Positions 1 through 64,000 of a DNA stretch of 64,000 nt are shown in pieces. Location of the stretch: the NCBI RefSeq assembly GCF_006345805.1, contig NC_043016.1:23374001-23438000 (forward strand). The letters run 5' to 3'. Under the pieces are notes generated by a model that made no database searches, had not been told where the DNA came from, and was given only the letters and a program-made list of their open reading frames with translations. The DNA is from Octopus sinensis (taxonomy: Eukaryota). How positions within the stretch are numbered: position 1 is the stretch's first letter; each line of letters opens with the position of its first letter. The position numbers and the translations under genes are program-made.

Positions 1-1757
1 AGGAGTTGGGGAATATACAAGCATAGTTCATGAAGAAGAGATGTAGTTTGCTTCATTGAGGTAGGGTGTGTGAATTAATGCTACAAGTGGGTGGAATACA
101 CAGTGCTTTAAGAATTCAGTCTTCTCAAGAATTTCCAGCCATCCTAATCCATGGTCATCTCCTCCATGAGGCTCAACATCTTGAGATCAGCTCTTACTAC
201 TTCATTCCATGTGTTTCTGGATCTCCCTCTTCCACATGTACCATCCACTATAAGCAATCAAACTTCTTAATACAGCTGTCTTCATTCATATGCATCACAT
301 GTCCAAACCATCATAGTTTTCTTTCTCTTGCATGCTGCATCTGATTCCTCTTATGCCCCACTTTTCTCTCAGCGCATTTGCACTTTGTTTCACATGCACA
401 CTAATGTTGCATATCCATCACAGCATACGAGCTTCATTCCTCTCCATTCTTTGCATGTCCTCTGCATTCAGAGCCCAAGTCTCACTACCATAGAGCATGG
501 CCATTCATACACAAGCATCATACAATCAGCCTTTTGAGAGAAGCCTTTTGTAGTCATCAGAGGAAATAGTACTCTGAATATTCTCTATCCTATTCTAGCA
601 ACAGTACTAGCAGAACATCCTCTTCCACTGCTACAACCTCAAGGGAACCTCCAAGAATCTAATTCTTGTGCATCCCTTGTGCTTATTATTCCTACATATC
701 AGCCACACAGAAAGATGACTTTCTCTCTTAACCTATCTGCAATTTTACTGCATCTCCAATGTGTCCATAGCTTGCACTGGGTGCAGCAAACGGAATTTCT
801 TCCAACACCTTTCCTACATATTGAGCAAAGTCATTTACTTGATGGAAAAAGTCTTACTACTTTCTTGCTAACAACAACTTTGGTCTTCACTAGATTAACT
901 TTCAGGTTTTGCTTCCATACCTGGAATTCCTCTACAAATTCTGCTATATGAGCAAGATCATCAGCATATAGTAGTTACCTATTTTAAATTCCTATGTTAC
1001 AACCAGGAGGACTATGATGAATAAGAGACTAAAAAATGAGTCTGGGTGAACTCCTATTTGTATGCTAAATTTGTCACTATACTCTCACCCTACTGACAGC
1101 ACCTCTATACATAGATTGTACAGTACTAACAAACCACTCATCTACTTCTAACTTCCTTAGAGACCACCAGGTAACAGAGTGAGGGACTCTGTCAAAAGCT
1201 TTCTCCAGGTATGATGGTTTACTTTTGGCTAGATAGTTTTCCTGCAGCTGTTTCACTGAGAAGATGGCATCTGTAGTGTTCTTCCCTAGCACAAAGCCAA
1301 ATTGCATTTCATCTAGTTTAATTCTATTCCTAATCAACTCTCTCAATAACTTTCATGACCTGTCCAACAGTTTGATACTTCTATAACTGTTTCTATCAAA
1401 GGCATCACCTTTACCCTTGTAGCAGCTATTATACCAATCATTATGGATAACCTGATTAACTATACTAGCGACTTAGCTGTATCCTACTCCACTAGATGTC
1501 TTAAGTGATTCAGCAGTAATTCCTGATGATCCAGGAACTTTCCTTATCTTCAGATCCTTAATTGCTTTATCTATCATACATCTGTCAACTGTGATGGCTG
1601 GTCTCACAGTTGGATCCATATTAGGAAGACTCTCCTTCTCCCATTCATACTCCACATTTAGCAATCTTTCACAGTGGCACTTCCATTCATCCATCAAGAA
1701 ATGCAAGTTATTATACTTGAAATTTATCACTGAGGCCACAAAGTACAACCTTTTCAA
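1..1757 (-). mobile_element. Decayed RTE-clade non-LTR retrotransposon (linker, RT and C-terminal region)
   Basis: Minus-strand ORF pieces read WKCHCERLLNVEYEWEKESLPNMDPTVRPAITVDRCMIDKAIKDLK..PGSSGITAE and MQFGFVLGKNTTDAIF..KQLQENYLAKSKP..LEKAFDRVPH, which are RTE RT motifs; many frameshifts and stops. Confidence 0.9.
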
Positions 1758-3148
1758 TTAATTTGCATGTAAACAAACTATGGATAATTGGTTGATAATT
1801 AGTCAAAGTGTCAGGGCAAAGCCTCGTCTTTTTGTAATAATAACAATACTGATGGCATCTTCCAACCAATCGCCGAAACCAATTTTAAAATTATAATTAT
1901 CACTATCAATAAGAAGCTTCTTTTTACTTTTTACTGCTTCCTAATGTAAACTACATAATAAATTTTATTGATTTCTGTCAAACTTAAACCAACATGGAAA
2001 AATGAATGTTAAACATTAAATGAATGTTAAACTAATGCTGAAAAATAATTGATTTATAATATAAAAATTAATATATAAAAAAGAATGTCAAACATTTCAT
2101 GCTAAATATAATCATGGCTTTGAATAATTTTGTGACACAGTTCTGTAAATATGCTGTTACAGCAACACTGTAATTCACAGTAATTACAGCAAGTGGTGTT
2201 TGAATTTATGATTAAAGATGGCTTCTTCTATTTTATTAATATTTTTTTTTTTCTTGAGAAAAACAAAAGAGACAATATTTAATATCCGATCATCAATAGA
2301 GCTGGATTGATTTATACATGGAATTCTAGTGGAAATATATCAATGATTCATTGGTTTTCAAGAATGTAATGTAACCAAGATTACTTAGAAAGCAACAATT
2401 CTATTTAGTAGATAAATACCATTCTCTCCTCTGAGATGGAGTAATTGATTTGATAAGTGTGTCAAATATCAATTGGCAAACTCTCGTCCAATCAATCACA
2501 TATTCTATCAATGAAGACATGAGCCGATTCCAATTAAAACACCATTAAAGTAGGACATAAACGAGGTGAAGTCAAAGATTGTATATATTTAAATGTTGTT
2601 CAATCAAGGTGAAGTTGATATATGTCAGGTGTATCTGATATCAACAGTGGTTAGGTTAATAAATTGAAAGAATATGGAAGTCTGGATGGTTTGTTCATCA
2701 TCCCTGTAGTAATATGTGGGGTTAATAGTGGTTGATAGAATATTATTAATGAAGAAGGGACAAAGAGTACTGAAGATAAACAGATGATCGGTGTATGTCA
2801 GAATTGACAGAGCAAAGCATTATTAGAGCACTATTGATGTTGAGTAGCATAAAATACAGTTTGTGTATGGAAGAATTAGAATTAGATAAGCACTCTAAGT
2901 ATAGTGTATTAGATGGTTGAGAGTGGTGATGTTTCTCAAGTGCAATATTTTCTTTATATTCATTCAATCAGCAAAATATTACTGATAAGAATACAGCACA
3001 AGTAAATTCAAAGATCTATAATGACAATAATCTAGCAAACCCCAATAAATATGACTGCTATGTATGTTACTGACACTGACCGGTTAAAAGACAGTGAGTT
3101 TGAACTCAGTGTTTCAAGGATCAGATTAACCAAATAAAAAATGATATC

Positions 3149-3340
3149 TTAACCCTTTAGCATTTAAACCAGCCATATCAGGCCCAAATATTCTGCCTGT
3201 TTTATGCTCAAACTAACCAGATCTGGACTTTCACACCTACCCTGCAATGTCATTCTAGAAATATACATTCAGATCATCGAAATCTTGAAGCTATAAGATA
3301 AAGCAGGATTAATTCAAAACAATGTGAATAAATAAATAAA
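3149..3340 (+). mobile_element. Left end of a piggyBac-like non-autonomous element, truncated by the adjacent LINE
   Basis: Begins TTAA|CCCTTTAGCATT, the TTAA target plus CCC-type terminus of piggyBac-like MITEs; the matching right end is not visible. Confidence 0.45.
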
Positions 3341-3344
3341 TAAA

Positions 3345-4495
3345 TATGGTTGTGTAATGTCAGTGTTCATATCCGACACAGTGTAAGTGCCTTGAGAGAA
3401 AAGCTGGACCTAAGAAGCATCGGATGTGGTGTGCAAGAGAGACGTCTACGCTGGTATGGACACGTAAGAATGGATGAAGATAGTTATGTGAAAAAGTGCC
3501 ACACACTAGCGGTTGAGGGAACCTGTGGAAGAGGTAGACCCAGGAAAACCTGGGACGAGGTGGTGAAGCATGACCTTCGTTCTTTAGGTCTCACCGAGGA
3601 AATGACCAGAGACTGAGACCTTTGGAAGTATGCTGTGCATGAGTAGACCCGGCAGGACAAGTGAGGCCATAACCCGTGGCCTCTACCTGGGACGTAGTCA
3701 GTCCACCTGTGCATACCTTCCTTCTTGGGACACATAACTCTACTTGTGAAGACCACCTGTTGAGGCAAGTGAAAATCAAAATTGAAATCGATCAGCATCA
3801 ATGGAATTTGTAATTGTGATACCAGTGCCAGTGGCACGTAAGAGAACCTATTTCTTAATTACCCACAAGGGGCTAAACACAGAGAGGACAAACAAGGACA
3901 GACATAGGTATTAAGTTGATTACATCGACCCCAGTGCGTAACTGGTACTTAATTTATCGACCCCGAAAGGATGAAAGGCAAAGTCGACCTCGGCGGAATT
4001 TGAACTCACAACGTAACGGCAGACGAAATACCGCTAAGCATTTCGCCCGGCGTGCTAACGTTTCTGTAAGAGAACCATCCGAATGTGGCCGTAGCCAGCG
4101 CCGAGTGCCGGTGGCATGTAAGAGAACCATCTGAACGTGGCCGTAGCCAGTGCCACATCGACTGGCCTCCGTGCCGGTGGCACGTAACAAACACCATCCG
4201 ATCATGGCCATTGCCAGCCTCGCCTGGCCTCCGTACCAGTGGCACATAAAAAGCACCATCTGAGGGTGGCCATTTGCTAGCCTCGTCTGGCACCTGTGTC
4301 GGTGGCAAGTAAAAAGCACCCACTACACTCATGGAGTGGTTGGCGTTAGGAAGGGCATCCAGCTGTAGAAACACTACCAGATCTGACTGGCCTGGTGCAG
4401 CCTTCGGGCTTCCCAGACCCCAGTTGAACCGTCCAACCCATGCTAGCATGGAAAGCGGACGTTAAACGATGATGATGATGATAATGATGATGATA
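3345..4495 (+). mobile_element. RTE LINE 3' end (ORF C-terminus, 3'UTR with ~40-bp internal repeats, (GAT)n tail)
   Basis: ORF 3350-3616 reads RRLRWYGHVRMDEDS.VKKC..L.VEG..GRGRPRKTWDEVVKHDL; ends aaacgatgatgatgat; close to the uninterrupted copy at 47400-48290. Confidence 0.9.
3849..4066 (-). mobile_element. tRNA-derived SINE (family B, Deu/Nin-like central motif) nested in the RTE 3'UTR
   Basis: Flanked by the direct repeat gtaagagaacc (3838-3848 and 4066-4076); minus strand carries B-box-like GAGTTCAAATTCC and GCCTTTCATCCTTTCGGGGTCGATAAATTAAGTACCAG. Confidence 0.9.
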
Positions 4496-5196
4496 GACAG
4501 AGTGAACTGAATGCTAACGGTTTAAAATGGCTAGTATAGAATCATTGTGGCAACTCCAACAATTAGGGTGACAATAATAATTTACATTGAGGGTGTCAGT
4601 ACTGTAAAAAGCACTGGTGATGGTTCCAAGTAAATAGCAACCAGTAACTCTGTAAAGTGGTTGGCATTAGTAATGATGATGATGATGACTGATGATAATC
4701 CCAGAATACAACTGATATATATTTTATTAACCTGGAAGATTAAACGTCAAAACCCACCTTAAAAGAATTCTATTTACGAAAGTAAATATTGTAAAGTTTT
4801 CTTTTTAACTTGGATCCACAATTCCTTGATAGAGTTATAAGGAGCACTGCCTGTGGTGTATCTTGGGCGTTTTTACATTGGGGAGCCCATTCCTCTCCTT
4901 CCCTGACTACAAATGATTTCTTCCAGAAAGTAAGAGAGAGAGCAAGATGGACAGAAGAAAAAGAGTGACGAAAAGAGAAGATCTGACATCAATGCAGGAC
5001 TGGATTTTTTCTATCAACTTCAAGAAAAAAGAAAAAAATGAAATTGAAATCAGTTAAATTTGAACTTTGAACACAGATGCAGAATGATTATCACAAAAGT
5101 AATCTGATTTTTTTTTGACAACTCCATCAGTTGTCCACCTGAAGAATCTACTTTCTGGGAAATGAGACACAGAGTTGAGGACTTTTATGATTCCAC

Positions 5197-5204
5197 TTAG
5201 ATAC
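5197..5204 (-). CDS. Candidate terminal coding exon (G-I-stop)
   Basis: Strong acceptor attttgctttttacag| at 5205; G+GT ATC TAA. An alternative acceptor exists at 5362. Confidence 0.45.
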
Positions 5205-5951
5205 CTGTAAAAAGCAAAATGTTGAAAAACATGGTTTGTGTATAAACTAACCTTATGTATGAATCTGACAGTTCAATTAACATCTTGATCTATAGACTTC
5301 TGTATGACATTTCAATAGCACAGATTAATGGGTAAAGTTGTCAAAAGCTGAGAGAATGAACCTGTTTAAAGCAAAGTTGACAACAAAACTCTAAAACTTA
5401 CTGCATTCTGTTTTTGTTATTGTTTACAATAACATACTCACCATTGTATATAAACGTTTGTGCTGCTTTCCCGTAGTCCCACTGAGACCATTCCAAACAC
5501 CTGTTGGATAAAATCTTAGATTAATTCACAATAAAAAAAAAATAAAACAAATTCAACAAGAAAAAGCGATTTAGCATTGTCACCAAGTCATTGATGTACA
5601 AGGAATCATACATGCATAACTGACCAACAGATACAGTGAAATATCAGTGATCAGACCATAGATATACACCACGGCAACTGAATTCTCACATGTACAATGA
5701 ATTAGAGTATTAGAGACCAAGTTTTAGATGTACATTAAATGAATTTGCTGTTTAATGATATATCTAATATTACAAAATAATAATACAGAACTTGATATAA
5801 TTGTACAAATAAATATTTTAGTGGTTCAATGACACTACCAAAAGAGAATTTATATTTCAATGAAGTATTATTCTTCTAATTCTGTTCATTAACAAATTAA
5901 ATATACCACATTGTTTCTATAGTAATTTTTTTTTCACTTGTCAGCCTAATG

Positions 5952-5986
<35 letters not shown>

Positions 5987-6434
5987 GTCTTAGTCTTTCC
6001 AAGTCTGTCTAGACTAGAAGATAGCTATTACTAAGTGAGGTCATTGTGTTTAATGCTAAGTTTAATACCTGAGGGTAAAAGATGAGATTGAAAAATGTCA
6101 TAGAGAAAAAAAGAATAAAAGACAGGAAATCGAAAACTCAGAGACAAAATACTTGTCTCAATTAAAATTTTTAAAAATTTCTTTTATATTTTTTTACTGG
6201 TTTCAATAAATATATTGAGGTACTGCCTTCAAACATTTAGCTAGTCATATTAACTCAAGTACTATTTCAGTCTCGTACTTATTTCATTGATCTCTTTGTT
6301 GAACAGCTAAGTTATTGGACATCAGAAAAACAATAAACACTGTAGAAATACATTAATAACACAGACAGTCACACCGGCACATGCAAATATATTGTACATA
6401 TGCATGTGTGTGTGTGTGCATGCGTGTGTGTGTG

Positions 6435-6473
<39 letters not shown>

Positions 6474-9400
6474 TGTGTGTGTTGTGTGTGTGTGGTGTGT
6501 GTGTGTGTGTGTGTGTGCATGTGCATGTGTAGGACATCTGAATAATTTCCATTTATTGAATTCTAAAATCTCCACTTAACAATATAGTGCTCACCAAGAT
6601 TACAGCAGAAAACACTGTTCAGTAAAACAGATTGATCCCAGGGTTTTTTTTTTTTTATCCTGGTACTTACTCTATAGGTCACTTTTGCCAAACCACTAAG
6701 TTACTGAGGTGTAAACAAACCAACACTGCTTGCCAACTGGAGGTGGAGGACAAACACACATATATACGGCAAGCTTCTTTCAGTTTCCATCTACCAAATC
6801 CACTCATAAGGCTTTGGTTGCCCTAAGGCTATAGTAAAAGACACTTGCCCAAGGTGCCATGCAGTGGGACTGAACCCAGAACCATGTTGCTGAGAAGCAA
6901 ACTTCATAGCACACAACTACGACAGTGCATGTGTGTATGCGTGTGTGTGACGTGTATAGTGGGAGTGTACATATAAGTGTGGTACAGGTAAGTACTGAAT
7001 TAGTGTTCAGACTGATCAGATTCTTCTATCTTAACTACTTAAACAGGCTAAAATGTCTATTTAGTCCATCAGAACAAGAGTAATTCTTTTATATGAGATG
7101 TGTACAGCTGTTTCAATCAATCAGTGACTAGTCAATTATAATGCATACTATGCAAACAAGAATATATAGTGGAGCAATAATTATACATAACAAATAAGCA
7201 AAAAGAAATTAACAACTTACATAAAGAATGATACTTAAATATCTTCAAGCTGCAACTGTCACATGTTCTTGTTAGAAGGAACAATAGTTCCACCAAGAAA
7301 TTATTCATGCATCATGCAAGTTGGCAAAAATGTTTACACTTATTTTGCTGAGTATAATTACCAGCTTTTTATAGGTATATATGCCTGTTTGCATAATAAC
7401 ATCAACCAGTCACCAAATCTTTGAAACAGATGTATGAGTCTATCTTCATCTTATAATGTCCCATAAGTATATGTAACATTGTATATAAATAAATTACTAA
7501 TTTCTTGTCCATTTTCGGTCTCATTACATATATATATATATATATATATACATACACTGTGTCCCACGCTATTAGGCAAATCAACCTTCTCTCAATAAAT
7601 AAATGTATATTCATTCAAAGCCAGTTGTTTTCTCACACCTATCTGCACACATTCTGTTAAAATAAATCAGATCTGTGTAAATGCCAACAAATGGCAGCCA
7701 TTTTTGTGATTGGGCAACATTTTCACCATCACCAATTGTTAGGCAAGTATAATAAAAATAATTGTGTTAAGATGAACATTTAATTCAACAGTAAAAGTTT
7801 AACAAGAAAACTACTCATAAAGGACTTCATAGTAAACATAATAATACGTTCGAATGTAAATAATCATGAGGTTATGATGTCATACAGCTCCTAATGTTTG
7901 ATGTATGATCCTCCACATGTAATAACCTTCCTTATGCACCGATCCACTGGATTTGTCAAGGTGATATCCTCTTATGTCATGCTTTGAACAGCATCTACAC
8001 TAATGTCCCAGAAGGCAACTTTACTTGAAAACTGCCTTCCATCTTGATAAACACGCCTCTTCAGGACACTCCACAGGCTTTTGACCAGGTTTAAGTTAAG
8101 GGAACAAGGTGGCCACTCCATCAAATGACCTCCAGAGAAGCCTATTTCCTTAGAATTCTTCGCTGCATGAGATAGGGCATTATCTTACATGTAGGCCAGT
8201 TTTATCTTGAATGAAAGTTTTTGTTTTTTCAACCATGGTTGGAAATTATCCTTTAAGAAGATAACATATGTTTTTGATGTCATCTTAATGCCATTGGAAC
8301 TTTCCACGGCTTGACCATCATACCACCAACGATGCCAGCCCAAAATATGACCTCACCTCCCCATTGTTGGCATCTCAAACAATGAGGGCAGTCCCTGCTG
8401 ATTGATACCCAACCTTTACTCAAGCCATATGTAGCCCATCAAAGGTAGCACAGCATTCATCAGTGAACCAAACTGTTGAAAAAATTAATCTTCATGTATT
8501 CTTCTGCCCACTGCAGTCTCTTCTGATTAGGAACAGCCTTCATAGGGGACCTTGTACCAGGTTCAATATTCCTGGCTACTTGCTTCAAGAGGCAACACTT
8601 GGTAATTTTCGATACATCTTCCTTGCCACAACAACTGAAGACTTCTCTACTTGTCAGATACATGACAAAGTATGATTCAAAGCAACCCTCGATTTACCCT
8701 AATCTGCCCTTGACCAGACAGAATTAGGGGACTTCACAAATTTCTTCACTCTTCGGTGATCTTTTCCCAGTATTTTTGATATTTCTATGGTTGATTTCCC
8801 TTTTCCAAGCTCTGATACAATGGTAGACTTCTCATTCAAGGTAAGATCACATTTCTGACCCTTAATGATACTTAAATTGGGCACCTGCCTAATTATTTGA
8901 GATAGCAGAAATGTTGCTGCTATACGAGAATGGCCAGTTTGTTTTCATCTGTGCAGATCCGATTTATTTTAACAGAATGTACACAGATAGGTGTTGCCAA
9001 CAGTCAGAAGGAAAACAACTGGTTTTGAATGAATATACATTTATTGAGAGAAGGTTGATTTGCCTAATAAATTGGAAAACAGTGTACATGTACATGTATG
9101 TGTGTATATATGTGTGCACATATATATATACTTATATATACACATACATATATATGTACATATATGTATATTTATATCTAAATATGTACATACACATACA
9201 CACACACACACACATATATATATATAGGTATGTTGATGCAAGCAGGAAAAATAGAATTCATATGAATATATTCTTTTATTCTGCTATATGTTTCAGCCTT
9301 GAAGCTGTAGCCATGCTGGGGCACCACCACTGTATATTTTCATTAATATTTAGCAGAAGTAACAGAGTAACTCAAGGGCCAAGAATTTTGTGCAGTGCTT

Positions 9401-12400
9401 ACAATGTAGCAGTAAGCAACAGGAAACAATCTGTGGTCAGACATCATTACTCAGATGCAACCATTTTTATTTCACTTGCTTTGCTATAGAAGTATTCTAT
9501 TGGGTCCACTACTTTACAAATGACAGCATGCTATTTGTACCCCAGATACTTTCCAAAAATGTTATAACTGTACGACATAAATCAATTATCTCAACCATTA
9601 AAAGTTTTTGGGTTTTTCTGTCTTTTTTTTTCTTTTTGGTTAAATTATTCAAAATGTCAGTCAAACCAAGAATTTTTGACAATAAAAATTTAGTTATTAA
9701 AATGTCTATAATTTTTTTGCTTTTGCTGGTCTTAAATGTAAGTCACCAAAAAGGGTGATCTTATATCAATATCAGTTCATACTAAACTTTCCTAATACAT
9801 TATTTTATAAGTAGAGAAATACACCCCCAAGCCTTAGTTGCATCATGTCATCAGTTTAATGTTAACTTGTGAAATATCAATATATCTAACACCACTAATA
9901 ACATGATTGTTAAAATGGGGTAAAGTTTTCATTTAATGTTACAATAAATTTCAACTCTAATTAATTGATAAGTTAGATCAAAACAGTCTTACCATTTGCT
10001 AAACTCAAACGGGTAGTTTGTGAAAGTTGCAAACTGTTCGACCATCGTTCTGCGGAAAGCTGCCTCAAATTCAGGATCAGGGGGAAAAGCAGAAAATTTT
10101 CGTTGATATCTTTTGGTTTTTCGTCTCATAGAAGTTTCCTTAAGTGAAGAGTCTGACAAATGAGGAATTGGTTTTCTTGGAAATTTGCTAGTAAAGGATT
10201 CATATCCATTTGTGATAGGTGGAGGAAAATTCACAGCTTGATGGTGACTAATATTATTCATGTCTAAATATGGAATTGCTCTCTGGATAATTGGTCTTTT
10301 AAGTGCTGCTGCTGCTGCTGCAGTTGGTGGTGGTGGAGGTGGTTGTGGATATAAAAATCCTTGGCCATTATCAAAATACATATCTCCTCCATAATAATGG
10401 GAATCCTTCATGAAACCATAAGTTGGTACTGGTATGTTAGCCATGTCTATTGGTACATATGTTTTACCGGTTGGCATCATGCTGTCCATCTCAGGTAAAT
10501 AGAAGCTGTGATTAGATTCTTTAATAGTTATTTCGTCCGTTAACGACGCTGTGAAAGGCAGAGAAGGTACTAAACTGAAGTCAGCTGGTGCATTGTTGCA
10601 CATGTTTGGAGTTGCACAACTCACTGATTGTGTATGCGATTGTCTGTAATTGGAACTGCTGTGTGGACTGCCGGATTTTTTTTGAACATCAGTCAGAGAA
10701 GAAGGTGCAGTCTTTTCCGATTTTGATGGATATTCATTCAAAGATTTGTGCTTTGATGATTTTGTAGGGTGACATGGTACATCAAAGAACTGATTCTCTT
10801 TTGGCTTTGAAGAACTCTCAACAGGTATTATACACAAAGTATATGTCACATTTAAGATTGGAATTTCATTTAAAAAGTTTTTAAAAAATTGCATTGTTGA
10901 AGACTTCAGATAAAGCAGCTTGGCTGGAGAAGTATTTAAAAATAAGTCTGATTTTAGAAAATTAGTTTTATTTTTTATGCCAAACAAAAGTTCTTTCAAA
11001 CTGACAGAATTTCCCCACAAGTCTCCAAAATGATTTCCTTTAACTACTGACATTGTTTGTGAAGTTTCTTTGTTTGCAACATAATTATGCAATGGCTTTG
11101 GATCAAATAGTCTCAACTTAGAGGTTTTATCACAAATAGAAAAGTTACAGAAAATTTTAAAAAACTCTTTATATTTATCTGAAGAGGTAGGATAATTTGG
11201 GCCAGTTTTTCCTACATGTAGACATTTTTTAAATTGTTTTCTTATATGTAACCCATCACAATGAAAAACAGTTACATGATAATCGATAGTAAATACTCTA
11301 GAAATGTTATACGTTTTAATCAAAGAAAAAGTTAGGAATTTTATTTTAGTTTGTTCTACTGATGAGAAGTATTTACAGATTATACTCAACATTGATAATC
11401 TACTTATTTTATCATGGCCAATACACAGAGATGGGTTCAATTGTGTATCAGCACATAATTGTTCATTTCTTTCTAAATGTAAATTGAAAAATGGAAAATC
11501 TAACCACAGCTGAAATCTAATTAATCTGAAACCCATACCAAATCTTACACACCTCATTGCACATAAAAATTGAGTATTATATCTGCAGTTGGGTAAAGAA
11601 CAGTATAGGTCTCTTGAGGAATCATAATCAGTGATAGTATGTATTGTAATCAGAGAAGTGAATAAATTTAACAAACTCTGACTTAAAATTCTTAAATGAT
11701 TAGCAAATGATAAATATTTTTCATAACTTAAAGAATGTAAAATATCTGAAGGCAACATCTCATGTTTGTTGACTATGTCTGATTGATGAACACTTTTCAA
11801 AAGATACCTTGTGGCCATAATCATTAACATATTCGCATTAAATTTACAGAATTTCATGATTTTAATTCTCATATTTAAAAATACATGTTTTATCCCATAT
11901 ATCCCCCACTCTAAACTCTGTGTAAATTCTTCAACACAACTTTGTTCTTTTACTCCTGATTTAATGTATAATTTTGAATAAAAAAAGAATCCTTGTTGGA
12001 AATGTTTATAATTAACAAAAGTAGAATAAAAATTCTCAACAGAAGCCTTTGTGTTTAAAAGAATGTTTGTTGTAAGAAATGCATGTTTGAATGGATCAAA
12101 AGGAAATGCAACTGATGATTTCCATATAATCATCAGCACAGCTGCCTTTTCAAATAATTTAATTTGCAAATAAACATGTGAACAATCAAACAGATTCTTA
12201 CAAAGATAAATCTTACTGAATGATTTATAAGCTTTGATATGAAGACTATTTCTAAAACAGAACTTTCTGTGTTTAATAGCTACTGGTGACAACCTTAGTT
12301 TTATAGCTTTGAATATATTTGCTATCAGCAAATATATTTTGGCTTTGGCACCATCAGACACTGCCAAAACAGCAATAAAATCTATTAGTTTGGTTAACTT

Positions 12401-13858
12401 ATAACAAAATAGCTGTCTGAAAAAGGAAAGATATCTAGCTTTTATATCCATTATTAATGCTGGTGGGGCCAATATATTACTTGGAATTAAAGGCTTAAAG
12501 TGCTCCTTTGGTACCTTTGATGATGAATGGTTTCCTTCAGAGAACCTATCACATAAATTTCCCACACCATTATAATGAGTACACACGTCAAATGAAGAGA
12601 CATTATCTTTTAAATATCGCAACATTTGATGTATCTTACAAATGCCATTACCAACAAATATATGTGCAGCCATCTTGGGCCTAGGAAAATCTTCAAAAGC
12701 ACCAAAAGCTTCTGGCAAGATTATCACTAATAGGTAATTCAATTCATTCACATTAAGACTGGTGATTATAATTAGATCTGTCATTAAAAAAAACATTTTC
12801 CAAGAGGAATTACCCAATTTCAAATTTAATTTTTGAAGCTGGATCGTTTTCATAACTAAAGATTGCAAATACTCGATGTAAAATCCATCCCAAAATTCAA
12901 TTACATTTTCCTGTGCTTTTAAAAGGAAAGGCACATGAAATTCTAAATTGATCAATAATATGATAATTACTTCCAAAGTTGGTTGACAGAAATCTAATAT
13001 TATTTCAAAAATATCATTGACAAACACTGCAAAACAAGCAATGCAGTGTTTTGTGCTGTTTAATTCATTGATAGGTACACTGTTCCTATATTTGTGGCAC
13101 AGATTCAATTCATCAATATTAATTGGTAAAGAGTCAATTATTTTAGAGTATTTCTGTGCTAAACATTGAAAACATTCCAGGTCAGGCTGATTACATATCT
13201 CGTCTTTATTACCAACTAAAAATTTAGTATCGTTCTCAGGAAATCCTTGTGAGTTAAATGTTTTAAACATTAGATTTCTTTTGGTCTTTAGCCATATTTT
13301 TAATCTGAAATAATTTAGGTGCTTTGCAGTGAGAATTCTCCTGAAGTGCAACTTTTTGTGGGAGACATTTAGTTTTGGGTGCAAAACATATACAGAGCCA
13401 GAAGTACACAAAACAGTGAAGCCCACAGAATAGAAAACAATGTCTGGTGTAGAAACTTTGTCTTCTTGGAATATCTGACAAAATGATTTGCTAATCACTT
13501 CAAACTGGTAACCATTGCCCGTTTTCATGTTCCTAGCTGCATATTCTGTGCAGCCATTTCTTTTGGGTATATAGATTTTATTGCTACATTTTCTAACCAG
13601 ATCATTTTTCAAACTGTAATGCACAGGACTGTATATACTTATGTGTCTGACTTGCTTTTTAGGGAAGTAAATTGTATCAGATCTAAAAGGCTTCCTAATG
13701 GCATGCTTTCGAAGTATATTGACACACATCCTACAATTGAGGCATTTACTATGCACAGCAAGTTTTGATAGCTTCAAAGGTAAATGTTTCACTTCTGGTA
13801 TTCTTCCAGTTGAATGCTTCAGTTGTTTTAAATCTATAGCATCTTGGCTTTCAAACAT
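5197..13858 (-). CDS. Spliced gene, join of complement(13858..9993, 5500..5442, 5204..5197), ~1310 aa; divergent NXF-family-like protein with a C-terminal TAP-C (UBA) domain
   Basis: 1289-codon open frame; donor TG|GTAAGA, acceptor ttttatccaacag|G, donor G|GTGAGT, acceptor ttttgctttttacag|GT; phases compatible (2, then 1). The spliced peptide aligns ungapped with the human NXF1 TAP-C sequence as recalled (13/34 identities, including CL...WDY...AQ.F). The last exon is uncertain. Confidence 0.8.
5442..5500 (-). CDS. 59-nt exon encoding the second half of the TAP-C domain (CLEWSQWDYGKAAQTFIYN)
   Basis: Canonical acceptor (ccaacag|) and donor (|gtgagt); phase-2 entry matches the giant exon's TG| end; carries the WDY motif. 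Confidence 0.88.
6400..6530. repeat. (GT)n microsatellite, compound
   Basis: Direct reading of the sequence. Confidence 0.95.
6640..6925 (-). mobile_element. tRNA-derived SINE (family A), degraded
   Basis: Reverse complement of the family A head (GGTTCAGTCCCACTGCATGGCACCTTGGGCAAGTGTC) and body seen intact at 51913-52366. Confidence 0.85.
7555..9084 (-). mobile_element. Full-length Tc1-family DNA transposon with ~200-bp IR/DR-type TIRs; transposase pseudogene
   Basis: TA|CACTG...CAGTG|TA ends; TIRs at ~7555-7750 and ~8880-9084 are reverse complements with TATTAGGCA-like direct repeats at both ends; minus-strand pieces GQKCDLTLNEKSTIV..GKSTIEISKILG (HTH), KRLQWAEEYMK, and decayed DE..TFDG and GG.V.FWAGI motifs. 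Confidence 0.93.
9993..13858 (-). CDS. Giant coding exon (3866 nt coding) of the NXF-like gene
   Basis: No stop over 1289 codons in AT-rich DNA; A at -3 of the ATG; in-frame stop 11 codons upstream; ends exactly at a GTAAGA donor; C-terminal Ser/Pro-rich low-complexity region (PQPPPPPPTAAAAAA). Confidence 0.93.
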
Positions 13859-14206
13859 AATTTTGTTGAAAATAGGAGTATAAAATTCTGGTTAGGAGAA
13901 ACTCTTGTTTTCTTCACACAGCTGCTTTTTGCTATAATAATTTCATTGGATTCACATCGAGCTTTCTGATAAATGAGAGTTGAAAAACAGAAAGGAAACA
14001 TGTATATCACTGTCTAATATGAATAAAAATATTTCTCATATACATATATGTATCATATATATATATTATGTATATTTATACACACGTGTATTTATACATA
14101 CGTATATTTGTATATTTATACATGCATATATACACATACATATATATAAATCTATATTTATACAAAAACATATACACATATATAAATGTATATTTATGCA
14201 TATGCA

Positions 14207-14238
<32 letters not shown>

Positions 14239-14344
14239 CATACATATACACATTTCTATATGTACATTATATATATATTCTCTGGTGTCTGGGGAGAGTC
14301 ATTTTCTTTTTAAAGAATCTTGCAAACCAAATCCAAAAACGAAA

Positions 14345-15471
14345 TATATATATTAATAAAAGTGAAATTTTGTCTGTCTGTCTGGGACCCCTGTATTTCA
14401 GTCTATATTTGCTCTACATAGACATATACTTTTTTGGAATCAGGATGAATCCAGGATTGAAAATCTGCCCTTCATTTGGTTCTTGAACATCCAGTATTAG
14501 GATCTGATTTAAAAACATTTGGGTTGCTATTCCTAGCAGGTAAAGTGACCATGAGAGGTTCAGGGCCATAGTATTACTGAGATAGGTGAACAAGAGTTAC
14601 CTTCCTTAGCTTTACTAAGGATTTTAGTGGTTTTTTAATCTTTTCAGTCATCAGAATATGACCATGCTGGGGCACCATCTCAAAGAATTTTAATTGAACA
14701 AATTGATACCAGTTGTTTCCTTTTTATGCCTGGTACATTTTTATTGGCCTCTTTAACTGAACTGCTAAGTTATGTGAACGTAAACACACCAACACCAGTT
14801 ATCAAGTGATATTGGGGGACACAGACACAAAGCCACACACACTTTTTTTCTATAATAATAACTACTGAGTTTCTTAACTCTTTGGATCCTCTTGGAATGC
14901 CTTCTCACAAACTGACATTGAAGAAAGGAGTTCCAATCATTTTTGAGAAATCTGGATCTCCGAAAGCTGTGCAATTGAACAAGACTGATAGTCAGGCAAA
15001 TGCATCCACATCTTTTGGAGGTAACAATCCCCACTGGACAAGGAAAGGGAGAAAATGTGCTTATTTTAAGAATTCCACTGATTCCAGCTGACATGCCCTT
15101 TAAATTCAAAAGATTTCAATTTCTAGTAAGAATTAGTTTTGCAATGTCAATTAACAAGAGTAAAGAACAATCACTCAAATTTTTTGGACTTCACCTCATG
15201 CAGCAGTGCTTTTCCCATGGTCAGCTCCTCTGTTGGTTGTTCCAGAGTTGAAAATGGCACCAATCTCTTCATACTCACACCAAATGGTAAAACTAAGAAT
15301 ATTGTTTATCTTACTGCTTTACAGTAATCTCCAAATGTCACAGTGATACAAAATTCTCCAAATGTGATACTCCGTGATATAAATCTGAGATGGTAGGATA
15401 CCAATAAATGCTTTATTATTATTATGTATCTCCTTAGTTTTGGGCTGGAGGCCCAATTAGTCCTCCGCTAG
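14345..15471 (+). mobile_element. Internally deleted Helitron with PIF1-helicase C-terminal remnant
   Basis: 14870-15327 encodes LDPLGMPSHKLTLKKGVP..RIPLIP.DMPFKFKRFQF.VRISFAMSINKS..QSL..G..L...CFSHGQL..CSRV..KTKNIVY (frameshifted); 3' GGGC-tggag-GCCC hairpin then CTAG at 15468-15471; Helitron-like 5' AT-rich/TGTC leader near 14345. Confidence 0.8.
14640..14845 (-). mobile_element. Family A SINE 3' half inserted in the Helitron
   Basis: Matches the reverse complement of the family A tail (cagtcat..ccatgctggggcacc..gaactgctaagttat..acacagacac). Confidence 0.75.
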
Positions 15472-15549
15472 CTTAAAAGACTGCACACTGTGTTTTTTAA
15501 GCTAGTATATTATATATATATATATATAATATATATATATATATATAAA

Positions 15550-15847
15550 TCTTTTATCTTTTACATGTTTCAGTCATTAGACTACAGCCATGCTGGGGCA
15601 CCACCATGAATTTTAGATGAATGAATTGACCCCAGTACTTATATTTTAAGCCTGGTACTTATTCTATCGGTCTTTTTTGCTGAACTGCTAAGTTACAGAG
15701 ACACAAACATACCAACACTGGTTGTCAAGTAATGATGGGACAAACACAGACACACTCATACATACATATATATATATAACCAGGTGGTGCTATTAAGTTG
15801 GACATGGCCTGGGCCAATAATGGCCGAAACCTATCAAAGTATCAAAG

Positions 15848-15897
<50 letters not shown>

Positions 15898-16030
15898 GTA
15901 ACAGGCTTTTCTCAGTTTCCATTTACCAAATCCATTCACAAGGCTTTTGCCCAAAGTGCCATGCAGTGGGATTGAACCTGAAATTATGTGGTTGGGAAAT
16001 AAGTTACTTACCACACAACCACTCCTGCAC
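15550..16030 (-). mobile_element. Family A SINE with expanded internal (TA)n
   Basis: Head and tail both present; internal microsatellite at 15850-15896. Confidence 0.85.
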
Positions 16031-16519
16031 CTTATGTATGTATGTGTGGGTATGTGTGTGTGTGTATGTATGGATATTTATATATATATGTGTGAGCGTA
16101 AATATGTATATGTATACATATATAGAGTGTAAGTGTGTTTGAGGATACTTAGTTATCAATATATTACTCTGCCCAAACCAATTAAAAAGTTATTTATTTA
16201 TTTCAGATTCGTGCCCTGGCAGATAAATGCTAATACAAGAAAGGTAAAGACATCCAGTCATTGTTGCCATATGAGCAGAACACATCAATTTGGAAACTAC
16301 CAACTTTCTAAATGTTGCAACATTACTTGTACAAAATGTTCAGATGGAACTGGAAGTCTGATGTGTATGTTTCAACTCTATTAAAGGGAACAAAACATTC
16401 TAAATGTTTGGATACCATAAGTACACTGCAGTTCATCCAGCAGGTTCAAATATTACAAATATTACAGAAAATCAATGAAGATCGTCGCCAAAGAACTCCA
16501 GGTCTTAACAACTACCTCT

Positions 16520-17770
16520 AGCAGTTAACAACTAGATGAATGGTTAGTAAGAGCTGTGCAAGCCATATACAGAGATGCTATCAGTAAGGTGAACATTGGC
16601 AATGAGTACAGTAAAGAATTCAGAGTAGGGGTAGGGGTCCGCCAAGGATCAGTCTTCAGCCCCCGCTTATTCATCATAGTCCTCCAGGCAATAACAGAGG
16701 AATTCAAGACAGGATGCCCCCTCTATGTTGATGACCTCGCTCTAATTGCTGAGTCACTATCAGAACTAGAGAAGTTTCAGGTGTGAAAGCAAAAATTAGA
16801 ATCGAAAGGCCTTAGAGTCAACCAAGCTAAAACCAAAGTCTTAGTAAGTAGGAAGGCAGACAAACTACAAATCTCTTCAGGTAGATGGCCCCGCTCAAAC
16901 TGTAGAAAAGGTGTAGATAGAAACTCCATAAGATGTACCCAGTGTAAGCTATGGACACATAAGAGGTGCAGCAATATCAAAGGGAGGCTAACTTGGAAGA
17001 TAGTTTTTGTATGTGACAAATGCTCAGGTACTATAAACACTGAAAATGTGCAGAGGACAGCTTCTGTCACATTCCATGGAGAAAAACTAGTAGTAGTTGA
17101 TAGCTTCAGTTAATTAGGGGACCAAGTCAGTAGCAGGGGTGGATGCTCTGAAAGTGTAGCTGCTAGAATGAAAATAGCCTGGGCAAAGTTCAGAGAGCTC
17201 CTACCTCTGCTGGTGACAAAGGGCCTCTTGCTTAGAGTAAAAGGTAGACTGTATGATGCACATGTGCAAACTGCCATGCTTCACAGCAGTGAAACATGAG
17301 CCATGACTGCTGAAGACATGCATAGCCTTGAAAGAAATGAAGCTAGCATGATACACTGGATGTGTAATGTCAGTGTGCACACACGACAGAGTGTAAGCGC
17401 CATGAGAAAAATGTTAGACATAAGACGCATCGGATGTGATGTGCAAGAGAAACATTTGCATTGGTATGGTCATGTACTGCAGATGGATGAGGAGAGCTGT
17501 GTGAAGAAGTGCCACTCCCAAACAGTGGAAGGAATCTGGGGTAGAGGGAGACACAAGAAGACATGGGATTAGGTGGTCAAGCATGACCTTCGAATGCTGG
17601 GCCTCACAGAGACAATGACAAAAGAATGAAACCTCTGAAGATATGCTGTGACATTGAAGACCCGGCAAATAAAGTGAGTCCACAGCTGTAACTTACACCA
17701 GTGTTGCATAACCAGCCCACTCAAAAGTACCTTGGATCGTAGGGGACATGCCGTGCTTGAGGAGACCTAT
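16520..17770 (+). mobile_element. RTE LINE 3' portion (RT domains to C-terminus), pseudogenised
   Basis: YRDAISKVNIGNEYSKEFRVGVGVRQGSVFSPRLF...YVDDLALIAES, plus C-terminal HLHWYGHV and KKTWD motifs. Confidence 0.92.
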
Positions 17771-17779
17771 CGAGTCTGG

Positions 17780-18010
17780 CACCAAGCAGTATTAGGGCTG
17801 CAGCCTGGCCAACGGGGCTCTGGTGAAAATTCCAAGAGGCGTCTGATCGGCAACTGGTAGCTTCGAAGTCGTTCTGTCTCTGCACCTGTGGAGACTCCAC
17901 GGTAAACAGGGTGTCCGGTCACTCGGGATATACATGCAGGATGTCGGGGACCGCTTGTGAATTCAATATTCCCACAAAACTTCTTCCATGAATCCTGCTA
18001 TGTCAGGACC
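17780..18010 (-). mobile_element. Possible fragment of a different LINE (I/R1/LOA-like linker)
   Basis: GC-rich island; a minus frame reads SWKKFCGNIE, resembling the SW..FC..IE linker motif between endonuclease and RT; single motif only. Confidence 0.3.
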
Positions 18011-18184
18011 AGAGAAGAAGCCAGCTCAACCCATCCTGAGTGAATGCCGTCACAAGTACAAGTACAATGGAGTGGGTATATTAACATATGCAGTATTATA
18101 GATCTATCATTGCTGTAATAAATCTATAATTTTAATACACTTTAATAAACATACATATATGTATAAATTTTATATATAAATATA

Positions 18185-18216
<32 letters not shown>

Positions 18217-21200
18217 TAATATTCAAGCTGTAGAAGGAGAGATAGCTCCTAGCCATGGAGATTGTAACAGGTTAGATTTCTTTAAGTTGATGCCTATTGT
18301 GTATGAATAATCAAAGGAGTTCCAAAGGGTTGCAAGTTGTCAAGCAGAAACATCTGACCAAGTCTTTAGTATAATATCAGGAAAGGTGTGACAAAGTAGA
18401 ATTGATGAGAAGAAGCACATTACATATATTAGTGGTACCAACTACCTACTTTAGGCACAACAGGAACTTTTGCATTAAAGCAGTAGACGAAACAGATCTT
18501 ATACTGGTAGGTTAATAATGTTTACATAATATATTAAAGAAGAATTTACTATAATGGCTTCTTGTTATTTTCTTCAGGTTCAGCAGATGCAGACACATTA
18601 ATTAAAGAGCTCTGACTACTTATCACACTAAGCCATATTTATTCTACACTACTATTAAACTGATACACACAAACTGACTGAGACAAGTGGAAGAAACTAA
18701 AAGACAGTGCTGGCAATAGGATCCAAATTACTGATCTACAAGCTGGTAGTCCAAAATAAAATTAGAGGAAACCCCTGTGACATGAATCCTACCCCCAGCA
18801 TCCCTATCATCCTTTCACAGACCGAATAACAGAACCAAAATTCCTCACAAATCATGGATTTAGTTATTGTTCATATAGACTTCTTGCTCATGCATGTAGC
18901 TTGTCAGTGCTGATCTTGGTTGTTCATCTCACTCCAATGCAAGCACCCTCCTGGCGCACACTGACTGTGAGTTCAAACTTCACTGGAATCCATTCTACTT
19001 TTTATATTAAGGCTAACAGAATCATTATTGCTTCAGAGAAAATGTTTAGAGGCATTTATTTTGGCTCTTTACATTCTGAGTTCAAAATCCTACTGAGATC
19101 AACTTTGCCTTTTACCCTTTCAAAGTGGTGCCCCAGCATGGCCACAGTCAAATGACTGAAACAAGTAGAAGGTAAAAGCTATGATTAACATGTTGTTCAA
19201 ACCACTATCATCATTCTGTCTGATATTGAAGACCTATCACCATCAGATAAGATCCAAAGTTGCTATTTTCTATCACACAAGGAAGATGGTGATAAGGAGT
19301 GGAATTAGAAACAAGAACACTCAAAGAACAAGAGTTGATGCTGCAAGGCATCCTCTTTGACATTCTTAATTCAACTAACCCACCTTTCTAGATTGGTACA
19401 GTAATTATCAGTTCTCCCTACCCCCAGCTCCATCCAAAAGGTAATGTTGACCTCAGCTGAATTTGAACTAAGAGCCCAAAAGTACACCAAAACAAAAACA
19501 AGGTATTATTCTATTATATATTCTCAGGACTGTGAATCCACCACCTCATTTTTTTTTCCTTTCTCTCCCTCCCTGCATCTTAATGTGATGCCTAATTGGT
19601 CTGAGTTCAAATCTTGCCAGAGGTTTGTTTTGTGGCCTTGGAGTTAATGAAATAAGTAGTGCCAATTATACACCGAAATTGATTCAATCAATTAAAATTT
19701 TCCTACAAATTATATTGGCACAGTGCCTATTGAAAAGGAATTAACAGTGAAGAACAACAAAAAGAATGAAAAAGAGAGAGAGAAAAAAAAACAGATAAAA
19801 ATATAGAAGCAAGTGATGGTGTATGCATGATCAATTATTATTATTATTATTATTTTAACATATCAACCAAATAAAAGTGTAGGTGGGCCAAAAATAGATC
19901 TAAGGTGAACTTGCTGTTTTAATTAGCTGCTCAAGAGAACAAACAGAAAAGCTAATTACAAACAGTAGAGGTAAGTTGGCAATGGATCAGTGGGTTCACT
20001 GCAGCATGGAACTTGTTACAAAGAATGCTGCTAGCAGTTAGTGGGTTAAGAAACCAAGAATTCTTAACGAGGATCTAAAACAATTAGAGAAAACAACTGC
20101 ACAAAAAAGTAAAGATCTGAAAAATTCGAAAAGGGAACTTGATTTTTAAGATTGAAACAATGCTCTCTTTTATTTCAATTAACACTTTTTACCATTTTAT
20201 CATTTTATATCCATGTTGCCATGTTAGCATGATTGCAATTACTTCTACACATTTGAACATTTGCATTACAACCACTCAGCCGTAAAGTAGAGCTACATAT
20301 AAAAATATAAATACCTAATAAATCCTGCAAGAGTTTTAATGACTGATTCTTAGCTTCAGTTTCATGGCATTAAGAGACTGAGAGTTAAAAATTACCCCTG
20401 GATAGGACATTAGTTTACTACAAATAATGTTACTGAAACCAACAAAGGACATTTTATGTAGTCACTTGGCTTCCTAGAAATAGCAGCCAAGTCTCTACCT
20501 AATTATATTCTCATATAGAAAGAGATGGGATGACAGCAGTTTGAACACCTTTGATCACATATCTGCTCAAACAGGATTGACTTGGAGCTAAACAACAAGT
20601 AATATTAATTAATAGATGATTTGTTACCTATTCCTGACAGGTGAAACTATGTACAATAAATGAAAACTGCATGTCAGTCAGACAAACAATGACATTTAGA
20701 GTTAAAACATGGTAGAGTGCCAGACTAAATTCTTTGCAATATTTAGTTTTCTTCCTTCTGTTTTGCAATTGAATCCTTTATTTTGAGATGATTCTGTCTT
20801 CTATTATTCCAGGGTCAATATAATAAATATTAGTAATAAGCAGTGTTCAATTTTAATCAAATATATCCTTGTCTTATAAAAACTGGTTCCATGCCAAAGG
20901 CAGTAATTCATGCTGCTGACTAGCATTGTGGTGTGGGTAAAGTTATGAATAAATTAGCCAGTTTCACCATGAAACGGGTCGAGAAAAAGTTGGACCGAAA
21001 TGGTGAATGCATACATCACCTACTGCTATATATTACCACCTGGCCACTATTCCTTGTCCAGCATTTTGTTTGATTATACCTATAGATTCTTATAGAAAAG
21101 AATGCATCCTTCTGAGCAAGCAGCATATCAGCTGTCAACAAGTTTTGAATGGGAGAACTGATGAATATTCAGATACGTACTGAGGTTATTCCCATCTACA

Positions 21201-22814
21201 CAGATCCCTCAATGGCAAGAAAGTGCAGTCACCCTTTGACAGGCAGGTTTTCCCTCAAATCATTTTCTTTGACGAAGCTTCAGTCCAAACTGCTTCTAGA
21301 GTGTTGTCAGGAAAATGAAGCCCTCTTCCGGATTAGTAATAAAGTCCGTAGAACTTCCACATTAGCATTCTATAGAGGACTAGCAGCATGGAAGAATGGC
21401 GATATTCTTCGATGAACTCCAAGCATCAATGAAACCCACCCAACAGGCTAATTATGAAGACTTTCAGTCTGAGACTCTGAATGACATCTCTAGCCTAGCA
21501 GTGCTACATGAGAGGCATTGATAGTTTAAGATAAACGTGCTTGTCTGGGGTACAGTAAAAATGATTGAACAATTCTGCACACAGTGATTTGGTGTCTGAC
21601 TTATGGCAGTATGTCAAACAGCTGTTGTAAAGTGTAGGACAGATCTAGTTATCAGCCAATTACAGCTTGGTGATCACCTTGTTTGACAATCACTCTGCTT
21701 GCATGTCCTTCCTGGCCAAAGGAAGTGGCTTGAAAGAACAGACAATTTTCCTTTGGTTATAGTAAAAGAACTTGTGTGGTTTACATGACCAAAAAGTTTG
21801 AGGACAGATGGCTTCATTTTTTTTACCAAGACATCACCTGGAGTGGAAGGCGAGAGCGAAGAGAGAGGTTCTGCACTCTAGCAAATTTCCTTGACAGATG
21901 ATGAGAGTATTGAGCAGAGTTTAAGTGAATGGTCCTATGCTCAACATATACCAAGAAGTCAAAGAACAACAACTGGGAGAAGGTACATACTATTGTTAGT
22001 TAAGGTAATCCTGAATCTATAGGGTTTCTCAACTGCCCCTAAACAGCAGTCTCTGCTTGGGAAATTACCACAGTTTACACACATCTATGTATAGCATTAT
22101 TTTTTCAACATTTCATTTCAATATAAACCTTGCAAACACACTTTCTCTATTGGCTCTGTAATGACAATCACCCTTGAAGTAACAGCTTTTCCACATGCAC
22201 ACAAAATTGCAAACCTTGCGAAAGAGTTATAATTATTATCATTTATTTATTTGCTCAGACAATAAGACATCTGACTGCAAGAGCTTAATTCTAGGGAACA
22301 ATATGTGCGCAAAAATGATTTAACTCGCAGACATTTAATGAAGCCACATTTAAACAAATCAAAGCCATTCAAGGGACATGGCATCTCATGGTAACAACAA
22401 AATCATCATCACAATGAAGTTTAATCACTTGCTAAATCTCTTGGTAAGTCATATTTAGTACAATGCAGTGCAGTATGTAATCTTATTTATCGATGTGACT
22501 AGAAGATACCATTATTTATCTGAAGTGACCCTCACTGCATACTAGCGGCACCCACTTATCTCTTCACCTAAAATCATAATACACAAGAAACAACCTAATT
22601 AATGCATTTATATGTGAAGACATTCATACAAAGATGAGGAATCGTTAAGCCCTAGACATTTTTTCCGTCTTCTCATCTCTTTCTCTCATAGAGCATAGGC
22701 TCAAAATATCAAAGACTTTTTCCATTCTTCCCGAGCATCAAACTAATATGCCTGCTTGTTGTTCCCTCATTTGTTTTCATATTTTGCTTTCTGTAAATTT
22801 GAACTATCTCTCTT

Positions 22815-23004
22815 TACTCTTATACTTGTTTCAGTCATTTGACTGTGGCCATGCTGGAGCATCACCTTTAGTTGAGCACATCAACCCCAGGACTTATTCT
22901 TTGTAAGCCTAGTACTTATTCTAACGCTAAGTTATGGGGACGTAAACACACAGCAACGGTTGTCAAGTGATGTTGGGGGTACAAACACAGAAACACAAAC
23001 ATAT

Positions 23005-23047
<43 letters not shown>

Positions 23048-23220
23048 TATATGACAGGCTTCTTTCAGTTTCCGTCTACTAAATCCACTCACAATGCTTT
23101 TGTCAGCCCGAGGCTATAGTAGAAGACACTTGCCCAAGGTGCCACGCAGTGGGATTGAACCTAGAACCATGTAGTTTGTAAGCAAGCTACTTACCACACA
23201 GCCACTCCTATGCCTACATT
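22815..23220 (-). mobile_element. Family A SINE, near full length
   Basis: Reverse complement of the 51913-52366 copy, including the A-box and B-box head. Confidence 0.9.
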
Positions 23221-23734
23221 TCAGAGAATATATATATGTTTATATATGTACCAAAACATGTGAATGTTTGCATTTGTATATACATGTATACATAGATATG
23301 ATGCTTTTACTAAATCTTCGCTTGTGCTCTTTTGTCTATGTTTTTATACCACACAACTGCCACAACAAACATGAACTACCTCCAACACCACCACGCAACT
23401 GAAACCATACACGCTGTCACTGATGTTTCACTAACAAATAATATTACAATATTGGCATCATTACAAAAAAAATATATTAAAATTTACATCAACCTCTACC
23501 ACTACCATAATTACCAAATCTACTAATACTACTACAGCTTTCATCAACAAACACTGTTGTTGCCACCAGAAATACTGCTGTCACCACCACCATCACCACA
23601 ACCATGACTACTACTCTAAACTATATGACACAGATAACACACCTGTATGACTTGGCTAAAATCTCACATTAAATTGATTGGCCAACTCTGATAATAAATT
23701 ATATATACATACATGCTTACACACACACACACAT

Positions 23735-23773
<39 letters not shown>

Positions 23774-23780
<7 letters not shown>

Positions 23781-26385
23781 AATTTATTATCAGAGTTGGC
23801 CATATATATATGTATATGTGTGTATACACACACACACAATATATATATGAAGAGACACATGGTTTAGTGGTTAAGGCTGTTATGCTCACGAATGTAAGAT
23901 CGAGGTTTCAATTCCCAAACCAAGTTGTTTTATTCTTGAGCAAAACACTTCATTTCCCATCGATAAAAATAGATACCAGTTATGCACTGGGGTTGATGTA
24001 ATCAACTTAATCCCTTTGTCTGTCCTTGTTTGTCCCCTCTGTGTTTAGCCCCTGTGGGCAATAAAAAAAAAACACACACAGAGTAATACCTCACTTTAAG
24101 AGGACCTGCTTTGCGAGATCCTAGGTTATAGAGATTTTACAGGTTTTATTTTCTGTTTTTGCTTTACGAGCATTCTCCAGAAACAAATTAACTCGTATAT
24201 CCAGGCATTACTGTGCATGTCTGCGTGTGTGTATATATATAGAGGGAGGAAGAGCGAGAGAGAGGGACATAGAAATGGTTGTATGATTAAGGAGTTTGCT
24301 TCACAATCACATGGTTATGGGTTCAGCCTCACTGCACAGAACCTTGAGCAAGTATCTTCTACTATAGCCTGAGGCCAACCAATACATTGTGAGTGAATGT
24401 GGTAAACAGAAACAGTGCAGAAGCCCATGAAACACATGCTTTTATGTGCATATCTGTGGTTGTCCCTCACCACTTGACAACAAAAAGAGACTGATAGAAT
24501 AAGTATAATACTTAAGCGCTGGTGTCAATTTGATCAACTAAAAGACCCTTTAAAGCAGTAGCCACATCATGGCCTCAGTCCAATGACTGAAACAAGGAAA
24601 AGAACAAACAATTATATATATACACATATATATAGTGTGTGTGTTCTTTATTTGTGTATTAAGGCTACCATTGGTTTCATGTTAAGAAAAACATCTTAAT
24701 GCCTGAACAATTTTTCAAGCTGATCAGATGGAGGAATGGTGTTTGTCTCCATTTTGGATGAAAAAGGCTCCAAAAATTGTTAGGATTTTAAGATATATTT
24801 CTTGATATGAAACCAACAGTAGCTTTAATACACAAATAAAGAAACTTTATCCACCAATGCAACGTTGAACACTCCTTTTCATTGTTCAACATTTACAAAT
24901 GTTTATGTATATATGTACATGTGTGTGTGTGTGTATGTATATATATACTGGCCTGCTCGCTTAGCCAGCTGAGTGGCGTCATTTGAAGGCTAAAACAATG
25001 TGAAGCGCATTGTGACCAGCGATGTGTAACGACATCTAATAGCCTGGTCGATGATGATGATGATATATATATATATAATATATATATATTATATATATAT
25101 ATTATATAATTTATTATCAGAGTTGGCCATATATATATTATATGTGTGTATACACACACACACAATATATATATGAAGAGACACATGGTTTAGTGGTTAA
25201 GGCTGTTATGCTCACGAATGTAAGATCGAGGTTTCAATTCCCAAACCAAGTTGTTTTATTCTTGAGCAAAACACTTCATTTCCCATCGATAAAAATAGAT
25301 ACCAGTTATGCACTGGGGTTGATGTAATCAACTTAATCCCTTTGTCTGTCCTTGTTTGTCCCCTCTGTGTTTAGCCCCTGTGGGCAATAAAAAAAAAACA
25401 CACACAGAGTAATACCTCACTTAAGAGGACCTGCTTTGCGAGATCCTAGGTTATAGAGATTTTACAGGTTTTATTTTCTGTTTTTGCTTTACGAGCATTC
25501 TCCAGAAACAAATTAACTCGTATATCCAGGCATTACTGTGCATGTCTGCGTGTGTGTATATATATAGAGGGAGGAAGAGCGAGAGAGAGGGACATAGAAA
25601 TGGTTGTATGATTAAGGAGTTTGCTTCACAATCACATGGTTATGGGTTCAGCCTCACTGCACAGAACCTTGAGCAAGTATCTTCTACTATAGCCTGAGGC
25701 CAACCAATACATTGTGAGTGAATGTGGTAAACAGAAACAGTGCAGAAGCCCATGAACACATGCTTTTATGTGCATATCTGTGGTTGTCCCTCACCACTTG
25801 ACAACAAAAAGAGACTGATAGAATAAGTATAATACTTAAGCGCTGGTGTCAATTTGATCAACTAAAAGACCCTTTAAAGCAGTAGCCACATCATGGCCTC
25901 AGTCCAATGACTGAAACAAGGAAAAGAACAAACAATATATATATATACACATATATATAGTGTGTGTGTTCTTTATTTGTGTATTAAGGCTACCATTGGT
26001 TTCATGTTAAGAAAAACATCTTAATGCCTGAACAATTTTTCAAGCTGATCAGATGGAGGAATGGTGTTTGTCTCCATTTTGGATGAAAAAGGCTCCAAAA
26101 ATTGTTAGGATTTTAAGATATATTTCTTGATATGAAACCAACAGTAGCTTTAATACACAAATAAAGAAACTTTATCCACCAATGCAACGTTGAACACTCC
26201 TTTTCATTGTTCAACATTTACAAATGTTTATGTATATATGTACATGTGTGTGTGTGTGTATGTATATATATACTGGCCTGCTCGCTTAGCCAGCTGAGTG
26301 GCGTCATTTGAAGGCTAAAACAATGTGAAGCGCATTGTGACCAGCGATGTGTAACGACATCTAATAGCCTGGTCGATGATGATGA

Positions 26386-26420
<35 letters not shown>
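23774..26420. repeat. Tandem duplication, 2 x ~1327 bp
   Basis: aatttattatcagagttggcc starts at 23781 and 25108; the copies appear to differ only by 1-nt indels and microsatellite length; each contains a family B SINE, a family A SINE and a short LINE tail. Confidence 0.95.
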
Positions 26421-26424
<4 letters not shown>

Positions 26425-27621
26425 CATCCCATAAATAATGTGGAATTTTTATGCTACATTTATTTTTCAAAATTAAGATAGAGTTCTTTTTTAATCTGAA
26501 ATATCTTCTCCATTTTCTACAATGCTCTTCCATCTATCTGGTAGAATTACAAGGCCCCTCTTCCAAAATTCACTTGTCCATGATGAAGAATATTCCTCCA
26601 GTGCTGTTTTGATCTCGCCTACAGAATTCATATTTGTTCTGTCCAAATAAATGATAATCAGATGGGGCATTGTTTCCCTTTCAAAATGCTCCAGCCTTTG
26701 GAATGTCATCTATGCTGTATGTGGTCAAGCATTATCCTTTTGTCTTGAAACCAAAGATGGTCGTTTTTCTTCTAGCGCTGACTTTAGTCACTCAAGCTGC
26801 TCACAATAGACCTCTTGTTATTGTTTGGTTTAGGTTTAAAAGTTCAAAGCTGACTAAACCTTTCATATCCCACCAAACAGATAACAACACCTTTTGTAGG
26901 TGCAGACCTTCTTTAGACTGGGGTGCCAGTGTTTCTCCTTTCCCTACCTACTGTCTTCAGCGCTTGACATTTTTATAGAGAACCCATTTCTTGTCACTAG
27001 TCACTATTTGGTCCAAAAAAAGGTTTATTTGTGAGATGTGACAACAAAGAAAAGCACACATTCACTTTCTGCACCTAATTTGACTCGGAAAGTTTGTAAG
27101 GAACCCACTGACTCAATTTGCTGACTTTTCCAATGGTATGCAGGTGTTGATGAATGGTTGAATGACCAAATCCAAACTTCTCTTCTAGTTCCTCAACAAT
27201 TATAATGGGATTTTGTTCTACCAGGGTTTGCAGGATGTCCTCATTGAGTTCTACAGATCTTCCAGGATGAGGCTTGTCTTCCGGCTCGGAATGTGTGGAA
27301 CCACCGTTGGCACTGGTTTACACTACTGTCCAATGCCCATATACTGCACTGATATTCCTTGCATTTTCCGTTGCGTTGTTGGTCTTTATTGAACTCATAA
27401 AGTAAAGTATGCTGAATATGCTCCTTTATCACTTCCATTATAGCTTTGAGAAAAATAACAGTTAAAATTGAACTGCACTCTTCAAAACTTGCATTAAGAA
27501 TAAGTACAAGGTAAAATTACTACTTGCTTTTATTGTAAGCTGATGCAGGTAGGTTATCTTGTCTCCCTCTGACTTTTAGTTCATGCAATTGAAAAACACC
27601 ACGTTATTAATGGAACGACCC
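26421..27621 (-). mobile_element. Full-length mariner transposon with dead transposase
   Basis: TA|GGGTCATCCCATAAATAATG...CGTTATTAATGGAACGACCC|TA imperfect TIRs; MEVIKEHIQHTLLYEFNK..QCQRWF..FRAG N-terminus and EFWKRGL..LPDRW..IVE.GE C-terminus. Confidence 0.92.
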
Positions 27622-27622
27622 T

Positions 27623-27653
<31 letters not shown>

Positions 27654-27699
27654 CACATACATATACACACACAAACATATATATATATACTATAGCTGC

Positions 27700-27869
27700 T
27701 GACATGGTGATGGTTAAGAAGTTCACTTTACAAATTACATGGTATGAGGCTTGTTCCTGTTACACACCACTTTGGAAAGGAGGTGGCAAGTGTCTTCCAG
27801 TATAGCCTCGGGCTGACCAAAGCCTTGTTAGTGGATTTGGTAGAAGGAAACTGTAAGAAGCCAATTGTA

Positions 27870-27880
<11 letters not shown>
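27700..27880 (+). mobile_element. Family A SINE head
   Basis: ggcaagtgtcttcc..tatagcctcgggctgaccaaagccttg..gtggatttggtagaaggaaactg. Confidence 0.75.
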
Positions 27881-27912
<32 letters not shown>

Positions 27913-28699
27913 TATATATATACACGAGACCAAAGTGTACATACACTGCTATATTTTTAATATATACAAAAAAAATGGGACAAGAACGCAAAACATCCAG
28001 ACAGTTAGGTGATACAAAAAGGACAACAAAACATGGCTGCAGTCAAATGACTGAAAAGAGAAAAAGTGCATATGAAAGATTATTCATCTCCAAATAAATG
28101 TTGAGTACTTTAGCACTATTATATAGTTTATTCATTCTACCTGGGATATGTACTAATGTGCATAGCACACGCACTATGTAACTAATATGACAATGCATAA
28201 AAGAAACAGTTGTTACTTTTGCTTCCTCTTTCTTTTCTCTCTCTCTCTCTCTCTCTCTTTTACTTTTCCCTCTTTCTCCCTCTATTTAACAAACATGAGT
28301 AGACAGATGCTCTTGAGACAAGATGGCAATAACCAGCAGAAACTAGTTACATTGTTCTCTCTATCATTCTGTAGAAAGAACAATGTGAGAGAACCCTGTG
28401 GATTTTTCACAGGCTCAATACACTTACAAGGTCGAATACTCAGTTATTACACATATGTACACAAACTTATTCACAACACATACACACACAGTGTTCATTT
28501 GTGTGTTTATTTCATGTCTATTTTTCCATGTGAGTATAAGTTTAAATGTGGAGTTATTTGAAGTGAGATTTTACAGGCCAGATGAGGATCCTGCTGTCAC
28601 CAACCCTTGTTTGTTTCTCAAGTGAAGAACCTTTTATTCCAGAGGTTTTTTGAAAATGCTGAGTGACCAGTCATACAGTCATAATGTCATTATCACTTT

Positions 28700-29045
28700 A
28701 CAACATTCACACTTATTTTGAGTGCCCACTTTACTGGTGTAGACAGACAATGGAACATGTTCTGAGCTCCTGCAAAGTAGCTCTAACCCAAGTAAGACAT
28801 GTGGTGACACAATCAAGAGCTTTAATGGCAAGAGTAAAACCAGAATCTCCAACAACATACTACATGGCAGAGGCACAGCTATGTCATATGAGGCACAGGA
28901 ACAGAGGCACAGCTATGTCATATGAGGCACAGGAACAGAGGCTTCAGGGAGGTGTGGATGACTGGGAGTCTTCAGTAGACCTTCCAGGATGAGTAAAACA
29001 ACCAGAAACAATCAGGAAGAGTGGCTTGAGGCCAGGTATCATACT
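28700..29045 (+). mobile_element. C-terminal fragment of an RLE-type non-LTR retrotransposon (HERO/NeSL-like)
   Basis: CPL..C.QTMEHVLSSCKVALTQ resembles the CCHC knuckle; DWE.SVDLPG..SGLRPGI resembles the RPD endonuclease motif; internal 34-bp duplication at 28868-28935. Confidence 0.65.
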
Positions 29046-29071
29046 CAATTCCAGAACTCTACGCTATATGT

Positions 29072-29620
29072 GTGTGTGTGTGTAGCGGCACAAGCAGTCA
29101 GCATCATATTGGATGAGATCTCGCTGCAGCCACTGCCATCTCTGAGACTGGAGCGAGACCTCACCCGCATCCATTTGCCATGCGCAAGATCACAACGAGG
29201 CTTACGATGGCAAACTGTATATAAGGGCAAAACAGATTGAGATTCTTTCTCTCTTTTGCTGACTCTCTTTCCACCTCTCAGCAGCAGTGCTGGCTGAGCA
29301 CACTCCATTGGCTGGGCCTGTCTGTATGTTGTACCTCCAGAGGCAATATGCCTGCACTAACGGAGCTACTACGCAACACACAGAGCTAAAGATGGTTGCT
29401 GAGAGCAGCACACTTCACCTAGCCTGTGAAACTTGTAAATAAACCAGTTGTACATTGCATTTGTACTTGAAGTCTTCTCTCTTCACCTGCTGGAGCCTGA
29501 ACTACACAAAGAACAAAAAGAGATAATGGAAGAAGGCGATATTCTCCCGATATCATAAATATCGTAAACCTTGCCATCCATTATAAAATGGTGACCACGA
29601 CGGGATTCGAACATGCAGCC
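29072..29620 (+). mobile_element. LTR-like segment followed by a tRNA-Trp primer-binding site
   Basis: Starts TGTAGCGG; TATATAAG at ~29216; AATAAA at ~29438; then TGGTGACCACGACGGGATTCGAAC at ~29589, near-complementary to the CCA-containing 3' end of eukaryotic tRNA-Trp. No gag/pol or partner LTR recognised. Confidence 0.55.
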
Positions 29621-29856
29621 CGATGTTCACACGGACGTCTACAAATTGGTGACCCAGTGCCACCTTCATGACTAACTGTTCTTTCAAATTTCACCTCTTC
29701 GCTACAGATAGGTCTACCTTTTTTATCGTCTATTTTGTCTTCCACACTTAGTGAAATTCCTCTCTCTCTCTCTGTTATATATACATAAATATGGATATAG
29801 TGGATAACAGCTAGCCTTTGGCCACCCTTTTGGACCCTGTTGTGTTCACTACTCTG

Positions 29857-29992
29857 ATTGGTTAGCATTGGCGCAGTTCGTCTCTTGCTCTATTGCATGC
29901 CAATATCCAACCCAACCAATCGCAGCCTTCTAATAAGGTCACGTGAGACAGTCTCTTCCAAACTTCTGGTGAGCCGATAGCATAGTATAAAA
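29857..29992. promoter_or_regulatory. Cluster of four CCAAT boxes, a GTCACGTGA E-box and a TATAAAA
   Basis: ATTGG at 29857 and 29867, CCAAT at 29900 and 29916, GTCACGTGA at 29938-29946, TATAAAA at 29986-29992. Confidence 0.4.
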
Positions 29993-30830
29993 CACTAGCT
30001 TTACACTGTCTTTTGTCTTTCGGTTCCAGACCATTAAGGTCTAGCCATTGACCACACAGGACACAGCCAGTTCCAGCAGCTACATGGAGATGCAACACTC
30101 ATCTAACAGCATATGGCAGTCACTTTCTTCGTCGCCTCCTTCATCTTAACATAGTCAACAACATCTCTTTACATACACAGCAACCGTCACACAGGTTCTA
30201 TCTCAACACTGTCTGTGAATTACTTCACCATGGTTAACAGTAAATACAACCTGCGAGGAACTTCCTATATCAAGTGACCAGCAGCAGCATTGTAGCCATC
30301 ACTTCTTATACATGTGCCTCAACCAACTCTGCACTGCAACCACAACTTCTTGTTACTGCACTTCAACTATCATGTACCTTGACTACGAACTGGTATTTAT
30401 CATCCTTGTGTCTGAACATTCTTCTAACATTATATTATAGACTCTTTCAATGCTCTGTACATAATGCACACACATACACTTTCTATACATGACGGCCTGT
30501 CTATTATTATGCATATATGACGCATACACACACGTTAACATATAAATAAAATCTTCTCTTAAACATTCTACCCAGTTGAGTCTCTCTTTTCCTTCTGGCA
30601 CTTATACGCATTTATCCTCTTCATATAGTCATATTTAAGAGAGAAGTAACAACAAACATTTACTAATGAAAGTACTCTATAGCTGATGCTAGCAGAATCT
30701 ATGACTTTAATTTTCACTTCATTACTGGTTGTAATGGATAAGGAAGCAAAATTATAAGGAAAGAGTGAAGTGAAATAGCTTAGCTGGAAACTGGACCAAT
30801 ACCAGAAGCAGTACTTACTAAGATGTTCAC

Positions 30831-30865
<35 letters not shown>

Positions 30866-32329
30866 TGCCTGTAGTAGAGTTAAATGAAGAAAAACTTCAG
30901 AACTGCTTGTCATATCACATTGATGCACAGAGTCATGTAATCAATCTGAGAGAATGTGGTTTCCAAATCAAAGTCCTCACCACAGAGCTGGGTGCAAGAG
31001 GGTTTGTGAGCAGATCTGCATGTGATTCATATAAATAACTGAATATAAGGGAAACAATTAATGAAATAAATAAATGAACAAATGACAAGAGGGAAAGATT
31101 GGACAATAATCGAAAAAAAAAAAAATCAAACAATAATAGAAAAAGAAATCCATGAACAAAATTGGTTGTGATATTTGTTTTGCAATGAATTACAGATACT
31201 CCCTTGTTACGGTTGCCATCAAAATTACAGTGAATCAGTGCCTGACTAGTCACAAATCTGTAACCAACAAAACTTATTGTTCACAAATAGCAATAAAAAT
31301 AAATTAGAAAATGAATCATTTCAGCTTGGAAACAAAAGTTGGAACATGGTATTGATGATGGTGGTGGTGGTAGTGAGATTGACTTTGATGATGATGCTTT
31401 GAGCATCATCATCATCATCTTTAACTCCTTTGATGTTATTTCATCAGAGACATACCACAGGTTAACTTATTCTGCAAGTGTTACAAGTCAACATATATTA
31501 AATCCAGCAGGAGAGCTGCTGCTAACATTATGACAGAACAAGGTGAAACAGCTGGTCAGGCAATGATAGTCTGCTTTTTATTGTGCATCGTCATGCAATA
31601 AGTGAGCACTATTGAATAATTGATGAGAAAATGTCACACGCAAACTGCGCTGTAAACATGAAACTGCAGAATTAAAGAGAATTTCACAAGACCTTGGAAA
31701 GTATTGCAATTAGACATGTTATTCCTACTTCATGGAACCCTTCTGTTATGGTTCTGTATAATGAGAACTTACTGAAAAATTAGTACCCTCTCTCTCTTTC
31801 ACAATATTCCTCTCTCTCTCTCTCTTTCATAATATTCCTTTCTCTTTCTCTCTCAGGACTGTATCAGATTTCTTGAGCTCAAATAAGCAATACCCTGGCC
31901 TTGTCTAAAATCTTCCAAACAATACTTTTCTGCTCTTAGCACTTGCAAGAAAAAAGTATGTTGTACAATAGATATACAGCTTCATACAATAGCAGTTTTC
32001 TAAACATTAAGTACAACCTTCTAAAAGAAGTACAAAATTTTGAAGGTAAAAGTCATACTAGAATATAATTCTATTGATTTAATTTTATTAGCTTATCTTT
32101 TCAAACCAATTATGAATTTTAAAATTCCTTATTAATATTTCTTATCTACACTTGTATTAACTCATTTAATGTAATTAACAATTTTACTTAAAACACTGGA
32201 GTCCAAAGAAATTTTTTAAAAATTAAAAGTCATAACAAAGCTGCTTATTTCAAAGTACTGCCTTTTAACACTTTGCTAGAGTTTTCTTGAATAATTCCAT
32301 ATTTAATTAAATGATATATTTACCAAGTG

Positions 32330-32900
32330 CAAGCATGGCTGTGTGGTCAAGGAGTTTGATTATCAACCAAGTGCCTTTGGGTTCAATCCCACTGCATGGC
32401 ACCATCAGCAAGTGTCTCCTACTACGTAGCCCTGGGATAGCCAAAGCCTTATGATAGAAGCGTGTGAGTGTGTGTGCACGTGTAACTTTCTCTAGATGTC
32501 ACATGATGACTGTAAATAAACATCATTGTCATACAAGCAAGGCCATTTGTTTCCAGTACACTGTGAAAAACATGTCTAGCTATGGGAAAATACTAACTTA
32601 CAGGTGAAGACTGACAACAGAAATGGCATCTAGCCTTGCTGTAGAAAATCTGCCTCAACAAATTACATCTGACTCATGCAAGTATGGAAAAGTGGACGCT
32701 AAATGACAATGATTTATGTATATTTATATATAAACATACACACACACATCAGTGTGTGTGTTTTGTGAATCCTTATCTTAATGTCACATGACAGCTGTAA
32801 ATGAGTGCCACAGTCATTCAATTTCATTATCTATGAAAACATGTCTGGCCAAAGGGAAATATTACCTTACTTGGAAACAAGTGAGAGTTGGTGATAGGAA
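32330..32900 (+). mobile_element. Older tRNA-derived SINE copies (family A-like head)
   Basis: ggctgtgtggtcaagg..GGGTTCAATCCCACTGCATGGCACC..GCAAGTGTC head followed by degraded body repeats. Confidence 0.55.
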
Positions 32901-33899
32901 GTGCATTTTGTAAAAAATCTACTTCAATAAACTCTGTCTGACCCATGCAAGCAGAGAAAGTGGACATTAAAAATGTTGATGATGAATAAATTTAGCAGAG
33001 AAAAATTTTTTTCTGGAAATGCTGCATTTTCAGAGTGAAGAAGGTTCTTCCACTGTGGCCTTTCAGCATGAAAAGATTCATCTCCTCTGTTGTATGAGAT
33101 TTGTCGCAGAGCATCTTTATTATCAGAACTGTGTGTAAGATGAACTTTTGATATAAAAGTCTTTTCACATCTACAACTCAAGAACATCTCTAGCCATTTC
33201 TATCCAAAATTCTTTATGAAGAACACAAATTCAAGAAATGATAAAGCTAAATGCTTCTTAATATTTAGGGATTTGGACTCAAGAAATCCATTGGAAATTA
33301 GTAAAATATATAAATTAATTATGCCATATTCTCTCCTACACTTTGTGGTTTTTGTTCCAGCTCTTTAGATTTTGAGTTCAAATCTTGAAGAGGTCAATAT
33401 TCTTTTCATCCCTCTCAGGTCAATAAAATATATCCATTGTCAATGCAACTGCCTATTCTCTTCCCTTAATTCTCTGGCCTTGTACCACTTATTATTATTT
33501 GTTGAAACTCAATAATAAACAGAAAAGTAGTAGATAGAAACTCCATATAGTGTGCTTAGTGTGAATAATGGACAAACAAGAGCATCAGATGAGCAGCAGG
33601 CTAAAAGCAGAAGTAGCTTTCATTTATATATATATCTAGCACAGGAACATTAAGTGTGAGAGTATTCGGAGTAACCTATTCTCTCAACTATCCTGATGTC
33701 TCCCTTGATGTAATCAATAATTTTCATGACTTAACTGACTAAATTAGCAGCAGCAGGGTTAGGTTCACCAAAAGCATAGTTGCCAGGTAGGGCAGTTCAA
33801 GAAGTTACTTTCTCTTGATGGCAGTAAAGAGCCCCACCCACCTTCAGAGTGAAAAGCAGAATGTACGATGCTTTTGTACTAAACAGATTCTTGAAGACT

Positions 33900-34330
33900 A
33901 GAAAGAAATGAAGCAAGCAAGCTTTAGTGGATGTGTAATGTTTGTGTGTATGAATGACAGAGCTCAAATGACCTGAGAGAAAAGCTGTGTATAAGAGGAA
34001 TAAGATGTAGTATACAAGAAAGAAGACTGTATTGGTATGACCATGTAATGCACATGGCTGATAACAACCACAAAGAAGGTGCCAAGTTCTCAAAGTGGAA
34101 GATGTCTGTGGAAGGGAAAGACAAAGAAAAAAATATGGGACATCATCATCATTTAACAACCATTTCCAATGCTGGTGTGGGTTAGATGGTTTAAATGGAG
34201 ATAGTAAGCTGGAGAGTTGCACCAGGCTCCAGTCTTTTTTGGCATGGTTTCTAAAGCTTGATGCCCTTCCTAATGCCAACTACTCTCAAGTGTACTGGGT
34301 GCCTTTCACATGTCACCAGTACAATGTGAC
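33900..34330. mobile_element. Degraded RTE C-terminus (+) abutting an RTE 3'UTR piece (-)
   Basis: W..HV...GRQRKK-like remnant, then catcatcatcatttaac..gatgcccttcctaatgccaac, matching the reverse complement of 4330-4490. Confidence 0.6.
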
Positions 34331-34804
34331 GAAAACTAATCACAAGATAACGAACCTCACAAAAGAGATGACACAACTATATTTGGCAACATGTGGTGCA
34401 GGAAAATCCTGTGTTCTATCACAAGCATGGAATAGAGAACAGCAGTTGATGTTAAGAAAGGCACCTTGACATAGGAACTATACTTAAACTGAGTTGATTA
34501 AGTGGGATGTGGCCTTCTGACCTGTCAGTTCCTGATGATTTATTAAGGTGTTGAATAGGCAAAAATCATCAAAAATTCAGATAAAATGCTCTGCAATATT
34601 TATTTCAATTCTTTACACACAGAGTTCAAATTCCACTGACGTCAACTTTTCCTTTCTTCCTTGCAGGGACTGATAAAAATCAAATACACCTATCAGTAAA
34701 ATACTGGATTTAGATAAGGGATTTAACTAATCCCCCACCCCCAACCAAATTTCGAGCCTTGTGTCTATGTTAGAAATTATTATAATTATTATAATTATTA
34801 TTAT

Positions 34805-35015
34805 CAATAAGGCAGTGAGCAGGCAAAATCATTAGTATGCCAGGAAAAATGCTTAGCAGCATTTCGTCTGTCTTCACATTCTGAGTTTAAATTCACCTAG
34901 ATCAACTTTACCTTCCATCCTCTCAGGGTAAAATAAGTAGCAGTTAAACACCGAGGCTGATGTAATCAACTTACCCCTCCCCAGACTTGCTGGCCTTGTG
35001 TCAAAATTTGAAATT
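34805..35015 (+). mobile_element. Family B SINE with (ATT)n tail
   Basis: ggcagtgagc.ggcaaaatc.ttag head, GAGTTTAAATTC B-box-like site, ccttccatcctctcagggt motif. Confidence 0.8.
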
Positions 35016-35025
35016 ATTATTATTA

Positions 35026-35391
35026 TTACCTCTGCCTTAGTGAAGGCGGAGGTATTATTTCCAGTTGAATTTGTTTGTTTGTCCATAGACAAGATATCTC
35101 AAGAACCACTGGATGGATATGGATGAAACTTTCAGGGATGTTTGACCTCATGACTGGCACAAACTGATTAGATTTTGGGATCAATCTGGTACCGGACAAG
35201 GGTTCTGGATTATTTTTCCTGTGTTTTAACTTAATTTTTGAGAGTGGTTGGCTTCATTTTTAGTATTCTCATTTGTGAGAGCAGTGGAGTTTATTTTAGA
35301 TATTCTCATTTTAAAAATCATCTCTGGCTAATCATTGAGAGGAAGTTGATGTTGCCTAGGCAGAGGTTTGCACTCTCTGAGTGCTCTTGTT
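35026..35391 (+). mobile_element. Helentron-associated non-autonomous element (HINE/DINE-1-like)
   Basis: 5' ACCTCTGCC-ttagtgaa-GGCGGAGGT subTIR plus inverted copy, (GTTT)n, 3' subTIR GGCAGAGGT (35359-35367), GCACTC-tct-GAGTGC hairpin (35370-35384); T-rich flanks. Confidence 0.75.
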
Positions 35392-36949
35392 ATTATTATT
35401 ATTATTATTTACCTAATTGAGGGATTGGTAGAATTGTTATAGCAGTGAACAAAAAGCTTTAGTAGTATTTAGTTATAGCTCCACATTCTGAGATCAAATC
35501 CAGTCAAGGTCAATTTTGCCTTTCATGTTTTTGAGGTTATTGTACCAGTAAAGCACTGGAGTTGATTTCATCAACTAATTATGTGCAAATTATATGCATT
35601 GCTAAAACAATTATCATCATTATTATGTAAAATTCTAGGGTTATTCTTTCAACCTTCTGAGGTCAATAATATAAGTACCAGTTATATATTGGAGAGAAAT
35701 CTTAATCAACACCCAAAATTTGGGACTTTGTGACTACATCAAAAATCTACAAAATAATTCTGCTCTAAGTGATGCTCTAAAGGAAAACTAAAGATAAAAC
35801 CTATTATTCAAACATTCATTTGTAAAACTGACTGAAATATTATTGAATGACATCAATAACAATTTATCATATTCATCTGACTGATACAAAAATATTTAAA
35901 ATTTATATATATCATCATCTTTCAGCTTCCGTCTACTAAATCACTCACAAGTCTTTGGTTGATTCATGGCTGTAGAAGTCACTTGTCCTGAAGACCACAA
36001 GGTTAGAAAGCAGGCTTTATAATAACACAGACAGATCTATGCATATATATATAGAGAGAGAGGGGGGAGAAAATCCACATCTCAGTGTGACAGCTACAGT
36101 GCTTGGTTCATAGGGACAGTGGATTAACATCCAGCCTTGTCCACTTTTCTGTGATATAAAATAAGAATGTAGTTCAGAATAGCATAATAGATAAATACCT
36201 TCAATTTTATTCTATGATTAAGAGTTATATGATTACTATCTACATTATTCTTTCAACATATCTTCAATAATTTCTAAAACACAATCTCAAAAGCTGAATA
36301 TAAATAAACCAATATTTTTTTCATGGACAATTGTATGGAGCTCTTTCTAAAGCAAGTTTACTTCTTAGCAAAGACAAAAATGATAAACAACTACTCTTGA
36401 GGGAACAGAAGTGACAGGTGTTAACAAAGAATATGGCTTTCAAAGATGTTCTCCCCTAGGATTATGCCTTTCACACTACCTATGAGGACTTTACACCATC
36501 TTAAGAATCAAGTGATTCAAAAAATAAAATCTCAGAATAAATTATATATTTCATGGTGCTCTAGGAACTTCCAATTATCTTAGTTTTCAAAATATGTGGA
36601 ATTTTCATAGATGCAGCCAGTTATAATAATATAATAATTATAAATCAACTTAATCAACTAGAGTCCACCACCCAAATTTAGGACTACATCAAAAGTCTAC
36701 AAAATTATTCTGCTCTAGAACACCATATTTCAGTGAAATTTGAAATTTACATTTTTGAGTTAAAATTCCACTAAGGTCAACTTTGCCTTTTATCCCTCCA
36801 GTATCACCTGCTTACCACTAATAAAAAAGGTAGATACTAATCTTCATTAGTATCTACCATTTTCCATCAGGGTTAGTCGTTTTTTTTTATCTTTCTCCAA
36901 CCATTAGACAACTACATTGGCACCCACTAATATCAATATAATGATATTA

Positions 36950-37500
36950 TTAATGTTTCCACAAGTAATATTATCAATCACACTGTTTACTTTTGATATT
37001 TTTTCCTTAACTTTAGTTCAATGCACTGTCCACAAATTAACTGATTCTAGGCTCCTTCAGATTCTACCTTAGTTTTTCATGGATCTCCAATTGTTTTTCA
37101 CCAGGATTATCCACATCAAATTCCCTATTTTCTTGTACATTGCTTCTTGTGCTTGTTTCAATGGTAAGTGTTGTATTCTCCTAGCTGGTTACAATGGTTG
37201 CATTCTCCTGATTCTCAGAGGTGTTATTAGTTTTGACATGTTGGTTCCTGTAATTCTGGATTGATCTATATTTCTATTTATATTGATCTGTATTTCTTCA
37301 ATTTTAAAGTCAGATATAATAATTCTTGGTACATAATACTTGCCCTCCTAGCTGTTTGTTCACTGAGATTAAATACTCACACACCATTCCAAATGTCCAG
37401 CATTCTTTACCAGAATCCTCAATTCCTTGGTTCACTTCTTTGATAACATTCTTTTGTTGTCTTGTTGATTTCCTTTCTCTACTTAATTTTTTCACAGTAG
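36950..37500 (-). mobile_element. Possible decayed APE endonuclease region of a LINE
   Basis: Minus-strand IIISDFKI (resembles IIxGDFN) and SVIDNI (resembles SxIDYI) in the expected order; otherwise heavily degraded. Confidence 0.3.
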
Positions 37501-37744
37501 AACTAGAATGATGACCAGATCTGCACTGATGCACAGCAGAGCACTTACTAGGAAATTCTAGTCAAGTTCTTTTTTTTTTTCTGTTTCAATAATGCACTTG
37601 AAGGAGGATAATGATTTCAAAACTACAGTTTTGAGATACTATCTCCATGAAGGTCACTAACCATGGCTAGAGTGACACTCTTCCCCTTATAGTAGGCTTG
37701 ACCCACATGTGGTCAGTGGTTTCATTGAGACTATCTCTAGGCTG

Positions 37745-38135
37745 ATTCATGTATTCTTTCATTCGTTTCAGTCATTTGACTGTGGCCATGCTGGAGCATC
37801 ACCTTTAGTCAAACAAATCACCCCCAGGACATTCTTTGTAAGCCTAGTACTTATTCTATCAGTCTCTTTTGCTGAAATGCTAAGTTACAGGGACATCAAC
37901 ACACTAACATCAGTTGTCAAGCAATGGTAGGGTGACAAACACAGACACACAAACATATACATATATATATATATACGACAGGCTTCTTTCAATTTCCATC
38001 TACCAAATCCACTCACAAGGCTTTGGTCAGCCTGAGGCTATAGTAGAAGATATTTGCCCAAGGTACTATACAGTGGGACTGAACCTGGAATTATATGGTT
38101 GGTAAGCAAGCTACATAAAACATAGCCACTCTTGC
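37745..38135 (-). mobile_element. Family A SINE, near full length
   Basis: Reverse complement of the 51913-52366 copy. Confidence 0.9.
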
Positions 38136-38919
38136 ACTTGTTATCAAAACCTAAGGAACTTGTCTACCCACTTAGCTGAGACAGGTTATACTCTGCCGGT
38201 TGCTATACTGGTACTTTATCCTTCACAAATCATAACCCTTCTCTTGACCATAGTCCAGAAGAACACAGTGGACATCTGGCAGTCTGTTGCAAATATCATA
38301 GTAGCCTGATATACACATTATTATGCACAGCCAAACAGACTCATTGTGGATGATTTTTGGCTCTATCGAATTCATCTACCTTTCAACAGATTTTGTTTAT
38401 CAATCTGAAAAGTATCATAATATAGAGAAACCTACAATATCCCCCTTGATGAGGCTGCCATGGCAGAGAATATTCCAAGTTTAAATTCAGCTGGGGTAAC
38501 TTTGGTTTCTAATACAATAAAGACAAAAAACAAAAAAAAAAAAAGGATAAAGATCCTTCCTGAATCATCCAGTCTCAAAGGACCAGTTTCCCAGTTTTCA
38601 TGGTATCTATATTCTCACAGTCCATCATGGGATTACTCATTTTCATCACTTGAGTGGACTGGAGCAACATGAAATGAAGTCTTTTGCTCAAGATCACATG
38701 TTGCCCAGTTCAGGAATCGAAAACATAATCTTATAATCATGAGTCCAACACCCTAACCACTAAGCCACATGCCTCCACTCTAATACAATAAGTACATTCA
38801 GAAGATGAGTCAGTTTAACTGAATGTACTTTTCCCAAAAAACTTGAGACCTTGGGCCTAAAAGTCAGAAATATAAAATCATAGTATTATTATACATTATT
38901 TTCATTATTAATCATTATG

Positions 38920-40720
38920 AGGTGGTGGTCTTATAAAATCATTAGAATTTTGGACAAATACTTTACAGTTTTTGTTCAGGGTCTTTACATTCTGTGTTCA
39001 AATCCTGCCAAAACTTTGCCTTCCATCCTATAGGGGTCGGTAAAATAAGTACCAATTGAGCACTGGGGTTGATGTAATTGACTTACCCACTCCCACAAAA
39101 TTGCTGGCCTTATGCCAAAATTTGAAATTATTATTATTATTATTATTACTACTATTATCATTATTATCATGGGTGGTAAGCTGGCAGAATCGTTAGCATG
39201 CCAGGCAAAATGTTTAGCACTATTTTGTCAGCCACTACATTCTGAATTCAAATTCCGCCAAGGTCAACTTTGCCTTTCATCCTTTCAGGGTTAATAAATT
39301 AAGTACCAGTTGAGTACTGGGGTCGATATAATTAACTATTCCCCCTTCCCCAAATTTCAGGCCTTGTGCCTATAGTAGAAAGGATTATTATTATTATTCT
39401 CATTATTAGAATAGCAAACTGGTAAAAATCTTTAGCACATTGGTCTAAATGCAAAGTAGAATTTTTTCAAGATATACCAATTTGAACTTAAAATAAAAAG
39501 TCTTTCAGAGTCAATAAAATAAAATACTAGTCAAGTACTGGGGCCAATGTGATTGACAAACCCACTTCCGCAAATTTGCAGGTGGGGTTCAGAGTTTCTT
39601 GTCATGTCGAAGAGCCCATCCCGCTCAAAAGATCCCTGAATAGGGGGTGTTTAAAGATGATGAATGAAACACCCATGTTTCCAGATGTGAATTATTCAAA
39701 CCCCAAGGAATCCCTCTCAACACATGGCTATGATGCTCCCCCACTACTTCTGCTCATGATCAGTGATGCACATATCGTCAGCCACTAAGGGACAAGCTCA
39801 ACCGGTTAAGGTCAAACAACTGACAAGCAAATCTGTGGTATTGAGCAGAATATTTGCTGTAGCTCCATCTTTTATACCAAGACAAAACAATGTACATGAT
39901 AACACTTCCAATCAGTTAAGATCAAAAGCCATGAGAGTTACTGTCTGGTATTGCATCAGGGCATTTATTACTATTATTATTATTACTATTATGAAAGCAG
40001 TGAGCTAGCAGAATCATTAGCATGCCAGGTGAAATGCTTAGTGGTATTTCACCTGTCTCCATGTTCTGAGTTCAAATTCCACCAAGGTTGACTTTGCCCT
40101 TCATCCTTTCAGGGTTGATAAATTAAAAGTACCAGCTGAGTACTGGAGTTGATGTCATCAACTTACACCCTTCCCTGAAGTTTCAGGCCTTGAGCCTATA
40201 GTAGAAACAATTATTATTATTAGTATTAGTAGTAGTAGTAGTATGAAAGCAGTGAGCTGGCAGAATCATTAGCACATTGGACAAAATGCTTAGTGACGTT
40301 TCTTCTAGCTATTTACATTTTTATTTCTTTATTGCCCACAAGGGGCTAAACATAGAGGGGACAAACAAGGACAGACAAAGGGATGAAGTCGATTACAATG
40401 ACCCCAGTGTGTAACTGGTACTTATTTAATCGATCTCAAAAAGATGAAAGGCTAAGTCGACCTCGGTGGACTTTGAACTCAGAACGTAAAGACAGATGAA
40501 ATACCAACAAGCATTTCACCAGACACACTAATGTTTCTGTCAGCTCGATGCCTTTATTTACATTTTGAGCACAAATTCTATAAAGGCTGACTTTGCCTTT
40601 CACCCTTTTAGTGTCAACAAGAGAGATATCATTTAGGTACTAGGACCATTGTAATCAGCTTACCATTTTTCAAAATGCAAGCCTTCTGCCAAAACCAGAA
40701 ATTATTGTTATTAAATTTTG
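38920..40720. mobile_element. Chain of family B SINEs (four head-to-tail + copies and one nested - copy) with an unrelated ~400-bp insert at ~39565-39960
   Basis: Heads at ~38925, 39170, 40005 and 40245 separated by (ATT)n tails; inverted copy at 40322-40554 flanked by tatttacatttt (40310-40321 and 40555-40566). Confidence 0.88.
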
Positions 40721-41750
40721 TTAGTTTAGGTAGAGGTACTAGGAGGGGCAGCAAGAGACATCAAAGAAAAGCTAACAGAAATTCTGAAGACATTACTGTT
40801 AGTAATACAGTATGAAATCAAATCCAAGGAAGGTGAAGTGACAGCGAAATTAATAATTGCTTCTAGCCCAAAACCTGGGAAAGGGGATTTGTCAAAACTC
40901 TTGATCCCAGTATTAATCTGGTATCTTATCAACCCTAGAGGGATGAAAGATAATGTTGATCTTGGAAAGTAAAGAACTACAAGAAATAATACCAGAAGGC
41001 ATTTTTCTTTGATGCTCTAACAATTCTACCAATCTTATTATACAAGCTTAAGTAACACAGACGCACTTTTGTCGAATCTTTTTTTTAGAAATCAATGATA
41101 TCCAGGATGTAAAAATCTATAAAAGATTCAGTAAAGTTTCGAAATGGATATTAAGACACCAGACCATTATGATATTTTATTGATTCCAGTTCAGTAGTGA
41201 GCTTCTCTATTTTCTGCTTCCTTTTTTTTTTTTTTTTTTTTTTTTTCGGGGACTTACATTCTACACATCTGCTAAGTATCAACACATACATCTGCTAATA
41301 CACACCAATACAAATTATAGATTTGATATTTACTCAAAGCATGTCAACAAAACAGATACAGAGACAGACAAGGGAAGGAGAGGGCAAGACTGGGAGAGAG
41401 GAATGATAGAAGACCAGAGGTTAGAACAATATGCAATTTAGAATACAAATGTCACAACCTAGTAGTTTGGGGTTTTTTTTTAATATTTTCTACTTTTCTT
41501 CCTATGTAGCAGAAGTTCAGGATTCTTATTTTATAGAACAGAACCTCATATATTCTCTTTGTAACAGAAGGGAACTGATGATTCTTTTTTTTTTCCTTTT
41601 TTTTCAATCAAAACATTAATCCTATTTGCTAATGTTATTCTTTACACTTACAGAAGTGCTGAGTATGTGTGTGAGAGAGAGAGAAAGAGAGTGTGTGTGT
41701 GTGTGTGAGTTTATATCTATATATATGTATGCAAATAATGTGTGCGCGTA

Positions 41751-41804
<54 letters not shown>

Positions 41805-41918
41805 GGATAATGAAATGAATGGCTTACATCTGGCAGCCTACTGGTAAAGCACAGTCACTTTCACAGTTATTGTTAATAAATTAATAATAAATTCTCGTAT
41901 ATTCCATCTTTTATTTAC

Positions 41919-41953
<35 letters not shown>

Positions 41954-41973
41954 CAATGATACACACACACACA

Positions 41974-42110
41974 CAAGGGGGTACTGAATAACTCCTGGCT
42001 TTGAATAAAAGAAAATACAAGATCAGTTAATTATGATTTTATTCAACATATTCTCCTCTCAGATACATACACTTGCAGCAGTCTTTCAGTTTTTCTAAGC
42101 CCAGTAAAAT
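41974..42110 (+). mobile_element. Mariner-like terminal fragment
   Basis: caagggggtactgaataactcctggcttt resembles mariner TIR starts of the ACGAGGGGxxxTGAAAAGTTCC type; no ORF or partner end. Confidence 0.35.
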
Positions 42111-43729
42111 AATTCTTAAAAGGAGTGACACGGTATGTCCACAGTCTAATGACTGAAACATGTAAAAGATAAAAGATGTGTGTGTATTATAGGTTTATAT
42201 TGCTCAACTGTATGAATAAAGTGAGGGTGTCAAATATGTTTAATGGTGATCAAAATAACAAATGTGCATGCACACACACTGATAGAAGTACCAAGTTTTA
42301 AAAAATAAGTACTGGAGTCTATTCATTTGACTAAAAACCTTCAAAGCAGTGCTCCAATCCAATGACAAACAAATAAAAGATATATATATTTCTTAAATGT
42401 TAATTCTTCTCCATCTGTTACTATTATATTACTCTGGCTTACAGTTCTTCATTTGCACCATCACTTCCCCACTAACATGCCACCTTCTCTTAATTGGCTA
42501 TAAGTAGCTTGATTGTAAAACCATTCCACATTTTCTGAACCAATGGATCAGACACCAATACACCAATTCTCTTATTCAAATTAATCTCTGTGCAAGAAAT
42601 CTGCTTTACCAAACTGGCACTATACCAATCTCAAAAGCAGGGCTTCGCCTAAAAGGTTGTAATTCTCATCGTAAATTAACACCCCCCCTTAAACTAATAA
42701 TAATCCTAAAAGCTTCACTGATTTGTATGTCACCATACTGACTACCCATCGTCTCCAGACATTAGGGTGTATTTACCCTACTGTGAACTTAACATTATCA
42801 ATAGCGACATGTTTACAATGATACACTAATGAGAATGATGTTAAAAGTCTGGTGTTCTTTATTTTTCATGGGAATGTTAGACGAGGCTGTGCAGAGAAAA
42901 CAGTCCTTTGAATAAAAGTGAAGTAGTGCAGAGTTTATTTTGATACTTTTTATAGGAAATGTAAATACTAACTTACAAATACATTTTAGGAATTGTACTG
43001 CCATGAATTGACACATAAAGTGTGATGGGCCTCGATCATGGCCATCAGGCACAGGTCAACAAGCCACAACCATGGCCCAAATAGATGCATTTAATTTATG
43101 GGCATTTGTTGGGGTCTAATGTTACTCAAAAGCACTGATACCCCACAGAATGCAAAAGGACTAACAGTTCAACTAATGATTTTTCAGATGATGCAAAACT
43201 TGCCATTATATACTAAGAAGATATTTTAACTACTTTTTCTTTTTTATGTGTGCATGGTAAGCTCATTTTCCTAAAATGTTATCAGCAGTTCATGCTATGT
43301 AAGTGCAAATCCCAGCACTTTATGGGTTAATATATATTAGAAATGCAAACACAAACTCACTATATAATACAGAACATGTTTTTGTATATATATATTTTGT
43401 GAGTAAATTTTTGTGAATAACACTTAAGCATTTGAAGTTGTTGATTTTGTCCCACTTTATAAGATTCACTTTGTAAATCATTTGACATGAGCTGCACTTG
43501 TCTGTTTTTTATTTTTGGTATTTGCATATTTGTTTCATAATGCTTAATGAATCAGTCTTAAGTTTCCTAAATTAACCAACAGTATTTCTTACATTCTTCC
43601 TGCAGCAGAATCTCTACTTAGCTGTCCTACTTGTGTCTTTGTATCTGCAAGTTCGTTCTGTTTTCTTAATACTTATTTAGTATAGTTTTATATTCACAAA
43701 TTTCAACAATTTGTGGTGTATCACACATA

Positions 43730-43734
43730 CATAA

Positions 43735-43790
<56 letters not shown>

Positions 43791-45302
43791 CACACATATA
43801 TATATACACACACACATACATATATATACACATACGATATACATGCAAAGAATTTGAATAACAACTGCATTTAACTCCATTTATCCATTTATATATTTAT
43901 ATAATATATAATATATATATATATATATATACATATATATATACACACCATAATATATACACCACACCACACATACATATATGACACATACGTATATATA
44001 CATGCAAAGAATTTGAATAACAACTGCATTTAACTCCATTTATCCATTTATATATTTATATATAATATATATATATATATATACATACGTATATAGACAC
44101 ATATTTACATATGCATATATTCAAATATACATACGTATATATATATACATGTATACATACATATATAAATATATATATACATACATATATATATATACAT
44201 GTATACATACATATATAAATATATATATACATACATATATATATATACATGTATACATACATATATAAATATATATATACATACATATATAGTATATACA
44301 TGTATACATACATATATAAATATAATATACATACATATATATACACATATATACATACATATATAAATATATATATACATACATATATATACAAATACAT
44401 ACATATATATACATATATACATACATATACATATATATACATATATACACATACATACATATATACACATACATATACATATACATATATACACATATAC
44501 ATATACATATACATATATACACATTACATATATATATATATATATATACACATATATATATATACACATATACATATATATACACATATATATATATATA
44601 CACATATACATATATAAACATACATATATATATACACAAATATATATATATACACATATACATATTTAAACATACATATATATATACACAAATATATATA
44701 TATATATATATACATACATATAAACACATACTTATACACATACATATAAATACATATACTTATATAAATACATATACTTATATAAATACATATACTTATA
44801 TAAATACATATACTTATATAAATACATATACTTATATACATAAATAGAAATACATAGGTATACTTATATACATACATATAAATACATATGTATACTTATA
44901 TACATACATATAAATACATATGTATACTTATATACATACATATAAATACATATGTATACTTATATACATACATATAAATACATATGTATACTTATATACA
45001 TACATATAAATACATATGTATACTTATATACATACATATAATACATATGTATACTTATATACATACATATAAAATACATATGTATACTTATATACATACC
45101 TATAAATACATATGTATACTTATATACAATACATATAAATACATATGTATACTTATATACATAATCTAAATATTATATATATATATCCTTATATACATAC
45201 ATATAATACATATGTATACTTATATACATACTATAAATATATATTATATATACTTTTAAACATACATATAAATATATATATATATATACTTTATATACAT
45301 AC

Positions 45303-45358
<56 letters not shown>

Positions 45359-45360
45359 AT
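43730..45360. repeat. TA/TACA-derived simple-repeat tract with higher-order minisatellites and a ~160-bp duplicated island
   Basis: 18-mer tacttatataaatacata and ~30-mer variants at 44750-45150; atacatgcaaagaatttgaataacaactgc occurs at ~43838 and ~43997. Confidence 0.95.
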
Positions 45361-46319
45361 TTAGATTCAGATGAATATGGTACTTAAGTTAAAGGCACCA
45401 GAATTTGGTATGGTATTATCCATATAAATCAAATGGAGATGTGATTATAATCAAAATAAACAACAAGGATATCCAAAGGTAGTGAGAGTGAAGTTGTTTA
45501 CAATCGTTTCTGTTTACCATGGTGAGGAAAATATATATTATATTTTTGCCTTGTTGCTAATGGTAGACATCATCAAAATGAAGATGTCAGAGGTAGAGAG
45601 AAGAAGAGTGAAAGATCAACGGTTACATCGGAAAAGAGAAAATCAAAGATTTGAGTGTCTAACATTATATTGGGGTTCATAGTTCGTTAAGTCCGTTATG
45701 AAGTGGATGAAGAATATAAGTTAGTTGAACCTGTGGTCTCATGTTTATTCAGTGGCATGTCTTGCATGTGCCTGTGACTTCTGGGGTTTCACCGGTGGCA
45801 TAATGTAAGGGAGCTAACTTTAATTAGGGAAAACCGGTGCTATTATAATGACCTAGGTGTCTATCGAAATAAAGGTTGTAGGTGGTTCGTATTAATTACC
45901 GGAAGCTATATATTGGTGTAAAATATGGAACGAACGTTGGTCCAATCTAGCATGCGGAGATACTCATTGCCGTAATACTCTTTTGTTATGAAGAGTGCAT
46001 ATAGAAAAAGAGGGTGGGAAGGGAAAGTTGCTTGTAAGTATCTTAAGTGGTTCGTGGTTAAAAAGAGATATATACATACATAGACTAGCATAGGATGTAG
46101 AATAGGTACATAATTATTGGTTTATTATGTGGGTTTGGAGTAGGATAACGTAGAATGTGTTAGGTATTTTGTATTTATCTTTAATGTAAGTTTGGGTTGG
46201 TGTAAGTGGTTACGAGGAAGTAATGCACTAGTGAGTAAGTCTACTAGTAGGGGTGAGGCTAGGATAGTGATATGTACAGGATAGAGCAGGTAAAACGAAA
46301 CTTTAGAGAAGACAAATTG

Positions 46320-46710
46320 GGCTATATACAGACAAAAATTATTATTTTCATGCTTTTTATTCAGTAGAGGAAGTTTAGCCATTAATATTTTCAGGCACTC
46401 TATTAAACAGAGATCGCACTGCATATTTTTAGTGTTATAAGACGAGGTGGTTGCTAGCATGTGCCATTTTAAACTATAATTTTTTTTTTTATCCTTTAAT
46501 TCCCAGTTGTAGCTACAAACCCTGTAGAATTTGCTTTACTTCTATCTAAAGCTAGATTGGTGTGAGTTGTATCTCAGCATTATTTGTTTTTTTGTGGTGC
46601 CTATATATGATTTTGTATGGTTATTTGTGAGTAAGTAATATTGGTATACTACATTTTCTGTTTTACACCTATTAGGGAATTGGCACTTATTTCTGTCTCT
46701 GCAGCCACAT
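46320..46710 (-). mobile_element. Penelope-like element GIY-YIG endonuclease remnant
   Basis: CGCRDRNKCQFPNRCKTENVVYQ...KSYIGTT....RYNSHQSSF, then SSYN.....CDLCLIE..IL....LLNKK.E....C; the adjacent 45370-46320 is probably its 3' region or pseudo-LTR. Confidence 0.8.
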
Positions 46711-47174
46711 ATATATACATACACACACACACACACACATATATATATTTAATTTTGTAAAAATTAAAAATTAAATATTTAACATAATAAATGTGTTATA
46801 GGAAATAATCCTAATGTTTTAAGTTTATAATTTAGTTAATGGAGTTGTTCTAAAAGAATAATTATTATTTATTTCTTAAATATTGTTTAACTCTATTTGC
46901 TTATTTATTTAACTTATTATCATTAACCTGAAGATTGACTATAATTTTTAATTGAATTTAAACTTAATTGAAATTCGAATTTAATTGTAGCCATGAAACA
47001 TACAGTGTTTTTAGATATTATATTATATATTTATCATTCATTTTATACTTTGAGATCTAGTTATAAGTTATATAAAAAAAATTATATATATATATATATT
47101 GGTTATTTATGTATTGGTTTATGTCTATCACTGATTGAGTTCCATAATAGTGGTTTTATCTCTAATTTATATTT

Positions 47175-47205
<31 letters not shown>

Positions 47206-47399
47206 TTATGTCATTGAAAGCTCGAAATAAGGAGTAGACGGACAGCCAACCACTGACGAAGTGTCATTCTATGTGTTACTTGTCTGGTTTTCCATTTTTT
47301 CTCTCACTAAAACAATGCGAAAGCGCATTGTGACCAGCTATGTGCAGCAACATCTGATAGCCTGGTCGTGAAAAAAAATATATATATATACACAAATAT

Positions 47400-48290
47400 G
47401 TTTCGAATGGCAGTGAAACATGGGCCGTGACTGCTGAGGATATGCGTAAGCTTGCAAGAAATGAAGCCAGTATGCTCCGTTGGATGTGTAATGTCAGTGT
47501 TTATACCTGACAGAGTGTAAGTGCCTTGAGAGAAAAGTTGGACCTAAGAAGCATCAGATGTGGTGTGCAAGAGAGGCGTCTACACTGGTATGGACACGTA
47601 GTAAGAATGGATGAAGATAGTTGTGTGAAAAAGTGCCACACCCTAGCGGTTGAGGGAACCTGTGAAAGAGGTAGACCCAGGAAAACCTGGGACAAGGTGG
47701 TGCAGAACGACCTTCGCTCTTTAGGTCTCACCGAGGAAATGACCAGAGACCGAGACCTATGGAAGTATGCTGTGCGCAAGAAGACCCGGCAGGACAAGTG
47801 AGGCCATAACCTATGGCCCCTACCTGGGACGTAGTCAGTCCACCTGTGCATACCTTCCTTCTTGGGACACATAACTCTACTTGTGAAGACCTGTTGAGGC
47901 AAGTGAAAATCAAAAATAAAAGAATCAAATCAAAATCGATGAACATCAATGGAATTTGTAGTTTTGTGGTACCAATGCCAGTGGCACATAAGCAAACCAT
48001 CCGAACGTGGGCGTAGCCAGTACAGCATCGACTGGCCTCCGTGCTGGGTGGCACGTAAACAAACACCATCCGATCGTGGCTGTTCGCCAGCCTCGTCTGG
48101 CACCTGTGTCGGTGGCACATAAAAAAGCACCCACTACATCATGGAGTGGTTGGCGTTAGGAAGGGCATCCAGCTGTAAAACACTGCCAGATCTGACTGGC
48201 CTGGTGCAGCCTTCGGGCTTCCCAGACCCCAGTTGAACCACCATCCATCCCATGCTAGCATGGAAAGTGGACGTTAAACGATGATGATAT
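47400..48290 (+). mobile_element. RTE LINE 3' end with 3'UTR and (GAT)n tail
   Basis: RRLHWYGHVVRMDEDSCVKKC...GRPRKTWDKVV..DLRSLGLTEEMTRDRDLWKYAVRKKTRQDK; the empty-site counterpart of 3345-4495. Confidence 0.92.
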
Positions 48291-48295
48291 ATTAT

Positions 48296-48352
<57 letters not shown>

Positions 48353-48424
48353 ATGTATGTATATATGTACATATATGTATGTATATATATGTACATATAA
48401 TGTATATATATGTATACACACACA

Positions 48425-48580
48425 CACGGCTTCTTTCAGTTTTCTTCCACTAAATCCATTCATAAGGTTTTGGTCAGCCAACAGCTATAGTAGAAGACAC
48501 TTGCCCACAGTGCCATACAGGTACACATGGTTGGGAAAGAAACTTCTTATCCACTTAACCACATAGCCATCCCTGCACCG
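48425..48580 (-). mobile_element. Family A SINE head, degraded
   Basis: ggcttctttcagttt..ccactaaatcca..tatagtagaagacacttgccc. Confidence 0.7.
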
Positions 48581-49766
48581 TGTGCGTGCATGTGTGCATT
48601 AGTTCTCTGGTTCAATTTTACTGCATGCCATTCTAAGCTTCTACTATTCATTTGCAGCAGCGACTGCATATGAAATTAAAATTAAGAAAATGGAAACAAT
48701 TTGTAAGCCCATTGGATAAACTGTACCTGTAATTCAAAGTGCCAACCTTGTCACATACAAATTCGCCTGTGAATTACATTAAGGGTACAAGTGTGTAAGG
48801 AATACTCAGCCACTTAATACTAATTCAATAGTTGATAGCTTTTAATTGCTTAAGCTGACAAAGGTCTATATTTTTATGGTTATGTGTGTAGGAATGTATG
48901 TCTATACGTGTATGTAAATGTGTGTGTGTGTCATGATGAACTGTAAGTAAGTTGACAGATGTACATCCAATAAACATGCACATGACATTACTGGACTCCA
49001 TAGTTAAACTAGGTGCTTTCTCTTCCCCTCTCTGGGATCTATTTATGCATTAATGGTTAAATTACATGTTTACTTAACATACATATGTAGACTCTTATAC
49101 AATTTACATATGTCTGTATTTTAAATATATATTCCTATTACCGGTGCATTAAGTGTTTTGTTTCAGAACTTTGCTACTCAATATATCTATAGATCGTTTG
49201 ATTATCCAATTATACCTACAGATTATTTAACCAGCATTGTATGAAATAAATATAAAGACTTCATTTATAAATACAGTAAGTACCCTTACAGACAGAAAAA
49301 AGAGGTATCAACTGAACTAGTTTTAATCCTGTGCAGGGATTTTATCAGCAACTGAATACTATCCTTTCACCATGGCTCTCGGATACAGCATCTGTTTCAA
49401 GTTTCCTTGACTTCTACTCATTCATCTTCGTAATCATTTATTGTCTGTCTTACAAGCTAGCTTTGGTTGGATAAGTCAAAAGAATCCAACAAACTAGAAG
49501 ACTGCATCATGCAGCAGTGTCTGGTTTGGCATGGTTTCTACAGTCAGATGCTCTCCCTAATGTGTACCGGGTGCTTTATGGAACTAGCACTAGTGAGGTT
49601 TAACAGATCTGTTACCCTTGTTGAAAAGTATTTTTTATAAAACAGTATGGGAAAGGGCTGAGTCCATGACTTTTAATGACTTTCTAAAGCAACTGAGATT
49701 GGTTTGCCTAAGGCCCTTTGTTGATTAGGGCTTGACCATAAATTTGCATCTGTATACAAAGGTCTG

Positions 49767-50068
49767 GAGGCGCAATGGCCCAGTGGTTAGGGCAGCAGAC
49801 TCGCGGTCAGAGGATTGCGGTTTCAATTCCCAGACCAGGTATTGTGTGTGTTACGAAAACACCTAAAAGCTCCATGAGGCCCCAGCAGTGGGTGGTGGCA
49901 ACCCCTGTTGTACTCTTTCACCACAAATTTCTCTCACTCTCTTCCTGTTTGTTAGTAACACTGTGATGGACTGGCATCCAGTCCAGCTAGGGGGGAACAC
50001 ATACACCATAGAAACCAGGAAACCGGGCCCATGAGCCTGGCTAGACTTGATAAGGGCGAGGTTTTTAC
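49767..50068 (+). mobile_element. tRNA-derived SINE (family C) with a V-domain-like core, complete with TSD
   Basis: TSD acaaaggtctg at 49756-49766 and 50069-50079; A-box TGGCCCAGTGG, B-box-like GGTTTCAATTCC, core CTGTGATGGACTGGCATCCAGTCCAG, T-run at the 3' end. Confidence 0.85.
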
Positions 50069-51912
50069 ACAAAGGTCTGAGCAAGGTCTCTGGTGAAGGA
50101 CTGGCAGAGAAAGGTCATTGCTTAAGGGAAGACAGAAATTGGCAGTAATGTTTCTATGGGCACCGCTGCCAAAATGTAAAAAGTAAGGACAGTTACTCTC
50201 ACCAAACCTCTGCTCTGGATAGGCACTTTCCTTGAAAAGATGAAAAACAAAATTGACCTTGCAAGGATTTGAGCATGAAATGTAAATAGTTGATGCAAAT
50301 ACCACATGGCATTGTATCTAGTGTTCTACTGACCCTAATCAATTCATTGCCAGGACATGGTCAATAACAGCCTAAATATATGTAGGTCAATCTCCGAATA
50401 AAAGACATGTGAGTAAACCAGGGCTTTTGGTATGAAATATTGCAACAGAATCATCTATGTTGAAGATATCTGAGAATCAAATGATAGAGCTAAATGGACA
50501 TCTAAACACACACTACCAATATGAAGGGGACAGGGAACTAATGTTGGTGTATATGAAGAGTGTGTGTGTGTGTAGGGAGAGAGGGAGAGATGGGGAGAGA
50601 CAAAGAGAGATAGTGAGAATGAAGAGCGTGTGAGTGTATAGAGTGTAGGGGAGAATGTGTATGTGTGTATGAAGAGTGCGTTATATGTGTATAGAGTATA
50701 TGTGTATGTGGATAGTGTGTGTATGGAAAGTGTGTGGAAGGGGGCTGTAGGGTGGTGTGATGCATCTAAGTGGACTGCGTGCATATGGAAACTGTATATG
50801 CGGAAATATGTACAGATAAATGTGTGGAATGTACGTATGTTGAATGTGTGCGTTGTGTACATGTATATATAAAGTGTGTCTGTGTGTGTGGAGTGTTGTT
50901 GAGTGAGCAAGTAAATTCATATATGTGTAGATTACAAGTGAGCGTGAATGGGTGTGTATGGGAGAGAGAGAAAGAGTATATGTATGTGTATGTGTGTGTG
51001 TGTGTGTGTACGGCTGTCAGAATCAATGTTAACAATTTTGACATATTGCAGTAGTTTGGTGAGAAACAGTAGTATAAGAGTTTAAAGTGGCAGTGCAGCC
51101 TGACTAACATTCTCTGTCATTAAATTTTTGGTGGCAACCTATATTTCACTCCATCTATAATTTACCAAATAGCACCTTTGAGAAAAAGGCATGCACATCA
51201 CACACTCACACAAAAATTCATCTCTCTACCACTGCCACCCCAGTCTTATTGTAACACACCAAGCTCCCACCCATCTCACACAAAACTCGTACCTTGTGCC
51301 TGTATGTATGAGATCAATATAATGCAGTATTTACTGGTACAACCTGACAGCGAATAATACAGAGAAGATCAATATGTTATTGAAAGACCATGCTGTAAAA
51401 ATGGTTTATAAATCTTTGTTTGAAGCAGCTGTACAAATTAATACTTTCAAATTTAAAATGCCTTAAAAAAAATTTAAGGAGTAAATGACTGCATGAATAA
51501 TAATAACAATAATAAACTGAATTTTTTTGGTTTATTTAATTGATATATTTCCTTTTTCTCCAACCCTGTGTGCAAAGATACAAGCAAATACAAAAACGCA
51601 TTCCCAACTAGTTCTAACAGTTTATAGCTATACATGGCACATGTCCTTACTGCAAAAATATAATGCATAAATACACATTACATAATGAAGATATGTGTGT
51701 GTGTGTATAAATGTTATATAAATGAATACATGAATATATATATATATATATATGTTATATGTATATATATATGCATTTGTATGAATACAAATGTGTGTGC
51801 GTATGCAATTGTATGAATAAAAATATATATGGCTGGATGGAGGTATACATGCATTTGCATGATGTATGTATGTATGCATATGTATGACTACAAATATATA
51901 AATATAATGCAT

Positions 51913-52081
51913 TGGCTGTGTGGTAAGTAGCTTGCTAACCAACCATATGGTTCTGGGTTCAGCCCCACTGCGTGGCATCTTGGGCAAGTGTCTTCTGCTA
52001 TAGCCCCGGGCCGACCAATGCTTTGTGAGTGATTTTGGTAGACGGAAACTGAAGAAGCTGTCGTATATATGTATATATATA

Positions 52082-52113
<32 letters not shown>

Positions 52114-52132
52114 TTGTCATATATGTGGGTTG

Positions 52133-52164
<32 letters not shown>

Positions 52165-52366
52165 GTGTGTGTTGTCGCCCCTAGCATTGCTTGACAACCG
52201 ATGCTGGTGTGTTTACGTCCCCGTCACTTAGCGGTTCGGCAAAAGGTCCGATAGAATAAGTACTGGGCTTACAAAGAATAAGTCCCGGGGTCGATTTGTT
52301 CGACTAAAGGCGGTTGCTCCAGCATGGCCGCAGTCAAAATGAAACTGAGTGAAAAAAGTAAAAGAG
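51913..52366 (+). mobile_element. Complete family A tRNA-derived SINE
   Basis: A-box TGGCTGTGTGG, B-box GGTTCAGCCCC, CORE-like CTTGGGCAAGTG, internal (TA)/(GT) microsatellite, gtaaaaga tail. Confidence 0.92.
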
Positions 52367-52526
52367 TGGTAAAACGATGATGATGATGATATATATGTGC
52401 ACACACACATACAAATCAAATTGTTATTAAATAATACATGTAACTCCAACAAAATGTGTAGAATGCCACTTTGTTTTGTTTGTCCACCCATATATATGAA
52501 TAAAAAAACATCTATATTTACATTTA

Positions 52527-52582
<56 letters not shown>

Positions 52583-52911
52583 TACATATATGTAGATATA
52601 TAGATATGTACAACCATATATACACACAGATATATAGTCTCATCCAATATCAAAATGGATTACTTAAGTGGAATAGTGGAATATTTGAAAATTATGAAAC
52701 TTTTCACATGAAACCATTTGTAGCATTGTTGATCCACTAATATAGAATATATTTATCCAGAAAACCACCAGATGCAGTATTGGGCACTCATTCTCACAGA
52801 TCACCACTATCATATAAATTTTATGTGTGTGTCTGTGAGTGTGCATGTTTATGCGTGTGTTGTGTACGCATACACATATAAATATATATTTATATACACA
52901 TATATGAACAA

Positions 52912-52961
<50 letters not shown>

Positions 52962-53169
52962 TACATATATATATATATACATATATATATATATTATATA
53001 TATACAAATAAATACACACCACACACCACACATAAATAAAAATGTATACAGATATATATATATCACTGTATCAACCAGACTATGTGTTACATATTGCTGA
53101 TCACAATGTACTTCCAATTCTTCCTTGAATGTGCCATACTTTCCCACCTTCGCCCAAATCATTTAAGTA

Positions 53170-54200
53170 AATCATCATCCCATCATCACAGAGGCCTTCC
53201 AAATGGTCTTTCTTGATCTTTTGAATACCATTTGCTTTGGTAACTGCATGGATGCATCTGTTGGCAGTGAAAATTGTGACATTTCTGGCCCAGCAGAACT
53301 TGTGCTTTCAGCATTTTGCAATTATGTTGTTCACTCTGCAGTGTTCCCTATCTCATTTCCAATATGCTCTCACAATGACATTCCTAGCATGGATATTTCA
53401 ATTGCCCCTTTGCATCATAGCCAATCTATGTGTTTCCCTCTTTAGGAAACTACATTTCAATTGCATATAAGACCACAGATAGACTGATGCTTTTGAAGAG
53501 TCTGGCACATGATCTTGTCCATCTTTGCTTTGAGTACATTACTTCACTGAGGCAAGTGCCTTCAATCCTACCTTTATTCTCTTTGAAGCTACATTTTCAG
53601 ATTGCATATATTTTGTTTCTATGCAGTTCATTTTAAGGCCAACAACTGAGCTATGTATGGGTGTCCAGCTCTATCAGCATATTCTGCAGCAGATTTGTAA
53701 GTTTGGTGATGATTTCAAGGTCAACTGCAAATGCAGGTGTGTTAGTAGTTACCTGTCCAGTCAATGTTTCTCATGACCACTTCTAGGCATACAGTGGAGA
53801 ATTTTAGAGAGATGGTATCTCCTTTCACGCCTTTCCCAATTAGAACTCTTACTGGTGGAGATAGCAGTTTGGTGTACTGAGCCTCAACACCTTGTTTTTC
53901 AAAAGATTTCAGCACTGCATTCATCTCATTAAAGGTCTTTCCATGGTGGGCAAAAGCAATGCACAGTGGCAGCTTAACATCTCTGTTGTTACGCAATCTT
54001 TTCTTGGAGCTTTCTCTTCTATCAGCTTGAGGGCATTTTCAGTTTCTCTGACCAGAATGGCTACATTTGTGGCAGTGAAGGATTAAGCTTTACTGATGAT
54101 TTAAAAAGGTTGGTGTAGAAAGCTTTGTATGCCTCTTACATCTCCCCTTTGTCGCTTTGAACCCATCCTTGTTCTTAAGCTCTCTCCTATATTATTTTTA
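53170..54200 (-). mobile_element. RT fragment of a second RTE-type LINE family
   Basis: LPLCIAF....K.F..MNAVL.S...QGVE..Y.KLL...I.KGVK.GDTIS.K..T.CLE.VMR.IDW (ORF 53742-53996), with flanking decayed RT sequence. Confidence 0.8.
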
Positions 54201-54423
54201 GATTTTTCCTTTCACCTGCATTAACTTCTTTAATATATATATATACAATATTATTATTGTTATTATTATTAACGTTATTTAAAAACTGAAATTGTTCAAA
54301 TAATTATGTAGTTCCTCTATTTCATTTGTCCACTCCCTTGTTTGAAGTATGTGTGCGTGTGTGTGTGAGTTAAGAAAAAAGATGACAAAGGAATAAATTA
54401 TTATTTTGTGAACTTACTAATGA

Positions 54424-54822
54424 CTCTTTTACTCTTTTACTTGTTTCAGTCATTTGACTGTGGCCATGCTGGAGCACCACCTTTAGTCGAGCAAATCGAC
54501 CTCAGGACGACTTCTTTGTAAGCCTAGTACTTATTCTATTGGTCTCTTTTGCCGAACTGCTAAGTTACGGGGACGTAAACACACCAGCATTGGTTGTCAA
54601 GCAATGTTAGCGGGGACAAACACAGACACACAAACATATACACACACACATATATATATATATATATACAACAGGTTTCTTTCAGTTTCCATCTACCAAA
54701 TTCACTCACAAGGCTTTGGTCGGCCTGAGGCAACACACTTGCCCAAGGTGCTACGCAGTGGGACTGAACCCAGAAACAATTGGTTGGTAAGCAAGCTACT
54801 TACCACACAGCCACTCCTATGC
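54424..54822 (-). mobile_element. Family A SINE, near full length
   Basis: Reverse complement of the 51913-52366 copy. Confidence 0.92.
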
Positions 54823-55139
54823 CTAAGATAACTGTTGACTCCTTTGTCGTCTCTTTTCTTATTACTGCACTGTACTCAACTAATGCTTTGTTCTGAGGCT
54901 TACGTATACTGAGTTCTACACCAGGTTATTAATTTCACAATGCTTTCACAGGATTCAGCAAGCCTCACAGGGTCGCATTGAGATCTAATGTCTACTTTGG
55001 TATGGTATATGTGTAAAGAAAACAAAATGTGTGTGTGCATGCAAGAGAGAGTGTGTATGTAAGTGTGTGAAAATATGCATATTAAATACCAAATACCTAA
55101 ACAAGAAACTAATCCAGTATACTTAGCAAGGGATGAGAC

Positions 55140-55336
55140 AGAAAAGACATTCTAAGACATGCGGATCAGAGGCATGTGGTGTTCTGCTTTGCTAGACAAT
55201 GTACTTAGAGGAAACCAAATGTTGTCGGGGAGGAGTGTGTATTGAATGATAATGGCACACTTGCTCCCACAGATGCTGATAAGAAAGAGAAATGGGAATG
55301 CTACTATGAAAAGCTGAAAATGGAAAATGCATGGGA

Positions 55337-55418
<82 letters not shown>

Positions 55419-57183
55419 CTACCCCATGCAGACTCAACAGAGGGACCAGCCATCCAAGTTGACAGTGGCATGTTAGGTAGAATAATAAGGGACATGAAAG
55501 TAAGAAAAGCAGCTATTGGGGATAGTTGCCAAGATGCTTAAAATATCTGGCAAAGTAGGGTACACAGTAGTCATTCGAATAGCAAACTGAGTTATAAAGG
55601 CTACTATTAGACTCGACCAGTAGTGCAATATCATTGTAAACAGCAGCCTTGAGCCATCAAGTATAGCAAATTTTTGGTTTGAAGGTTCAACAGAAAATAT
55701 CAATGGCTTTGAAAATATTCATTGTGCCTGCAACAATGCAATGAGTTTCTGTCATATCTTCATTTTACATTCTATAAATGTGTTTTATTAACAAGCCACA
55801 ACATAGAGAAAACTTTTATGCCAGAGGTGTCAGATTCATTTGGCTTTGCTGGTCAGTATGGCAGATAGAGCTGTAAGAGATACGAAGACTATCAGGAATA
55901 ATTGTCAAGATGTTTAAAGCATCTTGAAAAGTAGGGTACAGGGTAACCACTCAAACAGTAAATCAAGAAATACAAGATGTCATATCCAATGACAGGTGTT
56001 GCAGTATCATTGTAAACTGCATTGAAGAGTAAGGGAGATCCACCCAAAAGCGGTAACCAAAGAGGAATAAAAAATATTGGATTATGGTTGTGAAAATTAC
56101 AGAAAGAATTATTGCAAAACAGATGAGGAATAAGATTAGTCTAGATGAGGTGCAATTTAGTACTGTCCCACAAAGAAGCATCACTGAATATGGAGTGCCA
56201 TGAAGGGGCACCACATATTCATTGTAAGACAACTGCAAATGAAGTACATAGCTAAGAACTCCTCTTTGATAGAGTTCATCATTCTGTGATTTAGTGGTTA
56301 CTAAGGAAACTAGGAGTAGCTGAGTGGCATGCGTACAATCTATATATGGAGGGAAGTCAGAAAGGTGATAGTCAGCAGTGATTTCACAGATGAATTTAGT
56401 GTGCAGGTAGGGGTACATCAGACATGAAAGCAAAATACAGATCTGAAAGTCTTTGAAGTAAACAGTGAAAACAAACATTTTAGTAATTAGGAAGGAAATT
56501 GAGAACTTCAGTAAGGTGTGCCCAGTGTAAAAAAACAAAGAACACACAAAAAGTTGCAGTAGGATCAAAAACAGGCGAACAGAGAAGGTAGATTTCAGAT
56601 GGAGTAGGTGCACTGGAGCAGAAAGCACTAAGAATTTTCAGGAAATAGATTCTCTCAAATACCCAAATGATCCACTAGACAGCTTTTACTAGTAATGGTG
56701 TGGGGTGGATGTTCCTAAAGTGTTGTGGCCTGAGTAAGAATTGGTTGGTGAAAGTTCAGGGAAGTATTTACTTTGCTGGCAACAAACAGCTCATCCTTCA
56801 AAATCAAGGGTAGATTGTTTGATGCTTGTGTACAAACTGCATTGCTGCATGGGTGTATGCTTTGAGTGCAGAAAACATGCAAAGGTTGGAAAGAAATGTA
56901 GTGACCAGACTTTACTGGATGTACTATATTAGTGTGCATAACCACATGGTGTAAATGAATTGAGAATTGGCTTATGTCGAATCAAATGCAGAGTGCAAAA
57001 GAGGAGACTGCAATGGGTGTATTATGTGGATGCATAAACTGGATAAGGAAGCATAAACTGATGCCAAGTTCTCAAAATGGTAAAAAGGAGACCAAGGCAG
57101 ACTTGAGATGAGGTGATGAAAAATGATTTCAAGATGATGCATCTTATAGAGACTAATAGGAAACCATGTTGGATGGCACACAA

Positions 57184-57190
<7 letters not shown>
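55140..57190 (+). mobile_element. Old RTE LINE fragment containing an expanded (AG)n microsatellite
   Basis: KWECYYEKL.MENAW(ER)nLPHADSTEGPAIQVDS.M....IRDMK..K matches the linker at 1473-1757; decayed RT and C-terminal motifs follow. Confidence 0.8.
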
Positions 57191-57217
<27 letters not shown>

Positions 57218-57383
57218 GTATACATAAACATATATATATGCACATATATACATACACATACACCTATATACCTATATACATACACACAAATGCAAACACG
57301 CATATTATATATATATATATATATATAGTTAATCCAAACAAGAAAGCACAAAAAAACACAACGCGAGGACGTGGACAAATATA

Positions 57384-57435
<52 letters not shown>

Positions 57436-57464
57436 TGTGTGTGTGTGGATGTGTGTGTGTGTGT

Positions 57465-57502
<38 letters not shown>

Positions 57503-57629
57503 CCTTAAATCCTTAAAAATGCTTTAGCCCGAAGGCTGCGGCCTTGCTGGGGCACCACTGCTGAATGAGCTACTAATATATGAATCCACTCTGATACATG
57601 GCACATGATCAAAGTGTATATATATATAT

Positions 57630-57875
57630 ATCATCATCATCATCATCGTTTAACGTCCGTTTTCCGCGCTAGCACGGGTTGGACGGTTTCGACCGGGGTC
57701 TGGGGAGCTAGGGACTGCCCCAGGCTCCAGTCTAGTCTGGCAGTTTCTCTATAGCTGGATGCCCTTCCTAACGCCAACCACTCCGCGAGTGTAGTGGGTG
57801 TTTTTTACGTGCCACCTGCACAGGTGCCAGAGGGGTCTGGCATCGGCCACGTTCGGATGGTGCTTTTTATGTGGG
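57630..57875 (-). mobile_element. RTE 3'UTR fragment with (GAT)n tail
   Basis: catcatcatcgtttaacgtccg..gatgcccttcctaacgccaaccactcc. Confidence 0.85.
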
Positions 57876-58113
57876 GGGGGGGCACCATTGGGGAGGGGCA
57901 GTTCAGAGAAATGATGACAGGTTCTAGGCAAGTAGAACGTAGGATATCAAGAGAGGGGTATGCATGGTTAAAATAGCGTATTGAAGAGGGGTTCGAAGAG
58001 TAGACACTATAATGGTGGGGGGGAAGAAACATCCGGTATAGATGGAGCAAAGATATAGAGATATCCGGTATTGGTGGTGGGGGTGGGCAGGGCGGGTGCA
58101 CCGTGAATACACA

Positions 58114-59334
58114 ATGGCGTATTATAGTCGAGAGGAGAAATGGATAAATTAGCTAAAATAATTAGATAGATAGAGAGATAGAGAAATTAGATAGATAGAG
58201 AAATTAGATAAAAATAGTTAGATAGATAAGAAAGCATGTATGATCGATCGAGAAGTGAAAATAAATAAGCATTCAAACTTATCTGCGCTCGGGTGCTAGA
58301 TGAATGAATGAGAGAGCAAATGTTGGGGCTGCCTTTTTTAAGTAAAAATTGTCTGGAAGAGGAATTTTTGGACAAGGCGGAAGTGTATTAAAGGAACAGG
58401 CTTCAAGATGGCGTATTATAGTTGAGAGTAGAAATGGATAAATTAGTTAAATAGTTGAGAGGAGAAATGGATAAATTAGTTAAAATAATTAGATAGATAG
58501 AGAAATTAGATAAAATACTTAGATAGATAAGAAAGCATGTATGATCGATCGAGAAGTGAAAATAAATAAGCATTCAAACTTATCTGCGCTCGGGTGCTAG
58601 ATGAATGAATGAGTGAGCAAATGTTGGGGCTGCCTTTTTTAAGTAAAAATTGTCCGGATGAGGAATTTTTGGACAAGGCGGAAGTGTATTAAAGGAACAG
58701 GCTTCAAGATGGCGTATTATAGTCGAGAGGAGAAATAGATAAATTAGTTAAATAGTCGAGAGGAGAAATGGATAAATTAGTTAAAATAATTAGATAGATA
58801 GAGAAATTAGATAAAATACTTAGATAGATAAGAAAGCATGTATGATCGATCGAGAAGTGAAAATAAATAAGCATTCAAACTTATCTGCGCTCGGGTGCTA
58901 GATGAATGAATGAGAGAGCAAATGTTGGGGCTGCCTTTTTTAAGTAAAAATTGTCCGGAAGAGGAATTTTTGGACAAGGCGGAAGTGTATTAAAGGAACA
59001 GGCTTCAAGATGGCGTATTATAGTCGAGAGGAGAAATGGATAAATTAGTTAAATAGTCGAGAGGAGAAATGGATAAATTAGTTAAAATAATTAGATAGAT
59101 AGAGAAATTAGATAAAATACTTAGATAGATAAGAAAGCATGTATGATCGATCGAGAAGTGAAAATAAATACGCATTCAAACTTATCTGCACTCGGGTGCT
59201 AGATGAATGAATGAGTGAGCAAATGTTGGGGCTGCCTTTTTTAAGTAAAAATGTCCGGAAGAGGAATTTTTGGACAAGGCGGAAGTGTATTAAAGGAACA
59301 GGCTTCAAGATGGCATATTATAGTCGAGGAGGAG

Positions 59335-59338
<4 letters not shown>
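58114..59338. repeat. Tandem array of a ~300-bp unit (4 full copies plus a partial fifth)
   Basis: atggc(g/a)tattatagt starts at 58114, 58408, 58709, 59010 and 59310; high identity between units. Confidence 0.97.
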
Positions 59339-59424
<86 letters not shown>

Positions 59425-60768
59425 CATATACATATATATATATATATACATACATATATATACATATATATATATATATACATACATATATATAATATAT
59501 ATATAATAATACATATATATACATATACATATATACATATACATATATATATATATATACATACATATATAACATATATATATATATATACATACATATA
59601 TATACATATATATATATAATACATACATATATATACATATATATATATATATACATACATATATATACATATATATATATATATACATACATAATATATA
59701 TCATATATTATAATATACATACATATATATACATATATATATATATATACATACATATATATACATATATATATATATATACATACATATATATACATAT
59801 ATATATATATTACATACATAATATACATATATATATATATATACATACATATATATATATATATCTATAATATACATTAATATATATATATATACATATA
59901 TTATACATATAAATATATTATTACATACATATATATATATATATATATATACATACATATATATATATATATATATACTATACATATAATAATATACATA
60001 CATATATATACATATATATATATATATACATACATATATATATATATACATACATATATATACAATATATATATACATACATATATATATACATACATAT
60101 ATATACATATATAATACATATATATACATACATATATATACATATATACATACATATATATACATATATATATATATATATACATACATATATATACATA
60201 TATATATATAACATACATATACATATATACATACATATATATACATATATATATATATATACATACATATATATACATATATATATATATATACATACAT
60301 ATATATACATATATACATATATATACATATATATAACATATATACATATATATACAATATATACATATATACATAATATATACATATATATACATATATA
60401 TACATATAATACATATATACATATATATATATACATATTATATATAACATATATACATATATATATATACATATATATACATATAATATACAATATACAT
60501 ATATACATATATATATACATATATACATATATATATACATATACATATATACATATATACATATATACATATATATATACATATATACATATATACATAT
60601 ATATACATCACACATATATATATATATACATACATATATATATATATATACATATATATACATATACAACATATATATACATATATAATATATATATACG
60701 TACATATATATACATATACATACATATAATATACATATATATATATACATATACATACATATTATACA

Positions 60769-60804
<36 letters not shown>

Positions 60805-60856
60805 CATATATATATACATTATATATATATATATACATATATATACATATATATAC

Positions 60857-60907
<51 letters not shown>

Positions 60908-60920
60908 CATATAAATATAA
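59339..60920. repeat. 1.6-kb degenerate (TA)n/(TACA)n tract
   Basis: Direct reading of the sequence. Confidence 0.97.
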
Positions 60921-61001
60921 GTGTGGTCATTGCCAGTGCCATTGGACTGGCTCATGTGCAGATGGCACGTAAAAAGCACCATTTCAGCATATATATGTGT
61001 G

Positions 61002-61067
<66 letters not shown>

Positions 61068-61529
61068 TACACATATGTACAAATATATTCCAGAAAGATT
61101 GCAGAAAAATTGTATGAAGTATTAAAGTTTAATCAATTTTACCTAATCAGAAACCAAGATTTGGAAGCTGGCATTTTCTGCTAGAATTTCCACAAAGTGA
61201 AAGCAAAATCATTATGAGAAGGATATTTTTATTAAACAAATGAAATCAAAGCATTATGATGAACAATATTGTAAGAACTTCCTCTAAGTTTTAATAAGTT
61301 TTAATGAATAAAATCATGTGAAACGGTCGAACAGACATGTAAATAATTTAAAAAGGAAAAATCCACAATGAAGATATTTTTGTGAAATTTTACACAAATT
61401 TGTCCTGACCAAGAATCAAGAATCCTATCTGTCATGGAAGGCATGGTCTGACATGGAATAAACAAAAATTTATGTAAGACATTCTACTGTAAATATTGCT
61501 GGGCAATAATGGACTATTCAGCTACTACA

Positions 61530-62076
61530 TGCATATATGTGTGTATATATATATATATACATACACACACACACATACTCATATACACACACACGTATAC
61601 ACATATACGTACACACGTATACATATACACATATATACACACATATATATATACACACACATATATACATACATACATATATACATACATACATATATAC
61701 ATACATACATATATACATACATACATACCTACATATATACATACCTACATATATACATACATACATACATATATACATACATACATATATATACATACAT
61801 ACATATATATACATACATACATATATATACATACATACATATATATATACATACATACATACATATACATACATACATATATATATACATACATACATAC
61901 ATATACATACATACATATACATACATACATATACATACATACATATACATACATACATATACATACATACATACATACACATACATACATATATACACAT
62001 ACATACATATATACACATACATATATATATACACATACATATATACATATATATACATACATATATATATACATAC

Positions 62077-62113
<37 letters not shown>

Positions 62114-62400
62114 CATATATATATACACACATATATATACACACATATATATATACACACATATATATATATACATACATATATATATACACACATATAT
62201 ATATATACATACATATATATATACAACATATATATATATACATACACATACATATATACATACACATACATATATATATACACATACATATATACATACA
62301 CATACATATATATATACACATACATATATATATACACATATATATGCATATACATATATATGCATATACATATATATGCATATACATATATATATATGAT
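61530..62400. repeat. 0.9-kb (TACA)/(TA)/(CA) tract
   Basis: Direct reading of the sequence. Confidence 0.97.
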
Positions 62401-63029
62401 GATGATGGCCGTCCACTCGTGACTGAGGGAGACCATTGCCGACCTTCGGGAACATTGTGCGCTCAAAGGACTAACTTATATTTTGCATTTGCGGCTCCGT
62501 TGGTGGCTAATGAGCCCTGCTCTTGACAAGCATACACAACTGCAAAACATTGCAGACCAAGCTTTCCCCATTCACTATATATATATATATATATAATAGT
62601 ATATTATTATATATATATATATGTACATACATGTACATACACACATACATATATTATATATATACACAAATACATATATATACACACCATATATATACAC
62701 ACACACATACATATATCCACACATATGCACACACATATGCATACACATACATACGCACACACATACATACAAACATACACACACTCACATATATATATAT
62801 ATATATACACACACACATATGTGTGTATATGTATACATACACATGTGTTGTGTGTGTGTATACATATTTGTACAGTTACAAACATGCCGCTACAACAGTA
62901 CCCTCAATATTTTAGCCCTAGGGTGTTCAAGCTAACGCAAGTTGATTGAACCTACATACCCTTCAGTGGCATCTTCTGTCATCCGACACATACAACCAGA
63001 GAAATCTTGGTCAATATACATTTATAAAT

Positions 63030-63370
63030 ATAATATAAAATTGCTGGGGCAGGTCATGGAAGTTACAGAAAGAGTTGTAATTTGATTAATAAGAGAAAAG
63101 TTATAGCATGATTAATTAGAGAAAGAGTTAAAATCAGATGAGATAAACTTTGGTTTTGTGCCAGGGGCAAGTATTACAGATACCCTCTGCCTTTGTGATG
63201 CAATTACAGAACCTGCTTAAAAGTGAACCTCTGTGCTCACTTGAAAATCTCAAACAAGATTCTTCCCTCTGTGATCTGGTGCTGACCAAAGAAAGTCCAG
63301 GATAGACAAATGGCTTGTGAGAGCCACTCAAATAGTGTATTGAGATGCTGTCAATAAAGGTTGTATAGTA
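63030..63370 (+). mobile_element. Decayed RTE RT N-terminal fragment
   Basis: Remnants corresponding to Q.GF.PG.STTDA.F..QLQE..L.K...L..LE...D....DKWLV...Y.DAV. Confidence 0.6.
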
Positions 63371-63399
63371 ATGAATTTAATATGCAGGACTTGGTTCTT

Positions 63400-64000
63400 A
63401 GTTTGCTCCTCCTGCTTCGCCTCTGCATAATCATCTTCATTTAATATCCACTTTCCTTGCTGGAATGGATTAGACAGTTTCCCTGGAACTGTTAAGCTGG
63501 AGAGCTGTACCAGGTCCCAGACTGATTTAGCATGGTTACTACAGTTGGATGCCCTTCCTAATGCCAGCCACTCCAAGAGTGTAATGGGTGCTTTTTAGGT
63601 GCCATTTAGATGGCACCGGCAACAGCCACAACTACAATTTCATTAGGCTTGACATGTCTTCTTAAGCACAGCATACCACCAAAGGTCTCAGTTACTTATC
63701 GACTCCGTGAGGCCCAACGTTACAAGATTGTGCTACCGGCAATGGCCACAACTATGGTTTCACAGGTACCACTTGAATGGCATCGGTAACAGCCACAACT
63801 ACGATTTCACTTGGCTTAATGAGTCTTCTCAAGCACAGCATATTGCCAAAGGTCTTGATCATTTGTCATCGCCTCCATGAGGCCTAACATTCAAAGATCA
63901 TGCTACCGGCAAGGGCATGATTACAATTCATTTACAAGACACCAGAAATGGCCACAACTATAGTTTCACTTGGCTTAATGAGTCTCCTCAAGTACAGCAT
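63400..64000 (-). mobile_element. RTE 3'UTR plus a tandem array of ~165-bp LINE 3'-end units
   Basis: Units start at ~63617, 63784 and ~63943; each minus-strand unit resembles KHDL..LGL.EAMT.D.DLW.YAVLEKT..AK-stop, as at 17580-17680. Confidence 0.8.

Follow-up and report, generated by a model that had tools for sequence, protein, structure and literature searches.

The minus strand of the window, a 64,000-nucleotide stretch of the Octopus sinensis genome, carries LOC118767288, a spliced protein-coding gene whose 1310 aa product is best described (probability about 0.7), in its anatomy and in its evolutionary origin, as an octopod-restricted chimera of an orphan body and a three-helix TAP-C domain of NXF origin. 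Orthologues are present in O. bimaculoides (LOC106884196) and in Argonauta hians (Ahia01_000734800). To our knowledge, TAP-C is nearly always the final module of NXF export receptors; judged by its detectable architecture, the octopod protein is not a member of the NXF family. The features of the gene are given in Table 1.

Table 1. Features of LOC118767288, in positions of the window; a slash marks the exon-intron boundary.
Feature	Position	Strand	Description
Coding exon 1	9993..13858	(-)	ATG at 13858 to donor AAATG/gt; aa 1-1289 plus 2 nt of the next codon
N-terminal conserved region	13619..13858	(-)	aa 1-80; motif CLNCRMC; 70% identity to Argonauta
Best-conserved stretch of the body	12659..13138	(-)	aa 241-400; 57-75% identity to Argonauta vs 43% overall
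Pro/Ser/Tyr-rich, poorly structured linker	10139..10801	(-)	about aa 1020-1240; from sequence and conservation profile
Basic cluster MRRKTKRYQRK	10097..10129	(-)	aa 1244-1254; invariant between Octopus and Argonauta save Q/H
Exon-1 share of TAP-C	9993..10054	(-)	aa 1269-1289, RRTMVEQFATFTNYPFEFSKW; helix alpha1 and start of alpha2
5' splice donor GTAAGA	9987..9992	(-)	in-frame TAA (9991-9989) ends the ORF in unspliced RNA
Intron 1	5501..9992	(-)	4492 nt, phase 2; interrupts TAP-C, with helix alpha1/early alpha2 on one side and the remainder of the domain on the other
Coding exon 2	5442..5500	(-)	59 nt; encodes CLEWSQWDYGKAAQTFIYN (last part of TAP-C alpha2, WD loop, alpha3)
Intron 2	5205..5441	(-)	237 nt, phase 1
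Terminal exon 3, coding part	5197..5204	(-)	(G)GT ATC TAA, Gly-Ile-stop; acceptor ...ttttacag/

The gene structure agrees with the original prediction, which had placed the stop of the long ORF inside a splice donor and joined the ORF to a distant 59-nt exon. Indeed, (i) the exon-1 ORF (9989..13858, minus strand) encodes 1289 aa and ends FEFSKW-stop, the TAA of its TGG TAA lying within AAATG/GTAAGA; the orthologous ORF of O. bimaculoides likewise ends FEFSKW-stop, and the AAATG/gtaaga donor is present in Argonauta as well; (ii) the 59-nt exon is flanked by an acceptor (...ccaacag/) and a donor (/gtgagt), and the 9993-to-5500 junction reads ...MVEQFATFTNYPFEFSKWCLEWSQWDYGKAAQTFIYN; (iii) the spliced product shares 100% identity over 1308 aa with O. 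sinensis XP_036367523.1, whose annotated CDS spans exactly window positions 13858 to 5197; and (iv) the donor, the acceptor and the 59-nt exon recur in O. bimaculoides and Argonauta hians. The third coding exon, also inside the window, supplies G/GT ATC TAA, and the C-terminus of the protein is therefore ...IYNGI-stop; this exon is kept in O. bimaculoides and was not found in Argonauta when looked for. A (TG)n microsatellite lies within intron 1 (6405-6517). The domain had also been called hidden, which does not hold, because the RefSeq models already splice it and UniProt already gives the O. bimaculoides orthologue (A0A0L8I4U0) the name 'TAP-C domain-containing protein'. Both the gene model and the label of the domain are thus public, and the practical value of the present description is modest.

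Sequence profiles and a structure model identify the last ~45 residues, which form three helices, as a genuine NXF-type TAP-C/UBA domain. The Pfam scan that had been proposed as a check gave a match of the spliced peptide to TAP_C (PF03943) at E=3.1e-8 and 33.5 bits, above the curated gathering score of 21.3; the three full-length orthologues score 26.6-27.4 bits, with aa 1272-1305 covered. In a phmmer search of the PDB, the only sequence matches of the C-terminus were to human TAP (E=4.7e-4; 1go5, 1oai). These alignments also confirm the human NXF1 TAP-C sequence used in the original prediction, and a hand count reproduces the claimed 13/34 ungapped identities. A custom NXF1 C-terminal HMM aligns with aa 1269-1305, the alignment with NXF1 shows no variation at the W and D of the loop, and tblastn with human NXF1 matched only the 59-nt exon 5442..5500, in the window as in the O. 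bimaculoides locus. In an AlphaFold2 model, the C-terminus (pLDDT 78) has helices at aa 1262-1280, 1284-1293 and 1298-1308, packed as a compact three-helix bundle with pLDDT 85-90 across the helices; the alignment used for it is dominated by NXF1, and the model therefore leans towards the NXF1 fold. Foldseek placed 1oai and 1go5 at the top for this model and also listed Mex67, Nxf2 and classical UBA domains.

The exon-intron structure points to the source of this domain. A phase-2 intron interrupts the codon preceding the conserved Cys in the octopod gene (TG/G) as well as in the NXF1 genes of alpaca (AA/G) and stingray (AA/A), the vertebrate NXF1 genes to which the intron comparison extends. 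The donor of the next octopod intron precedes the phase-0 intron of vertebrate NXF1 by 2 nt, with exons of 59 and 61 nt, respectively. The shared position and phase of the first intron, with the second only 2 nt off, argue that the two TAP-C exons derive from the 3' end of an NXF gene, of which the ancestral phase-2 intron has been retained. Since these exons are joined to a 1,240-residue body found in octopods only, it would be a clean case of a lineage-specific gene that arose by exon capture.

The captured domain is shorter than the canonical one. The Pfam match ends at profile position 35/49, before alpha4 (GxIPxxAFxK), and no IPxxAF-like exon was found downstream. Octopus isoforms end NGI-stop, NDFS-stop or NEIEFF-stop and the Argonauta model ends otherwise, so that alpha3 is followed only by non-conserved residues (2-5 in the Octopus isoforms, 46 in the Argonauta model); helix alpha4 of canonical TAP-C is therefore lacking. 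Its loss may alter the surface of the domain.

The ~1,240 residues preceding TAP-C come from one 3.9-kb exon. A profile search of this body against 1.84 billion representative proteins returned, apart from one spurious repeat protein, only the octopod orthologues, and hence no homologue outside octopods. Pfam detected no domain other than TAP_C (E<=10 on the ORF, E<=1 on the three orthologues). In brief, neither Pfam nor hhalign against the NXF1 alignment detected RRM/Tap-RNA_bind (PF09162), LRR_NXF1-5 (PF24048) or an NTF2-like domain (PF22602/PF02136); tblastn with human NXF1 found no LRR-like exon, and no NXF-like exon elsewhere, in the window or the O. bimaculoides locus; the custom NXF1 HMM, built on the final 130 aa and so including the end of the NTF2-like domain, starts to align only at RRTMVEQF; and hhalign and this HMM both aligned alpha1-alpha3 and nothing else. 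The original prediction of a lineage-specific NXF-family paralogue is thus upheld in part: the gene is lineage-specific and clearly not the canonical NXF1 orthologue, and its TAP-C exons are NXF-derived by intron position and phase, but its body shows none of the other NXF domains. The structure model of the body has low confidence (pLDDT 24.8), which leaves room for a very diverged known fold, and the amino acid composition of the body is of an AT-rich, 'random-like' type. Within the body, aa 241-400 are very hydrophobic, with hydropathy peaks, and predicted to be helical, the linker has no predicted secondary structure in the low-confidence model, and the basic cluster is a possible nuclear localisation signal.

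Comparisons among species show that the ORF is maintained by selection. Indeed, the mismatch with O. bimaculoides is 2.0% in exon 1 and 6.5% in the intron, dN/dS of the exon-1 ORF is 0.56 (Fisher p=0.02), and the ORF is intact in Argonauta at 43% identity. Over the last 53 codons, the differences between Octopus and Argonauta number 18 synonymous and 0 non-synonymous; in the 59-nt exon, the counts are 8 and 0, respectively. This pattern indicates very strong purifying selection on TAP-C and the adjacent upstream basic patch, and a fast-evolving body.

As for function, the domain is predicted to dock on FG-nucleoporins or to bind a partner helix. With its Trp-Asp loop kept, TAP-C would most likely offer one low-affinity FG-nucleoporin docking site to the large body, a tentative assignment to which we give slightly less than even odds. 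The basic patch may serve as a nuclear localisation signal, and the two elements together would direct the protein to nuclear pores or across them. If FG repeats are still bound, a single TAP-C devoid of alpha4 would represent a portable nuclear-pore address tag. Binding of TAP to nucleoporins reportedly requires the NWD loop, and export is said to require two FG-binding sites (work attributed to Suyama 2000, Braun 2002 and Grant 2002/2003). Both FG pockets have been described as required for export (10.1101/609693). An autonomous mRNA export receptor is unlikely, since neither an NTF2-like/NXT1 module nor an RNA-binding unit is recognisable.

Another possibility, which we consider unlikely although it deserves attention, is that TAP-C has lost FG binding and instead holds an amphipathic helix, supplied by a partner or by its own body, in a groove that the absent alpha4 would leave. 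The analogy is with the UBA domain of Nxf2, which binds a Panoramix helix via alpha1/alpha3/alpha4 and has lost FG binding (10.1101/609693; 10.1101/608273). The absence of alpha4 and of any conservation past alpha3 would suit this possibility, as would the orphan, fast-evolving body, a trait of many silencing co-factors. However, the W-D loop used by NXF1 for nucleoporin binding is still present, and the proposal is purely one of analogy with Nxf2. If a partner helix is bound, the NXF UBA would have been repurposed a second time, independently of Drosophila Nxf2.

It is improbable that the entire gene is an NXF paralogue that has diverged strongly, with RRM, LRR and NTF2-like domains drifted past recognition and the upstream introns lost. 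The NXF origin of the TAP-C exons is compatible with such descent, repurposing of NXF paralogues has precedents, and an uninformative body model could conceal a fold. However, Pfam, hhalign and the custom HMM detect no NXF domain in a body twice as long as NXF1 and encoded by a single exon, and the canonical NXF proteins among the matches listed all have the four Pfam domains of the family, PF09162 being present in 120/120 of the NXF proteins among those matches. Moreover, intron loss via reverse transcripts usually takes 3' introns first, so the retention of just two 3' introns is the opposite of the pattern expected from that process.

Marginally less probable still is a role outside nuclear transport, as a UBA domain binding ubiquitin or ubiquitin-like proteins. 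The yeast Mex67 UBA and classical three-helix UBA domains reportedly bind in this way; the octopod domain, devoid of alpha4, is a plain three-helix UBA, and Foldseek ranks classical UBA domains (FAF1, p47, TDP2, Dcn1) directly under TAP, but TAP_C is the sole Pfam family matched by sequence. Finally, that the long ORF and the TAP-C exons do not form one functional protein (gene-model artefact, pseudogene or non-coding transcript) is very improbable: the composition of the body, its failure to be modelled and a fairly high dN/dS could be so explained, but 1289 stop-free codons at 35% GC have a chance of about 1e-41 computed from base composition, the ORF, both splice sites and the junction frame are kept in three species, the changes in the last 53 codons are all synonymous, and divergence in the exon is about a third of that in the intron.

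Under the preferred reading of a chimera of orphan body and NXF-derived TAP-C, the closest known system is NXF1/TAP (Mex67; PF03943; 1GO5, 1OAI). Helices alpha1-alpha3 are homologous, the Cys-Leu and Trp-Asp-Tyr positions are shared, the domain is C-terminal in both, and the phase-2 intron is common to both, with a next exon of 59 nt in the octopod gene against 61 nt in NXF1. In contrast, NXF1 has RRM/Tap-RNA_bind, LRR and NTF2-like domains, none of which is detected in the octopod protein, so that the latter has no detectable NXT1/p15 module and one putative FG site only; NXF1 also has helix alpha4 (GxIPxxAF), which the octopod domain lacks, and measures about 620 residues against 1310, the octopod body being one giant exon found in octopods only.

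Drosophila Nxf2, in the Panoramix-Nxf2-Nxt1 complex of piRNA silencing (SFiNX/PICTS/Pandas), likewise has a TAP-C-type domain in a role beyond bulk mRNA export, beside a fast-evolving, lineage-restricted protein. Its helices alpha1, alpha3 and alpha4 make the partner-binding face (10.1101/609693). Nxf2, however, retains the full NXF architecture and alpha4, whereas the octopod orphan polypeptide and UBA form a single chain. It is a doubtful extension of the analogy that a long orphan ORF, possibly de novo or unrecognisably diverged, captured the TAP-C exons of an NXF paralogue and acts as a single-chain Panoramix-Nxf2 analogue, that is, a lineage-specific nuclear-pore or nascent-RNA adaptor by which transposons or RNA would be controlled in a cephalopod genome rich in repeats.

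Arabidopsis SDE5 is a plant protein of independent origin, its similarity to TAP is very weak (12% identity reported; PMC5574965), and no sequence relation was found between it and the octopod body. It is nevertheless a non-NXF protein with weak similarity to the C-terminus of TAP that is needed for tasiRNA and transgene silencing, and thus a prior example of a TAP-C-like region carried by a protein outside the NXF family (PMC5574965).

The gene LOC118767288 of Octopus sinensis encodes a chimeric, octopod-restricted protein, in which the only recognisable module is a TAP-C domain derived from the NXF export receptors, lacking helix alpha4 and held under very strong constraint. The last sense codons of its first exon are AAA TGG, and the stop of the long open frame sits within AAATG/GTAAGA, which reads as a good 5' splice site. 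Joining position 9993 to position 5500 keeps the frame and yields ...RRTMVEQFATFTNYPFEFSKW|CLEWSQWDYGKAAQTFIYN, and the spliced product matches XP_036367523.1 (1310 aa) at 100% identity over 1308 residues. The window is an exact piece of the O. sinensis chromosome record CM016878.1, in which the annotated CDS maps to window 13858-5197; a third coding exon is therefore present in the window. All the coordinates and sequence strings of the original prediction, which had proposed this splice, proved correct when the sequence was re-read.

Features of the gene and of the repeat-rich part of the window (window coordinates)
Feature	Position	Strand	Details
ORF, 1289 codons	ATG at 13858 to TAA 9991-9989	minus	from the ORF listing
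Exon 2, 59 nt	5500-5442	minus	acceptor ...ccaacag (pyrimidine-rich), donor gtgagt; about 4.5 kb downstream of the ORF
Exon 3, coding part	starts 5204, CDS end 5197	minus	acceptor ...ttttacag; adds only G/GT ATC TAA (Gly-Ile-stop)
301-bp tandem repeat	58114-59337		4.1 copies, 95% matches
(AT)n	59338-60919		1.6 kb, directly after the 301-bp repeat
Further TA/TACA microsatellites	61547-62397, 44049-45358		

Orthologues are encoded by LOC106884196 of Octopus bimaculoides (96% identity to the O. sinensis protein) and by Ahia01_000734800 of Argonauta hians (43% identity over the full length). Argonauta shares the donor, the acceptor and the 59-nt exon, and the acceptor and donor of exon 2 are likewise kept in O. 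bimaculoides. Comparison of O. sinensis with Argonauta over the last 53 codons (SAFPPDPEF...TFIYN) gives 18 synonymous differences and not one non-synonymous difference; exon 2 alone accounts for 8 synonymous and no non-synonymous ones, which is direct evidence that this exon is translated in this frame. Upstream, an (AT)n/(TA)n microsatellite (14038-14278) lies about 180 nt before the ATG, and a candidate acceptor (...tttatcag) near 13961 may point to a 5'-UTR exon further upstream. A (TG)58 tract (6405-6517) is found within intron 1. The 3' terminal exons vary between species and isoforms (34990-35001 in the O. bimaculoides locus, L001; 16729-29100 in the Argonauta locus, L002): in one O. 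bimaculoides model the terminal exon has 3 codons and lies 16.5 kb downstream, and in the Argonauta model 46 unrelated residues are appended. This suggests a 3' end that is evolutionarily labile or partly mis-modelled.

The assignment of the C-terminal region to TAP-C is well supported. Indeed (i) the spliced 51-aa peptide gives a real match to Pfam TAP_C (PF03943), the check proposed with the original prediction, at E=3.1e-8 and 33.5 bits, above the curated threshold of 21.3 bits, and the full-length orthologues score 26.6-27.4 bits, and (ii) the sole phmmer matches with E<0.01 among all PDB sequences are human TAP/NXF1 chains, and TAP-C is likewise the sole match of a whole-family profile to PDB sequences. 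Residue-by-residue alignments to PDB 1go5 and 1oai show that the human NXF1 sequence given with the original prediction was correct. Furthermore, an AlphaFold2 model covering the final 68 residues contains three helices and has a mean pLDDT of 78 (85-90 within the domain); Foldseek ranks 1oai and 1go5 as its closest structures, with Mex67, Nxf2 and classical UBA domains next. The input of the model was an alignment with vertebrate NXF1 TAP-C sequences, and since this alignment is NXF-dominated, the model is supporting rather than independent evidence. The domain is not hidden, as had been thought: it is known to the databases, since the O. bimaculoides protein in UniProt (A0A0L8I4U0) is already named 'TAP-C domain-containing protein', and both the gene model and the domain label are already public. 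No paper naming this locus was found in the literature library searched.

The intron positions indicate where the domain came from. The last exons of NXF1 were mapped in alpaca and in one stingray, so that the comparison covers vertebrate NXF genes; the best 120 matches of a human NXF1 protein search were all vertebrate. In both species TAP-C is split as ...LEWSQ(AA/G or AA/A), CLQDN...THLK and AKGEIPEVAFMK, with a phase-2 intron in the codon before the conserved Cys and a 61-nt exon after it; a phase-0 intron then separates this exon from the final one, which encodes alpha4. In the octopod gene, too, a phase-2 intron interrupts this very codon (TG/G before the TGT Cys codon); the 59-nt exon comes next, and the second intron lies 2 nt upstream of the vertebrate position. 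With about 114 possible intron sites in the 38-residue homologous stretch, an exact match of site and phase together with a second intron within 2 nt would have a very low probability under independent origin (about 4e-4 by our estimate). On this basis the TAP-C exons are derived from an NXF gene at the genomic level, not through a retrocopy. Some predicted mammalian NXF1 isoforms (P0047, P0049, P0051) skip the TAP-C alpha1 exon and read ...SG at the junction; the exon boundary they use is the one conserved in the octopod gene.

In its canonical form, TAP-C adds a short fourth helix to a three-helix bundle (10.1101/609693). The octopod match to the Pfam profile ends at position 35 of 49. Octopus isoforms terminate in NGI, NDFS or NEIEFF followed by a stop, and the Argonauta model runs on into unrelated sequence; the Gly-Ile-stop exon is common to both Octopus species and was not found in Argonauta. 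Neither the window nor 26 kb of the O. bimaculoides locus yielded a downstream exon encoding alpha4 (IPxxAF-type), and no IPxxAF relic was seen by eye in the other frames of exon 3. On these grounds, alpha3 is the last element of the conserved protein.

The orphan body preceding TAP-C shows no relationship to NXF in the searches made. Pfam detected no Tap-RNA_bind, LRR_NXF or NTF2 domain in the octopod protein; among the NXF matches listed, PF09162 is present in 120 of 120 and PF24048 in all but one. In an hhalign comparison of the octopod alignment with a 15-species NXF1 alignment, TAP-C alone aligned, and an HMM built from the final 130 residues of NXF1 aligned over alpha1-alpha3 only, extending neither upstream into the NTF2-like end nor downstream into alpha4. 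No remnant NXF exons (LRR, NTF2L) were detected near the gene: tblastn with human NXF1 (sequence verified against PDB 6e5u) matched exon 2 only, both in the window and at the O. bimaculoides locus. A word-indexed protein search for distant relatives of the body returned only the O. bimaculoides and Argonauta orthologues, and when 1.84 billion representative proteins were screened with a HMMER profile of aa 1-1100, the only matches were octopod orthologues and one repeat protein, the latter rejected as a spurious match to a translated tandem repeat. AlphaFold2 gave an unusable model of aa 1-1100 from three sequences (mean pLDDT 24.8), and no internal repeats were found in the protein. Three blocks are conserved with Argonauta: aa 1-80, which includes the motif CLNCRMC; the very hydrophobic aa 241-400; and aa 1201-1308. 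A transmembrane reading was examined for the hydrophobic peaks at aa 272-313 and 362-380, which contain acidic residues. The fully conserved 53-codon block is preceded, 8 residues upstream, by a basic cluster, MRRKTKRYQRK, that is also conserved.

The body is maintained by selection, since (i) a 1289-codon open frame is improbable by chance in DNA of 35% GC (p ~1e-41), (ii) O. bimaculoides differs at 2.0% of sites in exon 1 versus 6.5% in the intron, (iii) dN/dS relative to O. bimaculoides is 0.56 overall (Fisher p=0.02), lowest at the C-terminus (0/49 codons changed) and highest in the middle (0.8). The dS of exon 1 between the two Octopus species is 0.031, only about half of the intron mismatch, which suggests extra nucleotide-level constraint on the exon or regional rate variation.

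The other long ORFs of the window (e.g. 59701-60942 and 61496-62526) have no Pfam match, and all other long multi-frame ORFs are explained by the 301-bp repeat, the (AT)n tract and the TA/TACA microsatellites. A 62-bp tandem repeat (2.8 copies, 4146-4320) lies beyond the stop codon of the gene and overlaps ORFs at 3954-4449 on the minus strand; it is GC-rich, which is conspicuous in surroundings of 35% GC, and is possibly derived from a repeat element. A Rfam scan of window positions 1-20000 gave no matches.

In the alignment with NXF1, the octopod domain keeps the Trp-Asp of the alpha2-alpha3 loop, a loop that TAP requires for binding to nucleoporins. Docking on FG-nucleoporins is consequently the most likely role of the octopod TAP-C, with the neighbouring basic patch possibly acting as a nuclear localisation signal. 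The octopod protein has a single putative FG site, and no NXT1-binding NTF2-like domain or RNA-binding unit was found in it. It should be unable to act alone as an export receptor, because NXF1 requires both FG pockets (10.1101/609693). The main rival to FG docking is that TAP-C could now serve to bind a partner protein, as the domain does in fly Nxf2, whose alpha1, alpha3 and alpha4 hold a helix of Panoramix (10.1101/609693; 10.1101/608273); the loss of alpha4 would fit a groove filled by another helix.

In summary, the original proposal of an NXF-family protein holds for the descent of the TAP-C domain, as attested by the shared intron, and fails for the protein as a whole, which is not an NXF: searches for three of the four defining domains found none of them, and the remaining one is truncated. 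Arabidopsis SDE5 offers a precedent, in that a TAP-C-like region is carried there by a scaffold other than NXF (PMC5574965). The octopod locus is a genuine and neat instance of exon capture in a lineage-specific gene.
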